From an uncultured virus (IMG/VR IMGVR_UViG_3300036945_000909) (lineage: Duplodnaviria > Heunggongvirae > Uroviricota > Caudoviricetes): a stretch of 64,000 nt of DNA. Below are positions 1 to 64,000 of the stretch, piece after piece (within the stretch, counting starts at the first letter, position 1; the number at the start of each line of letters is the position of its first letter). The notes beneath the pieces were generated by a model. The model was not told where the DNA came from and did not search any database. It worked only from the letters and a program-made list of their open reading frames with translations. The translations under genes and the position numbers were made by a program. The stretch is from the IMG/VR virus record IMGVR_UViG_3300036945_000909; one strand, written 5' to 3'.

Positions 1-477
1 GCGTTAGCGGATATGCAAGGACAGATGGTAGCAGCACAACAATCGGTAGAAATTTCCGAAAGAGAAGCACAGGCATCGGTTAAACGTTCCGAAGGTGAGG
101 CTAAGGCAATTGAGTTAAAAGCAACTGCACAAGCAAACGCTAAAAAAGTAACTGCTTCAGCAGATGCAGCACAAATCGAATTAGTAGGTGCAGCGGAAGC
201 AACGAAGATTGAAGCAATTGGTAAATCAACCGCTGAGGCGTATAAGTTACAAGTTGATGCGATGGGTGGTGATAATTTCGCTAAGTTTAAGATTACCGAA
301 GAGATTGGTAAGAACGGAATTAAGATTATTCCAGAAATCTTAATCAATGGTAATGGTAATGGTTCACCGATTGATGGATTATTAGGAATGGAATTGTTAA
401 AACAAATTCAGAACAAAAAAGATATTCAATCAATTGTAGAAACAACAACTGAAACTACATCTAAAAAAAGTAAATAA
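1..477 (+). CDS. SPFH/flotillin-like protein, C-terminal part (gene starts before the window)
   Basis: Ala/Glu-rich coiled coil (AEAKAIELKATAQANA..GAAEATKIEAIG) and an IKIIPEILI motif typical of flotillin C-termini; frame is open from base 1. Confidence 0.7.
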   Translation, partial: ALADMQGQMVAAQQSVEISEREAQASVKRSEGEAKAIELKATAQANAKKVTASADAAQIELVGAAEATKIEAIGKSTAEAYKLQVDAMGGDNFAKFKITEEIGKNGIKIIPEILINGNGNGSPIDGLLGMELLKQIQNKKDIQSIVETTTETTSKKSK

Positions 478-480
478 AAT

Positions 481-957
481 ATGGCATTAGTATTAAAGCC
501 AGGTATGGTAGGGACGGGAGCAATCTCGTCCCCATCTGTATTTTTAGCAGGTTCTATTGAAATGGGAGTTGCTGAAAATTGGCAAGAAAGAATTGAAAGA
601 GAATTTTCAGATGAAGACCTAACATTCTTTAATCCTCGTAGAGATGATTGGGATAGTAGTTGGTCACAAACCGGAGAACAATTTAACACACAAGTAAATT
701 GGGAATTAAACGCATTGGATGATTCAGATATTATCTTTATGTATTTTTCACCCGAAACTAAATCTCCAATTTCTTTATTAGAATTGGGATTATATGCAGA
801 TTCACAAAAAATGATTGTAGTTTGTCCAGATGGATTTTGGAGAAAGGGTAATGTGAGTGTGGTGTGTACACGAAATAATATACCAATGTTTAATACAATC
901 GAAGAGGGTATATTTGCATTAAGAACCTCTGTTAGAAAAAATCAAAAATTATATTAG
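481..957 (+). CDS. Nucleoside 2-deoxyribosyltransferase-like protein
   Basis: VFLAGSI..WQ, FNPRR, QVNWE..ALD and SPISLLELGL motifs. Confidence 0.8.
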   Translation: MALVLKPGMVGTGAISSPSVFLAGSIEMGVAENWQERIEREFSDEDLTFFNPRRDDWDSSWSQTGEQFNTQVNWELNALDDSDIIFMYFSPETKSPISLLELGLYADSQKMIVVCPDGFWRKGNVSVVCTRNNIPMFNTIEEGIFALRTSVRKNQKLY

Positions 958-1011
958 GATATATCAAAAATATTTTGTATATTTGTAATATAAATTAATA
1001 AGATATAAAAG

Positions 1012-1458
1012 ATGAATGATAAAATTGTAGGATTTACGTGTAGCACATTTGATTTACTTCATACTGGTCACATTTTGATGTTAGAAGAAGCTAAATCTCA
1101 ATGTGATTATTTAATTTGTGGATTGCAGATAGACCCATCAGTAGATAGACCCCAAAAGAATTCACCGGTTCAATCGTATTACGAACGTTTTATTCAATTG
1201 AGCGCAGTTAAGTATGTGGATGCAATTATACCATATACGACCGAAGAAGAGTTGATGACAATATTACAAACAAACGATATTGATATTAGAATATTGGGTG
1301 ATGAGTATGAAACAAAACAATTCACTGGTTCTAATTTAGATATGGATTACTACTTTAATAAACGAACTCACAATTATAGCACAACCGAATTACGAAAACG
1401 AGTTGCATTAAAGGAATCTCAATTAGGGGAAAGTGAAATTGACAATACTAAACAATAA
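1012..1458 (+). CDS. tagD: Glycerol-3-phosphate cytidylyltransferase-like protein
   Basis: TFDLLHTGH (HIGH-type) and RTHNYSTT motifs. Confidence 0.85.
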   Translation: MNDKIVGFTCSTFDLLHTGHILMLEEAKSQCDYLICGLQIDPSVDRPQKNSPVQSYYERFIQLSAVKYVDAIIPYTTEEELMTILQTNDIDIRILGDEYETKQFTGSNLDMDYYFNKRTHNYSTTELRKRVALKESQLGESEIDNTKQ

Positions 1459-1464
1459 TAAGAA

Positions 1465-2598
1465 ATGGAAAACTTAAATTCAGTTTGCTACGTAGCAACA
1501 ATTAATGAAATCAAACCAATCGAAGGTGCTGACAACATCGAACTTGTAGTAGCAGGTGGATGGAATGCAATCACAAAGAAAGGCGAATTTAAAGTAAATG
1601 ATACAACCATCATCGCAACTACTGATGCAGTTATACCAGAATCACTTTCCGAAGAAATGGGAGTTACAAACTATCTTCGTAAAGGTAATAGAGTTAGGAC
1701 TGTGAAGTTAAGAGGTGTATATTCAGAATGTTTGATTATACCAAAGCATTATCTAATGGGTAATGTGACAATGGGTGATTATGATTTGGGTGAAGGTAGT
1801 GATTGTATGGAGTTCTTAGGGATTACTAAATTCGAACCACCAGTTAAGATGGTTCAATTAGCAAGTGGTAAAAAGATTCGTTATCAAGATAATCCAAACT
1901 TTCATGTCTACTATAAGTTTCCTAACTTAAAGAATGTACCTGATATGTTTACTAATGATGATTTGGTAGAAATCACTCGTAAGATACATGGAACAAACGC
2001 TCGATATGGTATTGTTAAAAAGAACAAATTATCTATCTTAGATAGAATCAAAAAATTCTTTGGTAATAAATGGGCAGAGTATGAATTCGTAGTTGGTTCT
2101 CATAACGTAGAGAAAGGTTCAGATTCTAATGGATTCTATGATACTAATGTTTGGTATGAAATTGAAAAGAAATACAACATCAAACAAAAGTTATGGGATT
2201 ACGTTAAAAATGAAAACGTTGAGATTGGTGATGGTATTACCTTATATGGTGAGATTTACGGAGCGGGAATCCAAAAGGGATATGAGTATGGTTTAAATGA
2301 AATTCGGTTCGCAGGATTCGATGTAAAGGAGTGTGGTGAGTATTTGAGCACTTACAAAGCATGGAGAGTAATCAAAAATGAATTAGAATTACCATATGTA
2401 GAAATTTTACACATTGGAGATTGGTCACAAGAAACACAAGATAAGTTTGTATTCAATAACTTTATCGAAGGAACAAAAGTTCCACATGAAGGAATTGTAA
2501 TCAAATACCATACAGGCGAAAGACCAAAGATTGCTAAGGTAATCAACCCTGATTATTTAATCTTTGCAGAAAAACACAATGTGGGTGATTCACATTAA
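1465..2598 (+). CDS. RNA ligase, DRB0094/Rnl5-like
   Basis: N-terminal OB domain (PIEGADNIE..VKLRGVYSE); motif I KIHGTN, YGEIYG, FAGFDV, EGIVIK, KVINPDYL. Confidence 0.9.
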   Translation: MENLNSVCYVATINEIKPIEGADNIELVVAGGWNAITKKGEFKVNDTTIIATTDAVIPESLSEEMGVTNYLRKGNRVRTVKLRGVYSECLIIPKHYLMGNVTMGDYDLGEGSDCMEFLGITKFEPPVKMVQLASGKKIRYQDNPNFHVYYKFPNLKNVPDMFTNDDLVEITRKIHGTNARYGIVKKNKLSILDRIKKFFGNKWAEYEFVVGSHNVEKGSDSNGFYDTNVWYEIEKKYNIKQKLWDYVKNENVEIGDGITLYGEIYGAGIQKGYEYGLNEIRFAGFDVKECGEYLSTYKAWRVIKNELELPYVEILHIGDWSQETQDKFVFNNFIEGTKVPHEGIVIKYHTGERPKIAKVINPDYLIFAEKHNVGDSH

Positions 2599-2612
2599 AA
2601 TATAAAACAATT

Positions 2613-3020
2613 ATGAAACAAAGAATATATTTAGATGATGTTAGAACTCCTGTTGGGGATGGCTGGACAATAGTTAGAAACTATGAGCAGTTTGTATCTA
2701 CTATTCAATACGTTGGATTGGAAAACATTGAACTAATTTCATTAGACCACGATTTGGGTGATACTGCAATGAAAGAATGGCAGTATGGGGTGACTAAAAA
2801 TTACGCTATTAACTATGATAATATTACCGAAAAGACTGGAATGGATTGCACCAAATGGTTAGTTAATCAATGGTTAGATGGGCAACCGGTAGTAGATGTA
2901 GTAGTCCATTCAGCAAACGCAATTGGTTCTGCTAATATGATGGGGTATATAAACAATTATAGACATTTGAATAGATTACCACAAAATTGTGTAAGAGTTC
3001 AAATAGAACATACCGTTTAA
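2613..3020 (+). CDS. Cyclic-phosphate-processing receiver-like domain protein
   Basis: IYLDDVRTP, ISLDHDLG, TGMDC..WL and VHSAN..G motifs. Confidence 0.8.
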   Translation: MKQRIYLDDVRTPVGDGWTIVRNYEQFVSTIQYVGLENIELISLDHDLGDTAMKEWQYGVTKNYAINYDNITEKTGMDCTKWLVNQWLDGQPVVDVVVHSANAIGSANMMGYINNYRHLNRLPQNCVRVQIEHTV

Positions 3021-3186
3021 AAATTACGATGATGATGTTTATTATAATGTTAGTTATACTTTTTTTATGGCTTGCATATGCAGGATGGTCTGCACCTCTT
3101 ATGAGAGAAAACAAAGATGGGAGTTGGACAACAATTCAACCACAAAAACGATTTAAAGAATTATTTAAAAAATCTAAAAAGAAATA

Positions 3187-3465
3187 ATGAATAATCAATA
3201 TAAAATATATAGACAATCTCATTTGGATGAATATGGTGTAGAAAGTTCAGTATCATATTATATCAGAGAACGTAAAAACTTTTTAGGTATTCCATATTGG
3301 AAATCTATAACACATGTGGTATGTGGGTATGGTGAATGCTGTGATGAGAGAACCAAATTCGAATCAGTAGAAGAAGCAGAAACCTTTGTTAAGGAAAAAC
3401 TTTGCACAAAGATTGGTAAAGATAAATGGGTAGAGAAAGAAGTAAAACAATTAAGTTGTAATTAA
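3187..3465 (+). CDS. Hypothetical phage protein
   Basis: Operon-packed ORF with AT-rich codon usage. Confidence 0.6.
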   Translation: MNNQYKIYRQSHLDEYGVESSVSYYIRERKNFLGIPYWKSITHVVCGYGECCDERTKFESVEEAETFVKEKLCTKIGKDKWVEKEVKQLSCN

Positions 3466-3466
3466 A

Positions 3467-4048
3467 ATGAAAGTAATATTTTTAGACCACGATGGTGTTA
3501 TATGTTTAGCAACTGAATGGGGTGGTAGATTTAAGAAACAAACTGAAGTGGGTAGAAAATTATCCCAATCAGTTACGTCTTTACCCACCGATGCACGTTT
3601 TGATAATTTCAATAAGAAAGCAATTGTAATACTAAATGAAATATTGGAAGAAACTAACGCTGAGATTGTTGTATCATCTGATTGGAAAAGATGGGCAAGT
3701 GTTGAGGAGATGGGTGAATATTATGAATCACAGGGAATCAAAAAGAAACCAATAGCATTTACCAAAAATTTAAGTGAATGTGATGTACCTGAAAATTTCG
3801 TATGGTCACGCAAATGGGATTTGGAACAAACTCGTTCTTTAGAAATTAAACAATACCTTAGAGATAATCCAAGTATTACTCATTGGGTTGCAGTAGATGA
3901 TTTGAATATGGGAATACCCCAAACACATGAATCGTGGGGTGAGATGGAAATGGATTGGGGATTAACTAACTTTGTCCTAACACCGAGAAGTAGGGAAGGA
4001 ATTAAACAAAGTGGAATCAAAGAAAAGATATTAGAATTTCTAAAATAA
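3467..4048 (+). CDS. HAD-family phosphatase (Swiss-Army-Knife RNA repair type)
   Basis: IFLDHDGV, IVVSSDW, R..EI..YL and WVAVDD motifs. Confidence 0.8.
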   Translation: MKVIFLDHDGVICLATEWGGRFKKQTEVGRKLSQSVTSLPTDARFDNFNKKAIVILNEILEETNAEIVVSSDWKRWASVEEMGEYYESQGIKKKPIAFTKNLSECDVPENFVWSRKWDLEQTRSLEIKQYLRDNPSITHWVAVDDLNMGIPQTHESWGEMEMDWGLTNFVLTPRSREGIKQSGIKEKILEFLK

Positions 4049-4052
4049 TATT

Positions 4053-4823
4053 ATGCCGGAATTAGCAGAACTACGTCTTACAGCAGATTACATCAATCAA
4101 ACTGCAAAGGGTAAAATTTTTCATAATGTAAGAAAAAATCCAACTCACAAATGTCCTGAAATATCGGAAGAGTTGGATTTTCCTTTTATCATCAAAGCAG
4201 AAAGTAAAGGTAAAGAATTGATGCTTGAAATTACACCACAACGAATGGATGGTGAAAGAAAATACTTAATGATGACAATGGGTATGAGTGGTCATTTCAA
4301 ATGGTTAGTAGAAGGAACGACTCATAAACATGCACATTTAATATTTAATTCTGATGGAGGTTCTTTGGCTTTTGTAGATGTTAGAAGATTTGGTAAATGG
4401 AAATGGGGAAGTTGGGGTAATGATAGAGGGCCAGACCCAACCACCGATTTTCAAAACTTTATTCGTAATATTAAAAATAACCTACATAAGAACGATTTTA
4501 ATAAACCAATATGTGAAGTTCTGATGAATCAAAAATACTTCAATGGTATTGGTAATTATTTGAGAGCAGAAATCTTATATAGAGTTAATGTAAATCCATT
4601 TATTCCAGCAAGAGAAGCATTAACATCTCATTCTGAAATTTATGAATTATGTAGATGGGCACCATTACAGGCTTATAAATTAGGAGGTGGTGTAGTTGAA
4701 TCATATAGACAAATGTTGAATAGTTGGGAAGAATTCATTTTATGTTATAATCGACCAAATATGAGTAAAGTGAAAGATAAAAATGGAAGAACATTTTGGT
4801 ATGATAAAAAATGGGATATTTAA
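4053..4823 (+). CDS. Fpg/Nei DNA glycosylase/AP lyase
   Basis: N-terminal MPELAE, MGMSG, DVRRFG and H2TH motif NQKYFNGIGNYLRAEIL. Confidence 0.9.
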   Translation: MPELAELRLTADYINQTAKGKIFHNVRKNPTHKCPEISEELDFPFIIKAESKGKELMLEITPQRMDGERKYLMMTMGMSGHFKWLVEGTTHKHAHLIFNSDGGSLAFVDVRRFGKWKWGSWGNDRGPDPTTDFQNFIRNIKNNLHKNDFNKPICEVLMNQKYFNGIGNYLRAEILYRVNVNPFIPAREALTSHSEIYELCRWAPLQAYKLGGGVVESYRQMLNSWEEFILCYNRPNMSKVKDKNGRTFWYDKKWDI

Positions 4824-4835
4824 TAAAAAGGAATT

Positions 4836-5399
4836 ATGATAAAATTAAAAGATTTAATAACCGAAAAGAAAACTGGTTATGATTACGGATGTGTAATGTT
4901 ATACTTTACACCAAACGAAGATGTGGTTAAATTTCAAAATCAAATATCTCCATCTGATTTATATCTTGCAGAAGATAATGGTGGGTATGGGATTGAAGAT
5001 GAAGCACATTGCACCTTATTGTATGGATTACATGAAGAAGTTAAGTTAGAAACAATTTCACAAATATTGAATAGGATTCAATTTGGAGAATGTATGGTTC
5101 ATAATCCATCTCTTTTTGAAAACGAAAAGTTTGATGTTCTTAAATTTGATGTAGGCTATCCAACCAAAGGTGGTGCGTTTTTACATAAAGCAAATACGGA
5201 ATTGGTAAAACTACCAAACACTCAAACATACCCAGATTACCACCCACATATGACAGTTGCATATTTGAAACCGGGAATGGGTAAAAAATATGTTGATATG
5301 TTAAATGGTAAAGTAAATACGTTTATACTTAATCCTACACACGCAGTGTATTCACAACCAGATGGTAGTAAAACTGAAATCAAAATAAATAAAGGATAA
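4836..5399 (+). CDS. 2H phosphoesterase, T4 gp57B/Acb1-like (candidate anti-CBASS nuclease)
   Basis: Two HxT motifs, HCTLLYGL and YHPHMTVAY, with gp57B-like spacing. Confidence 0.75.
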   Translation: MIKLKDLITEKKTGYDYGCVMLYFTPNEDVVKFQNQISPSDLYLAEDNGGYGIEDEAHCTLLYGLHEEVKLETISQILNRIQFGECMVHNPSLFENEKFDVLKFDVGYPTKGGAFLHKANTELVKLPNTQTYPDYHPHMTVAYLKPGMGKKYVDMLNGKVNTFILNPTHAVYSQPDGSKTEIKINKG

Positions 5400-5401
5400 T
5401 T

Positions 5402-5737
5402 ATGGTCAATATATCTGATAAAGCATTAAATCACGTTCTTTCACTAATGAAGGATAGTGGATTATCAACCGAAACCCACAATCTAAGAGTTGGCGTTAAA
5501 GGTGGAGGATGTTCTGGTCTATCCTATACAATGGATTTTGATGAAGTAATCGATACTACAACCGATGATGTGGTTGAAGTTAGTAATGGATTAAAGATTG
5601 TAATAGATAGAAAATCCCTTTTATACTTAATTGGAACTGAATTGAATTATTCAGATGGGTTGAATGGTAAGGGATTTGAATGGATTAACCCCAATGCATC
5701 ACGAACTTGTGGATGTGGGGAATCCTTTTCTCTTTAA
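5402..5737 (+). CDS. iscA: HesB/IscA iron-sulfur cluster assembly protein
   Basis: GGGCSGLSY and NPNASRTCGCGESF motifs. Confidence 0.92.
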   Translation: MVNISDKALNHVLSLMKDSGLSTETHNLRVGVKGGGCSGLSYTMDFDEVIDTTTDDVVEVSNGLKIVIDRKSLLYLIGTELNYSDGLNGKGFEWINPNASRTCGCGESFSL

Positions 5738-5859
5738 TCTAATTTCAAAGGTTCTGTGTGTTGACGATGTCCTCTACCAGAAATCTTACTACAAGTTTTG
5801 GATAATTCGGCACCTAAAGTTGTGCATACTAAAAATAATCCTATTAATAAATTTATCAT
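5734..5859 (-). CDS. Small 41-aa protein with hydrophobic N-terminus
   Basis: Manual translation MINLLIGLFLVCTTLGAELSKTCSKISGRGHRQHTEPLKLD; an ATATTTATA motif lies on the - strand at 5879-5887. Confidence 0.45.
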   Translation of the reverse strand: MINLLIGLFLVCTTLGAELSKTCSKISGRGHRQHTEPLKLD

Positions 5860-6077
5860 AATAATTGTGTTTTTTTAATATAAATATCAACAAGCAACAC
5901 TAAAAACTAACAAAAACGTAATATTGTTAGTAAGTTGATGAAGATACTTTATATAATACAATTTTATCATATTGGAATAGTTATACAAATAATCCACTAT
6001 AAGTAAATTTATTTGTTTTTATTGAATTATTATATTTATAGTGGTAGAATTAACTAAAACAAAAAAAGGATTATATT

Positions 6078-6287
6078 ATGGCACAAGGACAATATTGTAT
6101 CGTGGATTTAACGATTGATGGTAATGTAGCATTAGAAGGATTGACTGGATTAACACTTGAAGCTGCTGAAGCTTGGTTAGCAGAAAATCAAGTAGAAGTA
6201 CCTGAGTTTGATGTAGAAGCAGGTAAATCAACTTCAAAATTCGCTATTGCACCGGATAATTGGGTGACTGATGAAGATTTAGCTTAA
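6078..6287 (+). CDS. Small acidic hypothetical protein
   Basis: Stand-alone ORF between an ATATTTATA motif (6032) and a terminator. Confidence 0.65.
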   Translation: MAQGQYCIVDLTIDGNVALEGLTGLTLEAAEAWLAENQVEVPEFDVEAGKSTSKFAIAPDNWVTDEDLA

Positions 6288-6311
6288 TTGTTAATATATC
6301 TTACACATATC

Positions 6312-6344
6312 ATAACCCATTGAATTTCAATGGGTTATTTTTTT
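6312..6344 (+). terminator. Intrinsic terminator (repeat family with copies at 20176 and 27243)
   Basis: ATAACCCATTGAA/TTCAATGGGTTAT hairpin followed by a T tract. Confidence 0.8.
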
Positions 6345-6402
6345 ATCTAAAATATTTGGAAATATCAATTTTTATTCGTATCTTTGACTTATAATAAAAA
6401 TT

Positions 6403-6618
6403 ATGAAAGATAATACTAAAAAATACAATCCGTATCATAAGGAAGCAATTAGACTCTCTGAAGAATCTAAACTAACTTTAACAATAGATGCTTCTATTAT
6501 AACGAAGTATTCAAACGATATGGAATTGGGTGGTATTATTAGAGAAATGTATATCAAAAAATGTAAATCAGCAGATGAACAAATTGACCATATACAAACT
6601 TTAATGAAAAATATTTAA
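6403..6618 (+). CDS. Hypothetical protein
   Basis: ORF directly after a host-type promoter. Confidence 0.6.
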   Translation: MKDNTKKYNPYHKEAIRLSEESKLTLTIDASIITKYSNDMELGGIIREMYIKKCKSADEQIDHIQTLMKNI

Positions 6619-6684
6619 TTATTTTTTACGTTTCATATATTTTTATATATGTATATAAACAAAAAGAAAGTTCTTTAACATAAT

Positions 6685-7059
6685 GGGGATGCCTGGTATT
6701 GACAGATATGAAGTGTTGATATAATTGCAAGCAGGATTAGATGGAAATCCTTAATCACCTATCGAACAATAAACGCAGAAGAAAAATCTTCATTCACCTT
6801 TGCAGATGCTATGGCATTTGTAGGTGCTGATTTAGCTGTAGCAGCATAATCACCCTCGTACATATCATGAGGTAAAAAAGAATATGAACTCAGGTGGAAA
6901 AGTGATTGAACCCGAAATCGAATCACTCATTGTTTATCGGTTGCCGATGGTGAAGAACCAACCGAATATTTTGTTAGTTAAGAAAAACTAACTAAGCTTG
7001 TGAATGAGGTTTATTAAACCATATTTTGGACAGCGGTTCGACTCCGCTCATCTCCACCA
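6685..7059 (+). ncRNA. ssrA: tmRNA
   Basis: 5' GGGGATG..TATTGAC; 3' T-arm GGTTCGACTCC and CATCTCC-ACCA with a G3:U70 Ala determinant; tag ORF at 6775-6849 encodes AEEKSSFTFADAMAFVGADLAVAA*. Confidence 0.93.
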
Positions 7060-7078
7060 AAAAAAAATTACAAATATA

Positions 7079-7110
7079 TTTGGAATTGTAAAAATAATTT
7101 CGTATCTTTG
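7079..7110 (+). promoter_or_regulatory. Bacteroidota sigma-A type promoter (-33 TTTG / -7 TAnnTTTG), representative of about 20 copies
   Basis: TTTGGAATTGTAAAAATAATTTCGTATCTTTG; similar copies near 955, 6355, 7224, 7455, 7784, 7887, 11952, 12401, 14194, 20231, 21801, 27298, 27507, 29171, 40758, 42268, 48052, 50147 and 52443. Confidence 0.85.
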
Positions 7111-7292
7111 TATTGTTATTAAAATAAAGGTTGAAGCCAATAGTAATAAAACCGACTATGTGACCCCGTAAGGAAGAAAGCCGGATACCATTATTTTAAT
7201 AATAAAAAAATAAATGAAAAAAGATTTGGAATTGTGAAATTAATTTCGTATCTTTACAAAGTAAAAAGAAAACGTTCTTTAAAATATTATAT

Positions 7293-7364
7293 CGCGGATT
7301 AGAGCAGTGGTAGCTCGTGTGGCTCATAACCATAAGGTCGGAGGTTCGAATCCTTCATCCGCAA
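7293..7364 (+). tRNA. tRNA-fMet-like (CAT)
   Basis: Cloverleaf with a C1:A72 mismatch and anticodon loop CTCATAA. Confidence 0.85.
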
Positions 7365-7559
7365 CGAAGAGTAAGTAAGAGAACCGGTTATCTAAACCTT
7401 TGGGTGAAGAGCCAAACGTCATACTAACTTACTCAAAAAAAAACTTTAAAAAAGATTTGGAATTGTGAAATTAATTTCGTATCTTTACAAAGTAATAAGA
7501 AACTAATCAACCAAACAACACAAAATTAAAAAGTATTGTTCAATTTAAAAAAATAAATT

Positions 7560-7772
7560 ATGGTAAAGTTTCATAAAGTTCTTTTAATTGCTGGATGTGT
7601 GACATCATTATTAAGTGGTGTGATAAGTGTAGTTCAAAATAAGTTTGATACATATGCATTTATATCAGCATTGTTATTCTTTAATTTGTATCTTAGTTTA
7701 ATTACTAATACCAAATTAGAAAATGCAATTAATGATCATGTTAAATCAGTTAGAAAAATAATTAAAAAATAA
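7560..7772 (+). CDS. Small two-TM membrane protein
   Basis: Two hydrophobic segments; follows a promoter. Confidence 0.55.
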   Translation: MVKFHKVLLIAGCVTSLLSGVISVVQNKFDTYAFISALLFFNLYLSLITNTKLENAINDHVKSVRKIIKK

Positions 7773-7974
7773 TTGTAAAATTATTTGGAAATACGAAAAA
7801 AGTTTCGTATCTTTGTAAAGTTGGTTCTGAACTCATAGGCAATGAAAGATACTCGGTATCAGAAACAAAAAAAAGTTTAAAAAATATTTGGAATTGTAAA
7901 AATAATTTCGTATCTTTGATAAACAAAACGTTCTTTAAAATTATTGAAAACATTGCATATAGTAGACTCGTTCT

Positions 7975-8797
7975 ACATAATGCATACCCGCCGCATATGG
8001 TGGTTAAATAAACTTGGAAACAAGGATAAAGTGAATACATTGGTTAATGTGTTTGCGGTTTCAAACCGAAAGGAATGGAACTCGAGTATGCAAGTGGAAT
8101 ATCATTAGACCTGATTAGTGAGGGTAACTCCGTAGTGAAATGGTTTGATGACTGGGCTATAGTAGAAGTTCAGTTGAAGTGGGAACACTAATAAGAATAA
8201 TCCATAGAGTTAATGCAAGAAGTGAGAACTTAATCTCTTCTCATCATTGCGTGATTCAATATTAAAGGTGACTTAAAACCGAAAGGTATGATAAAGTACG
8301 AGTGGTGTCGTTATTATCCTTACCTACCTCTCACCAAAGAGTGGGTATTGAAGTAATCTTAAAATATGGCGTTAGAGATAACGCATCGAGTAGTATAGTA
8401 TTCTGTTCTTCAAAATGGAACGGAGCTAGTGGTAATCCACTACTTGAATTCTTCTACAAACCAAAACTCAATTTGCTATTTGAATGCAAACTCAAAAACA
8501 AAAAGAGAAAGAGGTTACCAGTTACAATCGAAAGGTGTGTACTTAGTAGGGAGATGTTCCCTGCCACAAACACTCTCAAGGTGAATGTGATTCTTTCAAA
8601 AAACTTCTAGCATTGCGAGATGTTAATCGGGTCGGCAGATTCGAAGAGGCGGAGTAAAAAGAGAGTAGGTTGTGACTTAAAGATTGGTAAATCTATAATT
8701 ACCCACATTGAATTGGTACTTCTCAAAAGGAAGTGGAAATTAAGGCAACCCATAACCCTTATAAAGCTGGTTCACAATATGGAGTATTCTCATCCTT
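7975..8797 (+). ncRNA. Giant structured ncRNA, probably GOLLD
   Basis: About 820 nt, higher GC than flanks, many GNRA-capped hairpins (ccgaaagg, tcgaaagg, gcgaga, ggcaacc), TGCATAC/GTATGCA closing helix; no credible ORF, has its own promoter, sits in a phage tRNA cluster. Confidence 0.65.
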
Positions 8798-8802
8798 ATA
8801 CA

Positions 8803-8875
8803 AGATGTAATAGTGTAATGGTAGCACGTTCCAATGGTGACTTTGGAAAGCAAGGTTCGATTCCTTAAACATCTC
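8803..8875 (+). pseudogene. Aberrant tRNA-like element with an 8-nt anticodon loop
   Basis: AGATGT/ACATCT acceptor, D-arm GTGTAATGGTAGCAC, TTCCAA/TTGGAA stem, T-loop GGTTCGATTCC. Confidence 0.5.
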
Positions 8876-9161
8876 TTCGTAGTGGTTTACGGCAGATAGG
8901 TTAGGTGTATCTCTCTAACAACTGAAAGTCCACTTTAATAAAAATGACAAATAGTATGAAGATATGGTTTTCAGTAGGGGATTTTTGCCTTAAACAATCT
9001 CAACCAATACGAATTAGTGTTGATGGTAAACAATGGATGTAGCTAGTCCTTTGGAAAGAACCACCCTACGAAATCTTTCCTTTTTTATAACAATGGTTGT
9101 AGGTAGGTTCGATTCCTCCGTTATATCTAAATTAATTAAACACAAACAAAAAACAATTATT

Positions 9162-9341
9162 ATGAAAAAAGTATTAGCAATTTTCGCAGTGGCATCTTTA
9201 GTAGTATTAGCATCTTGCGGTGGAAAAACACAAACAGAGGTAGCAACTGATTCAACAGCAGTAGCAACAGATTCAGTATCAGTAGATTCAACGGCAACAC
9301 CAGCAGTAGATTCAACGGCAACAACAGCGGAAGTAAAATAA
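9162..9341 (+). CDS. Small Bacteroidota-type lipoprotein
   Basis: Signal peptide with lipobox LASC; Ala/Thr-rich tail with DST/DSV repeats. Confidence 0.8.
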   Translation: MKKVLAIFAVASLVVLASCGGKTQTEVATDSTAVATDSVSVDSTATPAVDSTATTAEVK

Positions 9342-9388
9342 TTTCGTAAAAAAATAATTAAAAAATAAATTTTATATATTTATAAGCA

Positions 9389-9550
9389 ATGAAAACTCTA
9401 ACATTACATACAAGCAATCAACTACCAACACAGAAATGTGCGTGGACAGGGAATCGTATGTTTAGTATGATAGAACTACCGCAAGCAAAATCGATTATTG
9501 GCAATGTGGATTATAATAGTTCTTCGTTAGGGGAGGCATCTGGATGGTAA
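9389..9550 (+). CDS. 53-aa ORF at the head of the main tRNA array
   Basis: MKTLTLHTSNQLPTQKCAW..GEASGW*, flanked by ATATTTATA (9376) and a strong terminator. Confidence 0.4.
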   Translation: MKTLTLHTSNQLPTQKCAWTGNRMFSMIELPQAKSIIGNVDYNSSSLGEASGW

Positions 9551-9579
9551 TATAACAAAAATTTATATTTATATTTTGG

Positions 9580-9612
9580 AAACCCTAACTGATATTTAGT
9601 TAGGGTTTTTTG
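9580..9612 (+). terminator. Intrinsic terminator
   Basis: AAACCCTAACT/AGTTAGGGTTT hairpin followed by a T run. Confidence 0.75.
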
Positions 9613-9617
9613 TTTTT

Positions 9618-9689
9618 GGGGATATAGCTCAATGGTAGAGCAACGGACTGTTAATCCGTAGGTTGTAGGTTCGAATCCTTCTATCCCCG
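9618..9689 (+). tRNA. tRNA-Asn (GTT)
   Basis: Cloverleaf; anticodon loop CTGTTAA. Confidence 0.93.
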
Positions 9690-9777
9690 CAATAAGAGTT
9701 CATTGACATATTGGATATTAACTAATGGGCTTTAGTGGGAAGCCGCAAGAACGATAGATGTTGTTCATCCACTAAAT

Positions 9778-9849
9778 GCGAATATCGTATAATGGTTATT
9801 ACTCTAGCCTTCCAAGCCTGAGATGTAGGTTCGATTCCTACTATTCGCT
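9778..9849 (+). tRNA. tRNA-Gly (TCC)
   Basis: Cloverleaf; loop CTTCCAA; U73. Confidence 0.9.
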
Positions 9850-9953
9850 CAATAAACACATTGAAGGTTCGACCCTCTACCAAATATGATATATTCATAA
9901 ATGGATTCATGAGGGAGCTACCTATTGATAAGTGACCGCACAAGCGGTAAAAT

Positions 9954-10024
9954 TGCCTGATGGTGTAGCGGTAGCACAACTGTTTTTGGTGCAGTTAGGG
10001 TAGGTTCGAATCCTGCTCGGGTAA
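9954..10024 (+). tRNA. tRNA-Gln (TTG)
   Basis: Cloverleaf; loop TTTTGGT. Confidence 0.9.
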
Positions 10025-10030
10025 CAATTT

Positions 10031-10104
10031 AGAAGATTAGCTCAGTTGGTTAGAGCATTTGGTTTACATCCAAAGGGTCATAGGTTCGAATCCTATATCT
10101 TCTA
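10031..10104 (+). tRNA. tRNA-Val (TAC)
   Basis: Cloverleaf; loop TTTACAT. Confidence 0.92.
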
Positions 10105-10199
10105 CAATGTGATAATCACTCCATAGAAATATGGTAAGCATCCGATATTAACATCGGACTGGCAATGTGATTATTAAGAGGTAATGAAAAGACTAAATT

Positions 10200-10282
10200 G
10201 GGAGTATCGCATAGCGGCAATTGCGGGGCACTGTAAATGCTCTCCTTCGGGTTCGGCGGTTCGAGTCCGTCTACTCCCACCA
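10200..10282 (+). tRNA. tRNA-Tyr (GTA)
   Basis: Long variable arm; loop CTGTAAA; encoded CCA. Confidence 0.92.
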
Positions 10283-10285
10283 ATT

Positions 10286-10358
10286 GGGGCTTTCGTATAG
10301 CTGGTGCGTACGTTGGACTGAAAATCCAAAGGAAATGGTTCGATTCCATTAGGTCCCA
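10286..10358 (+). tRNA. tRNA-Phe (GAA)
   Basis: Cloverleaf; loop CTGAAAA. Confidence 0.9.
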
Positions 10359-10420
10359 CAAATAAAGTGATATTTGAACAATAAAGTGATTATCTTTATT
10401 AGATAAAATAAGTTTATTAT

Positions 10421-10494
10421 GACTCCGTAGCTCAGTTGGTTAGAGCACCTCACTTTTAATGAGGGAGTCAATGGTTCGAGTCCATTCGGGGTCA
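10421..10494 (+). tRNA. tRNA-Lys (TTT)
   Basis: Cloverleaf; loop CTTTTAA. Confidence 0.93.
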
Positions 10495-10549
10495 CATAGT
10501 AGTTTTGAGGTTGGCGAATTCTACTTTAAAAAAATAATCCATCCACCAA

Positions 10550-10625
10550 CTAGATGTAGAGGAGTCCGGCCTATCTCGCTTCCCTTGGACGGAAGAGCAC
10601 GCAAGTTCGAATCTTGCCATCTAGA
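10550..10625 (+). tRNA. tRNA-Pro (TGG)
   Basis: Cloverleaf; loop CTTGGAC; C1-G72, A73. Confidence 0.9.
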
Positions 10626-10679
10626 CAAGGGGTTTGGTGGAAACCCAATAGTATGTGATGAGCATACATCCACCAATAT

Positions 10680-10756
10680 GAGCATTGAAGCACAATTGGA
10701 CGTGCAACCGGCATGCGGCCGGATTAGGTTATAGGTTCGAATCCTATCTCTGCTCC
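10680..10756 (+). pseudogene. Aberrant tRNA-like element (TGC or GCG loop, no U33)
   Basis: D- and T-arms present; broken acceptor stem; anticodon arm CCGG-CATGCGG-CCGG. Confidence 0.55.
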
Positions 10757-10764
10757 TATAACAT

Positions 10765-10838
10765 TGGTAATTAGCTCATTTGGTTAGAGCATCTCGCTGA
10801 TACCGAGAAGGTGGCAGGTTCGAATCCCGCATTACCAA
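10765..10838 (+). tRNA. tRNA-Ile (GAT)
   Basis: Cloverleaf; loop CTGATAC. Confidence 0.92.
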
Positions 10839-10917
10839 CTAATACGAATCAACCGGGTGGCTGAAACCTGACTAGTAGTGGAGAATACCCACAACCCGGT
10901 CAATGTTCGTATTAATT

Positions 10918-10988
10918 ACGGGTATGGTGCAATGGTAGCATACGGGTCTCCAAAACCTTTGATGGAAGTTCGAATCTTTCTATCCGTG
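10918..10988 (+). tRNA. tRNA-Trp (CCA)
   Basis: Cloverleaf; loop CTCCAAA; G73. Confidence 0.88.
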
Positions 10989-10994
10989 CTAAAT

Positions 10995-11066
10995 AGTTCT
11001 ATGGTGTAACGGATAGCACCTTTCACTACGGATGAAAAAGTTTGGGTTCGAATCCTAATAGAACTA
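10995..11066 (+). tRNA. tRNA-Arg (ACG)
   Basis: Cloverleaf; loop CTACGGA. Confidence 0.9.
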
Positions 11067-11072
11067 CATAAT

Positions 11073-11144
11073 GTCAGGTTGGCCGAGTTGGTTAGGCGGA
11101 GGACTGCAAATCCTTTCACATTGGTTCGAATCCAATACGTGACT
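11073..11144 (+). tRNA. tRNA-Cys (GCA)
   Basis: Cloverleaf; loop CTGCAAA; U73. Confidence 0.9.
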
Positions 11145-11149
11145 CAGAT

Positions 11150-11219
11150 TGCGTGACTTAGTGGAAAAGAACTTTCTCTCATAAGGAAGGTCAATTGAGT
11201 TCGAACCTCAACCACGCAA
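11150..11219 (+). tRNA. tRNA-Met-like (CAT) with a shortened D region
   Basis: TGCGTG/CACGCA acceptor; loop CTCATAA; normal T-arm; D-arm appears truncated. Confidence 0.65.
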
Positions 11220-11284
11220 CGATGGATACTATATTATACATTATATACCATTTTGGGTAATTTTGGATAATATATTATACAAAC

Positions 11285-11370
11285 AGAGAGTTACCCAAGT
11301 CGGTGAAGGGGCCTGTTTGCTAAACAGGTAGGATGTTAAAGTCGCAAGGGTTCGAGCCCCTTACTCTCTA
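11285..11370 (+). tRNA. tRNA-Ser (GCT)
   Basis: Long variable arm; loop TTGCTAA. Confidence 0.88.
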
Positions 11371-11387
11371 CGGAAAAATAATTAATT

Positions 11388-11462
11388 GCTCGTATGGCGG
11401 AATTGGAATACGCAACGGCCTTAGAACCCGTACAATTGAAAGTTCGAATCTTTCTATGAGCA
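11388..11462 (+). tRNA. tRNA-Leu (TAG), short variable arm
   Basis: Leu-type D-arm GGCGGAATTGG; loop CTTAGAA; A73. Confidence 0.82.
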
Positions 11463-11485
11463 CAAACACTTAAACAACGATAATT

Positions 11486-11944
11486 ATGGTTTACAGAAAA
11501 CTGGGAGACAGAACCGAAGTTGATTTAGTAGAATACATTAAAACGTATTTAAACAATCACGATGATGTTGATATTCTAATTGGGTGTGATTCACAAAATC
11601 ACAGATTCCAAACAACCTATGCCATCGTAGTTGCGTTGTATCATAGGGGTAAAGGTGGCCACGTCTTATATAACAAATGGACAGTTCCAAGAGAAAGAGT
11701 AAGACAAACTCGTTTATTAAATGAAGTTTGGTATTCAGTTGAAACTGCTGAATTACTAAGAGAATCAGGAATACCAAAACCAAAGTGGATTGATGTAGAT
11801 TTAAATCCAGATCCACGTTTCAAATCTAACGAAGTGTTTAGACAAGCAGTTGGTATGGTTGAAGGAATGGGTTATCAGGTTAGATATAAATCATTAGGTC
11901 CGATTGCAACATATTGTGCAGACCACTTAGTAAAAAATAATTAA
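11486..11944 (+). CDS. RNase H-fold YkuK/DUF458-like protein
   Basis: IGCDSQ, GKGG, RLLNEV..S, DVDLN..FKSN and YCADH motifs. Confidence 0.8.
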   Translation: MVYRKLGDRTEVDLVEYIKTYLNNHDDVDILIGCDSQNHRFQTTYAIVVALYHRGKGGHVLYNKWTVPRERVRQTRLLNEVWYSVETAELLRESGIPKPKWIDVDLNPDPRFKSNEVFRQAVGMVEGMGYQVRYKSLGPIATYCADHLVKNN

Positions 11945-12054
11945 AAAAACATTTGGATATATAAAATTTATTTTGTATCTTTGTAATGTTGATTTAATAA
12001 CAACATCGTTGATATAAACGATAAAAACGATTATCACATATATTAACGATATTT

Positions 12055-12131
12055 GGACTTGTAGCTCATTTGGTTAGAGCAACTGACTCATAATCAGTAG
12101 GTAATAGGTTCGATCCCTATCTGGTCCACCA
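12055..12131 (+). tRNA. tRNA-Ile2/Met (CAT)
   Basis: Cloverleaf resembling lysidine tRNA-Ile2; encoded CCA; preceded by its own promoter. Confidence 0.88.
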
Positions 12132-12142
12132 AATAAAAGAGT

Positions 12143-12385
12143 ATGATTCCAAAAAGTGAAATGAAGGAAGGTTGGTATAATGGGTTTAGTAGAAACAACC
12201 ATGTAGCATATTGGGATGGTGATCAATTCCAATACATCAGATATTCATTCGGTTTCTATTTGGATACGATTGAACATTTTGAAGATGTTAAAGAAAGTAA
12301 TTTTGATGGATTTGTTCCAGTTGAAAGAATTGAACGAATTTCAAATGATACTCAATGGAAAATTAAAGACGAAATTGGGTATTAA
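12143..12385 (+). CDS. Hypothetical phage protein
   Basis: ORF with WY.G..RN..VAYWDG..F motif. Confidence 0.7.
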   Translation: MIPKSEMKEGWYNGFSRNNHVAYWDGDQFQYIRYSFGFYLDTIEHFEDVKESNFDGFVPVERIERISNDTQWKIKDEIGY

Positions 12386-12469
12386 AAAAAATAAAAAAAG
12401 ATTAGGAAATGTAAAATATTTTTCGTATCTTTATAATGTTCTTTGAAACGATGGTTAGTAAAGTAATAT

Positions 12470-12544
12470 GGTGGTTGTAGCTCAACTGGTTAGAGCATCC
12501 GATTGTGATTCGGAAGGTTGTGGGTTCGAAACCCATCATTCACC
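12470..12544 (+). tRNA. tRNA-His (GTG)
   Basis: G-1 and C73; loop TTGTGAT. Confidence 0.92.
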
Positions 12545-12620
12545 CAAGGAGTTCCCAATCTCAAGTGCTGGTTAGATGAAACACGCTAATCGATGAGCCC
12601 ATCAAAATTGGTGGAATAAT

Positions 12621-12678
12621 AGTCTTGTGGCCGATGGAAAGCTGAAAGAGTGAATGGGTTCGATTCCCATCTTGACTA
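12621..12678 (+). ncRNA. Anticodon-less mini tRNA-like RNA
   Basis: AGTCTTG/CTTGACT acceptor, short D-like arm, intact T-arm ATGGG-TTCGATT-CCCAT, no anticodon stem. Confidence 0.55.
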
Positions 12679-12872
12679 CAATGTATCAAATGTGCAGTGA
12701 AAATAAATGTAGGCATACATATTTGAGGTGGGTTCGAATCCCGTATAATAATTCCAACTCAGGGGGGAAGCCAAGTAACTGAAAACACATTATAGCCGAT
12801 TTGGGTTGTGCACCTCGTCCGAGAAACCCTAATAGTTCCTAATAGACCGGTATGGAACTGATACATATTTTT

Positions 12873-12945
12873 GCTTCCATAGCTCAGTTGGTAGAGCAGC
12901 TGATTTGTAATCAGCAGGTCGTTGGTTCGAACCCGACTGGAAGCT
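12873..12945 (+). tRNA. tRNA-Thr (TGT)
   Basis: Cloverleaf; loop TTTGTAA. Confidence 0.93.
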
Positions 12946-13036
12946 CCGATTGATGTTTCGTTTGATGGTATGTTTTTAAGTTGCCAAAGTGCCGAAAGGA
13001 TTACTTGATAAGTAAAAAGGATAAACCATCGTATTT

Positions 13037-13186
13037 GGCTCTATAATTGTTGAGGTCGCACCAAAGACAATGAGTGGGTGAATGATGATTAAATGTAGGT
13101 GACACTCCTTAATACTAGGATTGGAGAGAAGAGTTGGTGCATTTAGTAAGTAGTTCATAAGATGGGTTCGATTCCCATTGGAGTCT
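13037..13186 (+). ncRNA. tRNA-like RNA with a ~115-nt structured insert
   Basis: GGCTCTA/TGGAGTC acceptor and a perfect T-arm enclose long internal helices. Confidence 0.5.
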
Positions 13187-13452
13187 CAAAACAAATGACG
13201 ACTGAGGTGTAACCCCTCGGTATATAAAATGCAAGATGGTCCTGTTGAAGCCGGAATAGTCATACAGGTCAGCAGAGAGTTACTATAAGTGGGGAGTAAT
13301 TAACCCAATACGAAAATGTAACCACCAATGAAAATTGGTTATGATGTGTAGAATGGACACAAAAAGTTTGTTTTAATCAAAAAAGTGGATTCATCAGTTG
13401 ATGAAAACCAATCGGGGGTTGTCCCACTAGAATGGAAACATCCCCTGCATTT

Positions 13453-13526
13453 GGGACGTTAGTAGAGATGGTTACAATGTCGCCCTGTCACGGCGAAGGT
13501 CACGGGTTCGAGTCCCGTACGTCCCG
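13453..13526 (+). tRNA. tRNA-Asp (GTC)
   Basis: Cloverleaf; loop CTGTCAC; G73. Confidence 0.93.
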
Positions 13527-13658
13527 CAACGAGCAACACAATGGCTATGTGTTAAAACGATGAATAACGTGCCCCTACAATGGAGTAACAAAAGAGCCCT
13601 CATCGGAAAGGAAAGTTCGTAACGAAACCTGCTTACACTTTGGAATGTAAAGTGATAT

Positions 13659-13730
13659 GGCCCTATAATTAAACGGATATAATGCTTCCCTTCTAAGGAA
13701 GACTTGGGAGTTCGATTCTCTCTGGGGCTA
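13659..13730 (+). tRNA. tRNA-Arg (TCT)
   Basis: Cloverleaf; loop CTTCTAA. Confidence 0.9.
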
Positions 13731-13777
13731 CATAAAAATTAAAACGTAAACCATAAAATAAACCAAAACAGAAAAAT

Positions 13778-14206
13778 ATGCAAAATCTTTTTATTAGTAT
13801 TATTATGTTGTTGTCACCAATTGAATTGACATCAACAAATGTAGAAATTGAAGAAAGTAGTTTAGAAGAAATTGGAGTAGTAACGGTCACAACATATACA
13901 TCAACAATTGGAGAATGTGATAGTTCACCCAACGTAACTGCGAGTGGATTTAAAATCAGTAAGAGGAATCCAAAAAAACACAGAATCATTGCCGTAAGTA
14001 GAGATTTAAAACGTAAATTGAAATTCGGTCAGAAAGTAAAAGTAACTGGTGCTGGAAAGTATAATGGTGAATATGTAGTAAGGGATGTAATGAATAAAAG
14101 ATATAGAAGACATATCGATATTCTAATTAATCCCAAAGATAAACAAACTAAATTTTCAAAAGTGAAAATTTATAAAATAAAAGATAAAAAAGATTTGGAA
14201 TTGTAA
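13778..14206 (+). CDS. 3D / RlpA-like domain protein (putative cell-wall hydrolase)
   Basis: Signal-like N-terminus; TTY..CD..PNVTASG, IAVSRDL, V.D.MN.R and IDIL motifs. Confidence 0.8.
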   Translation: MQNLFISIIMLLSPIELTSTNVEIEESSLEEIGVVTVTTYTSTIGECDSSPNVTASGFKISKRNPKKHRIIAVSRDLKRKLKFGQKVKVTGAGKYNGEYVVRDVMNKRYRRHIDILINPKDKQTKFSKVKIYKIKDKKDLEL

Positions 14207-14239
14207 AATAAATTTCGTATCTTTGTATATATCTAAATT

Positions 14240-14325
14240 GCCTCGGTGGAGAAATTGGTAGACTCGCAGCACTTAAAATGCTGTTCTCCGTAAGGGGAGT
14301 GCCGGTTCGACTCCGGCCCGAGGTA
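14240..14325 (+). tRNA. tRNA-Leu (TAA)
   Basis: Long variable arm; loop CTTAAAA. Confidence 0.93.
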
Positions 14326-14440
14326 CAATGTAATGATTCGAAAGAATAGCGGAACAGATGCTAAGAATGAAATGGAAACTTTTGAAACTCGTACAAAGGA
14401 GTGGATTCGAAACAAACCGCACAGACATTACATTATTTTT

Positions 14441-14514
14441 GGGGATGTAGCTCAGTTGGCTAGAGCGATTGCCTTGCACGCAATAGGTCGCAGGTTCGAT
14501 TCCTGTCATCTCCA
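14441..14514 (+). tRNA. tRNA-Ala (TGC)
   Basis: G3:U70; loop CTTGCAC. Confidence 0.93.
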
Positions 14515-14522
14515 CTTTATTT

Positions 14523-14594
14523 GCTCCGTTCGACAAGCGGTTAAGTCACGTCCCTTTCACGGATGAGTCACGGGTTCGATTCCCGTACGGAGTA
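14523..14594 (+). tRNA. tRNA-Glu (TTC)
   Basis: Cloverleaf; loop CTTTCAC. Confidence 0.92.
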
Positions 14595-14624
14595 CAACTA
14601 TCGTTCTTTGATAAAACTAAAATT

Positions 14625-14987
14625 ATGGAAATACTATACATTGGCTTAGGTATATTATCATCGGCTTTTATATTCCTTTTGGGGTATTCGGTGAATGGTG
14701 TATTTAACACACAAAAAAGAATAGTTGAATTGCAAGAGCAAATTAAAACTATTGATGTCAATTTAGGACAGATTGAAGAACACATTCATATCAGAATTAT
14801 TGCAGTTGAAAAAGAACTACAAACAAACATTGATAGAGTGGATAGAGAATCAACAGCATTGTTAGATTCTCGATTAGACAAATTGGAAGTACGAATTCGA
14901 AAGGATATTCCAATTACGAATGATGAATTATTAAAAGAAATGAACGAAATCAAAGATGCGTTCAGGCAAATGAGATTAACTTTATAA
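14625..14987 (+). CDS. Membrane-anchored coiled-coil protein
   Basis: N-terminal TM helix followed by heptad repeats. Confidence 0.7.
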   Translation: MEILYIGLGILSSAFIFLLGYSVNGVFNTQKRIVELQEQIKTIDVNLGQIEEHIHIRIIAVEKELQTNIDRVDRESTALLDSRLDKLEVRIRKDIPITNDELLKEMNEIKDAFRQMRLTL

Positions 14988-15013
14988 ACTAATATAAAGA
15001 ACGATAGTTAAAC

Positions 15014-15101
15014 GGAGAGTTGTCAGAGTGGTCGATTGAGGTAGTCTTGAAAACTACTGCTTGTAACAGGGCCGGGGGTTCGAATCCCTCACTCTCCTCC
15101 A
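15014..15101 (+). tRNA. tRNA-Ser (TGA)
   Basis: Long variable arm; loop CTTGAAA; encoded CCA. Confidence 0.92.
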
Positions 15102-15126
15102 ATTTTTAAATTTAAAACTAAATAGA

Positions 15127-15555
15127 ATGAATGTAAAACAAGCGTTAAAACTAAAAAATAAATTAGTTGGCGAAATTAAGGAGCAATACGAAATTGCAAA
15201 AAAGTATAATTCAATCGAAGAAGGTAATCCTCGTAGATACCAGATTGAAGGAGCATTACAACGTTCCGCAACCTTAACCAAAGAGTTGGTTGAATTGAAA
15301 ACGAAATTACACAAAGCAAATATGCCAGTGTATCATTTAATCTTTGAATTAGCTGAGGCTAAGGGTAGAATTAAAGAATTGAAAAAAATCCCAACGGATG
15401 AAGGTAAACAAGAATCTCGTTATGGTAGTGTCATTTCAGTTAAAGAAGTGGAATTATCAGTAGTTGAGATTGCTGGTAAGATTAGATCAATGGAAGAAAC
15501 TATTGAAAGAATTCAGAATGAGTTGGATATTCATAACTCTAATACCGAAATCTAA
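15127..15555 (+). CDS. DIP1984/septicolysin-like helical protein
   Basis: MN.KQAL..K..L, LK.KLH.AN and IQ.ELD.HN..TEI pattern. Confidence 0.65.
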   Translation: MNVKQALKLKNKLVGEIKEQYEIAKKYNSIEEGNPRRYQIEGALQRSATLTKELVELKTKLHKANMPVYHLIFELAEAKGRIKELKKIPTDEGKQESRYGSVISVKEVELSVVEIAGKIRSMEETIERIQNELDIHNSNTEI

Positions 15556-15560
15556 AAATA

Positions 15561-15760
15561 TTGAGTAGAAGGGGGAGATGATATTTTTCTAATACATTCT
15601 TACAAGACAGCTGTCTGGCACATAGCGGATGAACGATTAAGATATAGAACGATACACAACCTTCAACCCTTTTAGAGTCAACAATCGACCACTTTCAATG
15701 AACTCAAACCTCGCTGAAACCTGGATGTCTTTTAAATTTTGATTCGAACCCTGAAACTCA
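15561..15760 (+). ncRNA. Putative ~200-nt ncRNA downstream of the DIP1984-like gene
   Basis: Ends are complementary (TGAGT..AGGG / CCCT..ACTCA); non-coding with raised GC. Confidence 0.45.
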
Positions 15761-15774
15761 TAAAAAAATCACCT

Positions 15775-16851
15775 ATGGATATTAATCAAATATTTGGAAA
15801 TTCCAAACAATTTAGTAATAACACACAGATCAAGGAATTATTAAATGAGGATGAAATCTATATCATAGATGGAAATCTGATTAAACAATTTTCGTATCGC
15901 ATTGATGATGAAACTCCATATAAAGTTTCCATTAATAATAAAACTATCATTAGAGATAATTTAAAAAAAATAACAGATACATATAAAAAAATTATGTATT
16001 TTGAATCCGAAGAACTTGCATATGATTATGAATCGGTTTCATATTTTTTTGATTTATGTATGGAATATGGAGTTAAGTTATTTGTATATTCATTTAATTG
16101 TAATATTAATGAGTTTTTAAAAGTAAAATATCCAAATCACTATCCTACACAAATATTAGCAAATACTGCATATACGTTAATACAGAATTCTAATGGTATT
16201 AATCCTAATTTGATTAGAACTAAAAATAAAAAATTACTTTTTTTAAATTATAATAGAAAAATAAATAGAGATTTAATAATAACGTATTTTAAGAATTGGA
16301 ATGAGTTATATAATCCAGAAAACATAATTTCATACCATAACAATTATACATTTAATTCAGAGGTATATAAAACTATGTATAAAGATTATGCTGAAAAAAA
16401 TGGGATAGATTTTAATTTTTTAGATTCATTGGTATTACAACCTGAAGAAGTTGATGTTCATAATCAAGATGATGCACAAACCAAAGCACAATTACTACAT
16501 TCTGAATCTAAATTTAACATAATATGTGAACCATTTTTTGGATTGAGTGATAATCCAAATGAATATGAATATTACAACCACACATTAAGTAGAAAAGTAG
16601 TATATCCTATATTGTATAACAATGTTATATTTGTTCACGAACATAGTCCAATCTTATCTAAGACATTAAAAAATTTAGGATTTGAATTGTTTTTTGATAA
16701 TATTGAAGATTTTAAAAATAATATGACAGATGAGTTTTACTATTCAGACGAAACTCAAAGAAAACTCATACATAATAATACGTTATTGGAAAAACTTGGC
16801 TCAAGTTATAAAAAAACTTTAACGGATGAAATAAATAATTTTTTTAATTAA
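15775..16851 (+). CDS. Uncharacterised glycosyltransferase-like phage protein (paralog of 26104)
   Basis: LLFLNYNRK..R, FNIICE, LSRK..YPI and L..LGFELF motifs shared with 26104. Confidence 0.55.
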   Translation: MDINQIFGNSKQFSNNTQIKELLNEDEIYIIDGNLIKQFSYRIDDETPYKVSINNKTIIRDNLKKITDTYKKIMYFESEELAYDYESVSYFFDLCMEYGVKLFVYSFNCNINEFLKVKYPNHYPTQILANTAYTLIQNSNGINPNLIRTKNKKLLFLNYNRKINRDLIITYFKNWNELYNPENIISYHNNYTFNSEVYKTMYKDYAEKNGIDFNFLDSLVLQPEEVDVHNQDDAQTKAQLLHSESKFNIICEPFFGLSDNPNEYEYYNHTLSRKVVYPILYNNVIFVHEHSPILSKTLKNLGFELFFDNIEDFKNNMTDEFYYSDETQRKLIHNNTLLEKLGSSYKKTLTDEINNFFN

Positions 16852-16887
16852 AAATTAAAAATAGTATATATATAAGTATATACAAAC

Positions 16888-16972
16888 GGAGGCGTGGCAG
16901 AGTGGTCGAACGCGGCGGTCTTGAAAACCGTTATACTGCAAGGTATCGTAGGTTCGAATCCTACCGCCTCCG
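16888..16972 (+). tRNA. tRNA-Ser (TGA), second copy
   Basis: Long variable arm; loop CTTGAAA; G73. Confidence 0.93.
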
Positions 16973-17035
16973 CAACCTTATTCTCATGTTGGGCTCAGGT
17001 GAGTGAAAAGCGTACGAGGTTACTGAGTCCTTTAT

Positions 17036-17187
17036 TGTAGTGTGACGAAATTGGCAGACGTGCCCTCCTGTCTCGGGGGTGTGGAATAAAGAAATAGATT
17101 GACAATATGGGGTAGACCACCAGCATGCATGCGAACGATGTTGTCAATTGAATCTCCATTTGAGTGGTTCGAATCCCTTCACTACAG
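17036..17187 (+). ncRNA. tRNA-Asp(GTC)-like RNA with an ~80-nt variable-arm insertion
   Basis: Perfect TGTAGTG/CACTACA acceptor, G73, class-II D-arm, CCCTC-CTGTCTC-GGGGG anticodon arm, T-loop GGTTCGAATCC. Confidence 0.7.
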
Positions 17188-17216
17188 CATTATTAATTTA
17201 ATATCCAGTATCTATA

Positions 17217-17426
17217 ATGGCAACATTAGAAACCCAATTTAAACAATACCAATATGATAATCCAACTTCTAAATTAAGTTTTGAGGAATGGAAAACATCG
17301 GTATTATCAGTTCAATCACAAAGTATTATTGAACAAATTATTGAATTAAAAAAACTTCCCACTACTCAAACTACTAAATTGTTGATACAAAAACTTCAAC
17401 AACAAATGGATGAGTCATATGAATAA
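17217..17426 (+). CDS. Hypothetical protein
   Basis: Operon-packed ORF. Confidence 0.6.
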   Translation: MATLETQFKQYQYDNPTSKLSFEEWKTSVLSVQSQSIIEQIIELKKLPTTQTTKLLIQKLQQQMDESYE

Positions 17427-17428
17427 CA

Positions 17429-17689
17429 ATGAGTCAGATAATTAACATACTTGAAGGTTGGGGTAATGTAGTTAGAAATCACTTCGATATGCTCGATAGT
17501 GATACTAAATCTATATCTACCTCTCGTTTAGTGCATTGTGATAATTGTGATTTAAGAACTTCAAATTCATGTGATACTGATAAATACGGATATCATGTTA
17601 AAACTGGTAAACGAACTTATGGGTGTGGGTGTAATATTGCAGCTAAAACTTTATCCAGAAATTCTGAATGTCCATTAGGTAAATGGTAA
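17429..17689 (+). CDS. Small Cys-rich metal-binding protein (DUF6171-like)
   Basis: R..HC..C, GCGC....K and ECPLGKW motifs. Confidence 0.65.
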   Translation: MSQIINILEGWGNVVRNHFDMLDSDTKSISTSRLVHCDNCDLRTSNSCDTDKYGYHVKTGKRTYGCGCNIAAKTLSRNSECPLGKW

Positions 17690-17705
17690 TTACCTACATA
17701 ATAAA

Positions 17706-17975
17706 ATGAAACTAATCAAAAACCAAAAAACGATTGAATTATTAGAAGGTGTTGGTGTGGTAATGCGAATTATAGCATTTGGAACACTTTCCATTATGGG
17801 TAAAGATACTCCCTTTCTTTGGATGTGGATATGGAATACCATCGATGCAGTTATATTAACTTATGCTGCATGGGAACGTGATAATAAATCGTATATTCTT
17901 TTAAACTTCTTTTGGTTAATAGTGGGAGTTGTTGGTATTTACACCTCAATATATGGAAATGGTATTTCTCACTAA
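17706..17975 (+). CDS. Small three-TM membrane protein
   Basis: Hydrophobic segments and an LN.FW motif. Confidence 0.7.
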   Translation: MKLIKNQKTIELLEGVGVVMRIIAFGTLSIMGKDTPFLWMWIWNTIDAVILTYAAWERDNKSYILLNFFWLIVGVVGIYTSIYGNGISH

Positions 17976-17996
17976 TCTTGCCCGCTTAAAATTAAT

Positions 17997-18245
17997 ATGA
18001 AAGGTAGTGTAATTAACATCGATAAACAACAAATTGAGTTAATCAATTTAATAGATGAGTGGTTGAGAGATGAGATGGTGGAAACAACTACTACCAAAGC
18101 ACAATTAAATGTAATTTATAATGCTAGAGAATTTCTAACAAAGATTTTAGAAAAAGGATGGTATAGGGAAGGTGGTGATGATCAATTACTACTTATTGAA
18201 TTAAGAAGTGAATGGATTAGAAATGGTGGTAAGTGGAGAAGCTAA
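17997..18245 (+). CDS. Hypothetical protein
   Basis: ORF. Confidence 0.6.
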   Translation: MKGSVINIDKQQIELINLIDEWLRDEMVETTTTKAQLNVIYNAREFLTKILEKGWYREGGDDQLLLIELRSEWIRNGGKWRS

Positions 18246-18342
18246 TTAGCTTATCAGTTAAAGGTTATTAAGTTTTCTTTTTACTTTTCCCCCCTCCCCC
18301 ATATATAGCTTATATAACTATAGCGATTTAAAAAAAATAAAA

Positions 18343-20172
18343 ATGGACGATATTTCAAAAGTAGAAAAACGTGTTCTTCAACAAATAGAAAGTAATGTTC
18401 CGTTGGTTGATGTGAAAATTGATTTAAGTAATTATCTGAAACACGCTTTTGTCAATGACCATATTGATAAATCTAAACAAGAAATAACTCACACTTTTCA
18501 ATATGAAACATTGGGAGAACAAGATTGTTTATTAATGCAAACTCCTAATATCAATGAATCTGGATATTATGCTGGTATCGTTGCGTTAAAATCCTACATA
18601 GATAAATTTCATTCAGATTTAAATGTTGCAATTATAGACCCCGTAATTGATTATTTCTATCTATACCCTCCTAATAAAGAATCCGAATTTTTTAATATGT
18701 TCAATACCTATGCAATGCAAGGTCAATATGAACGTTTATATGGATTCAAAGAAATGACTGATATAATTGAAGGATTTGTTTTCAAATATATCGAAAAAAC
18801 TAATCCAGCATTCGTTGGGTTGAGTATTATTGATGGTAATATAGATGCATCAATTGCAATTGCAAGAAGAGTTAAAGAACAATATCCACATATTAAAATT
18901 TTATTTGGTGGTAATGGTATTGAGATTTTAGACATTGGTGTTCTACCCAATCCATCATACACAACTGAAAAATATGATTTCATTGATATTTTTGTAAGGG
19001 GCGATGGTGAAATTACTTTTGTAGAAATATTAAAATCAGATATGTCTGAAGAATCCCTAAAAACTATAAATGGAATTATTTGGAGAAATTCGGAAGGTAA
19101 ACTAGTTCATAATCTTACTCGTGAAAATGTTGATATGGATATTTTACCATTTCCAGATTATGCTTCATTGGAGGAAAATTATTATTACAAATCTACCTAC
19201 CAATACAATGTTCCACTTGTTATGAGTAGAGGATGTCCTTACAGATGCACATTTTGTTCAGTGCCTGAATTTATTCCAGTCTTCCGCTATCGTAAATTAG
19301 AATCGGTAATTGAAGAAATGGAACATTGGATTAACAAAGGACGTTATCATTTCTTTTGTCACGATTCAATTATCAATGGTGATCCAAGATGGTTGAAAAA
19401 ATTCTGCGAAGCAGTTATTGAAAAAGATTGGTATGCAAAATATGGTGTATCGTTTGGTGGTAATATGCGATTACAAACTCCAATGCGTGATTTAGAAACA
19501 ATGCGATTATATCGTAAAGCAGGATTGTTGAAAATGATTACTGGGTTTGAATCTGCATCTGAGCCGGTTTTAAAGCATATGAAAAAATATCCTAATATGG
19601 ATGGGGTTAGAGAAATTTTTGAAAATGTTCGAATTATCAATAGTGAAAATGAACCCCCAATGATGTTTGCAATGCAACTTATTATTGGATACTTAAACGA
19701 AACTGAAGAAGATTTTCAAAAAACAATTGATTTTGTGAAAGAGTATAAAGATTGTATGTCTGAAATCTTAACTTGTTCTGGGTTTCTTATCCACGAAACT
19801 TTACGAAAGAAATGGGTAGAAGATGGTAATTTTTTACAATACCATAATACCGTTAATTTTAATACTAACTACAATACTGCAGAAGAACGTTTGGATAGAC
19901 TCAATAGAATCGATGAAGTATTTAAAGAAATCGGAATACCACATTCAGTATATAACAGAGGTTTATACTATGATTTAAAAGATAAAACTGATACTGAAAT
20001 AGGTGATATTTACAATATTGATGATTGTAAAAATCCGAACAAACTACAAGAAATAAATTCTTATTATAAAAATACTGAAGAAGAAATAATTGTGGAAATT
20101 CAATCAGAAATAATTGAAGAGCAAATTGAAATATCAATTGAAGAACCTCCTAAAATTACTAAACTAATTTAA
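18343..20172 (+). CDS. Cobalamin-binding radical SAM enzyme
   Basis: B12-binding-type domain (ILFGG, VRGDGE), LPFPDY, SRGCPYRCTFC, GFESAS. Confidence 0.9.
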   Translation: MDDISKVEKRVLQQIESNVPLVDVKIDLSNYLKHAFVNDHIDKSKQEITHTFQYETLGEQDCLLMQTPNINESGYYAGIVALKSYIDKFHSDLNVAIIDPVIDYFYLYPPNKESEFFNMFNTYAMQGQYERLYGFKEMTDIIEGFVFKYIEKTNPAFVGLSIIDGNIDASIAIARRVKEQYPHIKILFGGNGIEILDIGVLPNPSYTTEKYDFIDIFVRGDGEITFVEILKSDMSEESLKTINGIIWRNSEGKLVHNLTRENVDMDILPFPDYASLEENYYYKSTYQYNVPLVMSRGCPYRCTFCSVPEFIPVFRYRKLESVIEEMEHWINKGRYHFFCHDSIINGDPRWLKKFCEAVIEKDWYAKYGVSFGGNMRLQTPMRDLETMRLYRKAGLLKMITGFESASEPVLKHMKKYPNMDGVREIFENVRIINSENEPPMMFAMQLIIGYLNETEEDFQKTIDFVKEYKDCMSEILTCSGFLIHETLRKKWVEDGNFLQYHNTVNFNTNYNTAEERLDRLNRIDEVFKEIGIPHSVYNRGLYYDLKDKTDTEIGDIYNIDDCKNPNKLQEINSYYKNTEEEIIVEIQSEIIEEQIEISIEEPPKITKLI

Positions 20173-20175
20173 AGT

Positions 20176-20208
20176 ATAACCCATTGAAGTTCAATGGGTT
20201 TATTTTTT
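20176..20208 (+). terminator. Intrinsic terminator (repeat family)
   Basis: AACCCATTGAA/TTCAATGGGTT hairpin followed by a T tract. Confidence 0.78.
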
Positions 20209-20298
20209 ATTAAAAATAATTGAAAAAACATTTGGAAAATTGGAAAAAAGGTTGTATATTAGCTAAGTAATAAGAGATAAACATTAAAACTTAAACAT

Positions 20299-20589
20299 AT
20301 GAAAACTCAATTTGAAATCTGGTTAGAAAAGGTTAATAGTGAATTTGAAGGTGTGGTATATAGTTGGTCACCTTTAACTGCTAAGAAAGGTTCTAAGTTT
20401 ATAAAAATACAAAACGGAAGTATGGTTTGGGGATTCGTTTCAATGTATGATGGCGAGTTTCAAGGATTCCCTGTTAAGAAAGGAGATTTAATGAAACCAG
20501 CAAGTTGGAGAGCCCCAGCCAAACATAGTAGAGGAAATATATTCGATGGAACTGCTCGTTATAAATGGACAGGACCAGAATACTTATAA
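20299..20589 (+). CDS. Conserved small phage protein
   Basis: GDLMKPASWRAPAKHSRGNIF motif, widespread in T4-like phages. Confidence 0.75.
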   Translation: MKTQFEIWLEKVNSEFEGVVYSWSPLTAKKGSKFIKIQNGSMVWGFVSMYDGEFQGFPVKKGDLMKPASWRAPAKHSRGNIFDGTARYKWTGPEYL

Positions 20590-20732
20590 AATTAAATTAT
20601 GGAAACATTAGCAATAATAGTAGGATTGTTATGTGTGGTATTTATATACCTCTCATTTAAACATGTTCAGATACATGAAAAAAAAGATATTAAAGTTTTT
20701 AAAAAAATGACAAAAACTAAAAAACCAAAAAA

Positions 20733-20993
20733 ATGATTGTAAAGGATTTTAGAAAATGGATTAATTCATTACCAGTTGAATTCGATGAGTATGAATTAAC
20801 TCATAGAGAATATTATGATGTAGATGGTGAAAATCTCTTTGCAAATGAAGTTCCGTTAGTATCAGTTCATATTGATGATTCTGAAAACAAAGCTTGTTTA
20901 ATGCACGAACAATCATATTTAGTATTTAAAGGTGATGAATCTATAACTAAATTAAAAGTTCCAAGTAAAAAAGTAGAGATAGATGGATTATGA
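20733..20993 (+). CDS. Hypothetical protein
   Basis: Operon-packed ORF. Confidence 0.6.
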   Translation: MIVKDFRKWINSLPVEFDEYELTHREYYDVDGENLFANEVPLVSVHIDDSENKACLMHEQSYLVFKGDESITKLKVPSKKVEIDGL

Positions 20994-21216
20994 TGATCCA
21001 TATGAATTAGAGGCTGATTTATATTATAAAAATTCCAAAGCTCCATTTGAAATAATGGTAGATACGTTTCATGGAATTTATAATAGAAATTGGAAACTAT
21101 ATTTACAATCAATCGAATGGGATAGTGAGTGGTTAAGACATGATACTATGTCTGAAATGATTGAACGATTTGAGAGAAAACAAAAAGAATTGCACCCTTT
21201 TAAACAATTTATATGA
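20983..21216 (+). CDS. Hypothetical protein
   Basis: Overlap-coupled ORF. Confidence 0.6.
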   Translation: MDYDDPYELEADLYYKNSKAPFEIMVDTFHGIYNRNWKLYLQSIEWDSEWLRHDTMSEMIERFERKQKELHPFKQFI

Positions 21217-21458
21217 TGTATGATTTTGAATATGAAAATATAATTCAGCATTGGGCTGATAAATTAGATATGGAAGTTGATGAAGTTCAACGTGCAATTT
21301 TAATTGAATCCTATAAAGTAATAACGGAACAATTTGGAGTAACCACTATGAGTTTCGATGAATTAATTCAGAATACTCTTTTGGATTTAAAGTGGGAAGC
21401 TAAATATCCCGGTCTAAATCTACACGAAAGAGTAACTGCTTATTATAACTTAAATTAA
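21213..21458 (+). CDS. Hypothetical protein
   Basis: Overlap-coupled ORF. Confidence 0.6.
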   Translation: MMYDFEYENIIQHWADKLDMEVDEVQRAILIESYKVITEQFGVTTMSFDELIQNTLLDLKWEAKYPGLNLHERVTAYYNLN

Positions 21459-21799
21459 TGAATAACCTAATAACAGGTATCCTCTATGGAATAGTGGGAC
21501 AAATAATAACTTTTTTACAATTACAAGGAAATGTAAAATATGGCTGGTATGATAAATACCCAATCATAATTTTACTTAGTTCAATTCCATCCACTTGGTT
21601 TTATGTTAAATCCGTAGATAATTTTGTTCAGGCATTTGATGGTCAGATTTGGCCATCGAGAATGATTGGGTTTGGTATTGGTATTATTATATTCGTAACA
21701 TTGAGTATGATTTTATTTAAAGAACCAATCACCATTAAAACCTTAATTTGTTTAATCCTTGCAGTTGCTATTCTTTGTATTCAAATTTTTTGGAAATAA
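21458..21799 (+). CDS. Four-TM DMT/SMR-like membrane protein
   Basis: Four hydrophobic helices; LFKEPIT.K motif. Confidence 0.65.
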   Translation: MNNLITGILYGIVGQIITFLQLQGNVKYGWYDKYPIIILLSSIPSTWFYVKSVDNFVQAFDGQIWPSRMIGFGIGIIIFVTLSMILFKEPITIKTLICLILAVAILCIQIFWK

Positions 21800-21860
21800 A
21801 TTTGGATATGTAAAATATTATTCGTATATTTGTAATATAAACATTAAACCATAAACGAAT

Positions 21861-22043
21861 ATGACTTGGAAATATAGAGAAATGGGTTCTCGTGATAAAA
21901 AAACTGGTAAGTTAAAATATTACGATGTGACCATTACGGATTGGAAAATTACCAATTGCACATGTGAGGCTAGAAGTTTTCGTAGATTCTCTCCTTGCAA
22001 ACATATGGTTTCAATAAATAAAAAATTAGGACATACTTTATAA
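21861..22043 (+). CDS. SWIM-type zinc-finger protein
   Basis: CTC..R.F....CKH motif. Confidence 0.7.
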   Translation: MTWKYREMGSRDKKTGKLKYYDVTITDWKITNCTCEARSFRRFSPCKHMVSINKKLGHTL

Positions 22044-22046
22044 AAA

Positions 22047-22616
22047 ATGGCAAATCACATGACAACGTATGTTAAGGTTGATAATCTTAACGAAGAATCT
22101 TTTGATAAATTAATTCAATTGATATACCCATCAAAAGGACAATACAATATCCAATCGGTTGAAATCGTAAATCGTTTATTTGAAACAGATTATTCGGTAG
22201 AAGAAAAAAGATTTCCCGATAATGGTTGGATGTTAGATAATATTGGTGCTAAGTGGATTGAGATTGAGTGTGATGATACACCCGAATTCGACACCACATA
22301 TTCATTCAGAGTAACATCGGCATGGCACGTACCTGAAGAATATTTACTAACTCTAACACAAACACTGGTCGATATAAAATCAGATGTTGTATTATATGGA
22401 ACTTATGAAGATGAATCATATGATCCAATTGGAGCATTTGTGTATGCAGATGATTATGATGATGCTGAAGATTTGGATATAGAAATTGATTTTGACCAAA
22501 TATGGGAAGATGCTGATTATCGAATTTCAATCTTTGATGAACTCCATTTATTAAAGGAAAATCTATATGATTCTTACTTAGAATATATTGCAGATAAATT
22601 AAATGACGAAAAATAA
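22047..22616 (+). CDS. Acidic DUF1281/YubB-like protein
   Basis: MANH, W..NIGAKW and TSAW..P motifs. Confidence 0.55.
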   Translation: MANHMTTYVKVDNLNEESFDKLIQLIYPSKGQYNIQSVEIVNRLFETDYSVEEKRFPDNGWMLDNIGAKWIEIECDDTPEFDTTYSFRVTSAWHVPEEYLLTLTQTLVDIKSDVVLYGTYEDESYDPIGAFVYADDYDDAEDLDIEIDFDQIWEDADYRISIFDELHLLKENLYDSYLEYIADKLNDEK

Positions 22617-22627
22617 AATATAAAAAT

Positions 22628-22825
22628 ATGAAACAAGAAATGTTTAATTGGTTGGTTGGTGTTGGATTGTTTGCAGGAATTGCAACAATCATTTATATAA
22701 TTGGTGCACAAATCAATCCATATGCACATTTTAGTTGGTTAGAAAGTTGGGGTTTGGTTATGTTAGCAATCACCCTAAAATCAGGATTAGATACTTATAA
22801 CGAATCAAATGAAGATGATGAATAA
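22628..22825 (+). CDS. Small membrane protein
   Basis: Two TM segments. Confidence 0.6.
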   Translation: MKQEMFNWLVGVGLFAGIATIIYIIGAQINPYAHFSWLESWGLVMLAITLKSGLDTYNESNEDDE

Positions 22826-23031
22826 TGAGATACCCGTTTAATAGAAGACCTCTTAGAGAAATCAATGGTAGTTTATATGAGGTTATTGCAGATTACCCAA
22901 TTGATAGAGTTTCAAACGTAACTCAAATCAAAGAATGGTTGAATTGTGATACTGCGTTCAAAGTTGGACATGAAGGAATTTATATGTTTTGCGTAAAGAT
23001 TGAAGAGGCACAAATAATAGAAGAAGAATGA
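22825..23031 (+). CDS. Hypothetical protein
   Basis: Overlap-coupled ORF. Confidence 0.6.
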   Translation: MRYPFNRRPLREINGSLYEVIADYPIDRVSNVTQIKEWLNCDTAFKVGHEGIYMFCVKIEEAQIIEEE

Positions 23032-23483
23032 ATTGGATAGAATACTTTAGAAATCTTGCAAATAATGTTAAATTAAAATCAAAAGATTCAAAAACACAGA
23101 TCGGTGCAATTATAGTTGGAAATGATAATGAAATTGTTTCTACTGGTTACAATTCATTTCCAAGAGGAATCGATGATACAAATGAATTAAGACAAGAAAG
23201 ACCAGAAAAGTATTTTTGGTTTGAACATGCAGAACGTAATGCTATTTATAATGCAGCACGAATTGGAGTTTCTACCAAAGGAACTACTATGTATTTAAGT
23301 CATTGGTTTCCATGTGCAGATTGTGCAAGAGGAATTATTAATGCAGGTATAACTACTATTTATTGTGATAAGATTGATATGGAAGATAAATCTACATCTT
23401 ATTTAGAATCGTTCAAAAGAAGTAAAGAAATGTTATTAGAAGCAGATGTTAAAATTTGTTTTTATGATGATATAAAAAATTAA
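23028..23483 (+). CDS. dCMP deaminase
   Basis: TGYN, HAERNAI and PCADC motifs. Confidence 0.92.
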   Translation: MNWIEYFRNLANNVKLKSKDSKTQIGAIIVGNDNEIVSTGYNSFPRGIDDTNELRQERPEKYFWFEHAERNAIYNAARIGVSTKGTTMYLSHWFPCADCARGIINAGITTIYCDKIDMEDKSTSYLESFKRSKEMLLEADVKICFYDDIKN

Positions 23484-23696
23484 AATATGGTATTTTCATT
23501 ACAAGAGTATATTGAAATCGAACTGATACTAACTGAAGCAAATGCAGTAGGATTAAAAGGTGAGGTTGAAGAGTATGCTAAAAAATTCTTAGAAGAGGGA
23601 TATGACCCAATCGAAGCATACCAACTTGCCTACAATGAGTGGGTTAAATAAATATAATTGTGGATTCCAAAATCCACTTTTTTTATATTTATAGGT

Positions 23697-24959
23697 ATGG
23701 AATATAAGTCATTAGATAGAATAACAAATCGATATCCGGCAGATGAGTTGGGTATGAAAAAATCTGCATTGACTGAAAAAACTCAAACCTCACTTAGATT
23801 GTTGGGTAAGTATTCTGAAAACTTTGCAGATTATCCAATTACCGATTATACAAATATTACTCCAGTCATAGGAACTTCGTTTGAATTTGTATTAGAATTA
23901 AACCCCGGCCGTTATTATACATCACAACCATTTTATGATACGTTAAAAACTGCATACGAAGAGAATAATCCTTTCTTCAATATGAAGACAGTTCCATTGG
24001 TTAAATTGGATTATAATTTCTTACAGAATTATAAAAATAAAAATAAATTCAAAATCACCGAAGCATATTGTGAAGTTGAAGTGTTGGCATCAATTGATAC
24101 TGAAGAAAGAATATGTAAACATATTGATTGGTTAGTATCCAAAGATGCAAATGATATTGAATTAAGACCCGTTTCTGATTTAGGTAGATGGAGAATCTTT
24201 CACAATCCAAACGGAGATTATGCATTGGGTGCTAAGGATGAATATGATGCAATGACTAATGGTAATCCAGATCCAGAAGGGTATGGGGCAAACATTACAT
24301 TAGAACAATATGATTTAACTTTACCAAAAGAGGTAGTGGTTAGTATAAATCAACCATCTCAAACTCAATTAAACCCGGTAGAAGAATTAGTTCGTATAAT
24401 GGCAAATATACCAACACCTCCCGGTCATACCTTATACAAACCATTTGGTGGAACATTAGGATTGGTATTAGGTGGTATTGCAGGAGTTGCATTATCAGTA
24501 TTGACAGGTGGTATTGCAGCATTAGGAGTTGGTGCGTTATTGACAGGTGGTGCGATTGCAGGAGCAGCAGTTGCGGGTTCATATATCGGAAAAACATTAG
24601 GAGATGTTTTAGGTAAAAATTATACGGCAGATGGAAAATATTGGTCAATAATTATACAAAGAGAAAACGATAGGTCACTAGGTGAAAGTATAAATAAGGT
24701 ATTTAATAGAGAAAAGAATTCAGATGAAGCTGAATGGAAGGAATTAATGATTGCAACTGGTAAACAAATGAAATGTGTATATACAGCTTCAGATGTTAAT
24801 CAAGCACTTAAAATACTTCTTTCAATGGCAGTAGGTGAAGGTGATTCAAACGGAACTGTCCGAAAATCAGATTATGGTTACGCAGTTAATGTAGGGAATG
24901 GAACTCGTTGGTTTAGAACTAACGCAGTAGACAAATTTAATATTAAAATAACTTATTAA
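23697..24959 (+). CDS. Hypothetical (probably late/virion) protein with a Gly-zipper hydrophobic segment
   Basis: ATATTTATA at 23685 directly before the ATG; ~45-aa GxxxG-rich stretch. Confidence 0.7.
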   Translation: MEYKSLDRITNRYPADELGMKKSALTEKTQTSLRLLGKYSENFADYPITDYTNITPVIGTSFEFVLELNPGRYYTSQPFYDTLKTAYEENNPFFNMKTVPLVKLDYNFLQNYKNKNKFKITEAYCEVEVLASIDTEERICKHIDWLVSKDANDIELRPVSDLGRWRIFHNPNGDYALGAKDEYDAMTNGNPDPEGYGANITLEQYDLTLPKEVVVSINQPSQTQLNPVEELVRIMANIPTPPGHTLYKPFGGTLGLVLGGIAGVALSVLTGGIAALGVGALLTGGAIAGAAVAGSYIGKTLGDVLGKNYTADGKYWSIIIQRENDRSLGESINKVFNREKNSDEAEWKELMIATGKQMKCVYTASDVNQALKILLSMAVGEGDSNGTVRKSDYGYAVNVGNGTRWFRTNAVDKFNIKITY

Positions 24960-24977
24960 TCAAATTAGGAGAATACT

Positions 24978-25337
24978 ATGAGAGCTAGAACATTTACAAC
25001 CGTTGGTTGGGAAAAATATCTAAATCCAATCGACAATCCTTTTGTTCAAAAATTTTTAGATAAAAATGGAAATGAGGTATTTGACCAAATTGCGTTAAAC
25101 ATAAACACCGCAATCCTTCAGAAAAAAGAATCAATAGCATTTGTAGTTCATACCAATGCATCTTCGATAGTTGTAATCGAACGAAAAGATTATGAAGTTG
25201 TGTTAAATCATTGTTTAGATTGGTTTATTAAAAAAGAAAATTATGAATTCTGTGCTAGAATTGATGAATTCAAACAAAATTTAGCAAAATCAAAAGAACC
25301 TGTTAGTAGATTTAAGAGTAAAAAAACTTTAATTTAA
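24978..25337 (+). CDS. Hypothetical protein with UVR-like C-terminal helix
   Basis: ENYEFCARI motif; ends KKTLI. Confidence 0.65.
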   Translation: MRARTFTTVGWEKYLNPIDNPFVQKFLDKNGNEVFDQIALNINTAILQKKESIAFVVHTNASSIVVIERKDYEVVLNHCLDWFIKKENYEFCARIDEFKQNLAKSKEPVSRFKSKKTLI

Positions 25338-25391
25338 TATGTATGGTTAGAAGGGGTATTCCTTTTAAATAATTTTATACAAATTTAGTTT

Positions 25392-26117
25392 ATGGCAGAT
25401 AACCAATCAGCAAAGCACAAAGAGATTACTCAACAAATTAAGGATGAGAAAACTCAAAGACCTAAGGCTCCAATTAAATTTCAAATACAATTAAATGAAG
25501 AGCAGAAATTAGCAAAAGAAAAGATTTTAAATAACGCCATAACCATCCTAAGTGGTAAAGCTGGAAGTGGTAAAACACTTTTAGCATGTCAGGTAGCATT
25601 AGATATGTTATTTAAAAAAACTGTCAATAAAATAATTATCACCCGTCCAACGGTTAGTAAAGAAGAAATTGGATTTTTACCTGGTGATTTAAGAGAAAAG
25701 ATGGAGCCGTGGATGCAACCGGTATATTCAAATTTCTACCAATTATATAATAAAGAAAAAATAGATAAGATTCTGGAAAGTGGACAAGTTGAAATTGTTC
25801 CTCTTGCATTTATGAGAGGTAGAACTTTCTTAGATTCATTCATTATCGTAGATGAGGCACAGAACTGCACTAATGACCAAATGGAAATGATTACATCTCG
25901 TTTAGGTTTGAGAAGTAAGATGGTAGTATGTGGTGATTCACAACAAGTGGATTTGAAATATAAAGGAGATAGTGGATTTAAATTTCTAGTAACTGCTGCA
26001 AAGAAGATTAAGGATATGGATTCACAGACTCTTTTAATGAATCACAGACACCCAGTGGTAGATGCACTTTTAGATGCATATTTAGAATATAACGAAACCA
26101 CCAATGCAAAAAAATAA
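25392..26117 (+). CDS. phoH: PhoH-family ATPase
   Basis: GKAGSGKT, GFLPG, FMRGRTF, DEAQN and GDSQQVD motifs. Confidence 0.95.
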   Translation: MADNQSAKHKEITQQIKDEKTQRPKAPIKFQIQLNEEQKLAKEKILNNAITILSGKAGSGKTLLACQVALDMLFKKTVNKIIITRPTVSKEEIGFLPGDLREKMEPWMQPVYSNFYQLYNKEKIDKILESGQVEIVPLAFMRGRTFLDSFIIVDEAQNCTNDQMEMITSRLGLRSKMVVCGDSQQVDLKYKGDSGFKFLVTAAKKIKDMDSQTLLMNHRHPVVDALLDAYLEYNETTNAKK

Positions 26118-27246
26118 TATACAATTCTGGTATCACCCTATAATGGGTGGTACGGGATTGCAATCATTATTAGAATCACTTTATCCAAATTCATTTAAGT
26201 TATATACCGATGATTCTGATATAGATTCATCAATTCAAAATATAATTACATTTTTTTGGGAAACTCATTCTGCTATTAATTTAGAAACAAAAACCAATAA
26301 ATCCGAATTCTTTGAGTTGGTTTCTAAATTAAATAATAAAGGATTTTATTTTTTAGCAGATTATACAACCGAAGCAAATAATAATGTTGATTTAGATAGA
26401 GTTGAGTTTTTATCTAAATTAATAGATTGTGGTGTTGGATTGACTAGAAACTTTGCACTTACTACAAATGATTCAACTCATTTAAATCTAGTACAACATC
26501 AATATGGAATTCACGCCATAAACAAAATTCATTTCCCACATTTTTTAATTAGCACTCCATTGGAAATGGGTAAGTATATTACCGATGTATCCGATAGAGA
26601 AACAATTAAACCAACCAAAGATTTTCTTTGTTTGAATCGAAGAATGCAATCTCATAAATTCAATATGGTTAAACATATTTGGGAAAATGATGAGTTGGAA
26701 AATACACATTTAAGTTGGGTTTGTAATAAAATGGATATTGAATCGATTAAAGATGAACCAATAATTTCAGCATTAGGAATCGATTTAAATAATTTTCAAT
26801 CAATACAATTGGAAGGTGATATAATGTATGGTAGTGAATTAGATACTGCTGATGAATATCTTTACACTATAAATCCAGAATGGTATTATAAAAGTAAAGT
26901 AAATATAATAATCGAAACTAACGCATATAATTCACCAACTCATGTAACCGAAAAGACATTAAAATCTATATTTTTAGAAACTCCATTTGTAATATTTGGA
27001 ACGAATTCACATTTAGATGTATTACAGAAATATGGATTTGTAGTATTTGATGAATTGACAAAATATCAACCATCCAATGAAAAATCAGTATTGGATTCTG
27101 CTAGAGAACTTGCAAAAATATATGATTATGATTCCATTCGTAATATATGTAGATTTAATCGAAACGTATTATTGGATACTGATAATCAACGGAGGATATT
27201 AGAAACTTATTTCATATCATCTATAAAAACTTTAAATAATACATAA
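26104..27246 (+). CDS. Uncharacterised glycosyltransferase-like phage protein
   Basis: FLCLNRR, NIIIET, VTEKTLK, PFVIFG and L.KYGF motifs. Confidence 0.6.
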   Translation: MQKNNIQFWYHPIMGGTGLQSLLESLYPNSFKLYTDDSDIDSSIQNIITFFWETHSAINLETKTNKSEFFELVSKLNNKGFYFLADYTTEANNNVDLDRVEFLSKLIDCGVGLTRNFALTTNDSTHLNLVQHQYGIHAINKIHFPHFLISTPLEMGKYITDVSDRETIKPTKDFLCLNRRMQSHKFNMVKHIWENDELENTHLSWVCNKMDIESIKDEPIISALGIDLNNFQSIQLEGDIMYGSELDTADEYLYTINPEWYYKSKVNIIIETNAYNSPTHVTEKTLKSIFLETPFVIFGTNSHLDVLQKYGFVVFDELTKYQPSNEKSVLDSARELAKIYDYDSIRNICRFNRNVLLDTDNQRRILETYFISSIKTLNNT

Positions 27247-27275
27247 CTCATTGATTTCCAATGGGTTATTTTTTT
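27243..27275 (+). terminator. Intrinsic terminator (repeat family)
   Basis: ATAACTCATTG/CAATGGGTTAT hairpin followed by a T tract. Confidence 0.72.
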
Positions 27276-27582
27276 ATCAAAAATAATTGATAAAATATTT
27301 GGATATGTCAAAAAAATGTTGTAGATTAGCTTTATAACATTAAGAGATAAACATATGAAATCTAAAACTAAATTACCAAAGCACAGACAACTATTAATCG
27401 AATCAATGGAATTACTTTTTAGTGGTAATAAATCCAAATCTAAGAAAGTTTTGAAAAAAGCAGAATTGGAAATTGATAAATTTTATCAAAAATAATTGAT
27501 AAAATATTTGGAAATATCAAACTATTTTTGTATATTTACTAAGTAATAAGAGATAAACAATTAAACTTTAAAATATAAAATT

Positions 27583-27849
27583 ATGAATTATTCAGAATTA
27601 TCAAAAATGTCAGTTGAGGAGTTGCGTAACATCAATCAGATGGTAGTTGAACTTATCAAATCTAAGCGTAACATTGAATCCCTACAAAACAAAATTGGGT
27701 TACGAGTGGGTATGTTGGTGAAAGTTAATCACCCTAAATTACAAGGTAGAGAGTTAGAGGTTACTAAAATTAACCGAACTAAAGCTAACCTACGAGTGGT
27801 AGGTGGGTTTGCTTCTTATAATGTACCAGTTTCTTTAATCCAATACTAA
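27583..27849 (+). CDS. Small protein with an SH3/KOW-like C-terminus
   Basis: LRVG..VKV and V.KINRTKA..V motifs; follows a host-type promoter. Confidence 0.7.
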   Translation: MNYSELSKMSVEELRNINQMVVELIKSKRNIESLQNKIGLRVGMLVKVNHPKLQGRELEVTKINRTKANLRVVGGFASYNVPVSLIQY

Positions 27850-27860
27850 ACTCAAACAAA

Positions 27861-29159
27861 ATGAAAAAGATATTATTTTTAATTTCAAGTGTTGTTCTTT
27901 TTACTGCGTGTAGTAAAGAAGATATTCCAGAACCAATTGTAATCAAAAAAGATAGTGTAATTGTAGTTCCACCATCACCCTCGTTTCAATCTAAAACGAT
28001 TGGAGATACTACCTATATTCTAAAAATTATACCTACTAAATACAATCTATATAAGGAATCTGTAAAAAACCAACGTAGTGGTATATTTTTCCAATGGCAA
28101 GAAAATTATGGGGTAAATCAGCAATATTTACCACAAACCGATGAAATGCCTAAAGCATGGGTTGGAGGTGGTCAGAATTATGGGGATGTAAATAATGATG
28201 GATTTATTGATTTCGTAGTTGCAGTTCATACATCTGCAACTGATGTTGAATTAAAGTGGTTTATCAATGATGGTGACAATTATCATTTCAAAAAGAATAC
28301 ATCCATGTTCAATCAAAGCACTAAAGGATTGAATGCACATAAGATAGTTAAAACGGATGTAAATAATGATGCTATCGCGGATTATATTACTTTCGGAGTG
28401 GATGAACGAATTCCTGGCGATTATAATGGTAATTTTTCCGTATTGATTGGTAAATCCAATGGAACGTTCGATGTGAATACAATTCCAAATCCAACTAAGT
28501 ATTGGTTTCATAATGGTGCGGTAGGTGATTTGAATAAAGATGGATTTGTAGATGTCATCTCAGCAACATTTATATGGTTTGGAGATGGTAATGGTAATTT
28601 TACAAAAGTTTCCAATCTAAATGATTATTGTCAATCAATATTAGTATATGAAATATTAGATATGAATGGCGATGGGTTGAATGATATTATTTTATCGGGC
28701 CCGAATGATGTTACTACGATAGTATATAACAACAATGGTATATTTAACAATTCGAATAGAGTTCTAAAATTAGAAAAAGTTCAATATAAAATTATTCAAG
28801 ATATTGAACTTTATGATATTGATTCGGATGGGGATTATGATATTATTGAGAATAGACAAATGGAAACCGAACCAAACTCAAAATTATTTGTTCATCTTAA
28901 TAATGGAAATACATTTAATTACGTTTCTGATTATATTCAAAACTCAAATGATGGTGCTTGGTTAAATGGAGATAAAAATGCTGGACCTGGATACCAAGAC
29001 AAATTTGGTTGGGATACTTTTAAATTTGATGATATTGATGGTGATGGAATTGATGATATTATACCTGAAAATTATCACGATGGTAAATTCAATGGTTTGA
29101 AAAAAATAAATGGAGTTTGGAAACCACATATTTTTTCTTTTCAAAAATGTAAAAAATAA
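27861..29159 (+). CDS. FG-GAP/VCBS repeat lipoprotein
   Basis: Lipobox FTAC; repeated DxNxDGxxD motifs. Confidence 0.88.
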   Translation: MKKILFLISSVVLFTACSKEDIPEPIVIKKDSVIVVPPSPSFQSKTIGDTTYILKIIPTKYNLYKESVKNQRSGIFFQWQENYGVNQQYLPQTDEMPKAWVGGGQNYGDVNNDGFIDFVVAVHTSATDVELKWFINDGDNYHFKKNTSMFNQSTKGLNAHKIVKTDVNNDAIADYITFGVDERIPGDYNGNFSVLIGKSNGTFDVNTIPNPTKYWFHNGAVGDLNKDGFVDVISATFIWFGDGNGNFTKVSNLNDYCQSILVYEILDMNGDGLNDIILSGPNDVTTIVYNNNGIFNNSNRVLKLEKVQYKIIQDIELYDIDSDGDYDIIENRQMETEPNSKLFVHLNNGNTFNYVSDYIQNSNDGAWLNGDKNAGPGYQDKFGWDTFKFDDIDGDGIDDIIPENYHDGKFNGLKKINGVWKPHIFSFQKCKK

Positions 29160-29237
29160 CTAAACAAATATTTGGAAAATAAGAAAAAAAGTTGTATATT
29201 TGTTATATAAGAAAAAGAGATAATAAAAGATAAAGTT

Positions 29238-29723
29238 ATGAGTGAAAAGAAAAAGATTATTTATATTGATATGGATGGTGTTTTAGTTGATTTAAGTAAA
29301 GAGTTTGATAGATTTTTTACTAACAATCCCCATCTAAAAGAAAGATATAAAAAGAACCCAGACCACATACAAGGAATCTTCAGAAACGCTCCGGCTATCG
29401 AAGGAGCAATTGAGGCCGTTAAGAAATTGACAGAATGTGGTAAGTATGAATTATTCATCGCTACCGCAGCTCCGTGGGGAAACCCAATGTCTGCATCGGA
29501 TAAAAGATTTTGGATTGAAGACCATTTTGGAAATCTGTTTCACAAAAAGATGTTCGTTACTCACAGAAAAGACCTTTTGATGGGTGATTACCTAATTGAT
29601 GACCGATTGAAGAATGGTGCTGAAGATTTCAAAGGTGAGTTGTTACGATTCGGTTGGGCTTATGAAACTGAAACTTGGAATGAATATCCGACTTGGGAAT
29701 CAATCTTAAATAAGTTATTATGA
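29238..29723 (+). CDS. 5'(3')-deoxyribonucleotidase (NT5C, HAD)
   Basis: IDMDGVLVD, K..WIEDHF and GDYLIDD motifs. Confidence 0.9.
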   Translation: MSEKKKIIYIDMDGVLVDLSKEFDRFFTNNPHLKERYKKNPDHIQGIFRNAPAIEGAIEAVKKLTECGKYELFIATAAPWGNPMSASDKRFWIEDHFGNLFHKKMFVTHRKDLLMGDYLIDDRLKNGAEDFKGELLRFGWAYETETWNEYPTWESILNKLL

Positions 29724-30280
29724 GAATAAGTTGGTTATTAGTTTGGGGTTTACTATTTACGGCATGTAGTAAAGATGAAATTTACGAACCGCAATGGGGT
29801 CCAACCATTCAAACTCCAAATACAACTACATCTACCAAACCTCAGCCAAATATAACAATTGAATTGGATGGTAGATTACCAAAAGATGGTAATGGATATT
29901 ATCATTTAATCTTAAATAAATCTACAAATCAAACTATACATCGAGTTGAGGGTAAAGTATTGAACGTAGTCGAACCAACTAAGGTTGATTGGGAGAGTAA
30001 CTTATTTTGGTGGTTAAAACCCGGAGAAGTGGTTGCTAACACAACTAAAACCTATATAAACCAATTCACTGGTGAACTTACTTATGTTAATCTACCACCT
30101 ATAACAAATTGGAAAGAACAATTAGTTCCAACTACAAATTGTTGTTCGTATGTTGATAGTAAAAAAGAAATTAACACAATCATTGCACCCATATATAAAA
30201 TGGTAGGGGATACATTAGTATTAACTGCATCGATTAAAGAAAAGAAAATAACAAAATCAATTAAGATAATTTTAGAATGA
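29720..30280 (+). CDS. Lipoprotein
   Basis: Lipobox FTAC-SKDE, same as 27861. Confidence 0.75.
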   Translation: MRISWLLVWGLLFTACSKDEIYEPQWGPTIQTPNTTTSTKPQPNITIELDGRLPKDGNGYYHLILNKSTNQTIHRVEGKVLNVVEPTKVDWESNLFWWLKPGEVVANTTKTYINQFTGELTYVNLPPITNWKEQLVPTTNCCSYVDSKKEINTIIAPIYKMVGDTLVLTASIKEKKITKSIKIILE

Positions 30281-30657
30281 TAACCGAAGACCATATTGAA
30301 TTTCCAGAAACACCAATTACCGAACGAACATTTGAAACACAAGGTTGGTTACGAGTTGATGAAACTGAAGGAGGATTTTCCGATTCGGAAGATGATGATG
30401 ATTTAGATGATGAAGATTCGGATAATGATGGTGTTTCATATTATTATTTCATTTTACCACTACCAAAGGATAATCCAGATTCCGAATGTAAAATGTTAAT
30501 CTCAAATTGTAATGATGAATATCAAGACATTGGATTACCCAAAGGACAATATTACGTTGAGTTGGAAAATATGAATGGGTTGGGTTTGTGTCAGAGTGAA
30601 GAGCAAATTGAAATTTTATATCGGTCATTAACCGGTAGAGATATTTACGAAGATTAA
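30277..30657 (+). CDS. Acidic hypothetical protein
   Basis: Overlap-coupled ORF with an Asp-rich tract. Confidence 0.65.
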   Translation: MITEDHIEFPETPITERTFETQGWLRVDETEGGFSDSEDDDDLDDEDSDNDGVSYYYFILPLPKDNPDSECKMLISNCNDEYQDIGLPKGQYYVELENMNGLGLCQSEEQIEILYRSLTGRDIYED

Positions 30658-30954
30658 TAAACTAAATAAAAATGAAAGAAATCAAAACACCCCTATTACT
30701 TTTTATAGTCGGATTTACATTATGCCTATTGGTATTGAAATGTGGAACAATGTAATTTAACAATCAAATAAAATAAAAATGAAAAACTTTAAGACATCGG
30801 AAATTCTGATATTAGTAATGACAATCGCAATAATCTTCATTAGTGAATACCACTACATAGTTGAAAATGACGTAACCAAAGCAATCTTTATTGGATTATG
30901 GCCACCAACAATTTTAGGATTATTGAATTATATAAACTCTAAAACAAATAAATA

Positions 30955-31305
30955 ATGGAAGTAATTTTTTTAACAACAATCGTAGTTACGCTATTCATTG
31001 TATTTGGAATAGCAACATATCGAGAATTTGCTCGAATGGAAGTAGAAGGTTATAAATCAGACCCTAATGCTAAAAAATATGGTAGAGATGCTTTATTTGT
31101 TATGATGCAGAGATTATTTGATGGGGAAATCATTCCTAAAAAAGAACAAAAAGCAATCTATAAAGCAATGTTTAGAACAATTTCGGATATGGAATCTGAT
31201 GGTGTATATTTTGATGATGACATCAAACGAATGATAATTGAAAAGAAAGAAGAATTATATTGTGAATATAGTGGATTACCATCCGTAAAAGCATACGAAA
31301 AATAA
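30955..31305 (+). CDS. Membrane-anchored hypothetical protein
   Basis: N-terminal TM; C-terminal CEYSGLPSV..Y. Confidence 0.65.
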   Translation: MEVIFLTTIVVTLFIVFGIATYREFARMEVEGYKSDPNAKKYGRDALFVMMQRLFDGEIIPKKEQKAIYKAMFRTISDMESDGVYFDDDIKRMIIEKKEELYCEYSGLPSVKAYEK

Positions 31306-31308
31306 ATT

Positions 31309-31968
31309 ATGAAAAACTATTCAGCAGAAGACCTACAAAAGAATTATGATAAATTCATTGAGGCATTGGGTAAAGTATTTAGTGGTGAACGCTTAGAAAA
31401 ATTAAAGTTCATGTATTCACAAGAGGAATTGGGAACTGAATTGGTTCTTGCTCCTGCAAGTGGAAAAGAACATTATCATTCGGCATACGTTGGTGGTTAT
31501 TTAGACCACGTTATGAACGTAGCACGTAATGCGTATAAGATGAAGAAGATATACGAGGAAGGTGGAATCAAAGTTGATTTTACTGATGAAGAATTATTCT
31601 TTGCAGCATTCCATCACGATTTAGGTAAATTAGGAACTAAAGGAAATCCACATTATGTAGAGGAAGAATCTGATTGGCATAAAAAGAATCAGGGTTCAAT
31701 GTTTAAGATAAATGGTGAGAACCATTATATGGACGTAACCCACCGAGCATTGTGGCTACTTAATCAGTATGGGATTACCTATACCGAAAAGGAGATGATT
31801 GGGATTATGTTAGCAGATGGATTATACAACGAAGGAACTAAACCTTACTTTATTAGTTTCCGTCCCGAGATGAGGTTAAAAACTGATTTACCATATATTC
31901 TACATTGGGCAGACCATATGAGTTGTAGACAAGAAAATAAACAATGGGAAGATTCAAAACCTTTTTAA
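31309..31968 (+). CDS. HD-domain phosphohydrolase (YhaM-like)
   Basis: APAS...YH....GG..DH, HHDLGK and LHWADH motifs. Confidence 0.85.
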   Translation: MKNYSAEDLQKNYDKFIEALGKVFSGERLEKLKFMYSQEELGTELVLAPASGKEHYHSAYVGGYLDHVMNVARNAYKMKKIYEEGGIKVDFTDEELFFAAFHHDLGKLGTKGNPHYVEEESDWHKKNQGSMFKINGENHYMDVTHRALWLLNQYGITYTEKEMIGIMLADGLYNEGTKPYFISFRPEMRLKTDLPYILHWADHMSCRQENKQWEDSKPF

Positions 31969-32003
31969 TGACAAGGTGTCAAACTAATACTGACAATATG
32001 TCA
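31969..32003. promoter_or_regulatory. Tandem TGACA-N3-TGTCA palindromes (operator-like)
   Basis: TGACAAGGTGTCA and TGACAATATGTCA, 22 bp apart, upstream of the Hsp20 gene. Confidence 0.65.
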
Positions 32004-32069
32004 TTAAAATAATATTGGTATGTAAATTGTAATATATAAGACATTGTTAAACTAAAAAAAATAAAAACC

Positions 32070-32459
32070 ATGTACACAGCAAATTTAGGACATCTATTAG
32101 ATTTATTTGAAAATGATTTACCAACTTGGAAATCTACATCTACATTAAAAAACAATTCAATTGGATTTGTTAAGCAGAATGATAATTCATATGAGTTAGC
32201 TTTCGATGTAACTGGTCATCCAAAGGAAAATATCTCAATTGAAAATGAAGGTAATACTTTAACTATTAAAGGAGAAACCTCGCATACTGAAGGATCAATT
32301 CTAGCAAGTTTAGTTTCTGATGTTAATCATACAATTCGAATTCCAAACGATTATGATGCATCTCAAGCAACTGCAGATGTTGATTTGGGAATTTTATTAA
32401 TTACTATTCCTAAAAAAGAAGAGGCAAAGAAAACGAAAATTTTGATTAAAGTGAAATAA
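32070..32459 (+). CDS. Small heat-shock protein (Hsp20)
   Basis: Alpha-crystallin pattern LTIKG..A....GILLITIPK with a C-terminal I.I motif. Confidence 0.85.
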   Translation: MYTANLGHLLDLFENDLPTWKSTSTLKNNSIGFVKQNDNSYELAFDVTGHPKENISIENEGNTLTIKGETSHTEGSILASLVSDVNHTIRIPNDYDASQATADVDLGILLITIPKKEEAKKTKILIKVK

Positions 32460-32485
32460 GTTATAATACCTCTATTGTGATTTGG

Positions 32486-32514
32486 AAAAGGGAGTTTTCG
32501 AACTCCCTTTTTTT
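32486..32514 (+). terminator. Intrinsic terminator
   Basis: AAAAGGGAGTT/AACTCCCTTTT hairpin. Confidence 0.8.
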
Positions 32515-32563
32515 ATAATAATATATTTATATATAATGAATAATACAATAAACTACTTAGACA

Positions 32564-33133
32564 ATGTTTACACTTTTTATAGATAATTTTTTAACAAATG
32601 AAGAGTGTGAATCAATTATACAACTTGGAAAAGATAGTGGATTGCAGAAAATGTCATCATCTAAATTTGTAAATGGTGTTCATGTTGAAACCGCTATAAA
32701 TGAAGATACTAATAAACGAATGGGATGTTATTTGGTAGATACCGCATTACACCTCCCAATCATACAAGCCATTTCATCCAAAGTTATTCATACATTAAAT
32801 GAATTAAAAATATTTAATGGTTTAAATTATTCACATATACCAAAATATTCGTTCAATCAATATTCTAAAAATGATTTTTTAGATTGGCATTCAGATTTAC
32901 ATGAAATTCAATATGGTGCAACTATCACTACTATATTTCAGTTGAATGATTCTTATGATGGTGGTGATATAAAATATATAATAGATAATGTTGAATATTC
33001 CGTTCCCAAAAAAACTGGTAGTATTTTTATCTTCGATTCCAATATCTCTCATTCAGTTGATAAATTAACTGATGGTGTTAGATATTCATTAAACGTTTGG
33101 CCAGGAAGTGTTCTAAAAAAATCAATAATTTAA
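32564..33133 (+). CDS. 2OG-Fe(II) oxygenase (prolyl 4-hydroxylase-like)
   Basis: NFLT.EEC, WHSD, LND.YDGG, H.V and RYSL motifs. Confidence 0.88.
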   Translation: MFTLFIDNFLTNEECESIIQLGKDSGLQKMSSSKFVNGVHVETAINEDTNKRMGCYLVDTALHLPIIQAISSKVIHTLNELKIFNGLNYSHIPKYSFNQYSKNDFLDWHSDLHEIQYGATITTIFQLNDSYDGGDIKYIIDNVEYSVPKKTGSIFIFDSNISHSVDKLTDGVRYSLNVWPGSVLKKSII

Positions 33134-33145
33134 TAAATTAATCAT

Positions 33146-33481
33146 ATGAAATTTATAATAATATTTACCATATTCATATTAACATTATACATCGGTATAG
33201 GTTGGAACAAAATATGGGATAGGTATAAAATGTATTTATCCAAAGAGTATTGGACAGATTACAATATAATAGAATTAGCAGCATGGTTGGCTAAAGCAAT
33301 AATCATAATCCCAGGTCTAATATTTGGAGTTGAGTTGTGGTATATGCATTTTTTAACATTAGCAACTTCTTCTGCTTTAATTTGGGCATCGATGCGAAAA
33401 TCATTACCAACATTGATACTATTCAATACCATATGGATTTGTATATCACTAACAATAATAATAAGACACTTAATACCATAA
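33146..33481 (+). CDS. Small multi-TM membrane protein
   Basis: Hydrophobic; KSLPTLILFN motif. Confidence 0.7.
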   Translation: MKFIIIFTIFILTLYIGIGWNKIWDRYKMYLSKEYWTDYNIIELAAWLAKAIIIIPGLIFGVELWYMHFLTLATSSALIWASMRKSLPTLILFNTIWICISLTIIIRHLIP

Positions 33482-33482
33482 T

Positions 33483-34724
33483 ATGAAAGTAGTAATAATT
33501 GGTGGAGGAACTGCCGGGTGGTTAACTGCATTGGTAGTTAATAAATTTTGGAAAAACGCAGAAGTTACTTTAATTGAAAGTTCTAAGATAGGAATATTAG
33601 GAGCAGGAGAAGGTGGAACTCCCAATTTCGGAAGAATGTTGAGTTTGTTGGAAATTAATCATGAAGATTTTTTTGAAAAAACTAAATCAACCATAAAGAG
33701 TGGATTACATTTAGTTAATTGGACAGGTAATGGAGAATTATCAAAACATTTATTTAGTGGAGCAGAACCAGATTCATTTAATAAACATCATGCATACCAC
33801 TTCGATGCTCGAGCAGTTGCTGAATATTTTAAAGGTATTTCCATATCAAGAGGAGTTAATTGGATTGATGGTGAAGTTGATACAATTGAAAATAATGGTG
33901 ATGAAATTAAATCTGTTTCATTGAAAGATAATACTAAAATAGATTTAGATTTTGTATTTGATTGTAGTGGGTTCAAGCGTATTATCATAGATGGCGTACA
34001 TTCGGAAGAATGGATTGATTATGATAAATATTTAATGATGAATAAGGCGTTTACATTTTTCCTACCACAGTCTACGGAAGGTGTAGGGTATTCCAAAACA
34101 TATACTCGTATGGTTTCTATGAATTGTGGTTGGATGTTTCAAATACCACTACAACATAGATGGGGGTGTGGATATGTCCACAACGATAAATATATTTCAA
34201 TAGATGAAGCTAAGAAAGAAATCGAAGATTATTTGGGTCATGAAGTAAATATACAAAAGATATTTGATTTCAAACCAGGGACACATAAACGTAGTTGGAT
34301 AGGAAATTCAATATCAATTGGATTATCATATGGGTTTATTGAACCATTAGAAGCAACATCGTTAATGTCTACTATCATGCAATTAAAGAGATTAATTGAC
34401 GTGGAGTTTGATATGGAATATAGAGATAGATATAATACATGGTGCTATCAAATAAACGAACAAAATTTAAACTTCATACGATTCCATTATCTATGTGAAC
34501 GAACTGATACTGAATTTTGGAAGGATTGCACATCATTACCATTACCGACTAAATTAAAAAATATCTTAGATAAAAATAATGCACTAATACCTGTCAATGA
34601 TTCTCAATTATTTAATATGCTAGAATTAGAAGAAGCATCGATAAACGAATTAACATTTTATGTAAATAATTATTCTGCTATTTTTGTGAAAAATAAAAAC
34701 AAAGGAAAAAAACAATTGTTATAA
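33483..34724 (+). CDS. Flavin-dependent (tryptophan 7-halogenase-like) halogenase
   Basis: GGGTAGW, GAGEG, KSG..L.NW, AYHFDA, DCSGF, GWMFQIPL and GFIEPLEAT motifs. Confidence 0.9.
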   Translation: MKVVIIGGGTAGWLTALVVNKFWKNAEVTLIESSKIGILGAGEGGTPNFGRMLSLLEINHEDFFEKTKSTIKSGLHLVNWTGNGELSKHLFSGAEPDSFNKHHAYHFDARAVAEYFKGISISRGVNWIDGEVDTIENNGDEIKSVSLKDNTKIDLDFVFDCSGFKRIIIDGVHSEEWIDYDKYLMMNKAFTFFLPQSTEGVGYSKTYTRMVSMNCGWMFQIPLQHRWGCGYVHNDKYISIDEAKKEIEDYLGHEVNIQKIFDFKPGTHKRSWIGNSISIGLSYGFIEPLEATSLMSTIMQLKRLIDVEFDMEYRDRYNTWCYQINEQNLNFIRFHYLCERTDTEFWKDCTSLPLPTKLKNILDKNNALIPVNDSQLFNMLELEEASINELTFYVNNYSAIFVKNKNKGKKQLL

Positions 34725-34725
34725 T

Positions 34726-35367
34726 ATGGAAAAGATAATATTTGATAATGATATTTGTATTTGGAAAACCAAATTAAATTTATCTGAATCTAAGGGTGAA
34801 ATTTTAGAGTTATGTGAAGGTGTAGTAAAAAACAATTCAGATGGTGTAAATTTTGATGCATATTCATATTCCAAAATAAAAGATGATGTAAATTTTTTGG
34901 GTAATATTGTTATTAAAAATAAATTAGATGAGATTGGTCAAATATCTATAAACAATTGCAAAAAAATACACAACGATAGGGGTATCGATTTCAATATGAT
35001 AGAAACTGATGCTTGGGTTAATATTGTAAGAAGTGATAATCCAGTTCAATTAAATTTTAAGGAAGGTCATGAAAAATATCACATACATACCGAATTAAAT
35101 AAAACAAATAATTCATTCGTCCCATCTTACACCTATGTGTATTATATACAAATGCCTGATAGGATAGAGGGTGAAGATGCTGTTTTATATTTTAAAAGTA
35201 AAAGTGGTAAGGAATACTCCATATTGCCAGAAGAAGATGATTTAATAATTATGGAAGCAGATGTCCCACATGCACCAAATAATGCACCCAACTCTACAAT
35301 AGATAGAATTGTGTTTGCAGGTAATGTTGGATTAAGTTATGTTAAAAAAGAAAAGTCTTTAATATAA
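34726..35367 (+). CDS. Putative 2OG-Fe(II) oxygenase / DSBH protein
   Basis: AWVN, HIH, YVYYIQMP, H.P and RIVFAGN motifs. Confidence 0.7.
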   Translation: MEKIIFDNDICIWKTKLNLSESKGEILELCEGVVKNNSDGVNFDAYSYSKIKDDVNFLGNIVIKNKLDEIGQISINNCKKIHNDRGIDFNMIETDAWVNIVRSDNPVQLNFKEGHEKYHIHTELNKTNNSFVPSYTYVYYIQMPDRIEGEDAVLYFKSKSGKEYSILPEEDDLIIMEADVPHAPNNAPNSTIDRIVFAGNVGLSYVKKEKSLI

Positions 35368-36092
35368 TGCTAGTAGATAATAAATTTATATATCTAAGTT
35401 TACCGAGATGTGCATCAACTGCTTTTTTCATTTCATGTATTAGAAATGATATAAAAATTGAACATGCTCAAAATTCAGATGATAATATGTATCACACTAT
35501 TGATTTGGAATCAGTGAGTAATATAGAATTGGTTTATAACATTAATCATTTTCACGAAACAATTGAATCTTTAAAAACTAAGTTTGGAAATAGGTATGAA
35601 ATTATATCAGTAAAACGAAATCGTCATCAAAGATTCATTTCATATTTTAACCATATAATCGGTGAATTATACCGAAATGGATATATGGAATTATATCATA
35701 AAGTTTTGGAGTTAAATGTAAATGATATATTATTTTATAATAGTATTGATTTGATTAACGTTGAAAGTAGAGTAAAATTAGTTAATACGTTTTTAACTAA
35801 TATAGGATTCGTTGAATATGATAAAAATATACAATCATTATTCTTGCCATTGTTTTCACCATTGTGCACATATCATAACAATGATTCATCAATAAAATGG
35901 TTTGATTTTAATAATTTATCTGAATTAGAAAAATGGGTAAGTGTTAAATTAAATAAACCATTTAAATTGGAAAACTTTGGTTCTAGTTATAACTACAAAT
36001 CTAAGTTGATAATGGATGATGAGTTTATACAAAAATATAATAACATTTACGATTATTATGATTTACCAAAATCAACTAAAACTTTAATATAA
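35367..36092 (+). CDS. Sulfotransferase-fold protein (paralog 1)
   Basis: FIYLSLPRCAST (PAPS 5'-PSB-like) and RN...RFISYF (3'-PB-like) motifs. Confidence 0.7.
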   Translation: MLVDNKFIYLSLPRCASTAFFISCIRNDIKIEHAQNSDDNMYHTIDLESVSNIELVYNINHFHETIESLKTKFGNRYEIISVKRNRHQRFISYFNHIIGELYRNGYMELYHKVLELNVNDILFYNSIDLINVESRVKLVNTFLTNIGFVEYDKNIQSLFLPLFSPLCTYHNNDSSIKWFDFNNLSELEKWVSVKLNKPFKLENFGSSYNYKSKLIMDDEFIQKYNNIYDYYDLPKSTKTLI

Positions 36093-36850
36093 TGTTAGTA
36101 GATAATAAATTTATATATCTAAGTCTACCAAGATGTGCATCAACTGCATTTCATTATTCATGTCTTATATCCGATTTAAAAGTTGAAACTTATACCAATA
36201 CTTTAATACCATTAAATGATAATGTTGATTTTAAAACAATTGATAAATCTAATTTAATGAATCACATATATCATGCTCATGAATCAATTGGTGATTTACA
36301 ATCTAAATTTGGAACATCATATCCAGTTGTTGCAGTTAAACGAAACCGACATGAAAGATTTTATTCATTATATAAACACATCTTGTTTGATTTAAAACGA
36401 AGTGGTTATCCTAAAATTTATGAAGCTTTTTCTAAACTTACATTAGATGAATTATTTTTTTTTACTAAAAATGATTTAATTAATAAAAAACAAAGATGGG
36501 ATGTAATATCTCAATATTTAATTGACTTAAAACTATTAGATAAAAAAGTTGATATTATCAATTGGGAAAATACTATATTTGGTTATGCTGTAAATATGAT
36601 TGATATATTACTAACACCCATTTCATATTGGACAAATAACGATTCTAATATTATTTGGTTTGATTTTGATAAAATAAATGAATTGGAAAGATGGGTTTCT
36701 GAAAAAGTAGATAAACCCTTTAAATTAGAATCAGCAAATTCTAGCAAACACATTAAATGTAATATTACATTAGATGATAGGTTTATAAAGAAATATAATG
36801 ATATTTATGATTACTACGATTTACCAAAATCTACCATTACCTTAATATAA
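36092..36850 (+). CDS. Sulfotransferase-fold protein (paralog 2, tandem duplicate)
   Basis: First 20 aa identical to 35367; RN...RFYSLY; shared YDYYDLPKST tail. Confidence 0.7.
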   Translation: MLVDNKFIYLSLPRCASTAFHYSCLISDLKVETYTNTLIPLNDNVDFKTIDKSNLMNHIYHAHESIGDLQSKFGTSYPVVAVKRNRHERFYSLYKHILFDLKRSGYPKIYEAFSKLTLDELFFFTKNDLINKKQRWDVISQYLIDLKLLDKKVDIINWENTIFGYAVNMIDILLTPISYWTNNDSNIIWFDFDKINELERWVSEKVDKPFKLESANSSKHIKCNITLDDRFIKKYNDIYDYYDLPKSTITLI

Positions 36851-36854
36851 TAAT

Positions 36855-37142
36855 ATGATTGATTACAAAGAAATATTTGAAGCATGGAAAATATCGTTTA
36901 ATCCAAATCATTCACAAGAATTATTAGCAAAGGAACGATTGGATGTATGTTTGGGATGTGATTTTAGAAAAGAAGTTTTAAAAGGAGTAAAGTGGTCTGC
37001 ATATTGTGGTGATTGTGGGTGTCCGTTAAATAAAAAAGTATTTTCAACTATGTTTAACCCATGCACTCAAAAAAAATGGGAAAATGTAGATTCTAAGTAT
37101 TTAGATATAATTAAAACTAAAAATAAAAATTCTATAATTTAA
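36855..37142 (+). CDS. Small Cys-rich metal-binding protein (DUF6171-like)
   Basis: RLDVC.GC, C.DCGCPL.KK and C...KW motifs. Confidence 0.65.
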   Translation: MIDYKEIFEAWKISFNPNHSQELLAKERLDVCLGCDFRKEVLKGVKWSAYCGDCGCPLNKKVFSTMFNPCTQKKWENVDSKYLDIIKTKNKNSII

Positions 37143-37188
37143 ATAATCATATATTTATAGAAGAATATTAAACAAATATAAGGATTTT

Positions 37189-38676
37189 ATGAAAGCAACT
37201 ATCATAGGTAGCGATTTATTGGAAAAAAATGGAAGTGTTAAGTTTTTAGAAATAAACACAAACACAACCATTTATAACACAGGTGCCGATTTATTAGATT
37301 ATACCGCATTATTTGATGTCTTAACAACTAACAACATAACTGAATTTCATTTTATATGGACAGAAGTGGATTCATATACCCCACTTGTAGAACCATTTAG
37401 ATTTAAAGAAATTTTACAAGAAAAATGTGCGGAAAATAACATATCATTCACAGAATATGTAGTTCCTGTTAATTCAGTAACCGTTCCATACATTGAAGAT
37501 GCACCTAACAAATTTATATTAAGACAATCATATGATACTACTGCATTAGTAGATGAAACATATTGTGCTAATAAATTTGAGTTCTTTAACTTAATGAGTG
37601 GGTCTGAATATATTCCTGCTACATATTTTAGTGGTAGTGCTCTACAAATGGATGAATTTGCTACATTGGATACATCATTAGATGCACCAAATGTTTTAGT
37701 TAAAGCAAACTCTCCTTCGTATGATTTAAATTTATATCCAGCATTATACAAATTAGATGATATTTCTGAATTGAACAGTCTAAAAACCGAATTAGGTTCT
37801 GATTACTTAGTTCAGGAATTTGTGTATTCAGATGACAATATTGTTGATGGTAGATATTCTATCATTCGTAGTATTGATATTATATATGGTTCTAACTTAG
37901 ATGTAATTAACTTAGGTGGGTATAAACAAAGCACATTAATACCGATGAGTTTTACTACTGATGAATTTGTAGTAGATACTAAAAGATTAAATCAAAAAAG
38001 TAGAATAAAATATATTTCAAAACCTATTACAAGAGAATATGCTAATGAATATCATACCGATTCTGATTCTGTTATTTTAGATTATACCGGTTCATTGGTA
38101 GATGTAGATAATTTGCAATTAGGTGATTATATAAAATCTATAAATTTCCAAGATATTCATGGTAATAATGCAGCTGCATTTGACCAAACTCTCTTAGAAA
38201 CCTATGGTTGGGAAACTACAATACCACAAGCAAATGAAACCCTAACTGCAGAATCATCGAGTTTAGCAAATATGTATTCGTCATCAGTTGATACTATCTA
38301 TGTAAGAATTACATTAGAAGATGGTAAAACGTGGGTTGATGCACCTTCTTGTACATACTTCATCGAAGAAAACGATTCAGATAAAACTAGATTTGAAAAA
38401 GTAAATAATATGGTAGTGGGTGATAAATTGGTTGTAACCGATGCATCTACAAACCAATTGACTACGATAGCAATTACATCATTGGAAATGGAACATGCCC
38501 AAACAATTATTTATAGTTTAGACTTTGAACCATCTGATTTATTCTTAGTAGATGTGGGGGGTGGATTGTTTAGTGTGATGCACAATACTTGTTGGTGTCC
38601 ATGGATTTATTGCGGATACTTTTGCAACTCATACTACTGCCCTGGCTGCGGTGGTGGTGGATTTGAAAAAGCATAA
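37189..38676 (+). CDS. ATP-grasp-like + Hint (intein-like) fusion with a C-terminal Cys-rich peptide
   Basis: N-terminal FLEINTN, VLVK, YLVQEF and IIRS (circularly permuted ATP-grasp-like); Hint elements L.LGDYI, RITLEDG, VVGDKL, IYSLD.EPSDLFLV and terminal MHN; then TCWCPWIYCGYFCNSYYCPGCGGGGFEKA. Confidence 0.7.
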   Translation: MKATIIGSDLLEKNGSVKFLEINTNTTIYNTGADLLDYTALFDVLTTNNITEFHFIWTEVDSYTPLVEPFRFKEILQEKCAENNISFTEYVVPVNSVTVPYIEDAPNKFILRQSYDTTALVDETYCANKFEFFNLMSGSEYIPATYFSGSALQMDEFATLDTSLDAPNVLVKANSPSYDLNLYPALYKLDDISELNSLKTELGSDYLVQEFVYSDDNIVDGRYSIIRSIDIIYGSNLDVINLGGYKQSTLIPMSFTTDEFVVDTKRLNQKSRIKYISKPITREYANEYHTDSDSVILDYTGSLVDVDNLQLGDYIKSINFQDIHGNNAAAFDQTLLETYGWETTIPQANETLTAESSSLANMYSSSVDTIYVRITLEDGKTWVDAPSCTYFIEENDSDKTRFEKVNNMVVGDKLVVTDASTNQLTTIAITSLEMEHAQTIIYSLDFEPSDLFLVDVGGGLFSVMHNTCWCPWIYCGYFCNSYYCPGCGGGGFEKA

Positions 38677-38705
38677 TATTACTAATTAAAAAAATATAAA
38701 ATAAA

Positions 38706-38846
38706 ATGGCAACTATAAATAAAACACACAGACCAGCTTCAGTAATTAAAGCTAACATCACTCCACTATCAAGTGAATTAAAAGTGAAACTTGCAAATGC
38801 AGTTAGTGAGGTTGTAAATAAAATCAAAGAAACCCATTTAAATTAA
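38706..38846 (+). CDS. 46-aa peptide (not in the ORF track)
   Basis: MATINKTHRPASVIKANITPLSSELKVKLANAVSEVVNKIKETHLN*; its stop overlaps the next ATG (TAATG). Confidence 0.7.
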   Translation: MATINKTHRPASVIKANITPLSSELKVKLANAVSEVVNKIKETHLN

Positions 38847-39541
38847 TGGCTTCATCCAGATTACATCAATTAAAAATAGTTGATAGTATTGTGGGCGTTG
38901 AAAATGGGAATATATTATTATCAAAAATAGAAATAGATTATGGTAATGATATTAAAAAACATAGTGATTTTACATTACGAAATATTGTCTATGATGTATC
39001 TAATTACATCGAAATGACATTAAACTCCGATTGGAGTATTTTAAATACAATTACCATACAAGATATACAACTATTATGGGGTGAATATATTACAGAATAT
39101 CGTAATAATTATTCATCCCATAATTATATTGAAACTAATGCTATTTTATTGGATAGTAGAGTTGGTGGTATTGGGTATTATTGGGTTGATTTGAATACCC
39201 ATCATTCAATTGAAATGATTGCTCGAATGGATAATTGTGGTAGATGTGATTATGACAATACCTTAATTGAATTACGAGAATCTACCCATCATTCGAACAA
39301 ATCCCACATTGTTATTGTATATAATAAATCAAACGGGTTAATCAAACAAATAAAAGGTATAGGTGATAATCTCCCATCTGAAACTTATTGGGATGAAATA
39401 TTTAATTTCTATATCAACACACCATATTTAATTTCAGGTCATAATTATACACAGAAAGAAGGTTTAGATTTTAAACCAGAAATGTTTAGTAAAGAAAAAT
39501 ATGAATTAGTCAAATCTAAAATTATAACTAACTTATTATGA
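38846..39541 (+). CDS. Hypothetical protein, PcfJ-like C-terminal domain
   Basis: M..CG, LIELR, SHIVI and IKQIKG...P motifs. Confidence 0.55.
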   Translation: MASSRLHQLKIVDSIVGVENGNILLSKIEIDYGNDIKKHSDFTLRNIVYDVSNYIEMTLNSDWSILNTITIQDIQLLWGEYITEYRNNYSSHNYIETNAILLDSRVGGIGYYWVDLNTHHSIEMIARMDNCGRCDYDNTLIELRESTHHSNKSHIVIVYNKSNGLIKQIKGIGDNLPSETYWDEIFNFYINTPYLISGHNYTQKEGLDFKPEMFSKEKYELVKSKIITNLL

Positions 39542-40104
39542 ATTATACTATAAATAATAATTTTTGTGATAAAGCTGAAGCTAATTCTATAATTGATTTT
39601 TGTATCAACTATGGTGAACCCTTTTCATATAACCCAACTCAAAATTGGGATTGTAGACGTATATACGATGATGAATTTAAGAAAAAAATAATTACTTTAT
39701 TAGTAGATAATTACAAAACGGAAAAATTTAAATTATGGTTTGATTACACTAATTTTAATTTAAAAAACTTCAACATCAGTCTAACATCATATTACAATGG
39801 TAGATATTTAAATTTGCATAAAGATAAGACAAGTGAACTAACAACGGTAATAGTATTATCGGATGGGTTTGAAGGTGGTGAGTTTGCACTATGTGAAGGT
39901 AAAAATCCACCAATACATTTTGAAACCTTAGAAGGGATTTCAACCTTTAATCTTAACTTAGGAGATTCCATCTCATTTAATGGGTCTGAAACATATCATG
40001 GAGTATTACCCGTAACCAATGGTATTAGATATGCATTAAATATTTGGATGACTGAAACCGATTTTGATTATCCAAAACTTAAAGTTAATACTACATTATT
40101 ATGA
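39538..40104 (+). CDS. 2OG-Fe(II) oxygenase
   Basis: LHKD, FEGGEF, HGVLPV and RYALNIW motifs. Confidence 0.88.
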   Translation: MNYTINNNFCDKAEANSIIDFCINYGEPFSYNPTQNWDCRRIYDDEFKKKIITLLVDNYKTEKFKLWFDYTNFNLKNFNISLTSYYNGRYLNLHKDKTSELTTVIVLSDGFEGGEFALCEGKNPPIHFETLEGISTFNLNLGDSISFNGSETYHGVLPVTNGIRYALNIWMTETDFDYPKLKVNTTLL

Positions 40105-40748
40105 GAGTTGCAATACTAACAAGTGCACGAAGTGGTTCTACGAGTTTATATCATTTAATCGAAGCACATTTAAATAAAAAAAATCATATTTGTATATCAG
40201 AACCATTTAATAATTATTGGCGAGAGAAGATAGGTAAACAAACATATGATGTGATTTTTTTTGAAAATAAGAAAAACATTTTTATAAAAACATTTGTCAG
40301 TAAAACTCAAAAACCAAAAAGTTTATTAGAAAATGAAGATGTATATTGGGAGTGGTTTTTTAACTACTTTGAAAAAATAATTTTATTAGATAGAATAGAT
40401 AAAGATTTACAAAGTGAAAGTTTAACATATCATATAAAAACAGATGATATTCATAGTTGGCAAAAAAGACAAGTATATGATTTATCAATAACTACACCTG
40501 AAGAGATTCTTAATAGTAAAAATGTATTATTAAATGAATCCAATATGATACATGAATTTTCTAAAAAAGGCTATCCCTTATATTATTTTGAAGATATTTT
40601 TATTAAAAAAGATAAAAGTAAAATCATCGATATTTTTAAATATTTAGATATAGATTTGAACGAATCAATGTATAATGATTATGTGTATTCTGATGCGTGT
40701 AAAATACGAATAGGTGAAGACGAATCCAAATTTAAAAGTATAATATAG
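40101..40748 (+). CDS. Sulfotransferase-like (Stf0-type P-loop) protein
   Basis: ARSGSTSL, SEPFN, ILLDR.D...Q.ES and YYFED motifs. Confidence 0.72.
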   Translation: MRVAILTSARSGSTSLYHLIEAHLNKKNHICISEPFNNYWREKIGKQTYDVIFFENKKNIFIKTFVSKTQKPKSLLENEDVYWEWFFNYFEKIILLDRIDKDLQSESLTYHIKTDDIHSWQKRQVYDLSITTPEEILNSKNVLLNESNMIHEFSKKGYPLYYFEDIFIKKDKSKIIDIFKYLDIDLNESMYNDYVYSDACKIRIGEDESKFKSII

Positions 40749-40857
40749 TATCGTATATTTGGTATTGTCATAAATTTTTAGTATATTTGTGAATACGATA
40801 TATAACTCCCTTTTTTTATATCCTAATATTTATTACTATACACTAAAATATGTAATT

Positions 40858-41037
40858 ATGAAAGATGTTTACAAACACAGAATCAATGACACTATGATGT
40901 CAGTTCAACAAAGAATTAAAATTGTTCAAGAAATGATGTCTGGTCAAAGACCTGCAGACCCTCAAATGGCTGCACAGTATTTAAAGGAAGTCCAAAAAGG
41001 ATTGGAATCTATACAAGAAATCGTAGATTTATCATAA
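40858..41037 (+). CDS. Small helical protein
   Basis: ORF after a promoter; ATG start at 40858. Confidence 0.6.
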   Translation: MKDVYKHRINDTMMSVQQRIKIVQEMMSGQRPADPQMAAQYLKEVQKGLESIQEIVDLS

Positions 41038-41038
41038 T

Positions 41039-42265
41039 ATGAATTCGTTGAAGTATTTAGTAGGATTATCAGCTCTAATTATTGCTGGATGTGCTGCGTA
41101 TTTTTCAGTAACGGGATTGGGTGTTCTTTTTGCAGGAGCATCTATACCCGTAATGATAATGGCAAGTTCATTGGAATTTGCTAAATTAGTTGCAGCAACT
41201 TATCTAAAACAAACTTGGGGTGAAATTAAAGGATTTAACAAATGGTATTTAACTATATCAGTTGGGATTCTTATGTTAATCACCTCTGCAGGTATTTTTG
41301 GCTATCTTTCAAACGCTTTTCAAGCACAATCTCTTCAATTACAACAAGTTGATAGAGAAGTATTGGTATTTTCAACCAAAATTGACCAAAATACTGCTCA
41401 AATTGATCAACTTAACACTCAATTAGGACAATTATCATCAACTCAATCTCAAATTTTAGAAAAAGGTAAGGTAAATTCACGTTTATTACGTTCAATTGAT
41501 AGTAAAGATAAACAAGTTTCCCAAATTAATAAGAAAATAGCAGAGTTACAAGAAGAAAACGCCAAAAATAACGAAAAAATCAACGAAATTAAGGTTGCAA
41601 ACTTAGGATTAGAGAAAGAGGTGGGTGGTTTTCGATTTATTGCCGAAGCATTTGGTATGGAATTGAAAAATGTTGTAAAATTCTTCATATTTTTGATTGT
41701 AATTGTGTTTGACCCCCTTGCAATTGCCCTAATTATCGCATTTAACGGTTTAATTGATGATAAAAAGGCCAAACAACGTAAAATTCTTACCGAAATGATG
41801 GAAAATGACCAAAAATTAGGTTTGTATGAGGTATATGGTGATAAGAAAGAAGATTTAGTGGAAAATAATTTACAAAAAGAGAATTTTAGTGGAAAAAATT
41901 TACCAATTGAAGAAGAAACTCCGATTATAGTGGAAAATACACCACTAACACCCAATGATGAGTTAATCGAAGCATTTGAAACTTATAATTCTAATTTAGA
42001 TTTGGATAATGATGGAATTGTATCAAATGAAGAACTATCAGCCGATTCCGATGGTGATGGAGTAGTATCTGAAGAAGAACAACGAAGATGGTATGAAGAA
42101 GGTGGGTGGAAATCACCATATGAGGGAAAAGCGTTCTACCATCATCCCTGGTTTGATTGGAGTAAAAGAGAACGTTGGATTAATGATAGAAAAGCCATAG
42201 ATTATTGGTTAAGTTATCAAGGTGGAACACAAGCTGCGTTAGAAGAATACAAAAAAACTCCATAA
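41039..42265 (+). CDS. Membrane coiled-coil protein with EF-hand-like motifs
   Basis: TM helices (AAYFSV.GL..LFAG, VFDPLAI), coiled coil, DLDNDG and DSDGDG motifs. Confidence 0.8.
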   Translation: MNSLKYLVGLSALIIAGCAAYFSVTGLGVLFAGASIPVMIMASSLEFAKLVAATYLKQTWGEIKGFNKWYLTISVGILMLITSAGIFGYLSNAFQAQSLQLQQVDREVLVFSTKIDQNTAQIDQLNTQLGQLSSTQSQILEKGKVNSRLLRSIDSKDKQVSQINKKIAELQEENAKNNEKINEIKVANLGLEKEVGGFRFIAEAFGMELKNVVKFFIFLIVIVFDPLAIALIIAFNGLIDDKKAKQRKILTEMMENDQKLGLYEVYGDKKEDLVENNLQKENFSGKNLPIEEETPIIVENTPLTPNDELIEAFETYNSNLDLDNDGIVSNEELSADSDGDGVVSEEEQRRWYEEGGWKSPYEGKAFYHHPWFDWSKRERWINDRKAIDYWLSYQGGTQAALEEYKKTP

Positions 42266-42326
42266 TTATTTGGATATGTCAAATAATGTTCGTATATTAG
42301 CTTTATAAAATGTAAAACTATATAAT

Positions 42327-43226
42327 ATGAATTTAGGTTACGCATGTATCAATATGACATTAGGAGAACAAACTCCTAAGATTACTACTAATCGTAGTAT
42401 GGTTAAGAAAACGTTTCATCAGAAAGGTATTTCTTACGCTTCCGAATTAGCACTACAAAACTCTCGTGATTTATTTGAGATTATCAAATGGAATGTTGCC
42501 AACAACATTAAGGTGTTTCGTATCTCTTCAGATATGATGCCTTGGGCATCCGAATATAATGTAGAAGATATGCCGGATTATACCAAAATCTCAAACATCC
42601 TCAAAGGTTGTGGAACTTACGCCAGAGAAAATGGATTACGTCTTACTTCACATCCCGGTCCATTTAACGTATTGGTTTCACCCAATCCAAAAGTAGTTGA
42701 GAACACTATCAAAGATTTAGAACTACATGGTAAAATATTTGATTTATTGGGATTAGGTTTAACTCCGTATAATAAGATTAATATCCATTGTAATGGTGTA
42801 TATGGGGATAAACTATCGGCAATGGATAGATTCTGTTCCAACTTTGAGAAACTCTCTGATAGTGTAAAGAAACGATTGACTGTTGAGAATGATGATAAGG
42901 CATCTATGTATTCTGTTTCTGATTTGATGTATATTCACAAAAAGATTGGTATTCCAATTGTATTCGATTATCATCACCACCAATTTTGCACCGGTGATTT
43001 ATCAGAACAACAAGCGTTAGAATTAGCACTAACAACTTGGCCAGAAGGTATTAAACCAATTGTTCATTATTCAGAATCAAAAGCATTACACGAAGAAAAT
43101 AGTAAACTCAAACCACAAGCTCATTCAGATTATATCAAACAACTCCCTAACACATATGGATTGGCTGTAGATATTATGGTTGAGGCTAAGGCTAAGGAAT
43201 TAGCAATTTTACCTTTTATTAAATAA
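42327..43226 (+). CDS. uvsE: UV-damage endonuclease
   Basis: LGYACIN, FRISS, HPGPF, ENDDK, DYHHH, AHSD and EAKAKE motifs. Confidence 0.95.
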   Translation: MNLGYACINMTLGEQTPKITTNRSMVKKTFHQKGISYASELALQNSRDLFEIIKWNVANNIKVFRISSDMMPWASEYNVEDMPDYTKISNILKGCGTYARENGLRLTSHPGPFNVLVSPNPKVVENTIKDLELHGKIFDLLGLGLTPYNKINIHCNGVYGDKLSAMDRFCSNFEKLSDSVKKRLTVENDDKASMYSVSDLMYIHKKIGIPIVFDYHHHQFCTGDLSEQQALELALTTWPEGIKPIVHYSESKALHEENSKLKPQAHSDYIKQLPNTYGLAVDIMVEAKAKELAILPFIK

Positions 43227-43550
43227 TATGAAACCACAAGGAAAAAGACCCGAACAAATTAAATACTCCGAAGATGTATCGTTTTATGCATCTATTGGTT
43301 TAATTGTTATGTTAATTATTATTTCATTATTTGAATAATAATATGGGAATGATACATGAAGTTAATCAAGTATTAATAGTTAATACCGAATTTGGTGAGG
43401 CACAAGTTTTATTCATAATTGATTATGGTATTCATGCTAATTCAATTTGGGTATGTGCATCATTTGAAGATGGTAGAATACGACACTATGATACTAATCA
43501 AATAACCATAGTAAAAAACTGCACTATGGATTTTAATATTAAAAAAGTAA

Positions 43551-43784
43551 ATGGAAAATAATAAAATAAATTCAGGTCATTATTTGGAATTGATGGATAG
43601 ATTGCATATATTAGCATCTACATTGAACGATCATTGTTTAGAACATCCATTGACAGAATGCGATGAAGAAATCCGTAAAGCAATAGAAATTGCCACTGAA
43701 TTAACATATGAAGCATATCAAGTAGTTGGTCATAAAAGTTACGAATACGATGAAGCGAATAACCCACATATCGGACACTCATAA
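43551..43784 (+). CDS. Hypothetical protein
   Basis: Operon-packed ORF. Confidence 0.6.
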   Translation: MENNKINSGHYLELMDRLHILASTLNDHCLEHPLTECDEEIRKAIEIATELTYEAYQVVGHKSYEYDEANNPHIGHS

Positions 43785-44526
43785 TAAACACACACAATTG
43801 AGTGGTAAATTACCCGGTGGTGATTTACTCATTCATAGTGGCGATGTGTCATCTTTAGGTAGAAAACGAGAAGTTGAATCATTTATTAAATGGTTTAATG
43901 CGATTGATAATTATACTCATAAAATTTTCATCGCAGGTAATCACGATATGTCTTTTGATTCTGAAAAGTTAATGCAGAATAAGATTGATTATTTTGATGG
44001 TAAACGTTCTGTATGGGATACTGAAGGTAATGAACATATTCCTGCAGAAGGTAAACCAGATTGGTTGATTGAGTTATTACAGAATGGATTGAATGATAAT
44101 GTTTATTATTTAGAAAATTCAGATATAACAATCGATGGGTTGAAAGTGTGGGGTTCACCAATTACACCATCATTTGGGTTTGGTTGGGCATTCAACAAAT
44201 ATAGAGGGTATGATATAAACAAAATGTGGAATGAAATCCCATTAGATACTGATATTGTTATTACACACGGCCCGATTCATAGTTATTGTGATAGAACTGA
44301 TAGAGGTGGGTTGAATGTTGGGTGTGAACAATTGTATCACCGATTAAATGAAGTCAAACCTCAATTACACTTTTCAGGTCATATTCATGAGGCGTATGGT
44401 TATAGACACACCAATTGGGGATATGCATTTAACGGATGTAATTGTGATTTGAGTTATGAAGTAAATAACAAACCATTAACGTTTGATTATGATTTTGAGA
44501 ACAAAGAAATAATAGATTTTATATAG
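43750..44526 (+). CDS. Calcineurin-like metallophosphoesterase
   Basis: SDTH, HSGD, AGNHD, THGP and GHIHE motifs. Confidence 0.92.
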   Translation: MKRITHISDTHNKHTQLSGKLPGGDLLIHSGDVSSLGRKREVESFIKWFNAIDNYTHKIFIAGNHDMSFDSEKLMQNKIDYFDGKRSVWDTEGNEHIPAEGKPDWLIELLQNGLNDNVYYLENSDITIDGLKVWGSPITPSFGFGWAFNKYRGYDINKMWNEIPLDTDIVITHGPIHSYCDRTDRGGLNVGCEQLYHRLNEVKPQLHFSGHIHEAYGYRHTNWGYAFNGCNCDLSYEVNNKPLTFDYDFENKEIIDFI

Positions 44527-44527
44527 T

Positions 44528-45160
44528 ATGAAAGTAGAGTTTAAGGATACATTTTTTGAAAGTGTAGAAAAATTGGTTTGGTATGATACTAAGCTATGGA
44601 AGGTATGGGAAGCAGTTCGGTATGATATTCCAAGATTCTTTGGGAATATTTACAAATTTCGTAAAGAATTATATGAACATCGTTGGTATGATTATCATTA
44701 CACTTTACAAATGTTATATCGTTCCCTAACCATTATGGTTGAAAAATTGGAAACCAACGGAATGGAAGTGGATTCTAGTAGAAATAAAAAAACTACTAAA
44801 ATTCGTAGAGCAATTGAAATAATAAAATCTAAAATTGATGATGATTATATTGATAGAGCAGAATTAGAATTGGGTAAAGTTGACTGGCCAGAAATTCAAT
44901 TTGAAAAAGTTGAAGATAGTGATTCATATAGATTGATAGATAATGATACTGATGCTCAGAAAAAACATATACGAAAAGTATTTGCACTAGCACGTAAACT
45001 TGAAGAAAGAGAGTGGAAGGAACTTTGGAAAATATTTGAAGGACAAAATATAAACGAATATAGCAAATTATCAAAATCACTAACATCGGAAGAACATAAA
45101 ACTAGAGATATATGGAATGAATGGTTCGATGGTTCTGGTATGAGAGGTTGGTGGGATTAA
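44528..45160 (+). CDS. Conserved hypothetical phage protein
   Basis: Trp-rich ORF ending GWWD. Confidence 0.7.
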   Translation: MKVEFKDTFFESVEKLVWYDTKLWKVWEAVRYDIPRFFGNIYKFRKELYEHRWYDYHYTLQMLYRSLTIMVEKLETNGMEVDSSRNKKTTKIRRAIEIIKSKIDDDYIDRAELELGKVDWPEIQFEKVEDSDSYRLIDNDTDAQKKHIRKVFALARKLEEREWKELWKIFEGQNINEYSKLSKSLTSEEHKTRDIWNEWFDGSGMRGWWD

Positions 45161-45166
45161 CAAATT

Positions 45167-45379
45167 ATGGGAAATATAAATAGCATATCTGATATATGGG
45201 TGGTTCATAAAGGGCCGAGAAAAAACTCAAAAATTCAAATTGAAGTATTTAAGAATATGCGGGTCGATGATATTTTGGACGCAAAGAAGAGAAAACCACC
45301 TATTCCTCATGAAAATGAAATATTAGAAATTGGAGTTGGAAACTTCGAAGAGAAATACAAAAAGAAATACAATTTATGA
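45167..45379 (+). CDS. Hypothetical protein
   Basis: Operon-packed ORF. Confidence 0.6.
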   Translation: MGNINSISDIWVVHKGPRKNSKIQIEVFKNMRVDDILDAKKRKPPIPHENEILEIGVGNFEEKYKKKYNL

Positions 45380-45660
45380 TTATAAGAAAAAAGATAGGAA
45401 AACTAAAAGTAAATATAGTTTTCAGATATCAAGGTGATAAAGTGGGAACGGATGATTCTTACGAAAAAACAAAGTGGCAAGAAAAGAAATTAGGTGTGTG
45501 GTGGAAAACTTATAAAGCAGTTGGAACTAAATACAAAGGTAAACAAATGTTTAAGAGTGATAATCACAGACCAGGAATTATGTTAGGGTTAAATTTAATA
45601 TGGGCAAATCTATGGATTGATGTTTCATATGGAGTTTTAACTTTTAGTATGAAAAAATAA
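45376..45660 (+). CDS. Hypothetical protein
   Basis: Overlap-coupled ORF. Confidence 0.6.
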   Translation: MIIRKKIGKLKVNIVFRYQGDKVGTDDSYEKTKWQEKKLGVWWKTYKAVGTKYKGKQMFKSDNHRPGIMLGLNLIWANLWIDVSYGVLTFSMKK

Positions 45661-45667
45661 AGATGTT

Positions 45668-47053
45668 TTGGAATTAAGACAAAATCAAATAGACCCCGTT
45701 ACGATTGGTATTGAATTTTTTAAAATACCTAAAATGGCACCTTCAATTATCGTTGCACCTACTGCATTCGGTAAATCAATTGTTATTGCCCACATCGCAA
45801 AGGGTATTGAAGAGAAAGTTTTAGTTCTACAACCATCAAAGGAGTTATTAGAGCAAAATTACAATAAGTTTGTTTACTTTGGTGGAAAGGCTGCAATCTA
45901 CTCTGCTTCAATGGGAAGTAAAGAGTTGGGTGATGTGACGTATGCAACCATCGGTTCTATCGTATCAATTGGATATAAATTCAGAGAATTGGGTATTACT
46001 AAGGTAATCATCGATGAGTGTGATCGATATCCAAGAGATAAAGGTGGAATGTTGAGAAGGTTTTTAGATTCAATGAAAGCAACTCACGTTTTAGGTTTAA
46101 CTGCAACTCCACTTAAATTACAATCCAATATGAGTGAAACCGGTCCTTATTCAAAGTTAGTAATGTTGACCAATAAATCAAAACATGGAGTATTCTTCAA
46201 ACATATTCTTCATGTTGCTCAAATTCAAGACATTGTTAAGTTAGGATTTTGGACACCATTGGTATATCAATCATATGATTTCGATACCGGTGCATTGATG
46301 TTTAATTCATCTGGTGCTGAATATACCAATGATTCTATAGCACGTGCATATGAGAATCAAAATTTGGAAACAAAGATTGTTAAGAAGATATACGAAATGC
46401 ATGATAGGAAATCTATTCTGATTGCAGTTCCAACAATCGAACAAGCAACACAACTTGCTAGAAAGATTCCATCTGCTGCAGTAGTTCATGGTGAAACTCC
46501 AACTGCAGAACGAAATCGAATTATTGAAGAATTCCGTAATCAACAAATCAGAGTTATTGTTCAGGTCAATGTATTAACAGTTGGTTTCGATTACCCAGAA
46601 TTAGATTGTTTGATTACTGCTAGACCAACTGCATCTATCTCATGGTGGTATCAGTTTGTAGGAAGGGGAACTCGTATTCACGACAACAAGAAAGATTGTT
46701 TAGTTGTGGATTTTGTGGGGTCTCTTGAACGCTTTGGTAAAGTTGAGGATTTATACTACAAAGAGGATGAAGAGGGGACTTGGGAACTCTATGGAGAAAA
46801 TAAGAAGAAGATTACGGGAATACCAATTCATGAGATTGGATTGCACCTTGAGGGTGGGGTAAATCTTGCAGAACAACGAAATGATGAGGGTGAAATTCAA
46901 AAGGTTTATATGACATTTGGTAAATACAAAAATAAACCGGTGGCATCAATACCACCTTATTATAGAAAATGGTTATTGGATAATATAACGTGGAATCCGT
47001 ATAATCAGAAAATTAAAGAAGAAATTCTACGTTTAGAACAAATAAAAAAATAA
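45668..47053 (+). CDS. SF2 DExD/H helicase (RadD/YejH-like)
   Basis: PTAFGKS, IDECD, LTATP, LTVGFD.P and Q.VGRG.R motifs; C-terminal MTFGKYK domain. Confidence 0.9.
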   Translation: MELRQNQIDPVTIGIEFFKIPKMAPSIIVAPTAFGKSIVIAHIAKGIEEKVLVLQPSKELLEQNYNKFVYFGGKAAIYSASMGSKELGDVTYATIGSIVSIGYKFRELGITKVIIDECDRYPRDKGGMLRRFLDSMKATHVLGLTATPLKLQSNMSETGPYSKLVMLTNKSKHGVFFKHILHVAQIQDIVKLGFWTPLVYQSYDFDTGALMFNSSGAEYTNDSIARAYENQNLETKIVKKIYEMHDRKSILIAVPTIEQATQLARKIPSAAVVHGETPTAERNRIIEEFRNQQIRVIVQVNVLTVGFDYPELDCLITARPTASISWWYQFVGRGTRIHDNKKDCLVVDFVGSLERFGKVEDLYYKEDEEGTWELYGENKKKITGIPIHEIGLHLEGGVNLAEQRNDEGEIQKVYMTFGKYKNKPVASIPPYYRKWLLDNITWNPYNQKIKEEILRLEQIKK

Positions 47054-47057
47054 AATT

Positions 47058-47258
47058 ATGAACATTCAACAAATTGCAGCAAAGTACAAGATTTCAGAAA
47101 ACTTTTTAAATTCTAGAGATGATGGTTTTAATATTTCAATCGAATCAGTTAATGATATTATATTGGAATTAAAAAAAGGAATGGAAGCCGAAATGACTAT
47201 AAAAAAATTAGAAAAAGTTAGAGATTTCATGTTTGATGTTAGAAACTCCACATTTTAA
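47058..47258 (+). CDS. Hypothetical protein
   Basis: Operon-packed ORF. Confidence 0.6.
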   Translation: MNIQQIAAKYKISENFLNSRDDGFNISIESVNDIILELKKGMEAEMTIKKLEKVRDFMFDVRNSTF

Positions 47259-47270
47259 TAAGTTATACCG

Positions 47271-48047
47271 ATGATTAAAAAAGCAGTATATAGTTATAAA
47301 CTAATTGATGATTATTGGAAAGGACAATCTGAAACGTTTTATAAACTTGCTAGATTGTCCTTAAAGTTAGCAAAAAGACATTACAAAACTGTCTTATATT
47401 GTGATAGAAGAACTGATAGAAATTTCAAAGAAAACGATTTGTATTTCGATGAGGTTGTTATTCTAAATTCACTAAGAGATGTAAACGAACATACTTACGG
47501 ATTAGCAAAAATTTATGCTATGATGGAACAGAATGAACCTTACATTATGTTGGATTTGGATACTCTTATATTCGAACCAATCATTACACCTCATACAATT
47601 ACTTATGGGTATAAAGAAGGTGAACCGGAGAATATTGCAGGAACTCATTATATCAACAATTATTATTTAAATTCATATGAAGAATTTAAAAATAGAATTG
47701 ATATTCAATTGAATTGGTTGACGTTTCCAAATAATAGTTTAGTTGCAGTAAACAATCCATTTATTGTTAAAAAAATGTATGAAAAGATTTTAAGAATAAT
47801 GAATGGTGATTGGACAAAATCAAGTGTTCAATTCTACGAACAATTTTTATTATACAATTATCTTGCATATTACAAAACTGATATTGGATTTTTGTATGAA
47901 TACTCTCCATTTTCGGAACAATTGGAATCCTATGATATAAACAACGCATTGGCAAAAAAGTTTGTTCACCTAGATTTTTATTTCAGACAACCGAAATCTC
48001 ATATATTAATTGATGAAATCGAAGAACATACGAAAATAATTGTTTAA
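47271..48047 (+). CDS. DUF6734-like / GT-A nucleotide-sugar transferase-like protein
   Basis: LYCD, KIYA...Q.EPY..LDLD (DxD) and EQ.LL motifs. Confidence 0.6.
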   Translation: MIKKAVYSYKLIDDYWKGQSETFYKLARLSLKLAKRHYKTVLYCDRRTDRNFKENDLYFDEVVILNSLRDVNEHTYGLAKIYAMMEQNEPYIMLDLDTLIFEPIITPHTITYGYKEGEPENIAGTHYINNYYLNSYEEFKNRIDIQLNWLTFPNNSLVAVNNPFIVKKMYEKILRIMNGDWTKSSVQFYEQFLLYNYLAYYKTDIGFLYEYSPFSEQLESYDINNALAKKFVHLDFYFRQPKSHILIDEIEEHTKIIV

Positions 48048-48088
48048 TATTTTTGGAAATATCATAAATAATTTGTATATTTGATATA

Positions 48089-48373
48089 ATGAAAAAAATA
48101 CTATTAATACTAATGTTGTTGGGAGTGATGACATTAGAAGCTAAACCAAAGTATCGTATTGAGACTTGGGTAGATAATGGAGTAAAATATTATCTCCCAC
48201 AGAAAAAAGTGTGGTATAGAACGAATTATTTTTACTTACCATTTAAAGTATGGAATTCGGGTGCATACCCATTTCAACATCAATCACAAGCTGAAGAAAT
48301 TATTCAAAATTGGAAAATGGATTATCAAGCAAAGATTGATTACAGACGTTCAGAATTTATAATCGTAGAATAA
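48089..48373 (+). CDS. Secreted hypothetical protein
   Basis: Signal peptide MKKILLILMLLG. Confidence 0.65.
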   Translation: MKKILLILMLLGVMTLEAKPKYRIETWVDNGVKYYLPQKKVWYRTNYFYLPFKVWNSGAYPFQHQSQAEEIIQNWKMDYQAKIDYRRSEFIIVE

Positions 48374-48376
48374 TAT

Positions 48377-48742
48377 ATGAAAAAAACATCATCTGTTGCC
48401 ATTGGTCTTATATTACTCTTTTTAGGTAGTATTGCACTTATAACCAAATATGAAATTGATTCAACTCCTACAATTGTAAAATCGGATATTACCAAAGTTG
48501 ATTCACTACAAAATGTAATTGATAGTTTACAATCCGATATAAAGATATTGGAAGATGGATTTGATATACGAGAAGCCAGATATGAGGATGTTATTTTCAG
48601 ATATGAAATGTCATTAGATTATTTGAAACATAACCACAATAATGCATATAGAGATTTTATTCGTATTTCTCAAATGAAAGAAAAATATGATAGAAAATCG
48701 GAAGCAGAATTTAAAAAAGAAATACAATTAAATAATTTATGA
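48377..48742 (+). CDS. Membrane-anchored coiled-coil protein
   Basis: N-terminal TM; DSLQ repeats. Confidence 0.65.
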   Translation: MKKTSSVAIGLILLFLGSIALITKYEIDSTPTIVKSDITKVDSLQNVIDSLQSDIKILEDGFDIREARYEDVIFRYEMSLDYLKHNHNNAYRDFIRISQMKEKYDRKSEAEFKKEIQLNNL

Positions 48743-48821
48743 AAATTATAAAAGGAATAATATTCATAATTAATTTAGTTATTAATAAAATTAAAAGAAA
48801 AAGAAAATCAATTTGGGATTT

Positions 48822-49955
48822 ATGAATACAATAGATAAAAAATATCAGGACTTACTACAAGATATATTAGATACGGGAATCGTTAAATCAGATAGAACTG
48901 GTACTGGTACTATATCTACATTTGGAAGACAAATTAGACATAGAATGTCACAAGGATTTCCATTACTAACCACAAAGAAAATGGCGTGGAAAACTATGGT
49001 GACTGAATTACTATGGTTTTTAAGAGGTGATACTAACATCAAGTTCCTATTGGATTACGATTGCCACATTTGGACTGGTGATGCTTACAAAAGATATGTT
49101 GAAGCGCATAAAAAGGAATGGAGTGATAAAATGACTCCCGAACAATTAGAAAAATCATATCCTGATGTTAAGGAGTTTGAAAATCTAATTAAGACAGTTC
49201 CTGAATTTGCAAAAACATGGGGTGAGTTAGGTCCAATTTATGGTAAACAATGGAGAAAATGGGAATTAGCAAATTATTCTATAGATCACGTTGAATATGG
49301 TTTACCTAACGATTTATATGTGGATCAAATACAAAACCTAATCAACGACCTTAAAACAAATCCAGATAGTAGAAGAATGATGGTAAGTGCTTGGAATGTT
49401 GGTGCATTGGATGCAATGGTTCTACCACCCTGCCATTATGGATTTCAAGTTTATACAAGAGAGTTGAGTTTGAAAGAACGATTAGATTTGGCATCTAAAA
49501 CTTATAGTACATTTGAACCTTTTGATTTCCATGTAGGCGACCATAACGAAATAGATGAGTTATATCCAGTTCCTAAACGAGCAATCTCATTAATGTGGAA
49601 TCAAAGAAGTGTAGATACCCCGTTGGGACTTCCATTCAATATTGCTTCATATGGTTTGTTGTTGGAAATCATAGCAAAGGAAGTTAATATGATACCTGAT
49701 GAATTGATTGGTAATTTGGGTGATTGTCACATATATAAAAATCAAATTGATGGTGTTAATGAACAATTAACTCGTGAACCATTTGAATTACCAAAAGTAC
49801 AAATAACAGAAAGGAATTGGTATCAACACAAAGTAGTTAAAGAATATTTAGAACCAAAAACATTTAAAGATAAAATATTATCATATAGGCCAGATTCTTT
49901 TGAATTGATTGGGTATCAATCTCATAGTAAAATAAAAATGCCATTATCAAATTAA
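48822..49955 (+). CDS. thyA: Thymidylate synthase
   Basis: DRTGTGT, ELLWFL, LPPCH, QRSVD..LGLPFNIASY and DCHIY motifs. Confidence 0.96.
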   Translation: MNTIDKKYQDLLQDILDTGIVKSDRTGTGTISTFGRQIRHRMSQGFPLLTTKKMAWKTMVTELLWFLRGDTNIKFLLDYDCHIWTGDAYKRYVEAHKKEWSDKMTPEQLEKSYPDVKEFENLIKTVPEFAKTWGELGPIYGKQWRKWELANYSIDHVEYGLPNDLYVDQIQNLINDLKTNPDSRRMMVSAWNVGALDAMVLPPCHYGFQVYTRELSLKERLDLASKTYSTFEPFDFHVGDHNEIDELYPVPKRAISLMWNQRSVDTPLGLPFNIASYGLLLEIIAKEVNMIPDELIGNLGDCHIYKNQIDGVNEQLTREPFELPKVQITERNWYQHKVVKEYLEPKTFKDKILSYRPDSFELIGYQSHSKIKMPLSN

Positions 49956-50183
49956 AGTTATGGAAACATCAAAAATATTGATTAAAGTAAAAGATAGGAA
50001 TGGTAATGAATATACTAAATTAGTAGAGTATAGTTCTTTAATTGATGCTAACAACAAACGAAAAATTGTAAAGAAAGAATTGAATAAATTAATTAAATCT
50101 AACAATTTGAAAAAATAATTATCAATCATTACTTACAAGGAAATAAATTTGGAATTGTAAAATAATTTTCGTATCTTTACATT

Positions 50184-50780
50184 ATGAAAAAAGAACTATT
50201 AGAAAATGGATTCGTTTCGTTTGATATAACAAGTGAATATGAATTAGAATTATTATCAAAGATATACTCAAATTTATCGAATAATCAATTTAATAAATTA
50301 GTAGTATCATATGATAGTGTTTTACATAATCATCCAGTTAATAATTCAACTTTTAAAAATTTAAGTAAAACAAAAGATGAATTAATTGAAACAGATAATT
50401 TAGCACAAATTTGGTTTTCGGCATACGATACTTCAACTGAAACTAATTTATTATTAAAAAGTATTTTTTACAAATTTTATGAATATACTGATGTTCATTT
50501 CTTAAATGTAATAACCTTATATAATAATGAATGTTTTATAATACCACACATCGATGGTGAGGACCCAACCCGAATAATGGGTGTATTAATTTATCTAAAC
50601 AAAGATTATAACGAAGCAAATGGTGGAAATTTAATTTTAAAAAACGAAACCAAAATATTACCTGAATATGGTAGAGTTGTAATAATCGATTACACACAAA
50701 ATTCAGTTGAACACGAGGTCACTAAAGTGTTAGAAGGAGAGCGTTACGCAATTTGTGCATTCATACATAAAAAACAATAA
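50184..50780 (+). CDS. 2OG-Fe(II) oxygenase
   Basis: PHIDG, LIYLN..Y...NGG, HEV and RYAI motifs. Confidence 0.85.
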   Translation: MKKELLENGFVSFDITSEYELELLSKIYSNLSNNQFNKLVVSYDSVLHNHPVNNSTFKNLSKTKDELIETDNLAQIWFSAYDTSTETNLLLKSIFYKFYEYTDVHFLNVITLYNNECFIIPHIDGEDPTRIMGVLIYLNKDYNEANGGNLILKNETKILPEYGRVVIIDYTQNSVEHEVTKVLEGERYAICAFIHKKQ

Positions 50781-50781
50781 A

Positions 50782-51252
50782 ATGAAAAAATACAAAGTTA
50801 TATTACTAAGTGGTGGGTTCGACCCTATTCATAAAGGACACGTTGAGTGTATTCAGTTAGCAAATGAATTAGCAGATGAGGTTTGGGTTGGATTAAACAA
50901 CGATAGTTGGTTGAAGAGAAAAAAGGGTAAATCCTTTATGGAACAATCCGAGCGTAAATTTATTATGGAACATATTAAAGGGGTTTCATATGTTTATGTG
51001 ATGAATCCTAAAATTCATAATGATGATACTGCAATCGATTTCATTGACCATGCTAGATTGAAATATATTAGAGAAAATGGTGATTTACCAAAAGGTGTAA
51101 TGGCCTTTGGAAATGGGGGAGATAGAACCGAAACCACCACACCCGAAAATGATGTATGTAATACCTACGGAATTGAATCTGTTTGGGGGTTGGGAAATAA
51201 AATCCAATCATCATCATGGTTATTAGAAAAATACTTAAATATCGCAAAATAA
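50782..51252 (+). CDS. Cytidylyltransferase-like protein
   Basis: SGGFDPIHKGH, FGNGGDR and KIQSSS motifs. Confidence 0.88.
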   Translation: MKKYKVILLSGGFDPIHKGHVECIQLANELADEVWVGLNNDSWLKRKKGKSFMEQSERKFIMEHIKGVSYVYVMNPKIHNDDTAIDFIDHARLKYIRENGDLPKGVMAFGNGGDRTETTTPENDVCNTYGIESVWGLGNKIQSSSWLLEKYLNIAK

Positions 51253-51267
51253 ATTAAAATAAATAAA

Positions 51268-51948
51268 ATGGTAGACACAGCAATTGAACTTACATCGGAA
51301 CGTATTGATAAACTCACATCAACACTTTTTCCAAAATTAATTAAAGACCCTTCAAAATTAAAATCGGTTATTCAACCAAAACCAATGTCTCAAGAAGATA
51401 TTGATTACATTACATTACAATTAACCAACGCGTTGGAAATACATGGTGGTATTGGATTATCAGCAAATCAAATTGGATTAGATGTCCGTGCATGTATTAT
51501 CAATGTGAAAGAACCATTGGTATTAATCAACCCAACTATTGTTGAGGTTTCAAGAGATACGGTTGCATATGTTGAACAATGTTTATCGATTCCAAAAAGT
51601 ATGAGTAAACCCGTAAAAACTATTCGTCATAAATCAATTACAATCGAATGTGATAATTTAGGGACAGTAGTATTTTCACCGGATTATGTTGAAGGTAGAG
51701 AGTGGAAAGATTCAAATGAATTTTTTGGAGATACTGGTTTATTAGAATGTGTATGTGCACAACATGAAATTGATCATTTAAATGGAACGTTGATTACTGA
51801 TACTAAAAGACGTTATACTACAACGGTTGTTAAACAAAAATCGTATGGTAGAAATGAAATGGTTATGGTTAAATTACCAGATGGTAGCACCGAATTTATC
51901 AAATATAAAAAAGCACTACAATTGGGCTCAGCAGTTCAAATTCTATAA
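51268..51948 (+). CDS. def: Peptide deformylase
   Basis: GIGLSANQIG, EQCLSIP and QHEIDHLNG motifs. Confidence 0.92.
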   Translation: MVDTAIELTSERIDKLTSTLFPKLIKDPSKLKSVIQPKPMSQEDIDYITLQLTNALEIHGGIGLSANQIGLDVRACIINVKEPLVLINPTIVEVSRDTVAYVEQCLSIPKSMSKPVKTIRHKSITIECDNLGTVVFSPDYVEGREWKDSNEFFGDTGLLECVCAQHEIDHLNGTLITDTKRRYTTTVVKQKSYGRNEMVMVKLPDGSTEFIKYKKALQLGSAVQIL

Positions 51949-51957
51949 TAAATACCT

Positions 51958-52212
51958 ATGGCAAAATTAATATTTAAATACACCGATTCGGAATTTATAG
52001 AAGGATTACGAGAAGCATCAGAAATTGAATTTACTGTCCCCGATGATATGGATATACATGAATTCAAAGTAATGTGTGTTAGATTGGCATCTTCGTTGGG
52101 ATATCAGCAAGAAACAATTAATAAGGGATTCGGTAATCTCGTATACGGAAACGAAACCAAAGATGGTTTAAGACAATTACTTAATGAAATCAACAACAAA
52201 GAAATTAATTAA
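51958..52212 (+). CDS. Hypothetical protein
   Basis: Operon-packed ORF. Confidence 0.6.
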   Translation: MAKLIFKYTDSEFIEGLREASEIEFTVPDDMDIHEFKVMCVRLASSLGYQQETINKGFGNLVYGNETKDGLRQLLNEINNKEIN

Positions 52213-52426
52213 AAATCTAAATGATAGGTTGCTAACCCAAAATATAATAGTTCAGACATTAATTGATATTATATTAGAAAACGGGTTAACAACCGAAGAA
52301 GATTTAGATATTAGAATTAAATCTAATATTGAATTATTAGATGAGGAATTGAATTCATTTAAAAGTGATGAAACCCCAACCGATGGAGTTGGATTCCAAT
52401 ATAACGGCCAAGTTGGTGAAGCATAA
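52184..52426 (+). CDS. Hypothetical protein
   Basis: Operon-packed ORF. Confidence 0.6.
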   Translation: MKSTTKKLIKNLNDRLLTQNIIVQTLIDIILENGLTTEEDLDIRIKSNIELLDEELNSFKSDETPTDGVGFQYNGQVGEA

Positions 52427-52497
52427 AATAATTGATAAATTATTTGGTAAATTCAAATATTTTTCGTATATTTGTATATAACAAAAAATTAAAAGAC

Positions 52498-52869
52498 ATG
52501 ATAAACTATTTAAAATCTAAAATTTTCCCTCCTTACCAAATGAATGAAAAGGAGACTTTGACTTACGATGTTATTCAAATGTTGTGTGAACAATCTGATA
52601 CTGATTTAAAAATTGCACCATTAACCGGTAGATATTTTATGATAAATAAAAGATTATCCTATTGGGTTAAAGTTGAAGATTTTAGTGTGAGTATTACCAA
52701 TCACAAATTTACATTAACGAATACCATCACTTCAGAGTATCAGAAAAAATTAGTTAATATGATAGACACCTTCATTGAAGCTGATAGAAATGAGTTCGAA
52801 CAGACAGTTTTCCAAAACGAAGTTGAATTGCTTGAAAACATTTTATCAAATATTAAATTTAAAGAATAA
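52498..52869 (+). CDS. Hypothetical protein
   Basis: ATG downstream of the promoter at 52443. Confidence 0.65.
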   Translation: MINYLKSKIFPPYQMNEKETLTYDVIQMLCEQSDTDLKIAPLTGRYFMINKRLSYWVKVEDFSVSITNHKFTLTNTITSEYQKKLVNMIDTFIEADRNEFEQTVFQNEVELLENILSNIKFKE

Positions 52870-52872
52870 TAT

Positions 52873-53136
52873 ATGAGTGGAATTGAAATTACATTAGTAG
52901 TATCCGTATTACTAAACATTGCATTAATAGTTGGTGCACGTAATATACTATTACAAAACGAAGAGTTAGAAGACACGTTATTAGAAACCATAATGGATGT
53001 CCAACAAAAGGTAGAAACTGCATACCAATCAATGCAAGAAATTGATTTACGTGGTTCTTTCGAATCAGATGATGAGGTAGGTGCAGTGTTTGCAGAATTG
53101 AAAGAAATCATTACAAAATTAAACGAAACAATTTAA
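52873..53136 (+). CDS. Membrane-anchored protein
   Basis: N-terminal TM; D.RGSFESDDEVG motif. Confidence 0.7.
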   Translation: MSGIEITLVVSVLLNIALIVGARNILLQNEELEDTLLETIMDVQQKVETAYQSMQEIDLRGSFESDDEVGAVFAELKEIITKLNETI

Positions 53137-53137
53137 T

Positions 53138-53902
53138 ATGGCAAAAACCAGAAAACCAAAATCCAAAATATATTTTGGTACTCCTGCTCAAGAGGCTATA
53201 GTTGAATATAACAAATGTAAAGACCCAGTCAAACGTAGTAAAATTTACGAAGAGGGAATTAAGTATCCATTTGAAAAACTAGCAGAAAACGTTCTAAACA
53301 CATTTAAATTTTCTTATTTTGATGTATCTAAGAAAGATATTCAAATGGAAGTTGTTTCTACGATGGTAGAGAAAATGCATATGTATAAAGAAGGTAAGGG
53401 TAGAGCGTTTTCATATTTTACCATTATTGCAAAGAATCATTTGATTTTAAAAAACAACGGAAACTACAAACGTTGGAAACAAAATGCTCTAATATCAGAG
53501 ATGCCCGAAAGTTGGAATCCCGAGAATGATTTTTATGAAGTTGAAGAGGCTTCTGAATTTAGAGAGTTTAAAGATATAATGTTGGAATATTGGGATAAAC
53601 ATCTTGCAACTGTCTTTAACAAAAAAAGAGATATTCAAATCGGTGATGCAGTATTAGAGTTATTCCGTAGAAGTGATTTCATCGAAAATTTTAACAAAAA
53701 ACATTTGTATCTACTTATTAGAGAGATGACAGATTGTAAGACTCACTATATCACAAAAGTGGTAAATGTGATGAAACAACATCAACGAAAAATGTTAAAC
53801 GAGTATTTAGATAATGGTGATTTTTCAGTAAGAGATGAACCATTTTGGGTAGATACATCAAAAATAGATTTAGAAGAGGATATATTTGATGACGAAGATT
53901 AA
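53138..53902 (+). CDS. Phage sigma-factor-like protein (T4 gp55 late sigma-like)
   Basis: Region-2-like KLAEN..F.FSY...DI..E and AFSYFTIIAKN, comparable to gp55 PFAYFTQI..N; acidic C-terminal tail. Confidence 0.55.
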   Translation: MAKTRKPKSKIYFGTPAQEAIVEYNKCKDPVKRSKIYEEGIKYPFEKLAENVLNTFKFSYFDVSKKDIQMEVVSTMVEKMHMYKEGKGRAFSYFTIIAKNHLILKNNGNYKRWKQNALISEMPESWNPENDFYEVEEASEFREFKDIMLEYWDKHLATVFNKKRDIQIGDAVLELFRRSDFIENFNKKHLYLLIREMTDCKTHYITKVVNVMKQHQRKMLNEYLDNGDFSVRDEPFWVDTSKIDLEEDIFDDED

Positions 53903-55610
53903 GAACAATTATATTTTAGGAATTTCGTGTGGATTCCACGATTCAGGTGCAGCACTAATTAACAATGGAAAAGTTATTGGTGCAACATTGGAAGAAAGTT
54001 TCACAGGAATAAAACATGATGAATCATTTCCATTCAAATCAATTGAGTGGTTATTAACATCAAATAATTTAACAGCATCAGATATTGATGTTGTTTCTTT
54101 TTATGAAAATCCTAAACTTAAAATAAATCGAATTGAAAAATCAGTAAAGAAGGGTGGATTTTTTAATTTACTAAATAGTGCATCAATCATCAGTAGAAAT
54201 AAAAAAGCATATGATGAAATTGAAAATACTATAAAATCAATTTTTGGAAATGAAATTGAAATATCATATGTAGAACATCACCTTTCTCACTTAGCTTATT
54301 CATATTATACTTCACCTTACGAAAGAACTGCAATTGTATCCGTAGATGGTGTAGGTGAATGGGAAACTGCAGTAATTGCATATGGTGATAAAAATACAAT
54401 AACAAAACTACAAACAATAGAATATCCACATTCATTGGGTATGTTATATTCGGCTTTTACTGCATTCTTAGGTTTCAAACCAAACGAAGGTGAGTATAAG
54501 GTAATGGGACTTGCTCCCTATGGAAATCCAAAAGCATATTTAGATAAATTTGAAAGTATCATTTCTCCTACCGAAGATGATGGATTTGAATTGAATATGG
54601 ATTACTTTGATTATGAGTGGTCAACTGATATGATGTTTAATGAAAAGTTAGGAGAACTATTTGGTTTTACAAATAGATTACCAGATGAAGAACTTGAAAA
54701 TCATCATATGGATTTAGCTGCAACATTACAACAAGTATATGAAAATTACTTTTTCAAATTTTTAAATAGAGCATTTGAACTTAAATCAGTTCCATTTTTA
54801 TGTCTAAGTGGTGGATGTGCATACAACGGAACGGCTAATGGTAAAATTACTGAATTATCCAAATTTCAAACATTGTGGATTCCACCTGCTCCATCAGATG
54901 GAGGTTCTGCAATTGGGTGTGCATTGTATCATTATTATACTAACAACCCAACATCAGTTAGAGTTGATAATACAATTCCATACTTAGGACCATCTTATAC
55001 GAATGCGGAAATTAAACAAATTTTAGATGAATCCGAAGTAGATGTTTGGTATGAATATAAAGAATATTCGGAACTAATTCCATTCATTTCTAAACAAATT
55101 GTTGATGGAAATGTTATTGGTTGGTTTGAAGGTAAAATGGAATTTGGTGCAAGAGCATTAGGAAATCGTTCTATACTTGCAAATCCTCGAGACCCTCAAA
55201 TGAAAAGTAGGGTAAATAGAGTAATCAAAAAAAGAGAAGGATTCAGACCTTTTGCTCCAATGGTTAAGGAAGAAGATAGAACTAAATACTTTGATTATAA
55301 ATTATTAGTTCCATTTATGAATCAGGTTGTAAGAGTAAAAGCAGAACATAGAAAGAACTTACCAGCAATTACACATATAGATGGTTCTGCACGAATACAG
55401 ACGGTTAGTAATAGACAACATACGAATATGTATAAATTACTTTGTCAATTACAAAAAGATAATGAATATCCAATGGTGTTAAATACATCATTTAATTTGA
55501 AAGACCAAACAATGGTCTTAGACCCTAAAACTGCAATCCAAACTTTTCTTAATTGTGAGATGGATTTATTAGTATTACAGAACTATATTGTAAGAAAAAA
55601 GATATTGTAA
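53886..55610 (+). CDS. Carbamoyltransferase (NodU/CmcH/TobZ family)
   Basis: HDSGAAL, EHHLSH, VDGVGE, GEYKVMGLAPYG, EFGARALGNRS, FRPFAP and LNTSFN motifs. Confidence 0.95.
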   Translation: MMTKIKNNYILGISCGFHDSGAALINNGKVIGATLEESFTGIKHDESFPFKSIEWLLTSNNLTASDIDVVSFYENPKLKINRIEKSVKKGGFFNLLNSASIISRNKKAYDEIENTIKSIFGNEIEISYVEHHLSHLAYSYYTSPYERTAIVSVDGVGEWETAVIAYGDKNTITKLQTIEYPHSLGMLYSAFTAFLGFKPNEGEYKVMGLAPYGNPKAYLDKFESIISPTEDDGFELNMDYFDYEWSTDMMFNEKLGELFGFTNRLPDEELENHHMDLAATLQQVYENYFFKFLNRAFELKSVPFLCLSGGCAYNGTANGKITELSKFQTLWIPPAPSDGGSAIGCALYHYYTNNPTSVRVDNTIPYLGPSYTNAEIKQILDESEVDVWYEYKEYSELIPFISKQIVDGNVIGWFEGKMEFGARALGNRSILANPRDPQMKSRVNRVIKKREGFRPFAPMVKEEDRTKYFDYKLLVPFMNQVVRVKAEHRKNLPAITHIDGSARIQTVSNRQHTNMYKLLCQLQKDNEYPMVLNTSFNLKDQTMVLDPKTAIQTFLNCEMDLLVLQNYIVRKKIL

Positions 55611-55690
55611 TTAACATTAACATAACATTTAACATTTATTTCATAACAATTTCATAACATTGATATACTTATATTAAATAGGATTTTATT

Positions 55691-55999
55691 ATGAAAAAAA
55701 TTATTACATTATCCCTTCTCCTATTTTCTTTAATGGGGTTTTCACAAGATGTGGAAGTTGGGGACAAGATTAAGATAAACGATGGCACTCAAAAAGGTGT
55801 GTTAGTTTATGATGGTGTTAAATTCGTTCAAAACGGAATTTGGAAATCAAACTATGCTAAAGCAGAGTATGTAATGGGAAAATTAATTTGGATTCATCCA
55901 AAGGGAAATCGTAAATGGACAACGGAAGAAATTACAATAGCTCAATTAAGAAATAGAGTTATTAGGTTAGAAGAATCTATTGCATCTACGGACAATTAA
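55691..55999 (+). CDS. Secreted hypothetical protein
   Basis: Bacteroidota-like signal peptide ending FS-Q. Confidence 0.65.
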   Translation: MKKIITLSLLLFSLMGFSQDVEVGDKIKINDGTQKGVLVYDGVKFVQNGIWKSNYAKAEYVMGKLIWIHPKGNRKWTTEEITIAQLRNRVIRLEESIASTDN

Positions 56000-56104
56000 T
56001 TATTATTATCAATTTATGTATAAGAACCCGACATTTTTGTGTTGGGTTTTTTATTTTTGATATTTATTATAGTATTATTATTTAATTTAAGGAGATTACA
56101 TAAA

Positions 56105-56653
56105 ATGGAACAACCAGGTGGTTTTAAAGATTTATTAAACTCAATGATGAAACGCAGGTGGTATATCACTGCATTAGTATTGGGTTCGTTCATGTTAATT
56201 ATAGGTGGGATATTTGCTGCGGTAGTATCGAACACTGGAATCGCAGGAGAGTGGAAAGAACTTCTTCTATTACTATTAGGAGCATTTATTGGTTCTTATG
56301 GTAAGATTATTGATTACTGGTTTTCCGATACTGATAAAGATAAAATGTTAGTTCAGAAAATGGATGAGGAAGATGGTGTATCATTAAGTTCAACAACCGG
56401 TGAGAATCCAATATCAGAATCAGTATCACCAATCAATGAAGTTGATCATTCAGGCCAAGTAAGTGCTCAACCAAGAACAGGAATTGAAATCGATGAAGAT
56501 GGTGATGGAACTATGGATGGTATTGATTTCGATGGTGATGGTAAAATTGATGTATATTTTGCACATAGACAATGTGAACACGTTTGGGGTGATGTAGATG
56601 GTGATGGTGAAGAAGAGTGTTTGAAATGTGGTAAAATCAAAGATATAGAATAA
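56105..56653 (+). CDS. Two-TM protein with DxDGDG Ca-binding motifs and a C-terminal zinc ribbon
   Basis: TM pair followed by IIDYWF; DEDGDG, DFDGDG and DVDGDG; CEH..CLKCG. Confidence 0.7.
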   Translation: MEQPGGFKDLLNSMMKRRWYITALVLGSFMLIIGGIFAAVVSNTGIAGEWKELLLLLLGAFIGSYGKIIDYWFSDTDKDKMLVQKMDEEDGVSLSSTTGENPISESVSPINEVDHSGQVSAQPRTGIEIDEDGDGTMDGIDFDGDGKIDVYFAHRQCEHVWGDVDGDGEEECLKCGKIKDIE

Positions 56654-56674
56654 TAAGTAAAATAATAACCAACC

Positions 56675-57499
56675 ATGAAAAAAATACTCAGCGAATGTAT
56701 TATTGTATCAAAAGAAATTGATAATAAATTCATTCTAGCTAAAAACCGAGATAGGGCGTATAAACCTACATTAGAAGTCATTCATACTATTATGAATGGA
56801 ATTGAGGTTGCATATCTCCACGACATCACAACTGATTGGAGTGAAGGTTTAAATGAGTATGGTATTGGTGTAGTAAACTCTGCATTGTTAGTTGGACACG
56901 ATGAAGCAGAACATAAGTTAGTAAAAAAAGGTGGTGGTAAACCAGGAGCAGATGGTGCTAAGATGAGAAACATCTTATCTCAAAAAACTCTTAAAGATGC
57001 ATTAAAATCATGTTTAGCATATACAGGTAAAAGTAATTTACCTCTTAAAGGTCATACCTTCATATCATCACCACAACATATGATTAGTGTGGAAGCAACT
57101 TCTAAACATAAACCAGATGTTAAATTACATAATAGTGAAAATCCAATAGTTAGAACTAATCATGGTCATATGTTTACCGATGCTGGTTATACACATGGTG
57201 AGAAATATCTATCATCTAAAATGAGAAAAATATCAGCAGAAAAATCAGTTGATAAAGTAGATGATTGGAAAGAGATTGCTATGGCTATGAGAAAGGAATT
57301 CTTTCCAAAAGAATCTCAATTGAATATGAGAAGACAATCGGAAAGTATGTTTACATCATCTCAAACCGTAATGAACTTAACTGATAAGATTTTGGAAATT
57401 ACTTACTTTGATTCACAAGTTAGTGAATTCAAAGGTATTAAAACCGATTTACCAAATGGATATGTTCCAAAAATCAAAATACAAATCGTAAAAGCATAA
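56675..57499 (+). CDS. Ntn-hydrolase (C45/NRDE-like cysteine peptidase)
   Basis: C-I-I nucleophile, LAKNRD, EGLNEYGI and RTNH motifs. Confidence 0.75.
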   Translation: MKKILSECIIVSKEIDNKFILAKNRDRAYKPTLEVIHTIMNGIEVAYLHDITTDWSEGLNEYGIGVVNSALLVGHDEAEHKLVKKGGGKPGADGAKMRNILSQKTLKDALKSCLAYTGKSNLPLKGHTFISSPQHMISVEATSKHKPDVKLHNSENPIVRTNHGHMFTDAGYTHGEKYLSSKMRKISAEKSVDKVDDWKEIAMAMRKEFFPKESQLNMRRQSESMFTSSQTVMNLTDKILEITYFDSQVSEFKGIKTDLPNGYVPKIKIQIVKA

Positions 57500-57505
57500 C
57501 ATCAA

Positions 57506-57533
57506 AAACTCCACCTAAAAGTGGGGTTTTTTT
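57506..57533 (+). terminator. Intrinsic terminator
   Basis: AAAACTCCAC/GTGGGGTTTT hairpin followed by a T run. Confidence 0.75.
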
Positions 57534-57540
57534 ATTCTGT

Positions 57541-57549
57541 ATATTTATA
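57541..57549 (+). promoter_or_regulatory. Putative phage late promoter ATATTTATA (representative copy)
   Basis: Heads the structural operon; the same motif lies shortly upstream of starts at 6032, 9376, 23685, 32523, 37151, 61433 and on the - strand at 5879. Confidence 0.6.
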
Positions 57550-57571
57550 TGTTGAACTAATATATAAAAAT

Positions 57572-57982
57572 ATGAGTACCGAATTTCAATTATTTCCAGG
57601 TAAAAGTTTGGGTGATTTGTTTAAAGACATTTATGACAATCAACAAAATAAGAAACAACGAATTTCTGAATTAATCGCAGAGATGAGAAAACTTGTCCGT
57701 CATGCAGGTGATATGGCAGTGATAGGACCAATTCTAAAAGACCTAATTGATACATCAGTTCGTAATGATGATTCCCTAATTAAATTAGCTGCAATTGCAC
57801 AAAGAATAATAGGTGCACAGAATAAAGCAGATGGTGATAGTGGATTCTTAACTGAAGAAGAAAAAAATCAATTGTTAAAAGATTTAGAATTAACTGCGAA
57901 AGAAGTAGTTGGTGAACAAGAACATAAGGTTGATGAATTGACATATGAACTTGAGGAATTAAAACAAAAAATGAGTAAATAA
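57572..57982 (+). CDS. Conserved helical protein preceding the baseplate genes
   Basis: LFKDIY.N and V.NDD.LIKLA.I.QR motifs. Confidence 0.7.
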   Translation: MSTEFQLFPGKSLGDLFKDIYDNQQNKKQRISELIAEMRKLVRHAGDMAVIGPILKDLIDTSVRNDDSLIKLAAIAQRIIGAQNKADGDSGFLTEEEKNQLLKDLELTAKEVVGEQEHKVDELTYELEELKQKMSK

Positions 57983-57983
57983 G

Positions 57984-59279
57984 ATGAGTCAAAGAATACA
58001 ATCTTCATTATCTAGTGCAAACTCCAATAAACAAACACCAACCACCTCTATACAGACAGGTATAGTTGTTGATGTTATTTTGGATGATACACATCCACGT
58101 GTCATAAAAAAAGCAGATACTGAAACTCGTTTTACCGAAAAGAATATGAATTCGTTGGGTGGGGTGGTAGTTAGACCATATTCAGATAGCACAACTGCAG
58201 ACGAAAAATTACAGATATATAAACCAATTGAACCAACCAATTTAGAATTACCTGTTATTGGTGAAGTGGTTGAATTAATAAAAGTAGGTAGTTCGGAATA
58301 CTATAAAAGAATACCTGGCCAGTTTTTAAATAAAGCATCTGCAGTAGAAGGTAGAGCAACTGCTGTATATCCTGATAAAGAAAAACCAACAAACACTGCA
58401 AGTGATTATTCTAAAACTGCAGAAACCGGAACATCCACAACTACAAGTGGAACATCAAGTCCTGAATTAAAAAAATTAGGAAAATATTTTAAACACACTC
58501 CTATCAATAATTTAAAATTATATGAGGGTGATAAATTAATACAATCTCGTTTTGGTCAATCAATTCGATTCAGTGCGTATAACAATGTAAACAATTCGTT
58601 TTCACCAACTATACTAATTCGTAATAGACAAAATACGGAATCACTTGGTAAGTTAAAAGAAGGTGATATAACTGAAGAAGATGTTAATAAAGATGGAACA
58701 ACTATCGCTATTACATCCAACGATTATAAATTAAATTTCCAACCGGGAATTGTAGATGATGGTGGTTCTTCGGATTTCAAAGCAAAACCAGATAATTTTA
58801 AAAAATATCCATCCGAATTAAAAGGTATGGATCAAGTATTGGTGAATTCGGATAGAATTATCATTTCATCAAAACGTGCAGAAATGATATTTTATTCTAA
58901 GGGAAATTATGGATTTATTTCAGATGGAAATTTTTCAATTGATAATTTAAACGGAGGTGCAGATTTAGATTTTGGTAATGATGTAAATATTACAACTAAA
59001 CGAAATAATCGAAATTTAAGAATTGATACTGGCGATGGTAAAGTATTTTTAAATACAGATACATCTGGTAAATCACCTAATACATCTAAATCTACCGAAC
59101 CATTGGTTAGGGGTAATACCTTAAAAGAAATATTAGAAACTTTAATTGATTTGATTAAAGTTCAAGTTTATAAAACACCTGCAGGACCAACTGCAATTGG
59201 ACCAGAAAACAAACCTGATTTTGATGAATTAAAATCAAAATTAACTGAAATGTTGTCAACAAAAAACTTTACAGAATAA
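57984..59279 (+). CDS. Baseplate hub/spike protein (gp5-like)
   Basis: OB-fold LP.IGE.V, EGD.LIQSRFGQSIRF, beta-helical repeats, EPLVRG..L and TPAGP motifs. Confidence 0.7.
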   Translation: MSQRIQSSLSSANSNKQTPTTSIQTGIVVDVILDDTHPRVIKKADTETRFTEKNMNSLGGVVVRPYSDSTTADEKLQIYKPIEPTNLELPVIGEVVELIKVGSSEYYKRIPGQFLNKASAVEGRATAVYPDKEKPTNTASDYSKTAETGTSTTTSGTSSPELKKLGKYFKHTPINNLKLYEGDKLIQSRFGQSIRFSAYNNVNNSFSPTILIRNRQNTESLGKLKEGDITEEDVNKDGTTIAITSNDYKLNFQPGIVDDGGSSDFKAKPDNFKKYPSELKGMDQVLVNSDRIIISSKRAEMIFYSKGNYGFISDGNFSIDNLNGGADLDFGNDVNITTKRNNRNLRIDTGDGKVFLNTDTSGKSPNTSKSTEPLVRGNTLKEILETLIDLIKVQVYKTPAGPTAIGPENKPDFDELKSKLTEMLSTKNFTE

Positions 59280-60445
59280 TGTCATTAGATATTTTTAAGC
59301 AAAATATGCTATCGTATATGCAAAACCAAAATGGAATTGGTTCGTATAGTGATTTTGCAAAAAAATTAACTCAAGAATATGATGCTGCGTGTAAACGTGG
59401 ATTCGAAAGTGTAAATTCAATTAAAATTCAAAAGGGTAATACTGAATTAATGGAATCCATTATAACATCAGTATTAGCAAATGCATTACAACAAGGAAGT
59501 GGAGAACATCCAATAATAACAAATTTAGGACAAGGATTTGTAGGATATTGGACTGGTGCACAGATGAGTTTATCACCACCACCAATCATACCATCTCCTG
59601 GCTCTGTTTCAAATATTGCACAAACATCAAATGCAATTGTAAATCCAGGCGTGTGGCAACCAACCGATACTTTATCATTAGAACCACCAATTGAAGAACC
59701 ACCTAAAAAATCGGTTGAACAATTGTTAGAAGAAATACCCGATGATAATAATACGATTGAGGGTGCAACTGAAGTAGTTGAAGAAACGGGTGTAGATATA
59801 TTAGATGATGACGGTGAAGACCCAGGTCCACAAGTTCAACAGATAAAAGATAAACTTTCGGAAGGATATGATCCAGACGAGGATAATCCCGTTACATATG
59901 ATGATAGTGGAGAACCAGTTTCATCCGAAGAGGTAGATGAATCACCTGCAAGAGTAAAGGGTAAATCCGTTAAATGTGGAGTAGGATTTGATTATACTGC
60001 TAAATTATCAACACATTATCAATTGAGAAATTTATCATTAGACGTAACATTTCCACATAAAATAAAAGCACAGGCTGGATTATCAACAGATGAAATCATT
60101 TGTAATTTAAAAGCAGTTGCTGAAAATATATTAGAACCTCTTCGAGCACAATATCCAAGAATAAAAATTAATTCTGCATTTAGAGGAACTGCATCTATTC
60201 CCGGTGGTATTTCCCAACACCAAAAAGGAGAGGCAGTAGATATTCAAATTCCAGGATTACAACCAAAAGATTATTTACCAGTTGCAAAATGGATAATTAA
60301 AAATTTACCATTTGATCAATTAATTTTTGAACATGGTAAATCTATATGGTTGCACATATCACACAAAAGAAATGGTGCACAGAGATATCAGCAATTAACA
60401 ATGTATAAGGGAAAATACAAACCCGGTCTTAAATTATATTATTAA
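59279..60445 (+). CDS. Baseplate-associated protein with C-terminal peptidase M15 domain
   Basis: LEPLR, INSAFR, SQHQKGEAVD, FDQLIFE and WLHIS motifs after an acidic linker. Confidence 0.85.
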   Translation: MSLDIFKQNMLSYMQNQNGIGSYSDFAKKLTQEYDAACKRGFESVNSIKIQKGNTELMESIITSVLANALQQGSGEHPIITNLGQGFVGYWTGAQMSLSPPPIIPSPGSVSNIAQTSNAIVNPGVWQPTDTLSLEPPIEEPPKKSVEQLLEEIPDDNNTIEGATEVVEETGVDILDDDGEDPGPQVQQIKDKLSEGYDPDEDNPVTYDDSGEPVSSEEVDESPARVKGKSVKCGVGFDYTAKLSTHYQLRNLSLDVTFPHKIKAQAGLSTDEIICNLKAVAENILEPLRAQYPRIKINSAFRGTASIPGGISQHQKGEAVDIQIPGLQPKDYLPVAKWIIKNLPFDQLIFEHGKSIWLHISHKRNGAQRYQQLTMYKGKYKPGLKLYY

Positions 60446-60447
60446 TT

Positions 60448-61410
60448 ATGGCAAAACCAACTGATAATTCGGAAGTATTTTTAGATCAATTGATTGCATC
60501 AATTCAAACTCACTTGCCTACAATTGAGGGGATATATATGACAACTTCATTATACCCACCTGCTATGACACCTGGCCCTGGTATTGTAAAATGGATTGGA
60601 TATACCATAGAACCTGCTAGTCCTAGTCAAAGTGGCGGGGATGAATCGGAAACACCTCAAACAGATGAAGAAATGGTTGCGGAAGAACAAGCGGTAGAAG
60701 AAGCATCAACTTTATCACCCGAACAAGAAGAACAAGCAAATATGGCAACCGATGCGGGATTGGGTATATCAGAATCAACATCTGCAGGTTTATCATATGA
60801 TCCAGATGCACCAATGGTGTTCCCTTCAAGTAATGAAGATGATTCGGATGAATCGAATTCATCTGTAAATGATGGAGAATCTATTAGTGGTTGTAGTGGT
60901 TCTATAATAACACCATCAACTACTATCATAAATGCAATGAGAAAATGGGGAATTACTACTCCATTAGCAAGAGCACATTTCTTAGCACAATGTGCACATG
61001 AAAGTGGTAATTTTAAATATAAGAAAGAAATTTGGGGCCCATCTGGTGCACAACAACGTTATGAAGGTAGACGTGATTTAGGTAATGTAGTTGATGGTGA
61101 TGGAAAACGATTTATGGGTAGAGGTTATATTCAAGTTACAGGTAGAGCAAATTATACACAATTTAATAAAGGAGTTTCTGAAAACGTCATATCAAATCCA
61201 ACATTAGTTGAATCAAAATATGTAGCAGAAACAGCTGCATGGTTTTGGAAAACTCGTAAATTAAATAATTTAGCAATCGATGATACTACTGTATCGGTAA
61301 GACGAATCACCAAAGTAATAAATGGTGGTTATAATGGATTAGATGATAGAATTAAGAAATTCTGTGGATATTGGAAAAAACTAAAAGAAAATCCAAATCT
61401 GTGGTCATAA
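60448..61410 (+). CDS. Baseplate-associated protein with C-terminal GH19 lysozyme domain
   Basis: FLAQCAHESG, GRGYIQVTGRANY, AAWFW and INGGYNGL.DR motifs. Confidence 0.88.
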   Translation: MAKPTDNSEVFLDQLIASIQTHLPTIEGIYMTTSLYPPAMTPGPGIVKWIGYTIEPASPSQSGGDESETPQTDEEMVAEEQAVEEASTLSPEQEEQANMATDAGLGISESTSAGLSYDPDAPMVFPSSNEDDSDESNSSVNDGESISGCSGSIITPSTTIINAMRKWGITTPLARAHFLAQCAHESGNFKYKKEIWGPSGAQQRYEGRRDLGNVVDGDGKRFMGRGYIQVTGRANYTQFNKGVSENVISNPTLVESKYVAETAAWFWKTRKLNNLAIDDTTVSVRRITKVINGGYNGLDDRIKKFCGYWKKLKENPNLWS

Positions 61411-61464
61411 CTATACAAAATCCTCAAAAGATATATTTATAGTAGTAAAATAATATTATTTAAA

Positions 61465-62085
61465 ATGGATAGTAAAAAATTAGCACAATTAATCAAATTA
61501 GTTGTAGAATCTGAAATTAAAAAACAGCTTCCTAAATTAGTAAAGGAAGAAGTTAATAAAAGAATGAAGGTTTTACAAGAAACAAAATCATCTTCAGTAG
61601 TAGAAGAAGTTGAACAGGACCCGTTTGCATTAGCAGAAGCAATGTTGATGAGAGAAAGACAGACACAACCTAAAGAAGTAGTTCAATCACCTCAAAAACA
61701 TTTTACAAAAAATTCTGCAATAAATGAGATTTTAAATCAAACACAACCATTCACCTCAGCACAACGAGCATCCGGCCCTTCGGTTGGTGCATCGGTTTTG
61801 GATAAATTCCAAAGTGCAGAACCTATACAAGAATCGTATGTAAATTCACACATCCCAAATTATATGGATGCCGAACCGGATATTGAAGGAACATTGAATA
61901 TGGGTTCTTCATTAGGAGCAGGTGGAATGGAAGCAATGAGAGCACAAATGGCAGCTAAAATGGGTTATGGTGATATGGGTGGTTCTGCTAAAAGTGGAGG
62001 ATTGGGTGTCACAACTGGTCTTGCAGGTTTAGATAGAATTCTTAATAGAGATAATTCAGAATTAGTTAAGAAATTTAAAAGATAA
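61465..62085 (+). CDS. Hypothetical structural-region protein
   Basis: IK.VV..E, INEILNQT and LNRD.SELVK motifs. Confidence 0.7.
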   Translation: MDSKKLAQLIKLVVESEIKKQLPKLVKEEVNKRMKVLQETKSSSVVEEVEQDPFALAEAMLMRERQTQPKEVVQSPQKHFTKNSAINEILNQTQPFTSAQRASGPSVGASVLDKFQSAEPIQESYVNSHIPNYMDAEPDIEGTLNMGSSLGAGGMEAMRAQMAAKMGYGDMGGSAKSGGLGVTTGLAGLDRILNRDNSELVKKFKR

Positions 62086-62218
62086 TGTATATACCGGGTG
62101 AAGTCATATTTGTATTAATTATAACTTGTGTATGGAGTGGATATTCTATACCTAATAAAATACAAAGATGGAAATCAGGTAAAGGTTGTGATAAATGCAA
62201 ATGTGGAGGTAAATAATT

Positions 62219-62650
62219 ATGGCTTATGTATTAGATAAAAAAGTAGTAAAGGATACGAAAGAATTTAACGATTTCGCATACGGAATTACTTTGCCAGTTC
62301 AGAAAGGTAATACTGGTTACTTTTCACAAGCGTTTTCTTCGTTTGAACAAGCAAAATCTAATTTAAGAAATTTATTGATGACAAAAAAAGGTGAAAGAAT
62401 CATGCAACCAAACTTTGGAACGGGATTACACTCACTTTTATTCGAACCAATGGATTCATCATTTGAAACCAAATTACAAGAAACAATAACTAGCAATGTA
62501 AACTATTGGCTACCATATATTAATATAGAAGAAATTGATATTGAAATGACAGATGCGATGAAAGACAGAAACACTGCACATATGACAATACAATTTACGG
62601 TCGGTAATCAAATAGAAACACAACAAATAACATTTACGGTACAAGGATAA
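62219..62650 (+). CDS. Baseplate wedge subunit gp25-like
   Basis: NLLMTKKGERIMQPNFGT.L..LLFEP and W.PYI motifs. Confidence 0.9.
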   Translation: MAYVLDKKVVKDTKEFNDFAYGITLPVQKGNTGYFSQAFSSFEQAKSNLRNLLMTKKGERIMQPNFGTGLHSLLFEPMDSSFETKLQETITSNVNYWLPYINIEEIDIEMTDAMKDRNTAHMTIQFTVGNQIETQQITFTVQG

Positions 62651-62654
62651 TACA

Positions 62655-64000
62655 ATGGCACTGAATTCAATTACAAAGAAATCAAATCAAGGAAGAGATA
62701 TAAAGTATCTTAATAAAGATTTTTCTAAATTTAGAGAAAACTTAATTGAATATGCCAAAACATATTTTCCAAAAACATATTCAGATTTTAACGAATCATC
62801 TCCTGGTATGATGTTTATAGAAATGGCATCATATGTTGGTGACGTTCTTTCATACTATACAGATGATACATTAAAAGAATCCTTAATGTTATATGCAGAA
62901 GATAAAGAAAACGTTCTTGCTCTTGCACAATATTTAGGATACAAACCAAAAATAACATCACCTGCAATAACAACATTATCGGTGTATCAATTAGTTCCTG
63001 CAATTGGAAGTGGTGATACAAACAGACCAGATAATGATTATTATTTAAGAATAAAAGAAGGGATGATTGTTTCTGGTAGAGATGATATTAAATTTAGAAC
63101 AACTGAAATGGTTGATTTTAATGATGATACTACTCGTGAAATCACCATATACACAAAGGATGAGAACACCGGTGAACCTTCATTATATTTAGTAAAGAAA
63201 CAAGTAAATGCTATTTCTGCTACTTTAAGAACTCAATCAGTTGATTTTGGTGCATCTCAGCAATTTTCAAAAATTGATATTGCAGATACAGATGTTATTC
63301 AAATTTACGATGTTAAAGATTCAAATGGTAATAAGTGGTATGAAGTTCCATATCTTGCACAAGAAATGGTTTTTGTAGATTATCCAATATCGGAACAAAC
63401 TGATAAGGATTTAGTTGAATTTAAAGATTCAGTATCAAGTGTTTTAAAATTAACAAAAACATCACGTAGATTCGTTACGAAAATAAATTCAGATAATACT
63501 ACAACAATTGTTTTTGGTGGAGGTAATTCCGCATCATCGGATGAAACTCTCATACCAAATTTTAAAAATGTTGGATTGGGTTTAAAATCATCAATTGATA
63601 AATTGGGTGCATCATTTGACCCTGCAAATTTCTTAAAAACAACAACATACGGTCAGGCACCATCGAACACTACTATTACATTTTCATATTTAGTTGGGGG
63701 TGGTATAAATTCAAACGTTCCTGCGGGAGATTTAACTACAATCGATAGAGTAGAATTTGATGATGATATAACCGCGTTTAATACAAATGATTTAAGATTA
63801 TACAAACAAGCAAAATCATCGGTTGCGGTATCAAATGAAATTCCGGCAACAGGTGGTAGAGGTGAAGAGACGATTGAAGAAATTAGAGAAAATGCATTGG
63901 CAAACTTTGGTTCTCAAAATCGTGCAGTGACTCGTAAAGATTATCAAGTAAGAGCTTTATCGCTACCTGCAAAGTATGGTGGTATTGCAAAAGCATATTG
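62655..64000 (+). CDS. Baseplate wedge subunit gp6-like (runs off the window)
   Basis: KDF..FR.NLI.YAK.YFP..YSDFNE.SPG.MFIE.A.YVGDVL, A.GG...E..EEIR and QNRAVT..DY motifs. Confidence 0.9.
   Translation, partial: MALNSITKKSNQGRDIKYLNKDFSKFRENLIEYAKTYFPKTYSDFNESSPGMMFIEMASYVGDVLSYYTDDTLKESLMLYAEDKENVLALAQYLGYKPKITSPAITTLSVYQLVPAIGSGDTNRPDNDYYLRIKEGMIVSGRDDIKFRTTEMVDFNDDTTREITIYTKDENTGEPSLYLVKKQVNAISATLRTQSVDFGASQQFSKIDIADTDVIQIYDVKDSNGNKWYEVPYLAQEMVFVDYPISEQTDKDLVEFKDSVSSVLKLTKTSRRFVTKINSDNTTTIVFGGGNSASSDETLIPNFKNVGLGLKSSIDKLGASFDPANFLKTTTYGQAPSNTTITFSYLVGGGINSNVPAGDLTTIDRVEFDDDITAFNTNDLRLYKQAKSSVAVSNEIPATGGRGEETIEEIRENALANFGSQNRAVTRKDYQVRALSLPAKYGGIAKAY

Follow-up and report, generated by a model that had tools for sequence, protein, structure and literature searches.

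A shared C-terminal tail on unrelated tailoring enzymes of large aquatic phages as a probable docking label for a ligase hub

A gene cluster in an uncultured, large, freshwater-type phage raises the question of why enzymes of different folds should end in nearly the same few residues. The window analyzed here is a 64,000-nucleotide stretch of phage DNA, and the original prediction held that nine proteins encoded at 32564..40748 share such a tail. All nine reading frames and tails were confirmed (Table 1), as was the absence of the tail from the membrane protein (33146), the Hint fusion (37189), the 46-aa peptide (38706) and the 2OG enzyme at 50184. Ends of the form [LI][LI] occur on 9 of 11 cluster proteins compared with 5 of 70 proteins outside the cluster (plus-strand ORFs of at least 80 aa; Fisher p=3.7e-7, the motif having been picked post hoc), and in relatives 629 of 866 neighboring genes at 77 loci, redundant loci counted, are tagged. 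While the shared tail stands, the motif first proposed, K-x-[S/T]-[L/I]-[L/I], literally matches only two of the nine, and the corrected consensus is K/N-K-[T/S/K/N]-[L/I]-[I/L]-COOH. Among 1706 relatives, the last position is I (63%) or L (23%), position -2 is L (66%) or I (22%), position -3 is T (28%), S (23%), K (18%) or N (10%), position -4 is K (54%) or N (14%), and position -7 is K in 39%. The tag is strictly terminal (offset 0 in 1398 of 1657, with only 4-33 at offsets 1-4). A literature search outside most subscription journals and supplements found no published description of this tail.

The tag is found on 37 protein groups, unlinked by BLAST, around homologs of the 37189 product, and together with mostly untagged distant paralogs this is consistent with the proposal that it was appended convergently. 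With regard to the predicted diversity of folds, Pfam bears out the 2OG oxygenase and halogenase assignments, and the PcfJ-like label is an Atlas lead. The label of sulfotransferase for the 35367 product is moderately supported by its predicted structure, for which the top 16 fold matches are all of sulfotransferase type (best match rmsd 3.5, 156 aligned) and in which the tail forms a coil past the last helix (218-232); the protein has no Pfam match and no Foldseek match at E<=0.001. The 40101 product has no match in Pfam, PHROG or NCBIfam. Tagging is specific to families, being common in 2OG oxygenases (376 of 429) and halogenases (55 of 60) and nearly absent from APS kinase (3 of 72), DUF2061 (1 of 82), Hsp20 (0 of 57) and the ligase itself (2 of 240). 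The tail of the 38846 product is labile, and the near-identical genome G002 has an ortholog with a different end.

Because the scoring matrix was trained on cluster genes of relatives, tag scores within clusters are not independent of it. Four families were initially counted as tagged under a loose rule, namely NT5C, family 53, peptide deformylase and family 78; the matrix tags 7 of 15, 0 of 14, 0 of 11 and 1 of 9 of their members, respectively, and their tails are probably family-specific hydrophobic ends. They are included in the position-frequency/codon, genome-wide-score and near/far-paralog counts and left out of the offset test and the groove-altered-ligase neighbor comparison. Window ORFs 29238 and 53886 passed the score marginally and were not counted as tagged (carbamoyltransferase homologs, 2 of 55).

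Table 1. Cluster genes, upstream motifs and outlying tagged genes in the window.
Feature	Coordinates	Strand	Basis
B12-binding radical SAM enzyme, outside cluster, tagged PKITKLI	18343..20172	+	5/10 homologs tagged
119-aa protein outside cluster, tagged KSKKTLI	24978..25337	+	8/21 homologs tagged
ATATTTAT, putative late-promoter motif ahead of first cluster gene	32523..32530	+	motif search
2OG-Fe(II) oxygenase, tagged VLKKSII	32564..33133	+	Pfam PF13640 E 1e-10; tag score 9.6
Small membrane-like protein, here untagged (RHLIP)	33146..33481	+	3/14 homologs tagged
Flavin-dependent halogenase-family protein, tagged KGKKQLL	33483..34724	+	PF04820 E 6e-88; 116 of best 120 homologs tagged
Divergent 2OG-Fe(II) oxygenase-like, tagged KKEKSLI	34726..35367	+	PF13640 E 0.0014, under cut-off; family 107/121 tagged
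Sulfotransferase-like, tagged KSTKTLI	35367..36092	+	AlphaFold pLDDT 90; fold Z 7.5 to heparan 2-O-sulfotransferase
Tandem paralog of 35367, tagged KSTITLI	36092..36850	+	46% identity; DNA repeats D1-D3
ATATTTAT motif ahead of 36855	36801..36808	+	motif search
95-aa Cys-rich protein (probable Zn-binding), tagged KNKNSII	36855..37142	+	five invariant Cys; phrog_13558; family 149/162 tagged
ATATTTAT motif ahead of ligase gene	37151..37158	+	motif search
Ligase-Hint protein (candidate hub), untagged	37189..38676	+	ATP-grasp 1-282, Hint 286-466, then C-terminal 29-aa six-Cys peptide
46-aa candidate partner peptide, untagged	38706..38846	+	conserved I-K-x-K-H-L end
PcfJ-like protein, tagged KIITNLL, labile in relatives	38846..39541	+	Atlas score 0.95; 12/19 homologs tagged
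2OG-Fe(II) oxygenase, tagged KVNTTLL	39538..40104	+	PF13640 E 6e-8
Possibly sulfotransferase-like, tagged SKFKSII	40101..40748	+	N-terminal loop motif; sequence reading only

One alternative is that the tail arises incidentally from the DNA or RNA where genes meet, through A/T bias, translational coupling or a site of cassette recombination. In its favor, overlap with the following start is frequent among tagged genes, starts are rich in A, and ATA is favored overall as the codon of the last Ile (72% versus 48%). Overlapping genes of untagged families, however, end in the tag in only 7 of 287 cases, and tagged families carry it both where the gene overlaps the next (659 of 783) and across gaps of more than 60 nt (137 of 177). 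Codon use in the tag equals that of the gene body when the gap exceeds 20 nt, and all three stop codons occur. The last 12 nt comprise 507 distinct strings among 1372 genes, the bases after the stop are not conserved, and searches at the junctions found no repeat family and no Rfam match. On these overlap, gap, codon and last-12-nt comparisons the junction explanation appears already largely refuted and is very improbable. The tag is selected as protein and not as a DNA junction motif.

On the genomic evidence, the tag follows the ligase and not phage kinship. A complete record that is 98% identical to the window (G002) served as stand-in for its whole genome. Ends scoring at least 5 are enriched genome-wide in all five ligase-positive genomes (G002, 17/320; G004, 16/237; G020, 21/351; G022, 20/346; G021, 9/314; expected 0.8-1.5), while three ligase-negative relatives are near background (G006, 3/231; W01, 1/182; W02, 1/217); a capsid-based scan yielded a single complete uncultured ligase-negative genome. 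The tag-positive genomes are more distant from G002 (capsid 33-47%, 84-105 shared genes) than G006 is (capsid 72%, 146 of 380 genes in common). Members of tagged families carry the tag in 36 of 56 cases within 12 kb of the ligase and in 12 of 68 farther away. The ligase-less genomes hold six members of tagged families, none tagged, and with so few members the missing tags there partly reflect missing enzymes.

The ATP-grasp domain of the ligase (residues 1-282) is of GspS/YgiC type (7uka, Z 10.2, rmsd 4.0, 201 aligned; 2io7, Z 9.3; 3k1t, Z 8.9; Foldseek 7uk6, E 1.9e-5) and found no family match in sequence-level searches including Pfam, PHROG and NCBIfam. Residues D9, E21, N23, R112, D122, K172 and R227 are invariant in 237 of 237 ligases, and D9, E21, N23 and K172 are taken to be the metal- and nucleotide-binding residues of GspS-class enzymes. 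The arrangement D-x11-E-x-N near the N-terminus is also invariant, with a spacing that presumably matches that of GspS; two positions before D9 these ligases have Gly, Ala or Ser, where GspS presumably has Arg. The Hint domain (1at0, Z 16.1, rmsd 2.5, 143 aligned; 2lwy, Z 16.0) keeps its C-terminal His-Asn (H465 in 95% and N466 in 99% of the alignment) and lacks the N-terminal Cys/Ser nucleophile of splicing inteins, positions 289-290 being H/T and variable. From intein chemistry in general, it would be expected to cleave itself at the C-terminal Asn only. No ligase-Hint homolog was found in 50,697 records of cultured phages, and a single-pattern scan (A4) of low sensitivity in cellular genomes returned only one 2.8-kb contig from a metagenome bin, which hints that the ligase-tag module is confined to viruses.

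In five sets of loci, the ligase is followed by a small ORF in 59/59, 39/40, 30/55, 59/59 and 27/27 cases; in one clade it is a different, 29-aa ORF with the KxKH end in 0 of 23, and the tag is unchanged. A Cys-rich core peptide is encoded in 148 loci, and 52 loci have fewer than 8 residues between Hint domains. The tag occurs without an encoded Cys-rich peptide on 235 of 671 genes, with at least two tags in 43 of those 52 loci. Thus the Cys-rich peptide is not required for the tag. In G002, 30 of 303 genes are preceded by the ATATTTAT motif (versus 0.2% of coding windows), including those for tail fiber, neck, tail tube and baseplate hub, and TATTTAT lies within 70 nt upstream of the ligase in 180 of 218 distinct loci, suggesting that the cluster is expressed late.

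A predicted three-chain complex of the ligase, the 46-aa peptide and the tagged 36855 product, a single model with one tagged partner, places the tail on the first two. Its score is 0.63, compared with 0.01 for the best of three controls and 0.00 upon ligase replacement; 116 of 157 solved pairs attain this level, as do 2 of 215 mismatched ones, a calibration that is approximate for a three-chain job with custom alignments. At least 37% of contacts recur between runs, the partner has a pLDDT of 71 or more, and the confident interface on the partner is confined to its last ten residues (86-95). These contact ligase residues 2-4, 90, 98-102, 116, 118-121, 232-234 and 237 and peptide residues 40 and 44-45. 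The groove columns are more conserved than the whole domain (0.65 versus 0.46), although this may serve catalysis because the groove adjoins the conserved R112-D122 stretch. In the model the last residue of the tail contacts ligase residue 2, a position at which 232 of 237 ligases have K/R. Six ligases lack D116, each with 0-1 tagged neighbors; the ligases with an altered groove fall into just two lineages, which have few tailoring genes, and good tags occur on 3 of their 9 neighbors versus 1451 of 1809 elsewhere. The idea of a common scaffold on which the tail docks tailoring enzymes is supported, the likely scaffold being 37189 with 38706. The 36855 product, also put forward as a reader, behaves as a client, as it is itself tagged and, within a ligase clade that keeps the tag, occurs at just 6 of 59 loci.

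The favored interpretation, with a probability of roughly 0.6, is that the tail is a docking label for a late-expressed phage ligase hub. The C-terminal motif (basic residues, a small polar residue, two aliphatic residues and a free carboxylate) would sit, without forming a covalent bond, in a conserved groove on the ATP-grasp domain, a groove completed in the model by the C-terminus of the 46-aa peptide. The hub would gather, late in infection and near its own substrate, a changing set of clients: hydroxylases, halogenase, and sulfotransferase-like, SGNH-like, radical SAM, SET, methyltransferase-like and glycosyltransferase-like enzymes. Enzymes that supply cofactors would need no docking, and they carry no tag. 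The substrate would most likely be the released Cys-rich peptide where present, and otherwise a peptide or protein of the virion surface.

The same groove could instead belong to a conjugating enzyme, the ligase phosphorylating the tail carboxylate and joining the tagged protein to an amine (of the Hint-released peptide, a polyamine, or a virion lysine or protein). Such a reaction would suit an obligatorily terminal tail, invariant catalytic residues and a nearest fold, YgiC/YjfC, whose members bear the title peptide-spermidine ligases in a reference list. It is nevertheless doubtful, as none of D9, E21, N23, R112, Y115, K172 and R227 is among the confident tail contacts (residues not so named are merely uncertain, in a model without ATP), and untagged cofactor-supply enzymes better fit recruitment to a substrate. 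Were it true, these phages would conjugate proteins through a five-residue handle without any E1/E2 cascade, and the tail could be used as a portable ligation tag.

Similarly doubtful is another reader of the tail, whether a protein of the GT2/65-aa/GT7-LamG/radical SAM block, a virion part that reads it as a packaging signal, or a host scaffold. That block occurs in 5 of 5 tag-positive and 0 of 3 tag-negative genomes, 13 of 38 GT7-LamG loci share contigs with ligase loci by record name, and the same tag persists across ligases of only ~25-35% identity. When GT7-LamG genomes without the ligase were sought, the two largest records held a full ligase and the others were 11-72% complete. Against such a reader, tag frequency drops with distance from the ligase gene (104 of 192 clusters within 1 kb, 44 of 346 at 5-8 kb), and the ligase model positions the tail specifically. 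PDZ_2 (PF13180), the single PDZ model used, matches none of four related records (controls 14 of 14), so that the suggested likeness to PDZ ligands is a resemblance only. A shared degron by which a host protease would limit enzyme lifetime is unlikely. Non-polar free C-termini are known protease signals, and a host reader would account for the constancy of the tag across clades; yet most distant paralogs within the same genomes lack the tag, the closer relative without the ligase is not enriched (host ranges of the genomes not being matched), and the phage's own tmRNA tag has a different end. Neither the degron nor the packaging-signal suggestion of the original prediction gained support.

If the docking interpretation is right, widespread large aquatic phages assemble a modification pathway by plug-in, with a five-residue tail recruiting any enzyme, which would explain why gene content around the ligase varies between genomes. 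It would open to testing the many oxygenase, halogenase and sulfotransferase genes of T4-like phages that still lack an explanation, the tail would predict pathway membership of uncharacterized genes even far from the cluster, and the small hub/tail pair could serve as an orthogonal enzyme-scaffolding tool.

Halogenase/2OG-oxygenase/carbamoyltransferase clusters of T4-like cyanophages contain overlapping enzyme families, and the accessible part of their description makes no mention of a C-terminal tag (PMC7824862); they differ in that the cultured-phage records contain no ligase-Hint homolog. Three 17-kb regions around the halogenases of HTVC008M, P-SSM2 and S-RIM44 have 0 of 60 proteins tagged. 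PDZ class I ligands and the peroxisomal PTS1 are short terminal peptides that address proteins. The phage tail resembles these and encapsulin cargo peptides in being a short terminal peptide, probably an address, on unrelated enzymes; class I PDZ ligands likewise place S/T two positions ahead of a hydrophobic last residue, whereas here S/T is found in just 51%. No HK97-fold encapsulin shell gene is among the cluster families under general annotation.

In RiPP biosynthesis each enzyme carries a recognition element that reads a leader peptide. The phage cluster likewise gathers tailoring enzymes, with an ATP-grasp enzyme, around a gene able to yield a short Cys/aromatic-rich ribosomal peptide, but here the enzymes would bear the motif and the precursor-bearing protein would read it, no leader is apparent and release would be via Hint. 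Pfam and NCBIfam scans of cluster proteins, which could miss divergent elements, matched no RRE/PqqD element, and a RiPP core peptide in every cluster was rejected, 52 tag-keeping loci lacking the core. The ligase shares the fold of residues 1-282 with GspS, E. coli YgiC-YjfC and eukaryotic glutathione synthetase (Z 8.4-10.2) and is unlike the GspS/YgiC class in its fusion to Hint domains and a variable peptide; to our knowledge, no docking role is known for ligases of that class.

T4-like phages generally have their own sliding clamp, as do the phages studied here. A clamp-binding motif was considered and rejected, since the polymerase and clamp of G002 lack the tag and three related T4-like genomes show no enrichment. 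T4 gp43, gp55 and gp33 dock on the gp45 clamp through an interchangeable short C-terminal motif (PMC2988020). Like the system proposed here, that one joins unrelated phage proteins through a short hydrophobic C-terminal motif on a variable linker to one phage-encoded hub; the gp45 motif is hydrophobic and acidic and serves three replication and transcription clients, whereas the tail described here is basic, is carried by dozens of tailoring-enzyme families and has as its modeled hub a ligase instead of a sliding clamp.

All nine tails claimed for the tailoring cluster by the original prediction were recovered exactly in the window ORFs. An ending of [LI][LI] is carried by 9 of the 11 cluster ORFs of at least 80 aa versus 5 of 70 elsewhere in the window (p=3.7e-7, post hoc), and two more window proteins possess the tail, namely the B12-binding radical SAM protein 18343 and the 119-aa protein 24978. 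The literal motif first given, K-x-[S/T]-[L/I]-[L/I], matches only 2 of the 9 tails; the best-kept lysine lies directly before the S/T position. In the AlphaFold model of the sulfotransferase-like protein 35367, the tail is a coil past the last helix.

The window comes from a large T4-like phage rich in AT (GC 27-40%) and encodes baseplate gp25. A complete record of 288,673 bp (G002) has the same gene order and a 98% identical copy of 37189, an ATP-grasp ligase–Hint fusion. By capsid, the nearest cultured phages are Flavobacterium phage immuto at 52% and, at 53%, one entered as Microcystis phage Mel-JY01. The host is possibly a member of Bacteroidota, as suggested by immuto and by the A-rich gene starts (SD-like words precede only 52 of 257 genes), while the two cultured relatives point to different hosts.

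The distribution of the tag among genomes follows the ligase. Scored by a position matrix for which 1663 relatives were the training set (scores of cluster genes are therefore not independent), each of five ligase-positive genomes holds 9-21 tagged proteins versus 0.8-1.5 expected; this genome-wide enrichment is unlike the ligase-negative relatives G006, W01 and W02, which hold 3, 1 and 1. By capsid, G006 is closer to G002 than the other tag-positive genomes are (72% identity versus 33-47%), and thus the module and the tag do not follow capsid kinship. Members of tagged families carry the tag in 36 of 56 cases near a ligase versus 12 of 68 far from one, and the only 6 members found in ligase-less genomes are all untagged. 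None of 60 proteins around the halogenases of three cyano- and pelagiphages is tagged.

Loci around 37189 homologs were collected with five queries. In these sets, which are redundant and of which the last overlaps the first, same-strand ORFs within 5 kb of the ligase gene end in [LI][LI] in 629/866, 235/678, 437/938, 385/1020 and 483/703 cases. The tail is unchanged across ligase homologs of down to about 21-35% identity. When 4468 distinct proteins were clustered after removal of their last ten residues, the resulting families were either tagged or untagged. Tagged families include 2OG oxygenases (376/429), the Zn protein (115/162), two sulfotransferase-like families (141/155 and 101/118), SGNH-like proteins (81/114), radical SAM proteins (77/89) and the halogenase (55/60), while APS kinase (3/72), an unannotated 126-aa family adjoining it (0/88), DUF2061 (1/82), Hsp20 (0/57), carbamoyltransferase (6/63) and the ligase itself (2/240) are untagged. 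The score marks 1588 of 4062 proteins as tagged, and these fall into 37 BLAST-unlinked groups with five or more members.

The motif is strictly terminal, and the linker between the last conserved residue and the tail varies inside families (11-21 residues in the 2OG family, for example). The tag is kept both where the next gene overlaps (659 of 783) and where a gap exceeds 60 nt (137 of 177), whereas overlapping genes of untagged families show the same ending in just 7 of 287 cases. All three stop codons occur after the tag, no conserved bases were found 3' of the stop, and at gaps above 20 nt the codon use of the tail equals that of the gene body; the over-use of ATA with all genes pooled (72% versus 48%) is a secondary effect of gene overlap. 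The tag is real and widespread, and it is selected as protein, not as DNA.

The AlphaFold model of 37189 (pLDDT 89) assigns residues 1-282 to a GspS/YgiC-class ATP-grasp domain (fold match 7uka, Z 10.2) and residues 286-468 to a Hint domain (1at0, Z 16.1). Across 237 ligases, seven residues never vary. The Hint domain keeps the His-Asn pair and lacks the N-terminal Cys/Ser, a combination that suggests C-terminal release only. It is followed by a hypervariable Cys-rich peptide, sometimes then by a second Hint, and in 13% of the members of one Atlas protein cluster by an S74 domain. In 52 loci there is almost nothing between the two Hints, and the tag is still present; the peptide therefore cannot be the sole purpose. 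An ORF of 30-50 aa nearly always lies directly after the ligase gene. Late expression of the ligase gene is suggested by the ATATTTAT motif: 180 of 218 loci have it ahead of this gene, and in G002 it stands before 30 of 303 genes, tail fibre, neck, tail tube and hub genes among them.

A single complex was predicted, comprising ligase residues 1-285, the 46-aa peptide (38706) and, as partner, the tagged 95-aa Cys-rich protein 36855. It scored 0.63 versus 0.01 for the best of three controls. Among solved complexes 116 of 157 reach this mark, among mismatched pairs 2 of 215, counts that apply here only roughly. At least 37% of contacts agree between runs, and partner pLDDT is at least 71. Although all 95 residues were available to the model, only the tail of the partner, residues 86-95, makes confident contacts; its last residue is predicted to contact ligase residues 2-4, 120-121, 232-234 and 237, and the penultimate one peptide residues I40 and H44. 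A search for solved complexes of these families, from which the model might have drawn, found none; the ligase folds themselves are in the PDB. Contacted ligase columns have a conservation of 0.65 versus 0.46 on average (3 in 20,000 random draws, the columns not being independent), and 232 of 237 ligases carry a basic residue at position 2. The six ligases without D116 each have 0-1 tagged neighbours; because these represent two lineages with few tailoring genes, in which 3 of 9 neighbours are still tagged, this co-variation is only suggestive.

YgiC/YjfC, the hub's fold class, are cited as peptide-spermidine ligases (PMC12568646), which leaves a low probability for the alternative that the ligase acts on the tail covalently. 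The invariant catalytic residues are absent from the listed tail contacts, which favours, without proving, a docking groove rather than the active site. A block of GT2, 65-aa, two GT7-LamG and radical SAM genes, together with a second radical SAM gene, also co-occurs with the ligase module (5 of 5 tag-positive and 0 of 3 tag-negative genomes) and remains an alternative as tag reader or linked pathway. The favoured prediction, with a probability of roughly 0.6, is that the tag serves as a docking label and that the ligase/46-aa pair reads it. The proposed address label docking enzymes on a scaffold is supported, this pair being its likely reader and the binding being predicted from one modelled complex.

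Positions of further features in the window and in related loci
Position	Feature	Observation
6685-7059	Phage-encoded tmRNA	Tag peptide ends AVAA; 26 tRNA calls then run to 16973
17429-17689	86-aa protein	Untagged distant paralog (E 6e-7) of tagged Cys-rich 36855; natural negative control
24978-25337	119-aa protein of no assigned family	Outside the cluster, adjoins phoH; among the strongest tags; 8/21 homologs tagged
32501-32530 and 40804-40833	30-nt direct repeat, 83% identical	Flanks the whole cluster; T-run and putative late-promoter motif in each
33146-33481	Membrane-like protein	Ends Leu-Ile-Pro; 3/14 homologs lack the final Pro and score as tagged
38590-38676 (homologs P0121-P0270)	Post-Hint peptide	Many versions have a Lys-hydrophobic end that distantly recalls the tag
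L085:12964-18379 (G002 107.9-113.4 kb)	GT2/GT7-LamG/radical SAM block	Proteins untagged
L177-L212	One ligase clade	Different 29-aa small ORF, next after the ligase gene, replaces the 46-aa peptide, without the KxKH end
L246-L250 (one clade) and L167	Ligases with a substituted residue 2 and/or 116 in the predicted groove	Few tailoring neighbours

The end of the membrane-like protein 33146 is possibly a tag in the course of loss or gain. The flanking repeat may mark the borders of a mobile block or may simply be a terminator/promoter sequence used again.

That a terminal tag can serve as an address is already known. PDZ ligands resemble the tag and work similarly, as do encapsulin targeting peptides, but the tag is probably a member of neither class. 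The same applies to the T4 clamp-binding motif, an interchangeable C-terminal epitope by which unrelated proteins share one hub (PMC2988020): it works alike, but the phage tag does not belong to it. Cyanophage halogenase/2OG clusters have been published, in the available part of PMC7824862 with neither ligase nor tag, and a literature search, most subscription journals being outside its scope, found no published description of the module. RiPP clusters are similar in gene content, but the logic is inverted here and the ligase clusters fail the core-peptide test. A tailoring pathway organised by a tail around a phage ligase falls outside every family tested.

What the first reader, a model, noticed from the sequence alone, without database searches (positions are those of the whole stretch)
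37189..38676. ATP-grasp-like enzyme fused to a Hint domain that should self-release a 29-aa Cys/aromatic-rich peptide
Seen: the 495-aa protein has an N-terminal ATP-grasp-like region, then a Hint fold ending in the intein signature MHN. After that comes TCWCPWIYCGYFCNSYYCPGCGGGGFEKA (nt 38587-38673), with 6 Cys, 2 Trp, 4 Tyr and 2 Pro. The Hint N-terminus has no Cys/Ser nucleophile and block-B TxxH is degenerate (DAPSC). Known: such Hint domains cleave at their C-terminus by Asn cyclisation without splicing, and ATP-grasp enzymes ligate or cyclise peptides (e.g. graspetides). Inference: this is a single-polypeptide enzyme + autoprotease + core-peptide precursor, a RiPP-like design that I do not know from phages.
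Basis: partly seen in the sequence, partly recalled or inferred. Interest (0 to 1): 0.92.

Follow-up and report, generated by a model that had tools for sequence, protein, structure and literature searches.

The report
Self-cleaving phage enzyme with cysteine-rich peptide
A large marine-type phage encodes one protein that joins an ATP-using ligase, a self-cutting Hint domain and a short, fast-evolving cysteine-rich peptide, which may be the unknown substrate of the hydroxylase, halogenase and sulfotransferase genes around it.

Summary
ORF 37189-38676 (+) encodes 495 aa. Predicted structures show three parts. Residues 1-285 are a circularly permuted ATP-grasp ligase of the glutathionylspermidine/glutathione-synthetase type. 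Residues 289-466 are a Hint domain with His at position 1, no TxxH block and a C-terminal His-Asn. Residues 467-495 are an unmodelled 29-aa tail with 6 Cys.

The family is large, almost only viral, and absent from Pfam, PHROGs and NCBIfam. The ligase residues D9, E21, N23, R112, D122, K172 and R227 are near-invariant. In the Hint domain only H465-N466 reach 90% conservation. The part after HN is a swappable module: cysteine-rich tails with an even Cys count, 1-3 canonical Hint domains, an S74 autopeptidase, or a few residues.

The gene lies in a conserved cluster of 2OG dioxygenases, sulfotransferase-like proteins, a Trp halogenase and a Cys-rich 95-aa protein. Many of these end in K-x-(S/T)-L-I.

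The best reading is a self-processing precursor that releases a disulfide-rich, probably tailored peptide by Asn cyclisation. Cleavage, tailoring and the ligase substrate are all inferred, not shown. The graspetide analogy is not supported.

The parts
37189..38676 (+). Whole gene, 495 aa (P0001): ATP-grasp ligase, Hint domain and Cys-rich tail
37189..38043 (+). Residues 1-285: circularly permuted ATP-grasp-like amidoligase domain. It opens with the E21-x-N23 hairpin. Near-invariant residues are D9, E21, N23, R112, D122, K172 and R227.
   Evidence: Weak RimK / ATPgrasp_ST hits to residues 1-42 occur in 3 of 66 homologues.
38053..38586 (+). Residues 289-466: Hint domain. His289 sits at position 1 and block B is degenerate (DAPSC, 384-388). 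It carries an insert of about 30 aa relative to mini-Hints.
38578..38586 (+). M464-H465-N466: intein-type C-terminal His-Asn and the predicted Asn-cyclisation cleavage site (N466|T467)
   Evidence: H465 is kept in 96% and N466 in 99% of 107 rows. They are the only Hint positions at 90% or more. N466 aligns with the terminal Asn of inteins.
38587..38673 (+). Residues 467-495: 29-aa tail TCWC...FEKA with 6 Cys. It is the putative released peptide.
   Evidence: pLDDT is below 50 for residues 473-495.
36855..37142 (+). 95-aa protein directly upstream, with invariant C32, C35, C51, C54 and C56. It looks like a zinc ribbon by eye and belongs to no named family.
35367..36850 (+). Two tandem paralogues (241 and 252 aa) of a sulfotransferase-like family
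   Evidence: A profile hits heparan-sulfate 2-O-sulfotransferase at E 3.8e-4, with the PAPS-loop and His motifs aligned. The Atlas points to Sulfotransfer_2. The family is present in 109 of 119 loci with Cys-rich tails.
34726..35367 (+). 213-aa 2OG-Fe(II)-oxygenase-like protein
   Evidence: E 0.0014, below the Pfam cut-off
33483..34724 (+). FAD-dependent tryptophan halogenase, 413 aa
   Evidence: E 5.7e-88
32564..33133 (+). 2OG-Fe(II) oxygenase, 189 aa
38706..38846 (+). 46-aa ORF directly downstream, unknown function, no Cys
   Evidence: Found in 70 of 79 close loci by tblastn. No family hit.
38846..39541 (+). 231-aa protein of unknown family ending in ...TNLL
39538..40104 (+). 2OG-Fe(II) oxygenase, 188 aa
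40101..40748 (+). 215-aa protein with a PRxGST...R...S pattern. It looks like a sulfotransferase by eye only; this was not tested.
   Evidence: no Pfam hit

Best explanation
The protein is a self-processing precursor encoded by a T4-like phage.

Shown by structure prediction and conservation:
- An N-terminal ATP-grasp amidoligase of the glutathionylspermidine / glutathione-synthetase type that looks catalytically intact.
- A Hint domain that has lost the residues for the N-terminal acyl shift (Cys1 to His289, no TxxH) but keeps the terminal His465-Asn466.
- A C-terminal 29-aa peptide with six cysteines.

Inferred:
- Asn466 cyclises to a succinimide and cuts the N466|T467 bond, as in intein C-terminal cleavage. 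This frees a peptide of about 3 kDa with a new alpha-amine.
- The peptide's six cysteines form three disulfides once it is outside the reducing cytoplasm, for example after lysis.

More weakly inferred:
- While still attached to its 466-aa carrier, which would act like a self-removing leader, the peptide is tailored by the co-clustered enzymes. These are 2OG dioxygenases (hydroxylation), a Trp halogenase and sulfotransferase-like proteins.
- The ATP-grasp domain activates a peptide carboxylate, as its nearest structural relatives do, to amidate or ligate it. Its substrate is unknown.
For: Architecture.

Catalytic signature. In 107 homologues down to 21% identity, the only Hint positions kept at 90% or more are H465 (96%) and N466 (99%). 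The ligase domain keeps D9, E21, N23, R112, D122, K172 and R227 at 99-100%. The same residues are invariant or at 90% or more (K169 = K172) in a separate set of 30 distant homologues.

A module follows HN. Among 229 family genes in viral contigs, 164 have Cys-rich tails, 44 have HN followed directly by 1-3 canonical Hint domains, 3 have a Cys-rich stretch then a Hint, 1 has S74, 5 have tails of 10 aa or fewer, 7 are 'other' and 5 were scored as lacking HN.

Self-cleaving domains on both flanks. In some homologues the Cys-rich stretch is also followed by a self-cleaving domain. This is either a canonical Hint starting with Cys or Peptidase_S74, which is above the Pfam cut-off in 3 homologues.

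Tail evolution. The tail evolves faster than the core, and its Cys count is even in 114 of 114 unique tails from loci and in 75 of 79 tails of the 50%-identity representatives. This pattern fits paired cysteines.

+1 residue. It is not conserved (S, G, T, A, P; in the A4 group 13 different residues). That fits cleavage rather than splicing.

Context. Counts are for loci with 4 or more genes on each side, within 8 genes of the family gene, comparing Cys-rich-tail loci with HN+Hint loci:
- 2OG oxygenase: 112/119 vs 36/40.
- Cys-rich 95-aa protein: 106/119 vs 9/40.
- Sulfotransferase-like protein: 109/119 vs 0/40.
- Trp halogenase: 34/119 vs 0/40.
The gene order differs between subfamilies (upstream in the window's group, downstream in the A4 group) while adjacency is kept. 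Of the 80 best viral loci of the 95-aa protein, 79 hold the family gene. The sulfotransferase assignment rests.
Against: No experiment or read-level evidence of cleavage was available.

AlphaFold2 leaves the tail unmodelled (pLDDT below 50), so nothing places it in any active site.

Forty-four of 229 homologues have no peptide after HN, only further Hint domains, and 5 have tails of at most 10 aa. The conserved ligase plus Hint core therefore must have a function that does not need a Cys-rich cargo.

Some homologues have Pro at +1 (3 of 60 and 2 of 54 unique tails). From recall, Pro at +1 hampers intein C-terminal cleavage.

An even Cys count also fits metal sites.

The link between tail type and neighbouring genes is confounded by descent. 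The presence of a Cys-rich tail changes only 3 times on the tree of 130 unique cores, so no test is possible.

Clusters of 2OG oxygenases and halogenases are common in phages of this kind and could act on other substrates. Iyer et al. 2010 (PMC2938197, passages read) proposed small-molecule metabolites.
Confidence: 0.5

Rival explanations
1. The tail stays attached. The protein is simply an ATP-grasp amidoligase that makes a small amide product, for example a peptide-polyamine conjugate like its GspS and YgiC relatives. It carries an inactive, structural Hint domain and a C-terminal metal-binding or disulfide-stabilised cysteine knuckle. The His-Asn is kept for folding or for contact with the ligase domain.
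For: The ligase residues are the most conserved part of the protein. The nearest structures are small-molecule or peptide amidoligases. In the window's subgroup the Cys pattern is conserved and under purifying selection, with pN/pS 0.10 from one valid pair. An even Cys count also fits metal sites. Homologues without any Cys-rich tail keep the core.
Against: A purely structural Hint would not be expected to keep only its two C-terminal catalytic residues at 96-99% while all other positions drift. The tail is replaced wholesale by unrelated modules, including self-cleaving ones, and is the fastest-evolving part. AlphaFold2 does not dock it on the core.
Confidence: 0.25
2. It is a conjugation device. 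The point of the Hint chemistry, with or without the ATP-grasp, is to activate a C-terminal carboxylate and attach the core or the tail covalently to an amine on another molecule. This would resemble cholesterol transfer by hedgehog HhC or the ubiquitin-like conjugation by BIL domains of the Tetrahymena BUBL locus. The tail or the extra Hint domains would then be leaving groups or activating modules.
For: The best structural match of the Hint domain is the BUBL BIL2 domain (Z 16.4). Forty-four of 229 homologues follow HN directly with canonical Cys1 Hint domains that end in VHN plus one or two residues and carry no cargo. Such domains would form a thioester on the core's C-terminus. ATP-grasp enzymes of this clade also activate C-terminal carboxylates (established knowledge of GSH and GSP synthetases).
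Against: The window protein has no Cys1 Hint and so no thioester route. No target is evident. The role of BUBL BIL domains is recalled, not read here.
Confidence: 0.12
3. It is a virion or tail-fibre-like structural protein whose variable C-terminus is a receptor-binding tip. The S74 domain in some homologues would act as the usual intramolecular chaperone of fibres.
For: Peptidase_S74 is present at the C-terminus of some homologues. The C-terminus is hypervariable.
Against: The body is an enzyme fold plus a Hint domain, not a fibre or beta-helix. There is no PHROG structural hit. The gene lies among metabolic genes, far from the baseplate genes at the window's end.
Confidence: 0.05

Closest known systems
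Pretoxin Hint (PT-HINT) domains of bacterial polymorphic toxins
   Same: A Hint domain sits immediately upstream of a hypervariable C-terminal module that it is thought to release. PT-HINT is among the Pfam hits of the extra Hint domains of longer homologues, and it hits the core Hint of one homologue weakly (P0220, E 4.6e-4, below the cut-off).
   Different: There is no secretion or trafficking domain and no RHS or filamentous repeats. The cargo is a 25-60 aa cysteine-rich peptide, not an enzyme toxin. The host is a phage, and the Hint is fused to an ATP-grasp ligase. No variable immunity gene was identified.
Inteins and bacterial intein-like (BIL) domains; hedgehog HhC
   Same: The fold is the same: Z 13-16.4 with rmsd about 2-2.5 over about 135-150 residues. 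The terminal His-Asn aligns with the intein terminal Asn.
   Different: Position 1 is His, not Cys or Ser. Block B TxxH is absent. The +1 residue is not a conserved nucleophile. Splicing and N-terminal cleavage are therefore not expected, only C-terminal cleavage.
Glutathionylspermidine synthetase (GspS), E. coli YgiC/YjfC, eukaryotic glutathione synthetase, E-64 ligase Cp1B
   Same: These are the best structural matches of residues 1-285, at Z 7.9-9.9. They share the permuted order in which the Mg-binding hairpin comes first. All are ATP-dependent carboxylate-amine ligases.
   Different: There is no sequence-level match (no Pfam GSP_synth hit). The domain is about 100 residues shorter than YgiC (model 1..275 aligns to chain 94..371). 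Its substrates are unknown.
Graspetides (microviridin-type RiPPs)
   Same: An ATP-grasp enzyme is encoded together with a ribosomal peptide.
   Different: Here the enzyme and peptide are one polypeptide. The ligase is of another ATP-grasp clade. The tails lack the Asp/Glu donors needed for omega-ester or omega-amide rings.
Tandem dioxygenase / tryptophan-halogenase clusters of cyanophages (Syn9), Iyer et al. 2010, PMC2938197
   Same: The gene neighbourhood is of the same kind: several unrelated 2OG dioxygenases plus a Trp halogenase. That paper proposed a role in amino-acid-derived secondary metabolites (passages read).
   Different: The passages read name no ATP-grasp-Hint protein and no ribosomal peptide substrate. 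This report proposes one.
Cone-snail conopeptides (comparison from recall)
   Same: They are short, hypervariable, disulfide-rich peptides with a conserved Cys framework. Their known modifications include hydroxyproline, bromotryptophan and sulfotyrosine. These are the reactions expected of the enzyme classes encoded around this gene.
   Different: They are unrelated in origin and are released by separate proteases from signal/pro-peptides. No modification has been shown here.

Membership tests
Hint / intein superfamily | Hint fold | tested here: met
   Foldseek E 5.5e-8 to 1at0. VIA Z 16.4 to 6y75 and Z 13-16 to more than 40 intein entries. Profile vs PDB: KlbA intein at E 2.4e-8.
Hint / intein superfamily | Nucleophile (Cys/Ser/Thr) at position 1 | tested here: not met
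   Model residue 289 (His) aligns with intein residue 1. There is no Cys in block A of the 7 core Hints aligned.
Hint / intein superfamily | Block B TxxH | tested here: not met
   Block B aligns to A385-P-S-C388 within 'DAPSC' and is degenerate in all core Hints aligned.
Hint / intein superfamily | C-terminal His-Asn | tested here: met
   H465 is kept in 96% and N466 in 99% of 107 rows. N466 aligns to the terminal Asn.
Inteins (splicing) | Cys/Ser/Thr at +1 for ligation of exteins | tested here: not met
   The window has Thr. Across unique tails +1 is S33, G12, T6, A6, P3 in the close group and 13 different residues in the A4 group.
Hint / intein superfamily | Autocatalytic cleavage | not testable with these tools
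   This needs expression of the wild type and of N466A.
ATP-grasp superfamily (GSP-synthetase / eukaryotic GSH-synthetase-like, permuted) | ATP-grasp fold with this clade's topology | tested here: met
   VIA-wide gives YgiC Z 9.9 and GspS Z 9.3, and the top 11 of 48,161 chains are all of this clade. Classical ATP-grasp enzymes score Z 5.5-6.4 from residue about 50 onward. Foldseek E is 7.5e-7. The Z values are moderate.
ATP-grasp superfamily | Mg/ATP-binding residues (E-x-N motif, phosphate-binding Lys/Arg) | tested here: inconclusive
   E21 and N23 are invariant, and D9, K172, R112 and R227 are kept at 99-100%. Residues 1-42 hit the C-terminal E-x-N region of RimK or ATPgrasp_ST weakly in 3 of 66 homologues (E 0.055-0.099). 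The equivalence to GspS D318/E330/N332 rests on the range 1..280 = 310..608 plus recalled residue numbers. No residue-level structural alignment was available.
ATP-grasp superfamily | Match to a curated sequence model | tested here: not met
   There are 0 Pfam or NCBIfam families for the protein or for residues 1-285 at meaningful E-values.
Graspetide RiPPs | Core peptide with Asp/Glu and Ser/Thr/Lys partners for ATP-grasp side-chain rings | tested here: not met
   Asp and Glu are not among the 12 commonest tail residues in either group. Cys, Gly, Tyr/Pro, Trp and Ser dominate.
RiPPs in general | Ribosomal precursor whose core is modified by co-encoded enzymes and released from a leader | not testable with these tools
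   Only the context is known: co-clustered dioxygenases, halogenase and sulfotransferase-like proteins.
Polymorphic toxin systems (PT-HINT type) | N-terminal secretion/trafficking module and a cognate variable immunity gene after the toxin | tested here: not met
   The N-terminus is the ligase domain. The downstream 46-aa ORF is conserved (70 of 79 loci, mean identity 53%), not variable.
Peptidase S74 (intramolecular chaperone autopeptidase) | S74 domain at the C-terminus | tested here: not met
   It is absent from the window protein. It is present only in some homologues, above the Pfam cut-off in P0166, P0173 and P0182.

The most novel reading that the evidence does not exclude
This is a phage-encoded pathway for conotoxin-like peptides. 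The 466-aa ligase-Hint body would be a self-removing leader and assembly platform. The tailoring enzymes around it are dioxygenases, halogenase, sulfotransferases and, in relatives, radical SAM enzymes. At least a dozen of these unrelated families end in the same C-terminal K-x-(S/T)-L-I tag, and they would dock on the platform through that tag. They would hydroxylate, halogenate and sulfate the cysteine-rich tail. Asn466 cyclisation would then release the peptide, which would oxidise to a knotted, hypervariable extracellular peptide at lysis. Its role could be that of a toxin, signal or metal binder. In relatives where the Cys-rich segment lies between two self-cleaving domains (Hint HN| ... 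|Cys1-Hint), the free amine and the thioester could even give natural intein-type head-to-tail cyclisation.
Probability: 0.22. Interest if true: 0.92.

Novelty: new variant of a known kind. Interest (0 to 1): 0.8.

Why it matters
The tandem dioxygenase and halogenase clusters of marine T4-like phages were noted in 2010 (PMC2938197), and in the passages I read no substrate was named. This family offers a concrete, testable candidate: a ribosomal peptide fused to its own releasing domain and to a ligase. If cleavage and tailoring are confirmed, it would be a new way to build and release a modified peptide, with no separate leader protease and with enzyme, autoprotease and core in one chain. It would also show that abundant lytic phages make disulfide-rich peptides of unknown ecological role. 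The family has at least 568 clusters at 90% identity and 285 representatives at 50% identity, and it has no name in Pfam, PHROGs or NCBIfam. The shared C-terminal tag on unrelated neighbouring enzymes is a second, independent lead to how phage accessory enzymes might be organised.

Tried and rejected
Database and collection searches with no result:
- Sequence libraries gave nothing for the protein itself: Pfam, PHROGs, PDB sequences and NCBIfam.
- The phage GenBank collection gave no match by megablast or tblastn.
- The window's own assembly is not held. The nearest record, G001, has no homologue.
- Searching Pfam GSP_synth in G001 gave no loci for a residue-level comparison with GspS or YgiC.

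Complex prediction. A job pairing the protein with the upstream 95-aa protein gave no verdict (score 0.02). It counts neither for nor against binding.

Tail type against neighbouring genes. A phylogenetic test failed for lack of independent changes: 3 changes of 'has Cys-rich tail' on 130 cores, giving 2-3 independent pairs.

Selection on the tail. Only one pair (window vs L001) was in register, and it shows purifying selection, not positive selection. The core has pN/pS 0.07. The tail has 0.10, from 3 nonsynonymous and 7 synonymous differences. The other pairs carry indels, so their numbers are invalid.

Cellular genomes. A scan with the A4 subgroup alignment found 1 relative among 169 candidate stretches. 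It lies on a 2,044-bp contig of an archaeal MAG and is probably mis-binned phage DNA.

Literature. Four full-text searches found no description of this architecture. The 2009 amidoligase survey (PMC3268129) is not held, so it could not be checked. A prior mention there cannot be excluded.

A corrected guess. My first guess that block B was 'TLED' was wrong.

Not attempted: sequencing-run and read-laying tools, because RNA reads cannot show protein cleavage.
Full report
**The observation**

ORF 37189-38676 on the + strand encodes 495 aa ending ...FSVMHN|TCWCPWIYCGYFCNSYYCPGCGGGGFEKA. Pfam, PHROGs, PDB sequences and NCBIfam do not recognise the protein.

The window is AT-rich (31% G+C). All its genes lie on one strand. 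It carries gp25 baseplate wedge, PhoH, thymidylate synthase, carbamoyltransferase, peptide deformylase, UvdE, Hsp20 and several 2OG-Fe(II) oxygenases. This is the gene set of a large T4-like phage of aquatic bacteria.

**Structure of the whole protein**

An alignment of 107 homologues (A1) gave an AlphaFold2 model with pLDDT 88.6 and pTM 0.81. Only the linker 282-285 and the tail 473-495 fall below pLDDT 50.

**The Hint domain**

- Foldseek matches hedgehog HhC (1at0, E 5.5e-8), BIL domains and many inteins.
- VIA-align gives Z 16.4 to the BUBL BIL2 domain (6y75, 143 residues, rmsd 2.1) and Z 13-16 to more than 40 intein entries.
- Model residues 289..466 map on intein residues 1..last. His289 therefore sits where inteins have Cys1, and Asn466 where they have the terminal Asn.
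- The family profile hits the KlbA intein by sequence alone (E 2.4e-8).
- I aligned the core Hint with canonical Hint domains found in longer homologues. Block F His is Asp in the window protein. Block G ends in HN.

**The ligase domain**

Residues 1-285 were modelled alone (pLDDT 94.4).

- Foldseek finds E. coli YjfC (E 7.5e-7), YgiC, human and yeast glutathione synthetase and GspS.
- An all-against-representatives search gives YgiC Z 9.9 (198 residues, rmsd 3.9, model 1..275 on chain 94..371) and GspS Z 9.3 (1..280 on 310..608). The top 11 of 48,161 chains are all of this clade.
- Classical ATP-grasp enzymes (TTLL, LysX/ArgX, RimK) score Z 5.5-6.4 and align only from about residue 50.

This fits a circular permutation in which the Mg-binding E-x-N hairpin, normally near the C-terminus, comes first. 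Three of 66 distant homologues give weak hits of residues 1-42 to the C-terminal part of the RimK or ATPgrasp_ST models. The Z values are moderate, and I could not obtain a residue-level superposition. The match of D9, E21 and N23 to the GspS Mg ligands rests on the aligned ranges plus recalled residue numbers.

**Conservation**

In A1, positions E21, N23, R112, D122 and R227 are invariant. D9, K172, T24, Y125 and P167 are kept at 98-99%. The same residues are invariant or at 90% or more (K169 = K172) in a separate alignment of 30 distant homologues at 17-42% identity.

In the Hint domain the only positions at 90% or more are H465 (96%) and N466 (99%). An otherwise freely drifting Hint that keeps just its two C-terminal catalytic residues is the signature expected of a domain that performs only Asn cyclisation. 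The ligase looks active.

**The family**

- The word-indexed search found 568 clusters at E <= 1e-3 among 8,000 scored candidates. Most of the 120 best listed are 491-499 aa and all are 'hypothetical'.
- The exhaustive search of 50%-identity representatives found 285.
- Cluster look-ups and the protein Atlas give no names and viral taxa only.
- One scan of 185,579 species genomes with the A4 subgroup found a single relative, on a 2-kb contig of an archaeal MAG.

**What follows HN**

In the window's subgroup the tail keeps the pattern x-CWCPW-x-YCG-xx-C-xxxx-C-xx-C plus a variable end that mostly finishes in K-hydrophobic.

Across 229 family genes found in 234 viral loci plus the window, the classes are:

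| Class after HN | Genes |
|---|---|
| Cys-rich tail | 164 |
| 1-3 canonical Hint domains directly after HN | 44 |
| 'Other' | 7 |
| Scored as lacking HN | 5 |
| Tail of 10 aa or fewer | 5 |
| Cys-rich stretch, then a Hint | 3 |
| S74 | 1 |

- Each canonical Hint starts with Cys, ends in VHN, and is followed by one or a few residues and then the next Hint or the stop codon.
- Two of the five scored as lacking HN are 5'-truncated ORFs that do show HN in print.
- Pfam confirms the extra Hint domains (PT-HINT, Intein_splicing, Hint, Vint; E down to 1e-19). It also confirms Peptidase_S74 after the Cys-rich stretch in other homologues, above the cut-off in three.
- In several homologues the Cys-rich segment therefore lies between two self-cleaving domains.

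**Tail evolution**

| Group | Unique sequences | Identity: ligase | Identity: Hint | Identity: tail | Tail identity without Cys | Cys per tail |
|---|---|---|---|---|---|---|
| Window's group | 60 | 0.67 | 0.66 | 0.55 | 0.45 | 6 in all 60 |
| A4 group | 54 | 0.56 | 0.47 | 0.28 | 0.22 | 8 (34), 6 (18), 4 (1), 10 (1) |

Every one of the 114 unique tails has an even Cys count. Among the 50%-identity representatives, 75 of 79 tails with 4 or more Cys are even. At least two of the four odd ones are cases where my script failed to cut off a C-terminal Hint or S74 domain.

The +1 residue is not conserved. The one close pair in register (window vs L001) shows purifying selection on the tail, with pN/pS 0.10 from 3 nonsynonymous and 7 synonymous differences.

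The tail is thus a real, constrained, fast-evolving module with a cysteine framework. It is not an invariant zinc finger.

**Context**

I clustered 4,694 ORFs of all loci. The genes most often within 8 genes of the family gene are listed below. The totals come (229 loci with a family gene). The last two columns come and cover only loci with at least 4 genes on each side.

| Neighbour | Loci (of 229) | Cys-rich-tail loci (of 119) | HN+Hint loci (of 40) |
|---|---|---|---|
| 2OG-Fe(II) oxygenase | 212 | 112 | 36 |
| 95-aa protein with invariant CxxC...CxxCxC | 157 | 106 | 9 |
| 243-aa family (two copies in the window) | 145 | 109 | 0 |
| 187-aa family (40101-40748 in the window) | 131 | 82 | 14 |
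| 212-aa 2OG-like family | 110 | 73 | 11 |
| Radical SAM enzyme (not in this window's cluster) | 94 | 44 | 24 |
| Family with a GDS...DxxH pattern | 93 | 48 | 16 |
| Trp halogenase | 45 | 34 | 0 |

- The 243-aa family is sulfotransferase-like. Its profile hits heparan-sulfate 2-O-sulfotransferase at E 3.8e-4, with the PAPS-loop, His and R...S motifs aligned. The Atlas points to Sulfotransfer_2.
- The radical SAM family hits N_Twi_rSAM at E 1.2e-15, below the curated cut-off.
- In the A4 group the 95-aa and sulfotransferase genes lie downstream of the family gene. In the window's group they lie upstream. Adjacency has therefore survived rearrangement.
- Of the 80 best viral loci of the 95-aa protein, 79 contain the family gene. 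The exception is a contig end.

The caveat is descent. On a tree of 130 unique cores, 'has a Cys-rich tail' changes only 3 times, so the association cannot be tested.

**A shared C-terminal tag**

Nine of the twelve consecutive genes from 32564 to 40748 end in a variant of K-x-(S/T/x)-(L/I)-(I/L). Examples are KKSII, KKQLL, KEKSLI, KSTKTLI, STITLI, KNKNSII, ITNLL, NTTLL and KFKSII. So do the B12-radical-SAM gene at 18343-20172 (KITKLI) and ORF 24978-25337 (KKTLI). A strict pattern matches 8 of 96 window ORFs.

Across all loci, (S/T)-hydrophobic-hydrophobic at the C-terminus is found in 57-91% of unique members of at least eight unrelated neighbour families. It is found in 0% of many other neighbour families and in 0 of 166 unique family proteins. 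I cannot explain the tag. A common docking partner is the obvious idea. A complex-prediction job on the 95-aa protein gave no verdict.

**Interpretation**

- Shown: the architecture, the selective conservation of His-Asn and of the ligase residues, the modular and fast-evolving even-Cys tail, and the conserved neighbourhood.
- Inferred: cleavage at N466|T467 by succinimide formation, disulfide formation after release, tailoring by the neighbouring enzymes, and action of the ligase on a peptide carboxylate.
- Against a simple 'precursor' view: a fifth of homologues carry no Cys-rich cargo at all, and the tail is not modelled near any active site.

I put about 0.5 on self-release of the peptide, less on tailoring, and less still on any particular ligase reaction. 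The graspetide analogy fails on ligase clade and on tail composition.

**Literature**

Iyer et al. 2010 (PMC2938197; passages read) described the cyanophage dioxygenase/halogenase clusters and proposed secondary-metabolite synthesis. The passages I read mention no ATP-grasp-Hint protein. Four full-text searches and passages of the jumbo-phage survey PMC7824862 gave no description of this architecture. The 2009 amidoligase survey (PMC3268129) is not held, so a prior mention there cannot be excluded.

Noticed in passing
window 32564-40748, 18343-20172, 24978-25337; loci L001-L234: Unrelated enzymes share a C-terminal tag of the form K-x-(S/T)-(L/I)-(I/L)-COOH. They include 2OG oxygenases, sulfotransferase-like proteins, the Trp halogenase, radical SAM enzymes, the 95-aa Cys protein and others. 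The tag is seen in 57-91% of unique members of at least eight neighbour families and in 0% of many other neighbours. It looks like a class-I PDZ-type ligand (recalled). Its binding partner is unknown.
   Followed up: partly
loci L095-L153 (e.g. L117:220-2961, L102:8001-10256): Homologues end in arrays of 1-3 canonical mini-Hint domains (Cys1 ... VHN). These are separated by spacers of 1-7 residues and followed only by one or two residues. They have no C-extein and no +1 nucleophile, so they should only remove themselves.
   Followed up: partly
P0047, P0083, P0085, P0166, P0173, P0182 and others: In some homologues the Cys-rich stretch is followed by a Peptidase_S74 autopeptidase starting at K|SD. 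The Cys-rich segment is then flanked on both sides by self-cleaving domains.
   Followed up: partly
window 18343-20172: A 609-aa B12-binding radical SAM protein gives sub-threshold similarity to BchE and to RiPP-maturation C-methyltransferases (TIGR03975, E 4e-28; ApyD, E 7e-25). It also carries the C-terminal ...KITKLI tag.
   Followed up: no
window 1465-4048: An RNA-repair-like set of genes: RNA ligase with a PHA02142 OB domain, a cREC_REC cyclic-phosphate-processing receiver domain, and HAD_SAK_2. A Fpg/Nei-type glycosylase follows at 4053-4823.
   Followed up: no
window 48813-49955: The thymidylate synthase is 380 aa, yet the Pfam match covers profile positions 1-265 across residues 9-379. 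This implies an insertion of roughly 100 aa.
   Followed up: no
window 27861-29159: A 432-aa protein has FG-GAP repeats and a weak lipoprotein signal match at residues 1-18.
   Followed up: no
L294 (contig of an archaeal MAG, 2,044 bp): This is the only family member found in the species-genome collection. It sits on a 2-kb contig binned with a Diapherotrites MAG and is most likely mis-binned phage DNA.
   Followed up: no
A4-group tails (L155-L234): Tails of the distant subgroup keep a C-x-K motif in mid-tail (e.g. CPK, CGK, CDK), and tails of the window's subgroup mostly end in K-hydrophobic. Roughly one conserved Lys per tail may be a modification or ligation site.
   Followed up: no
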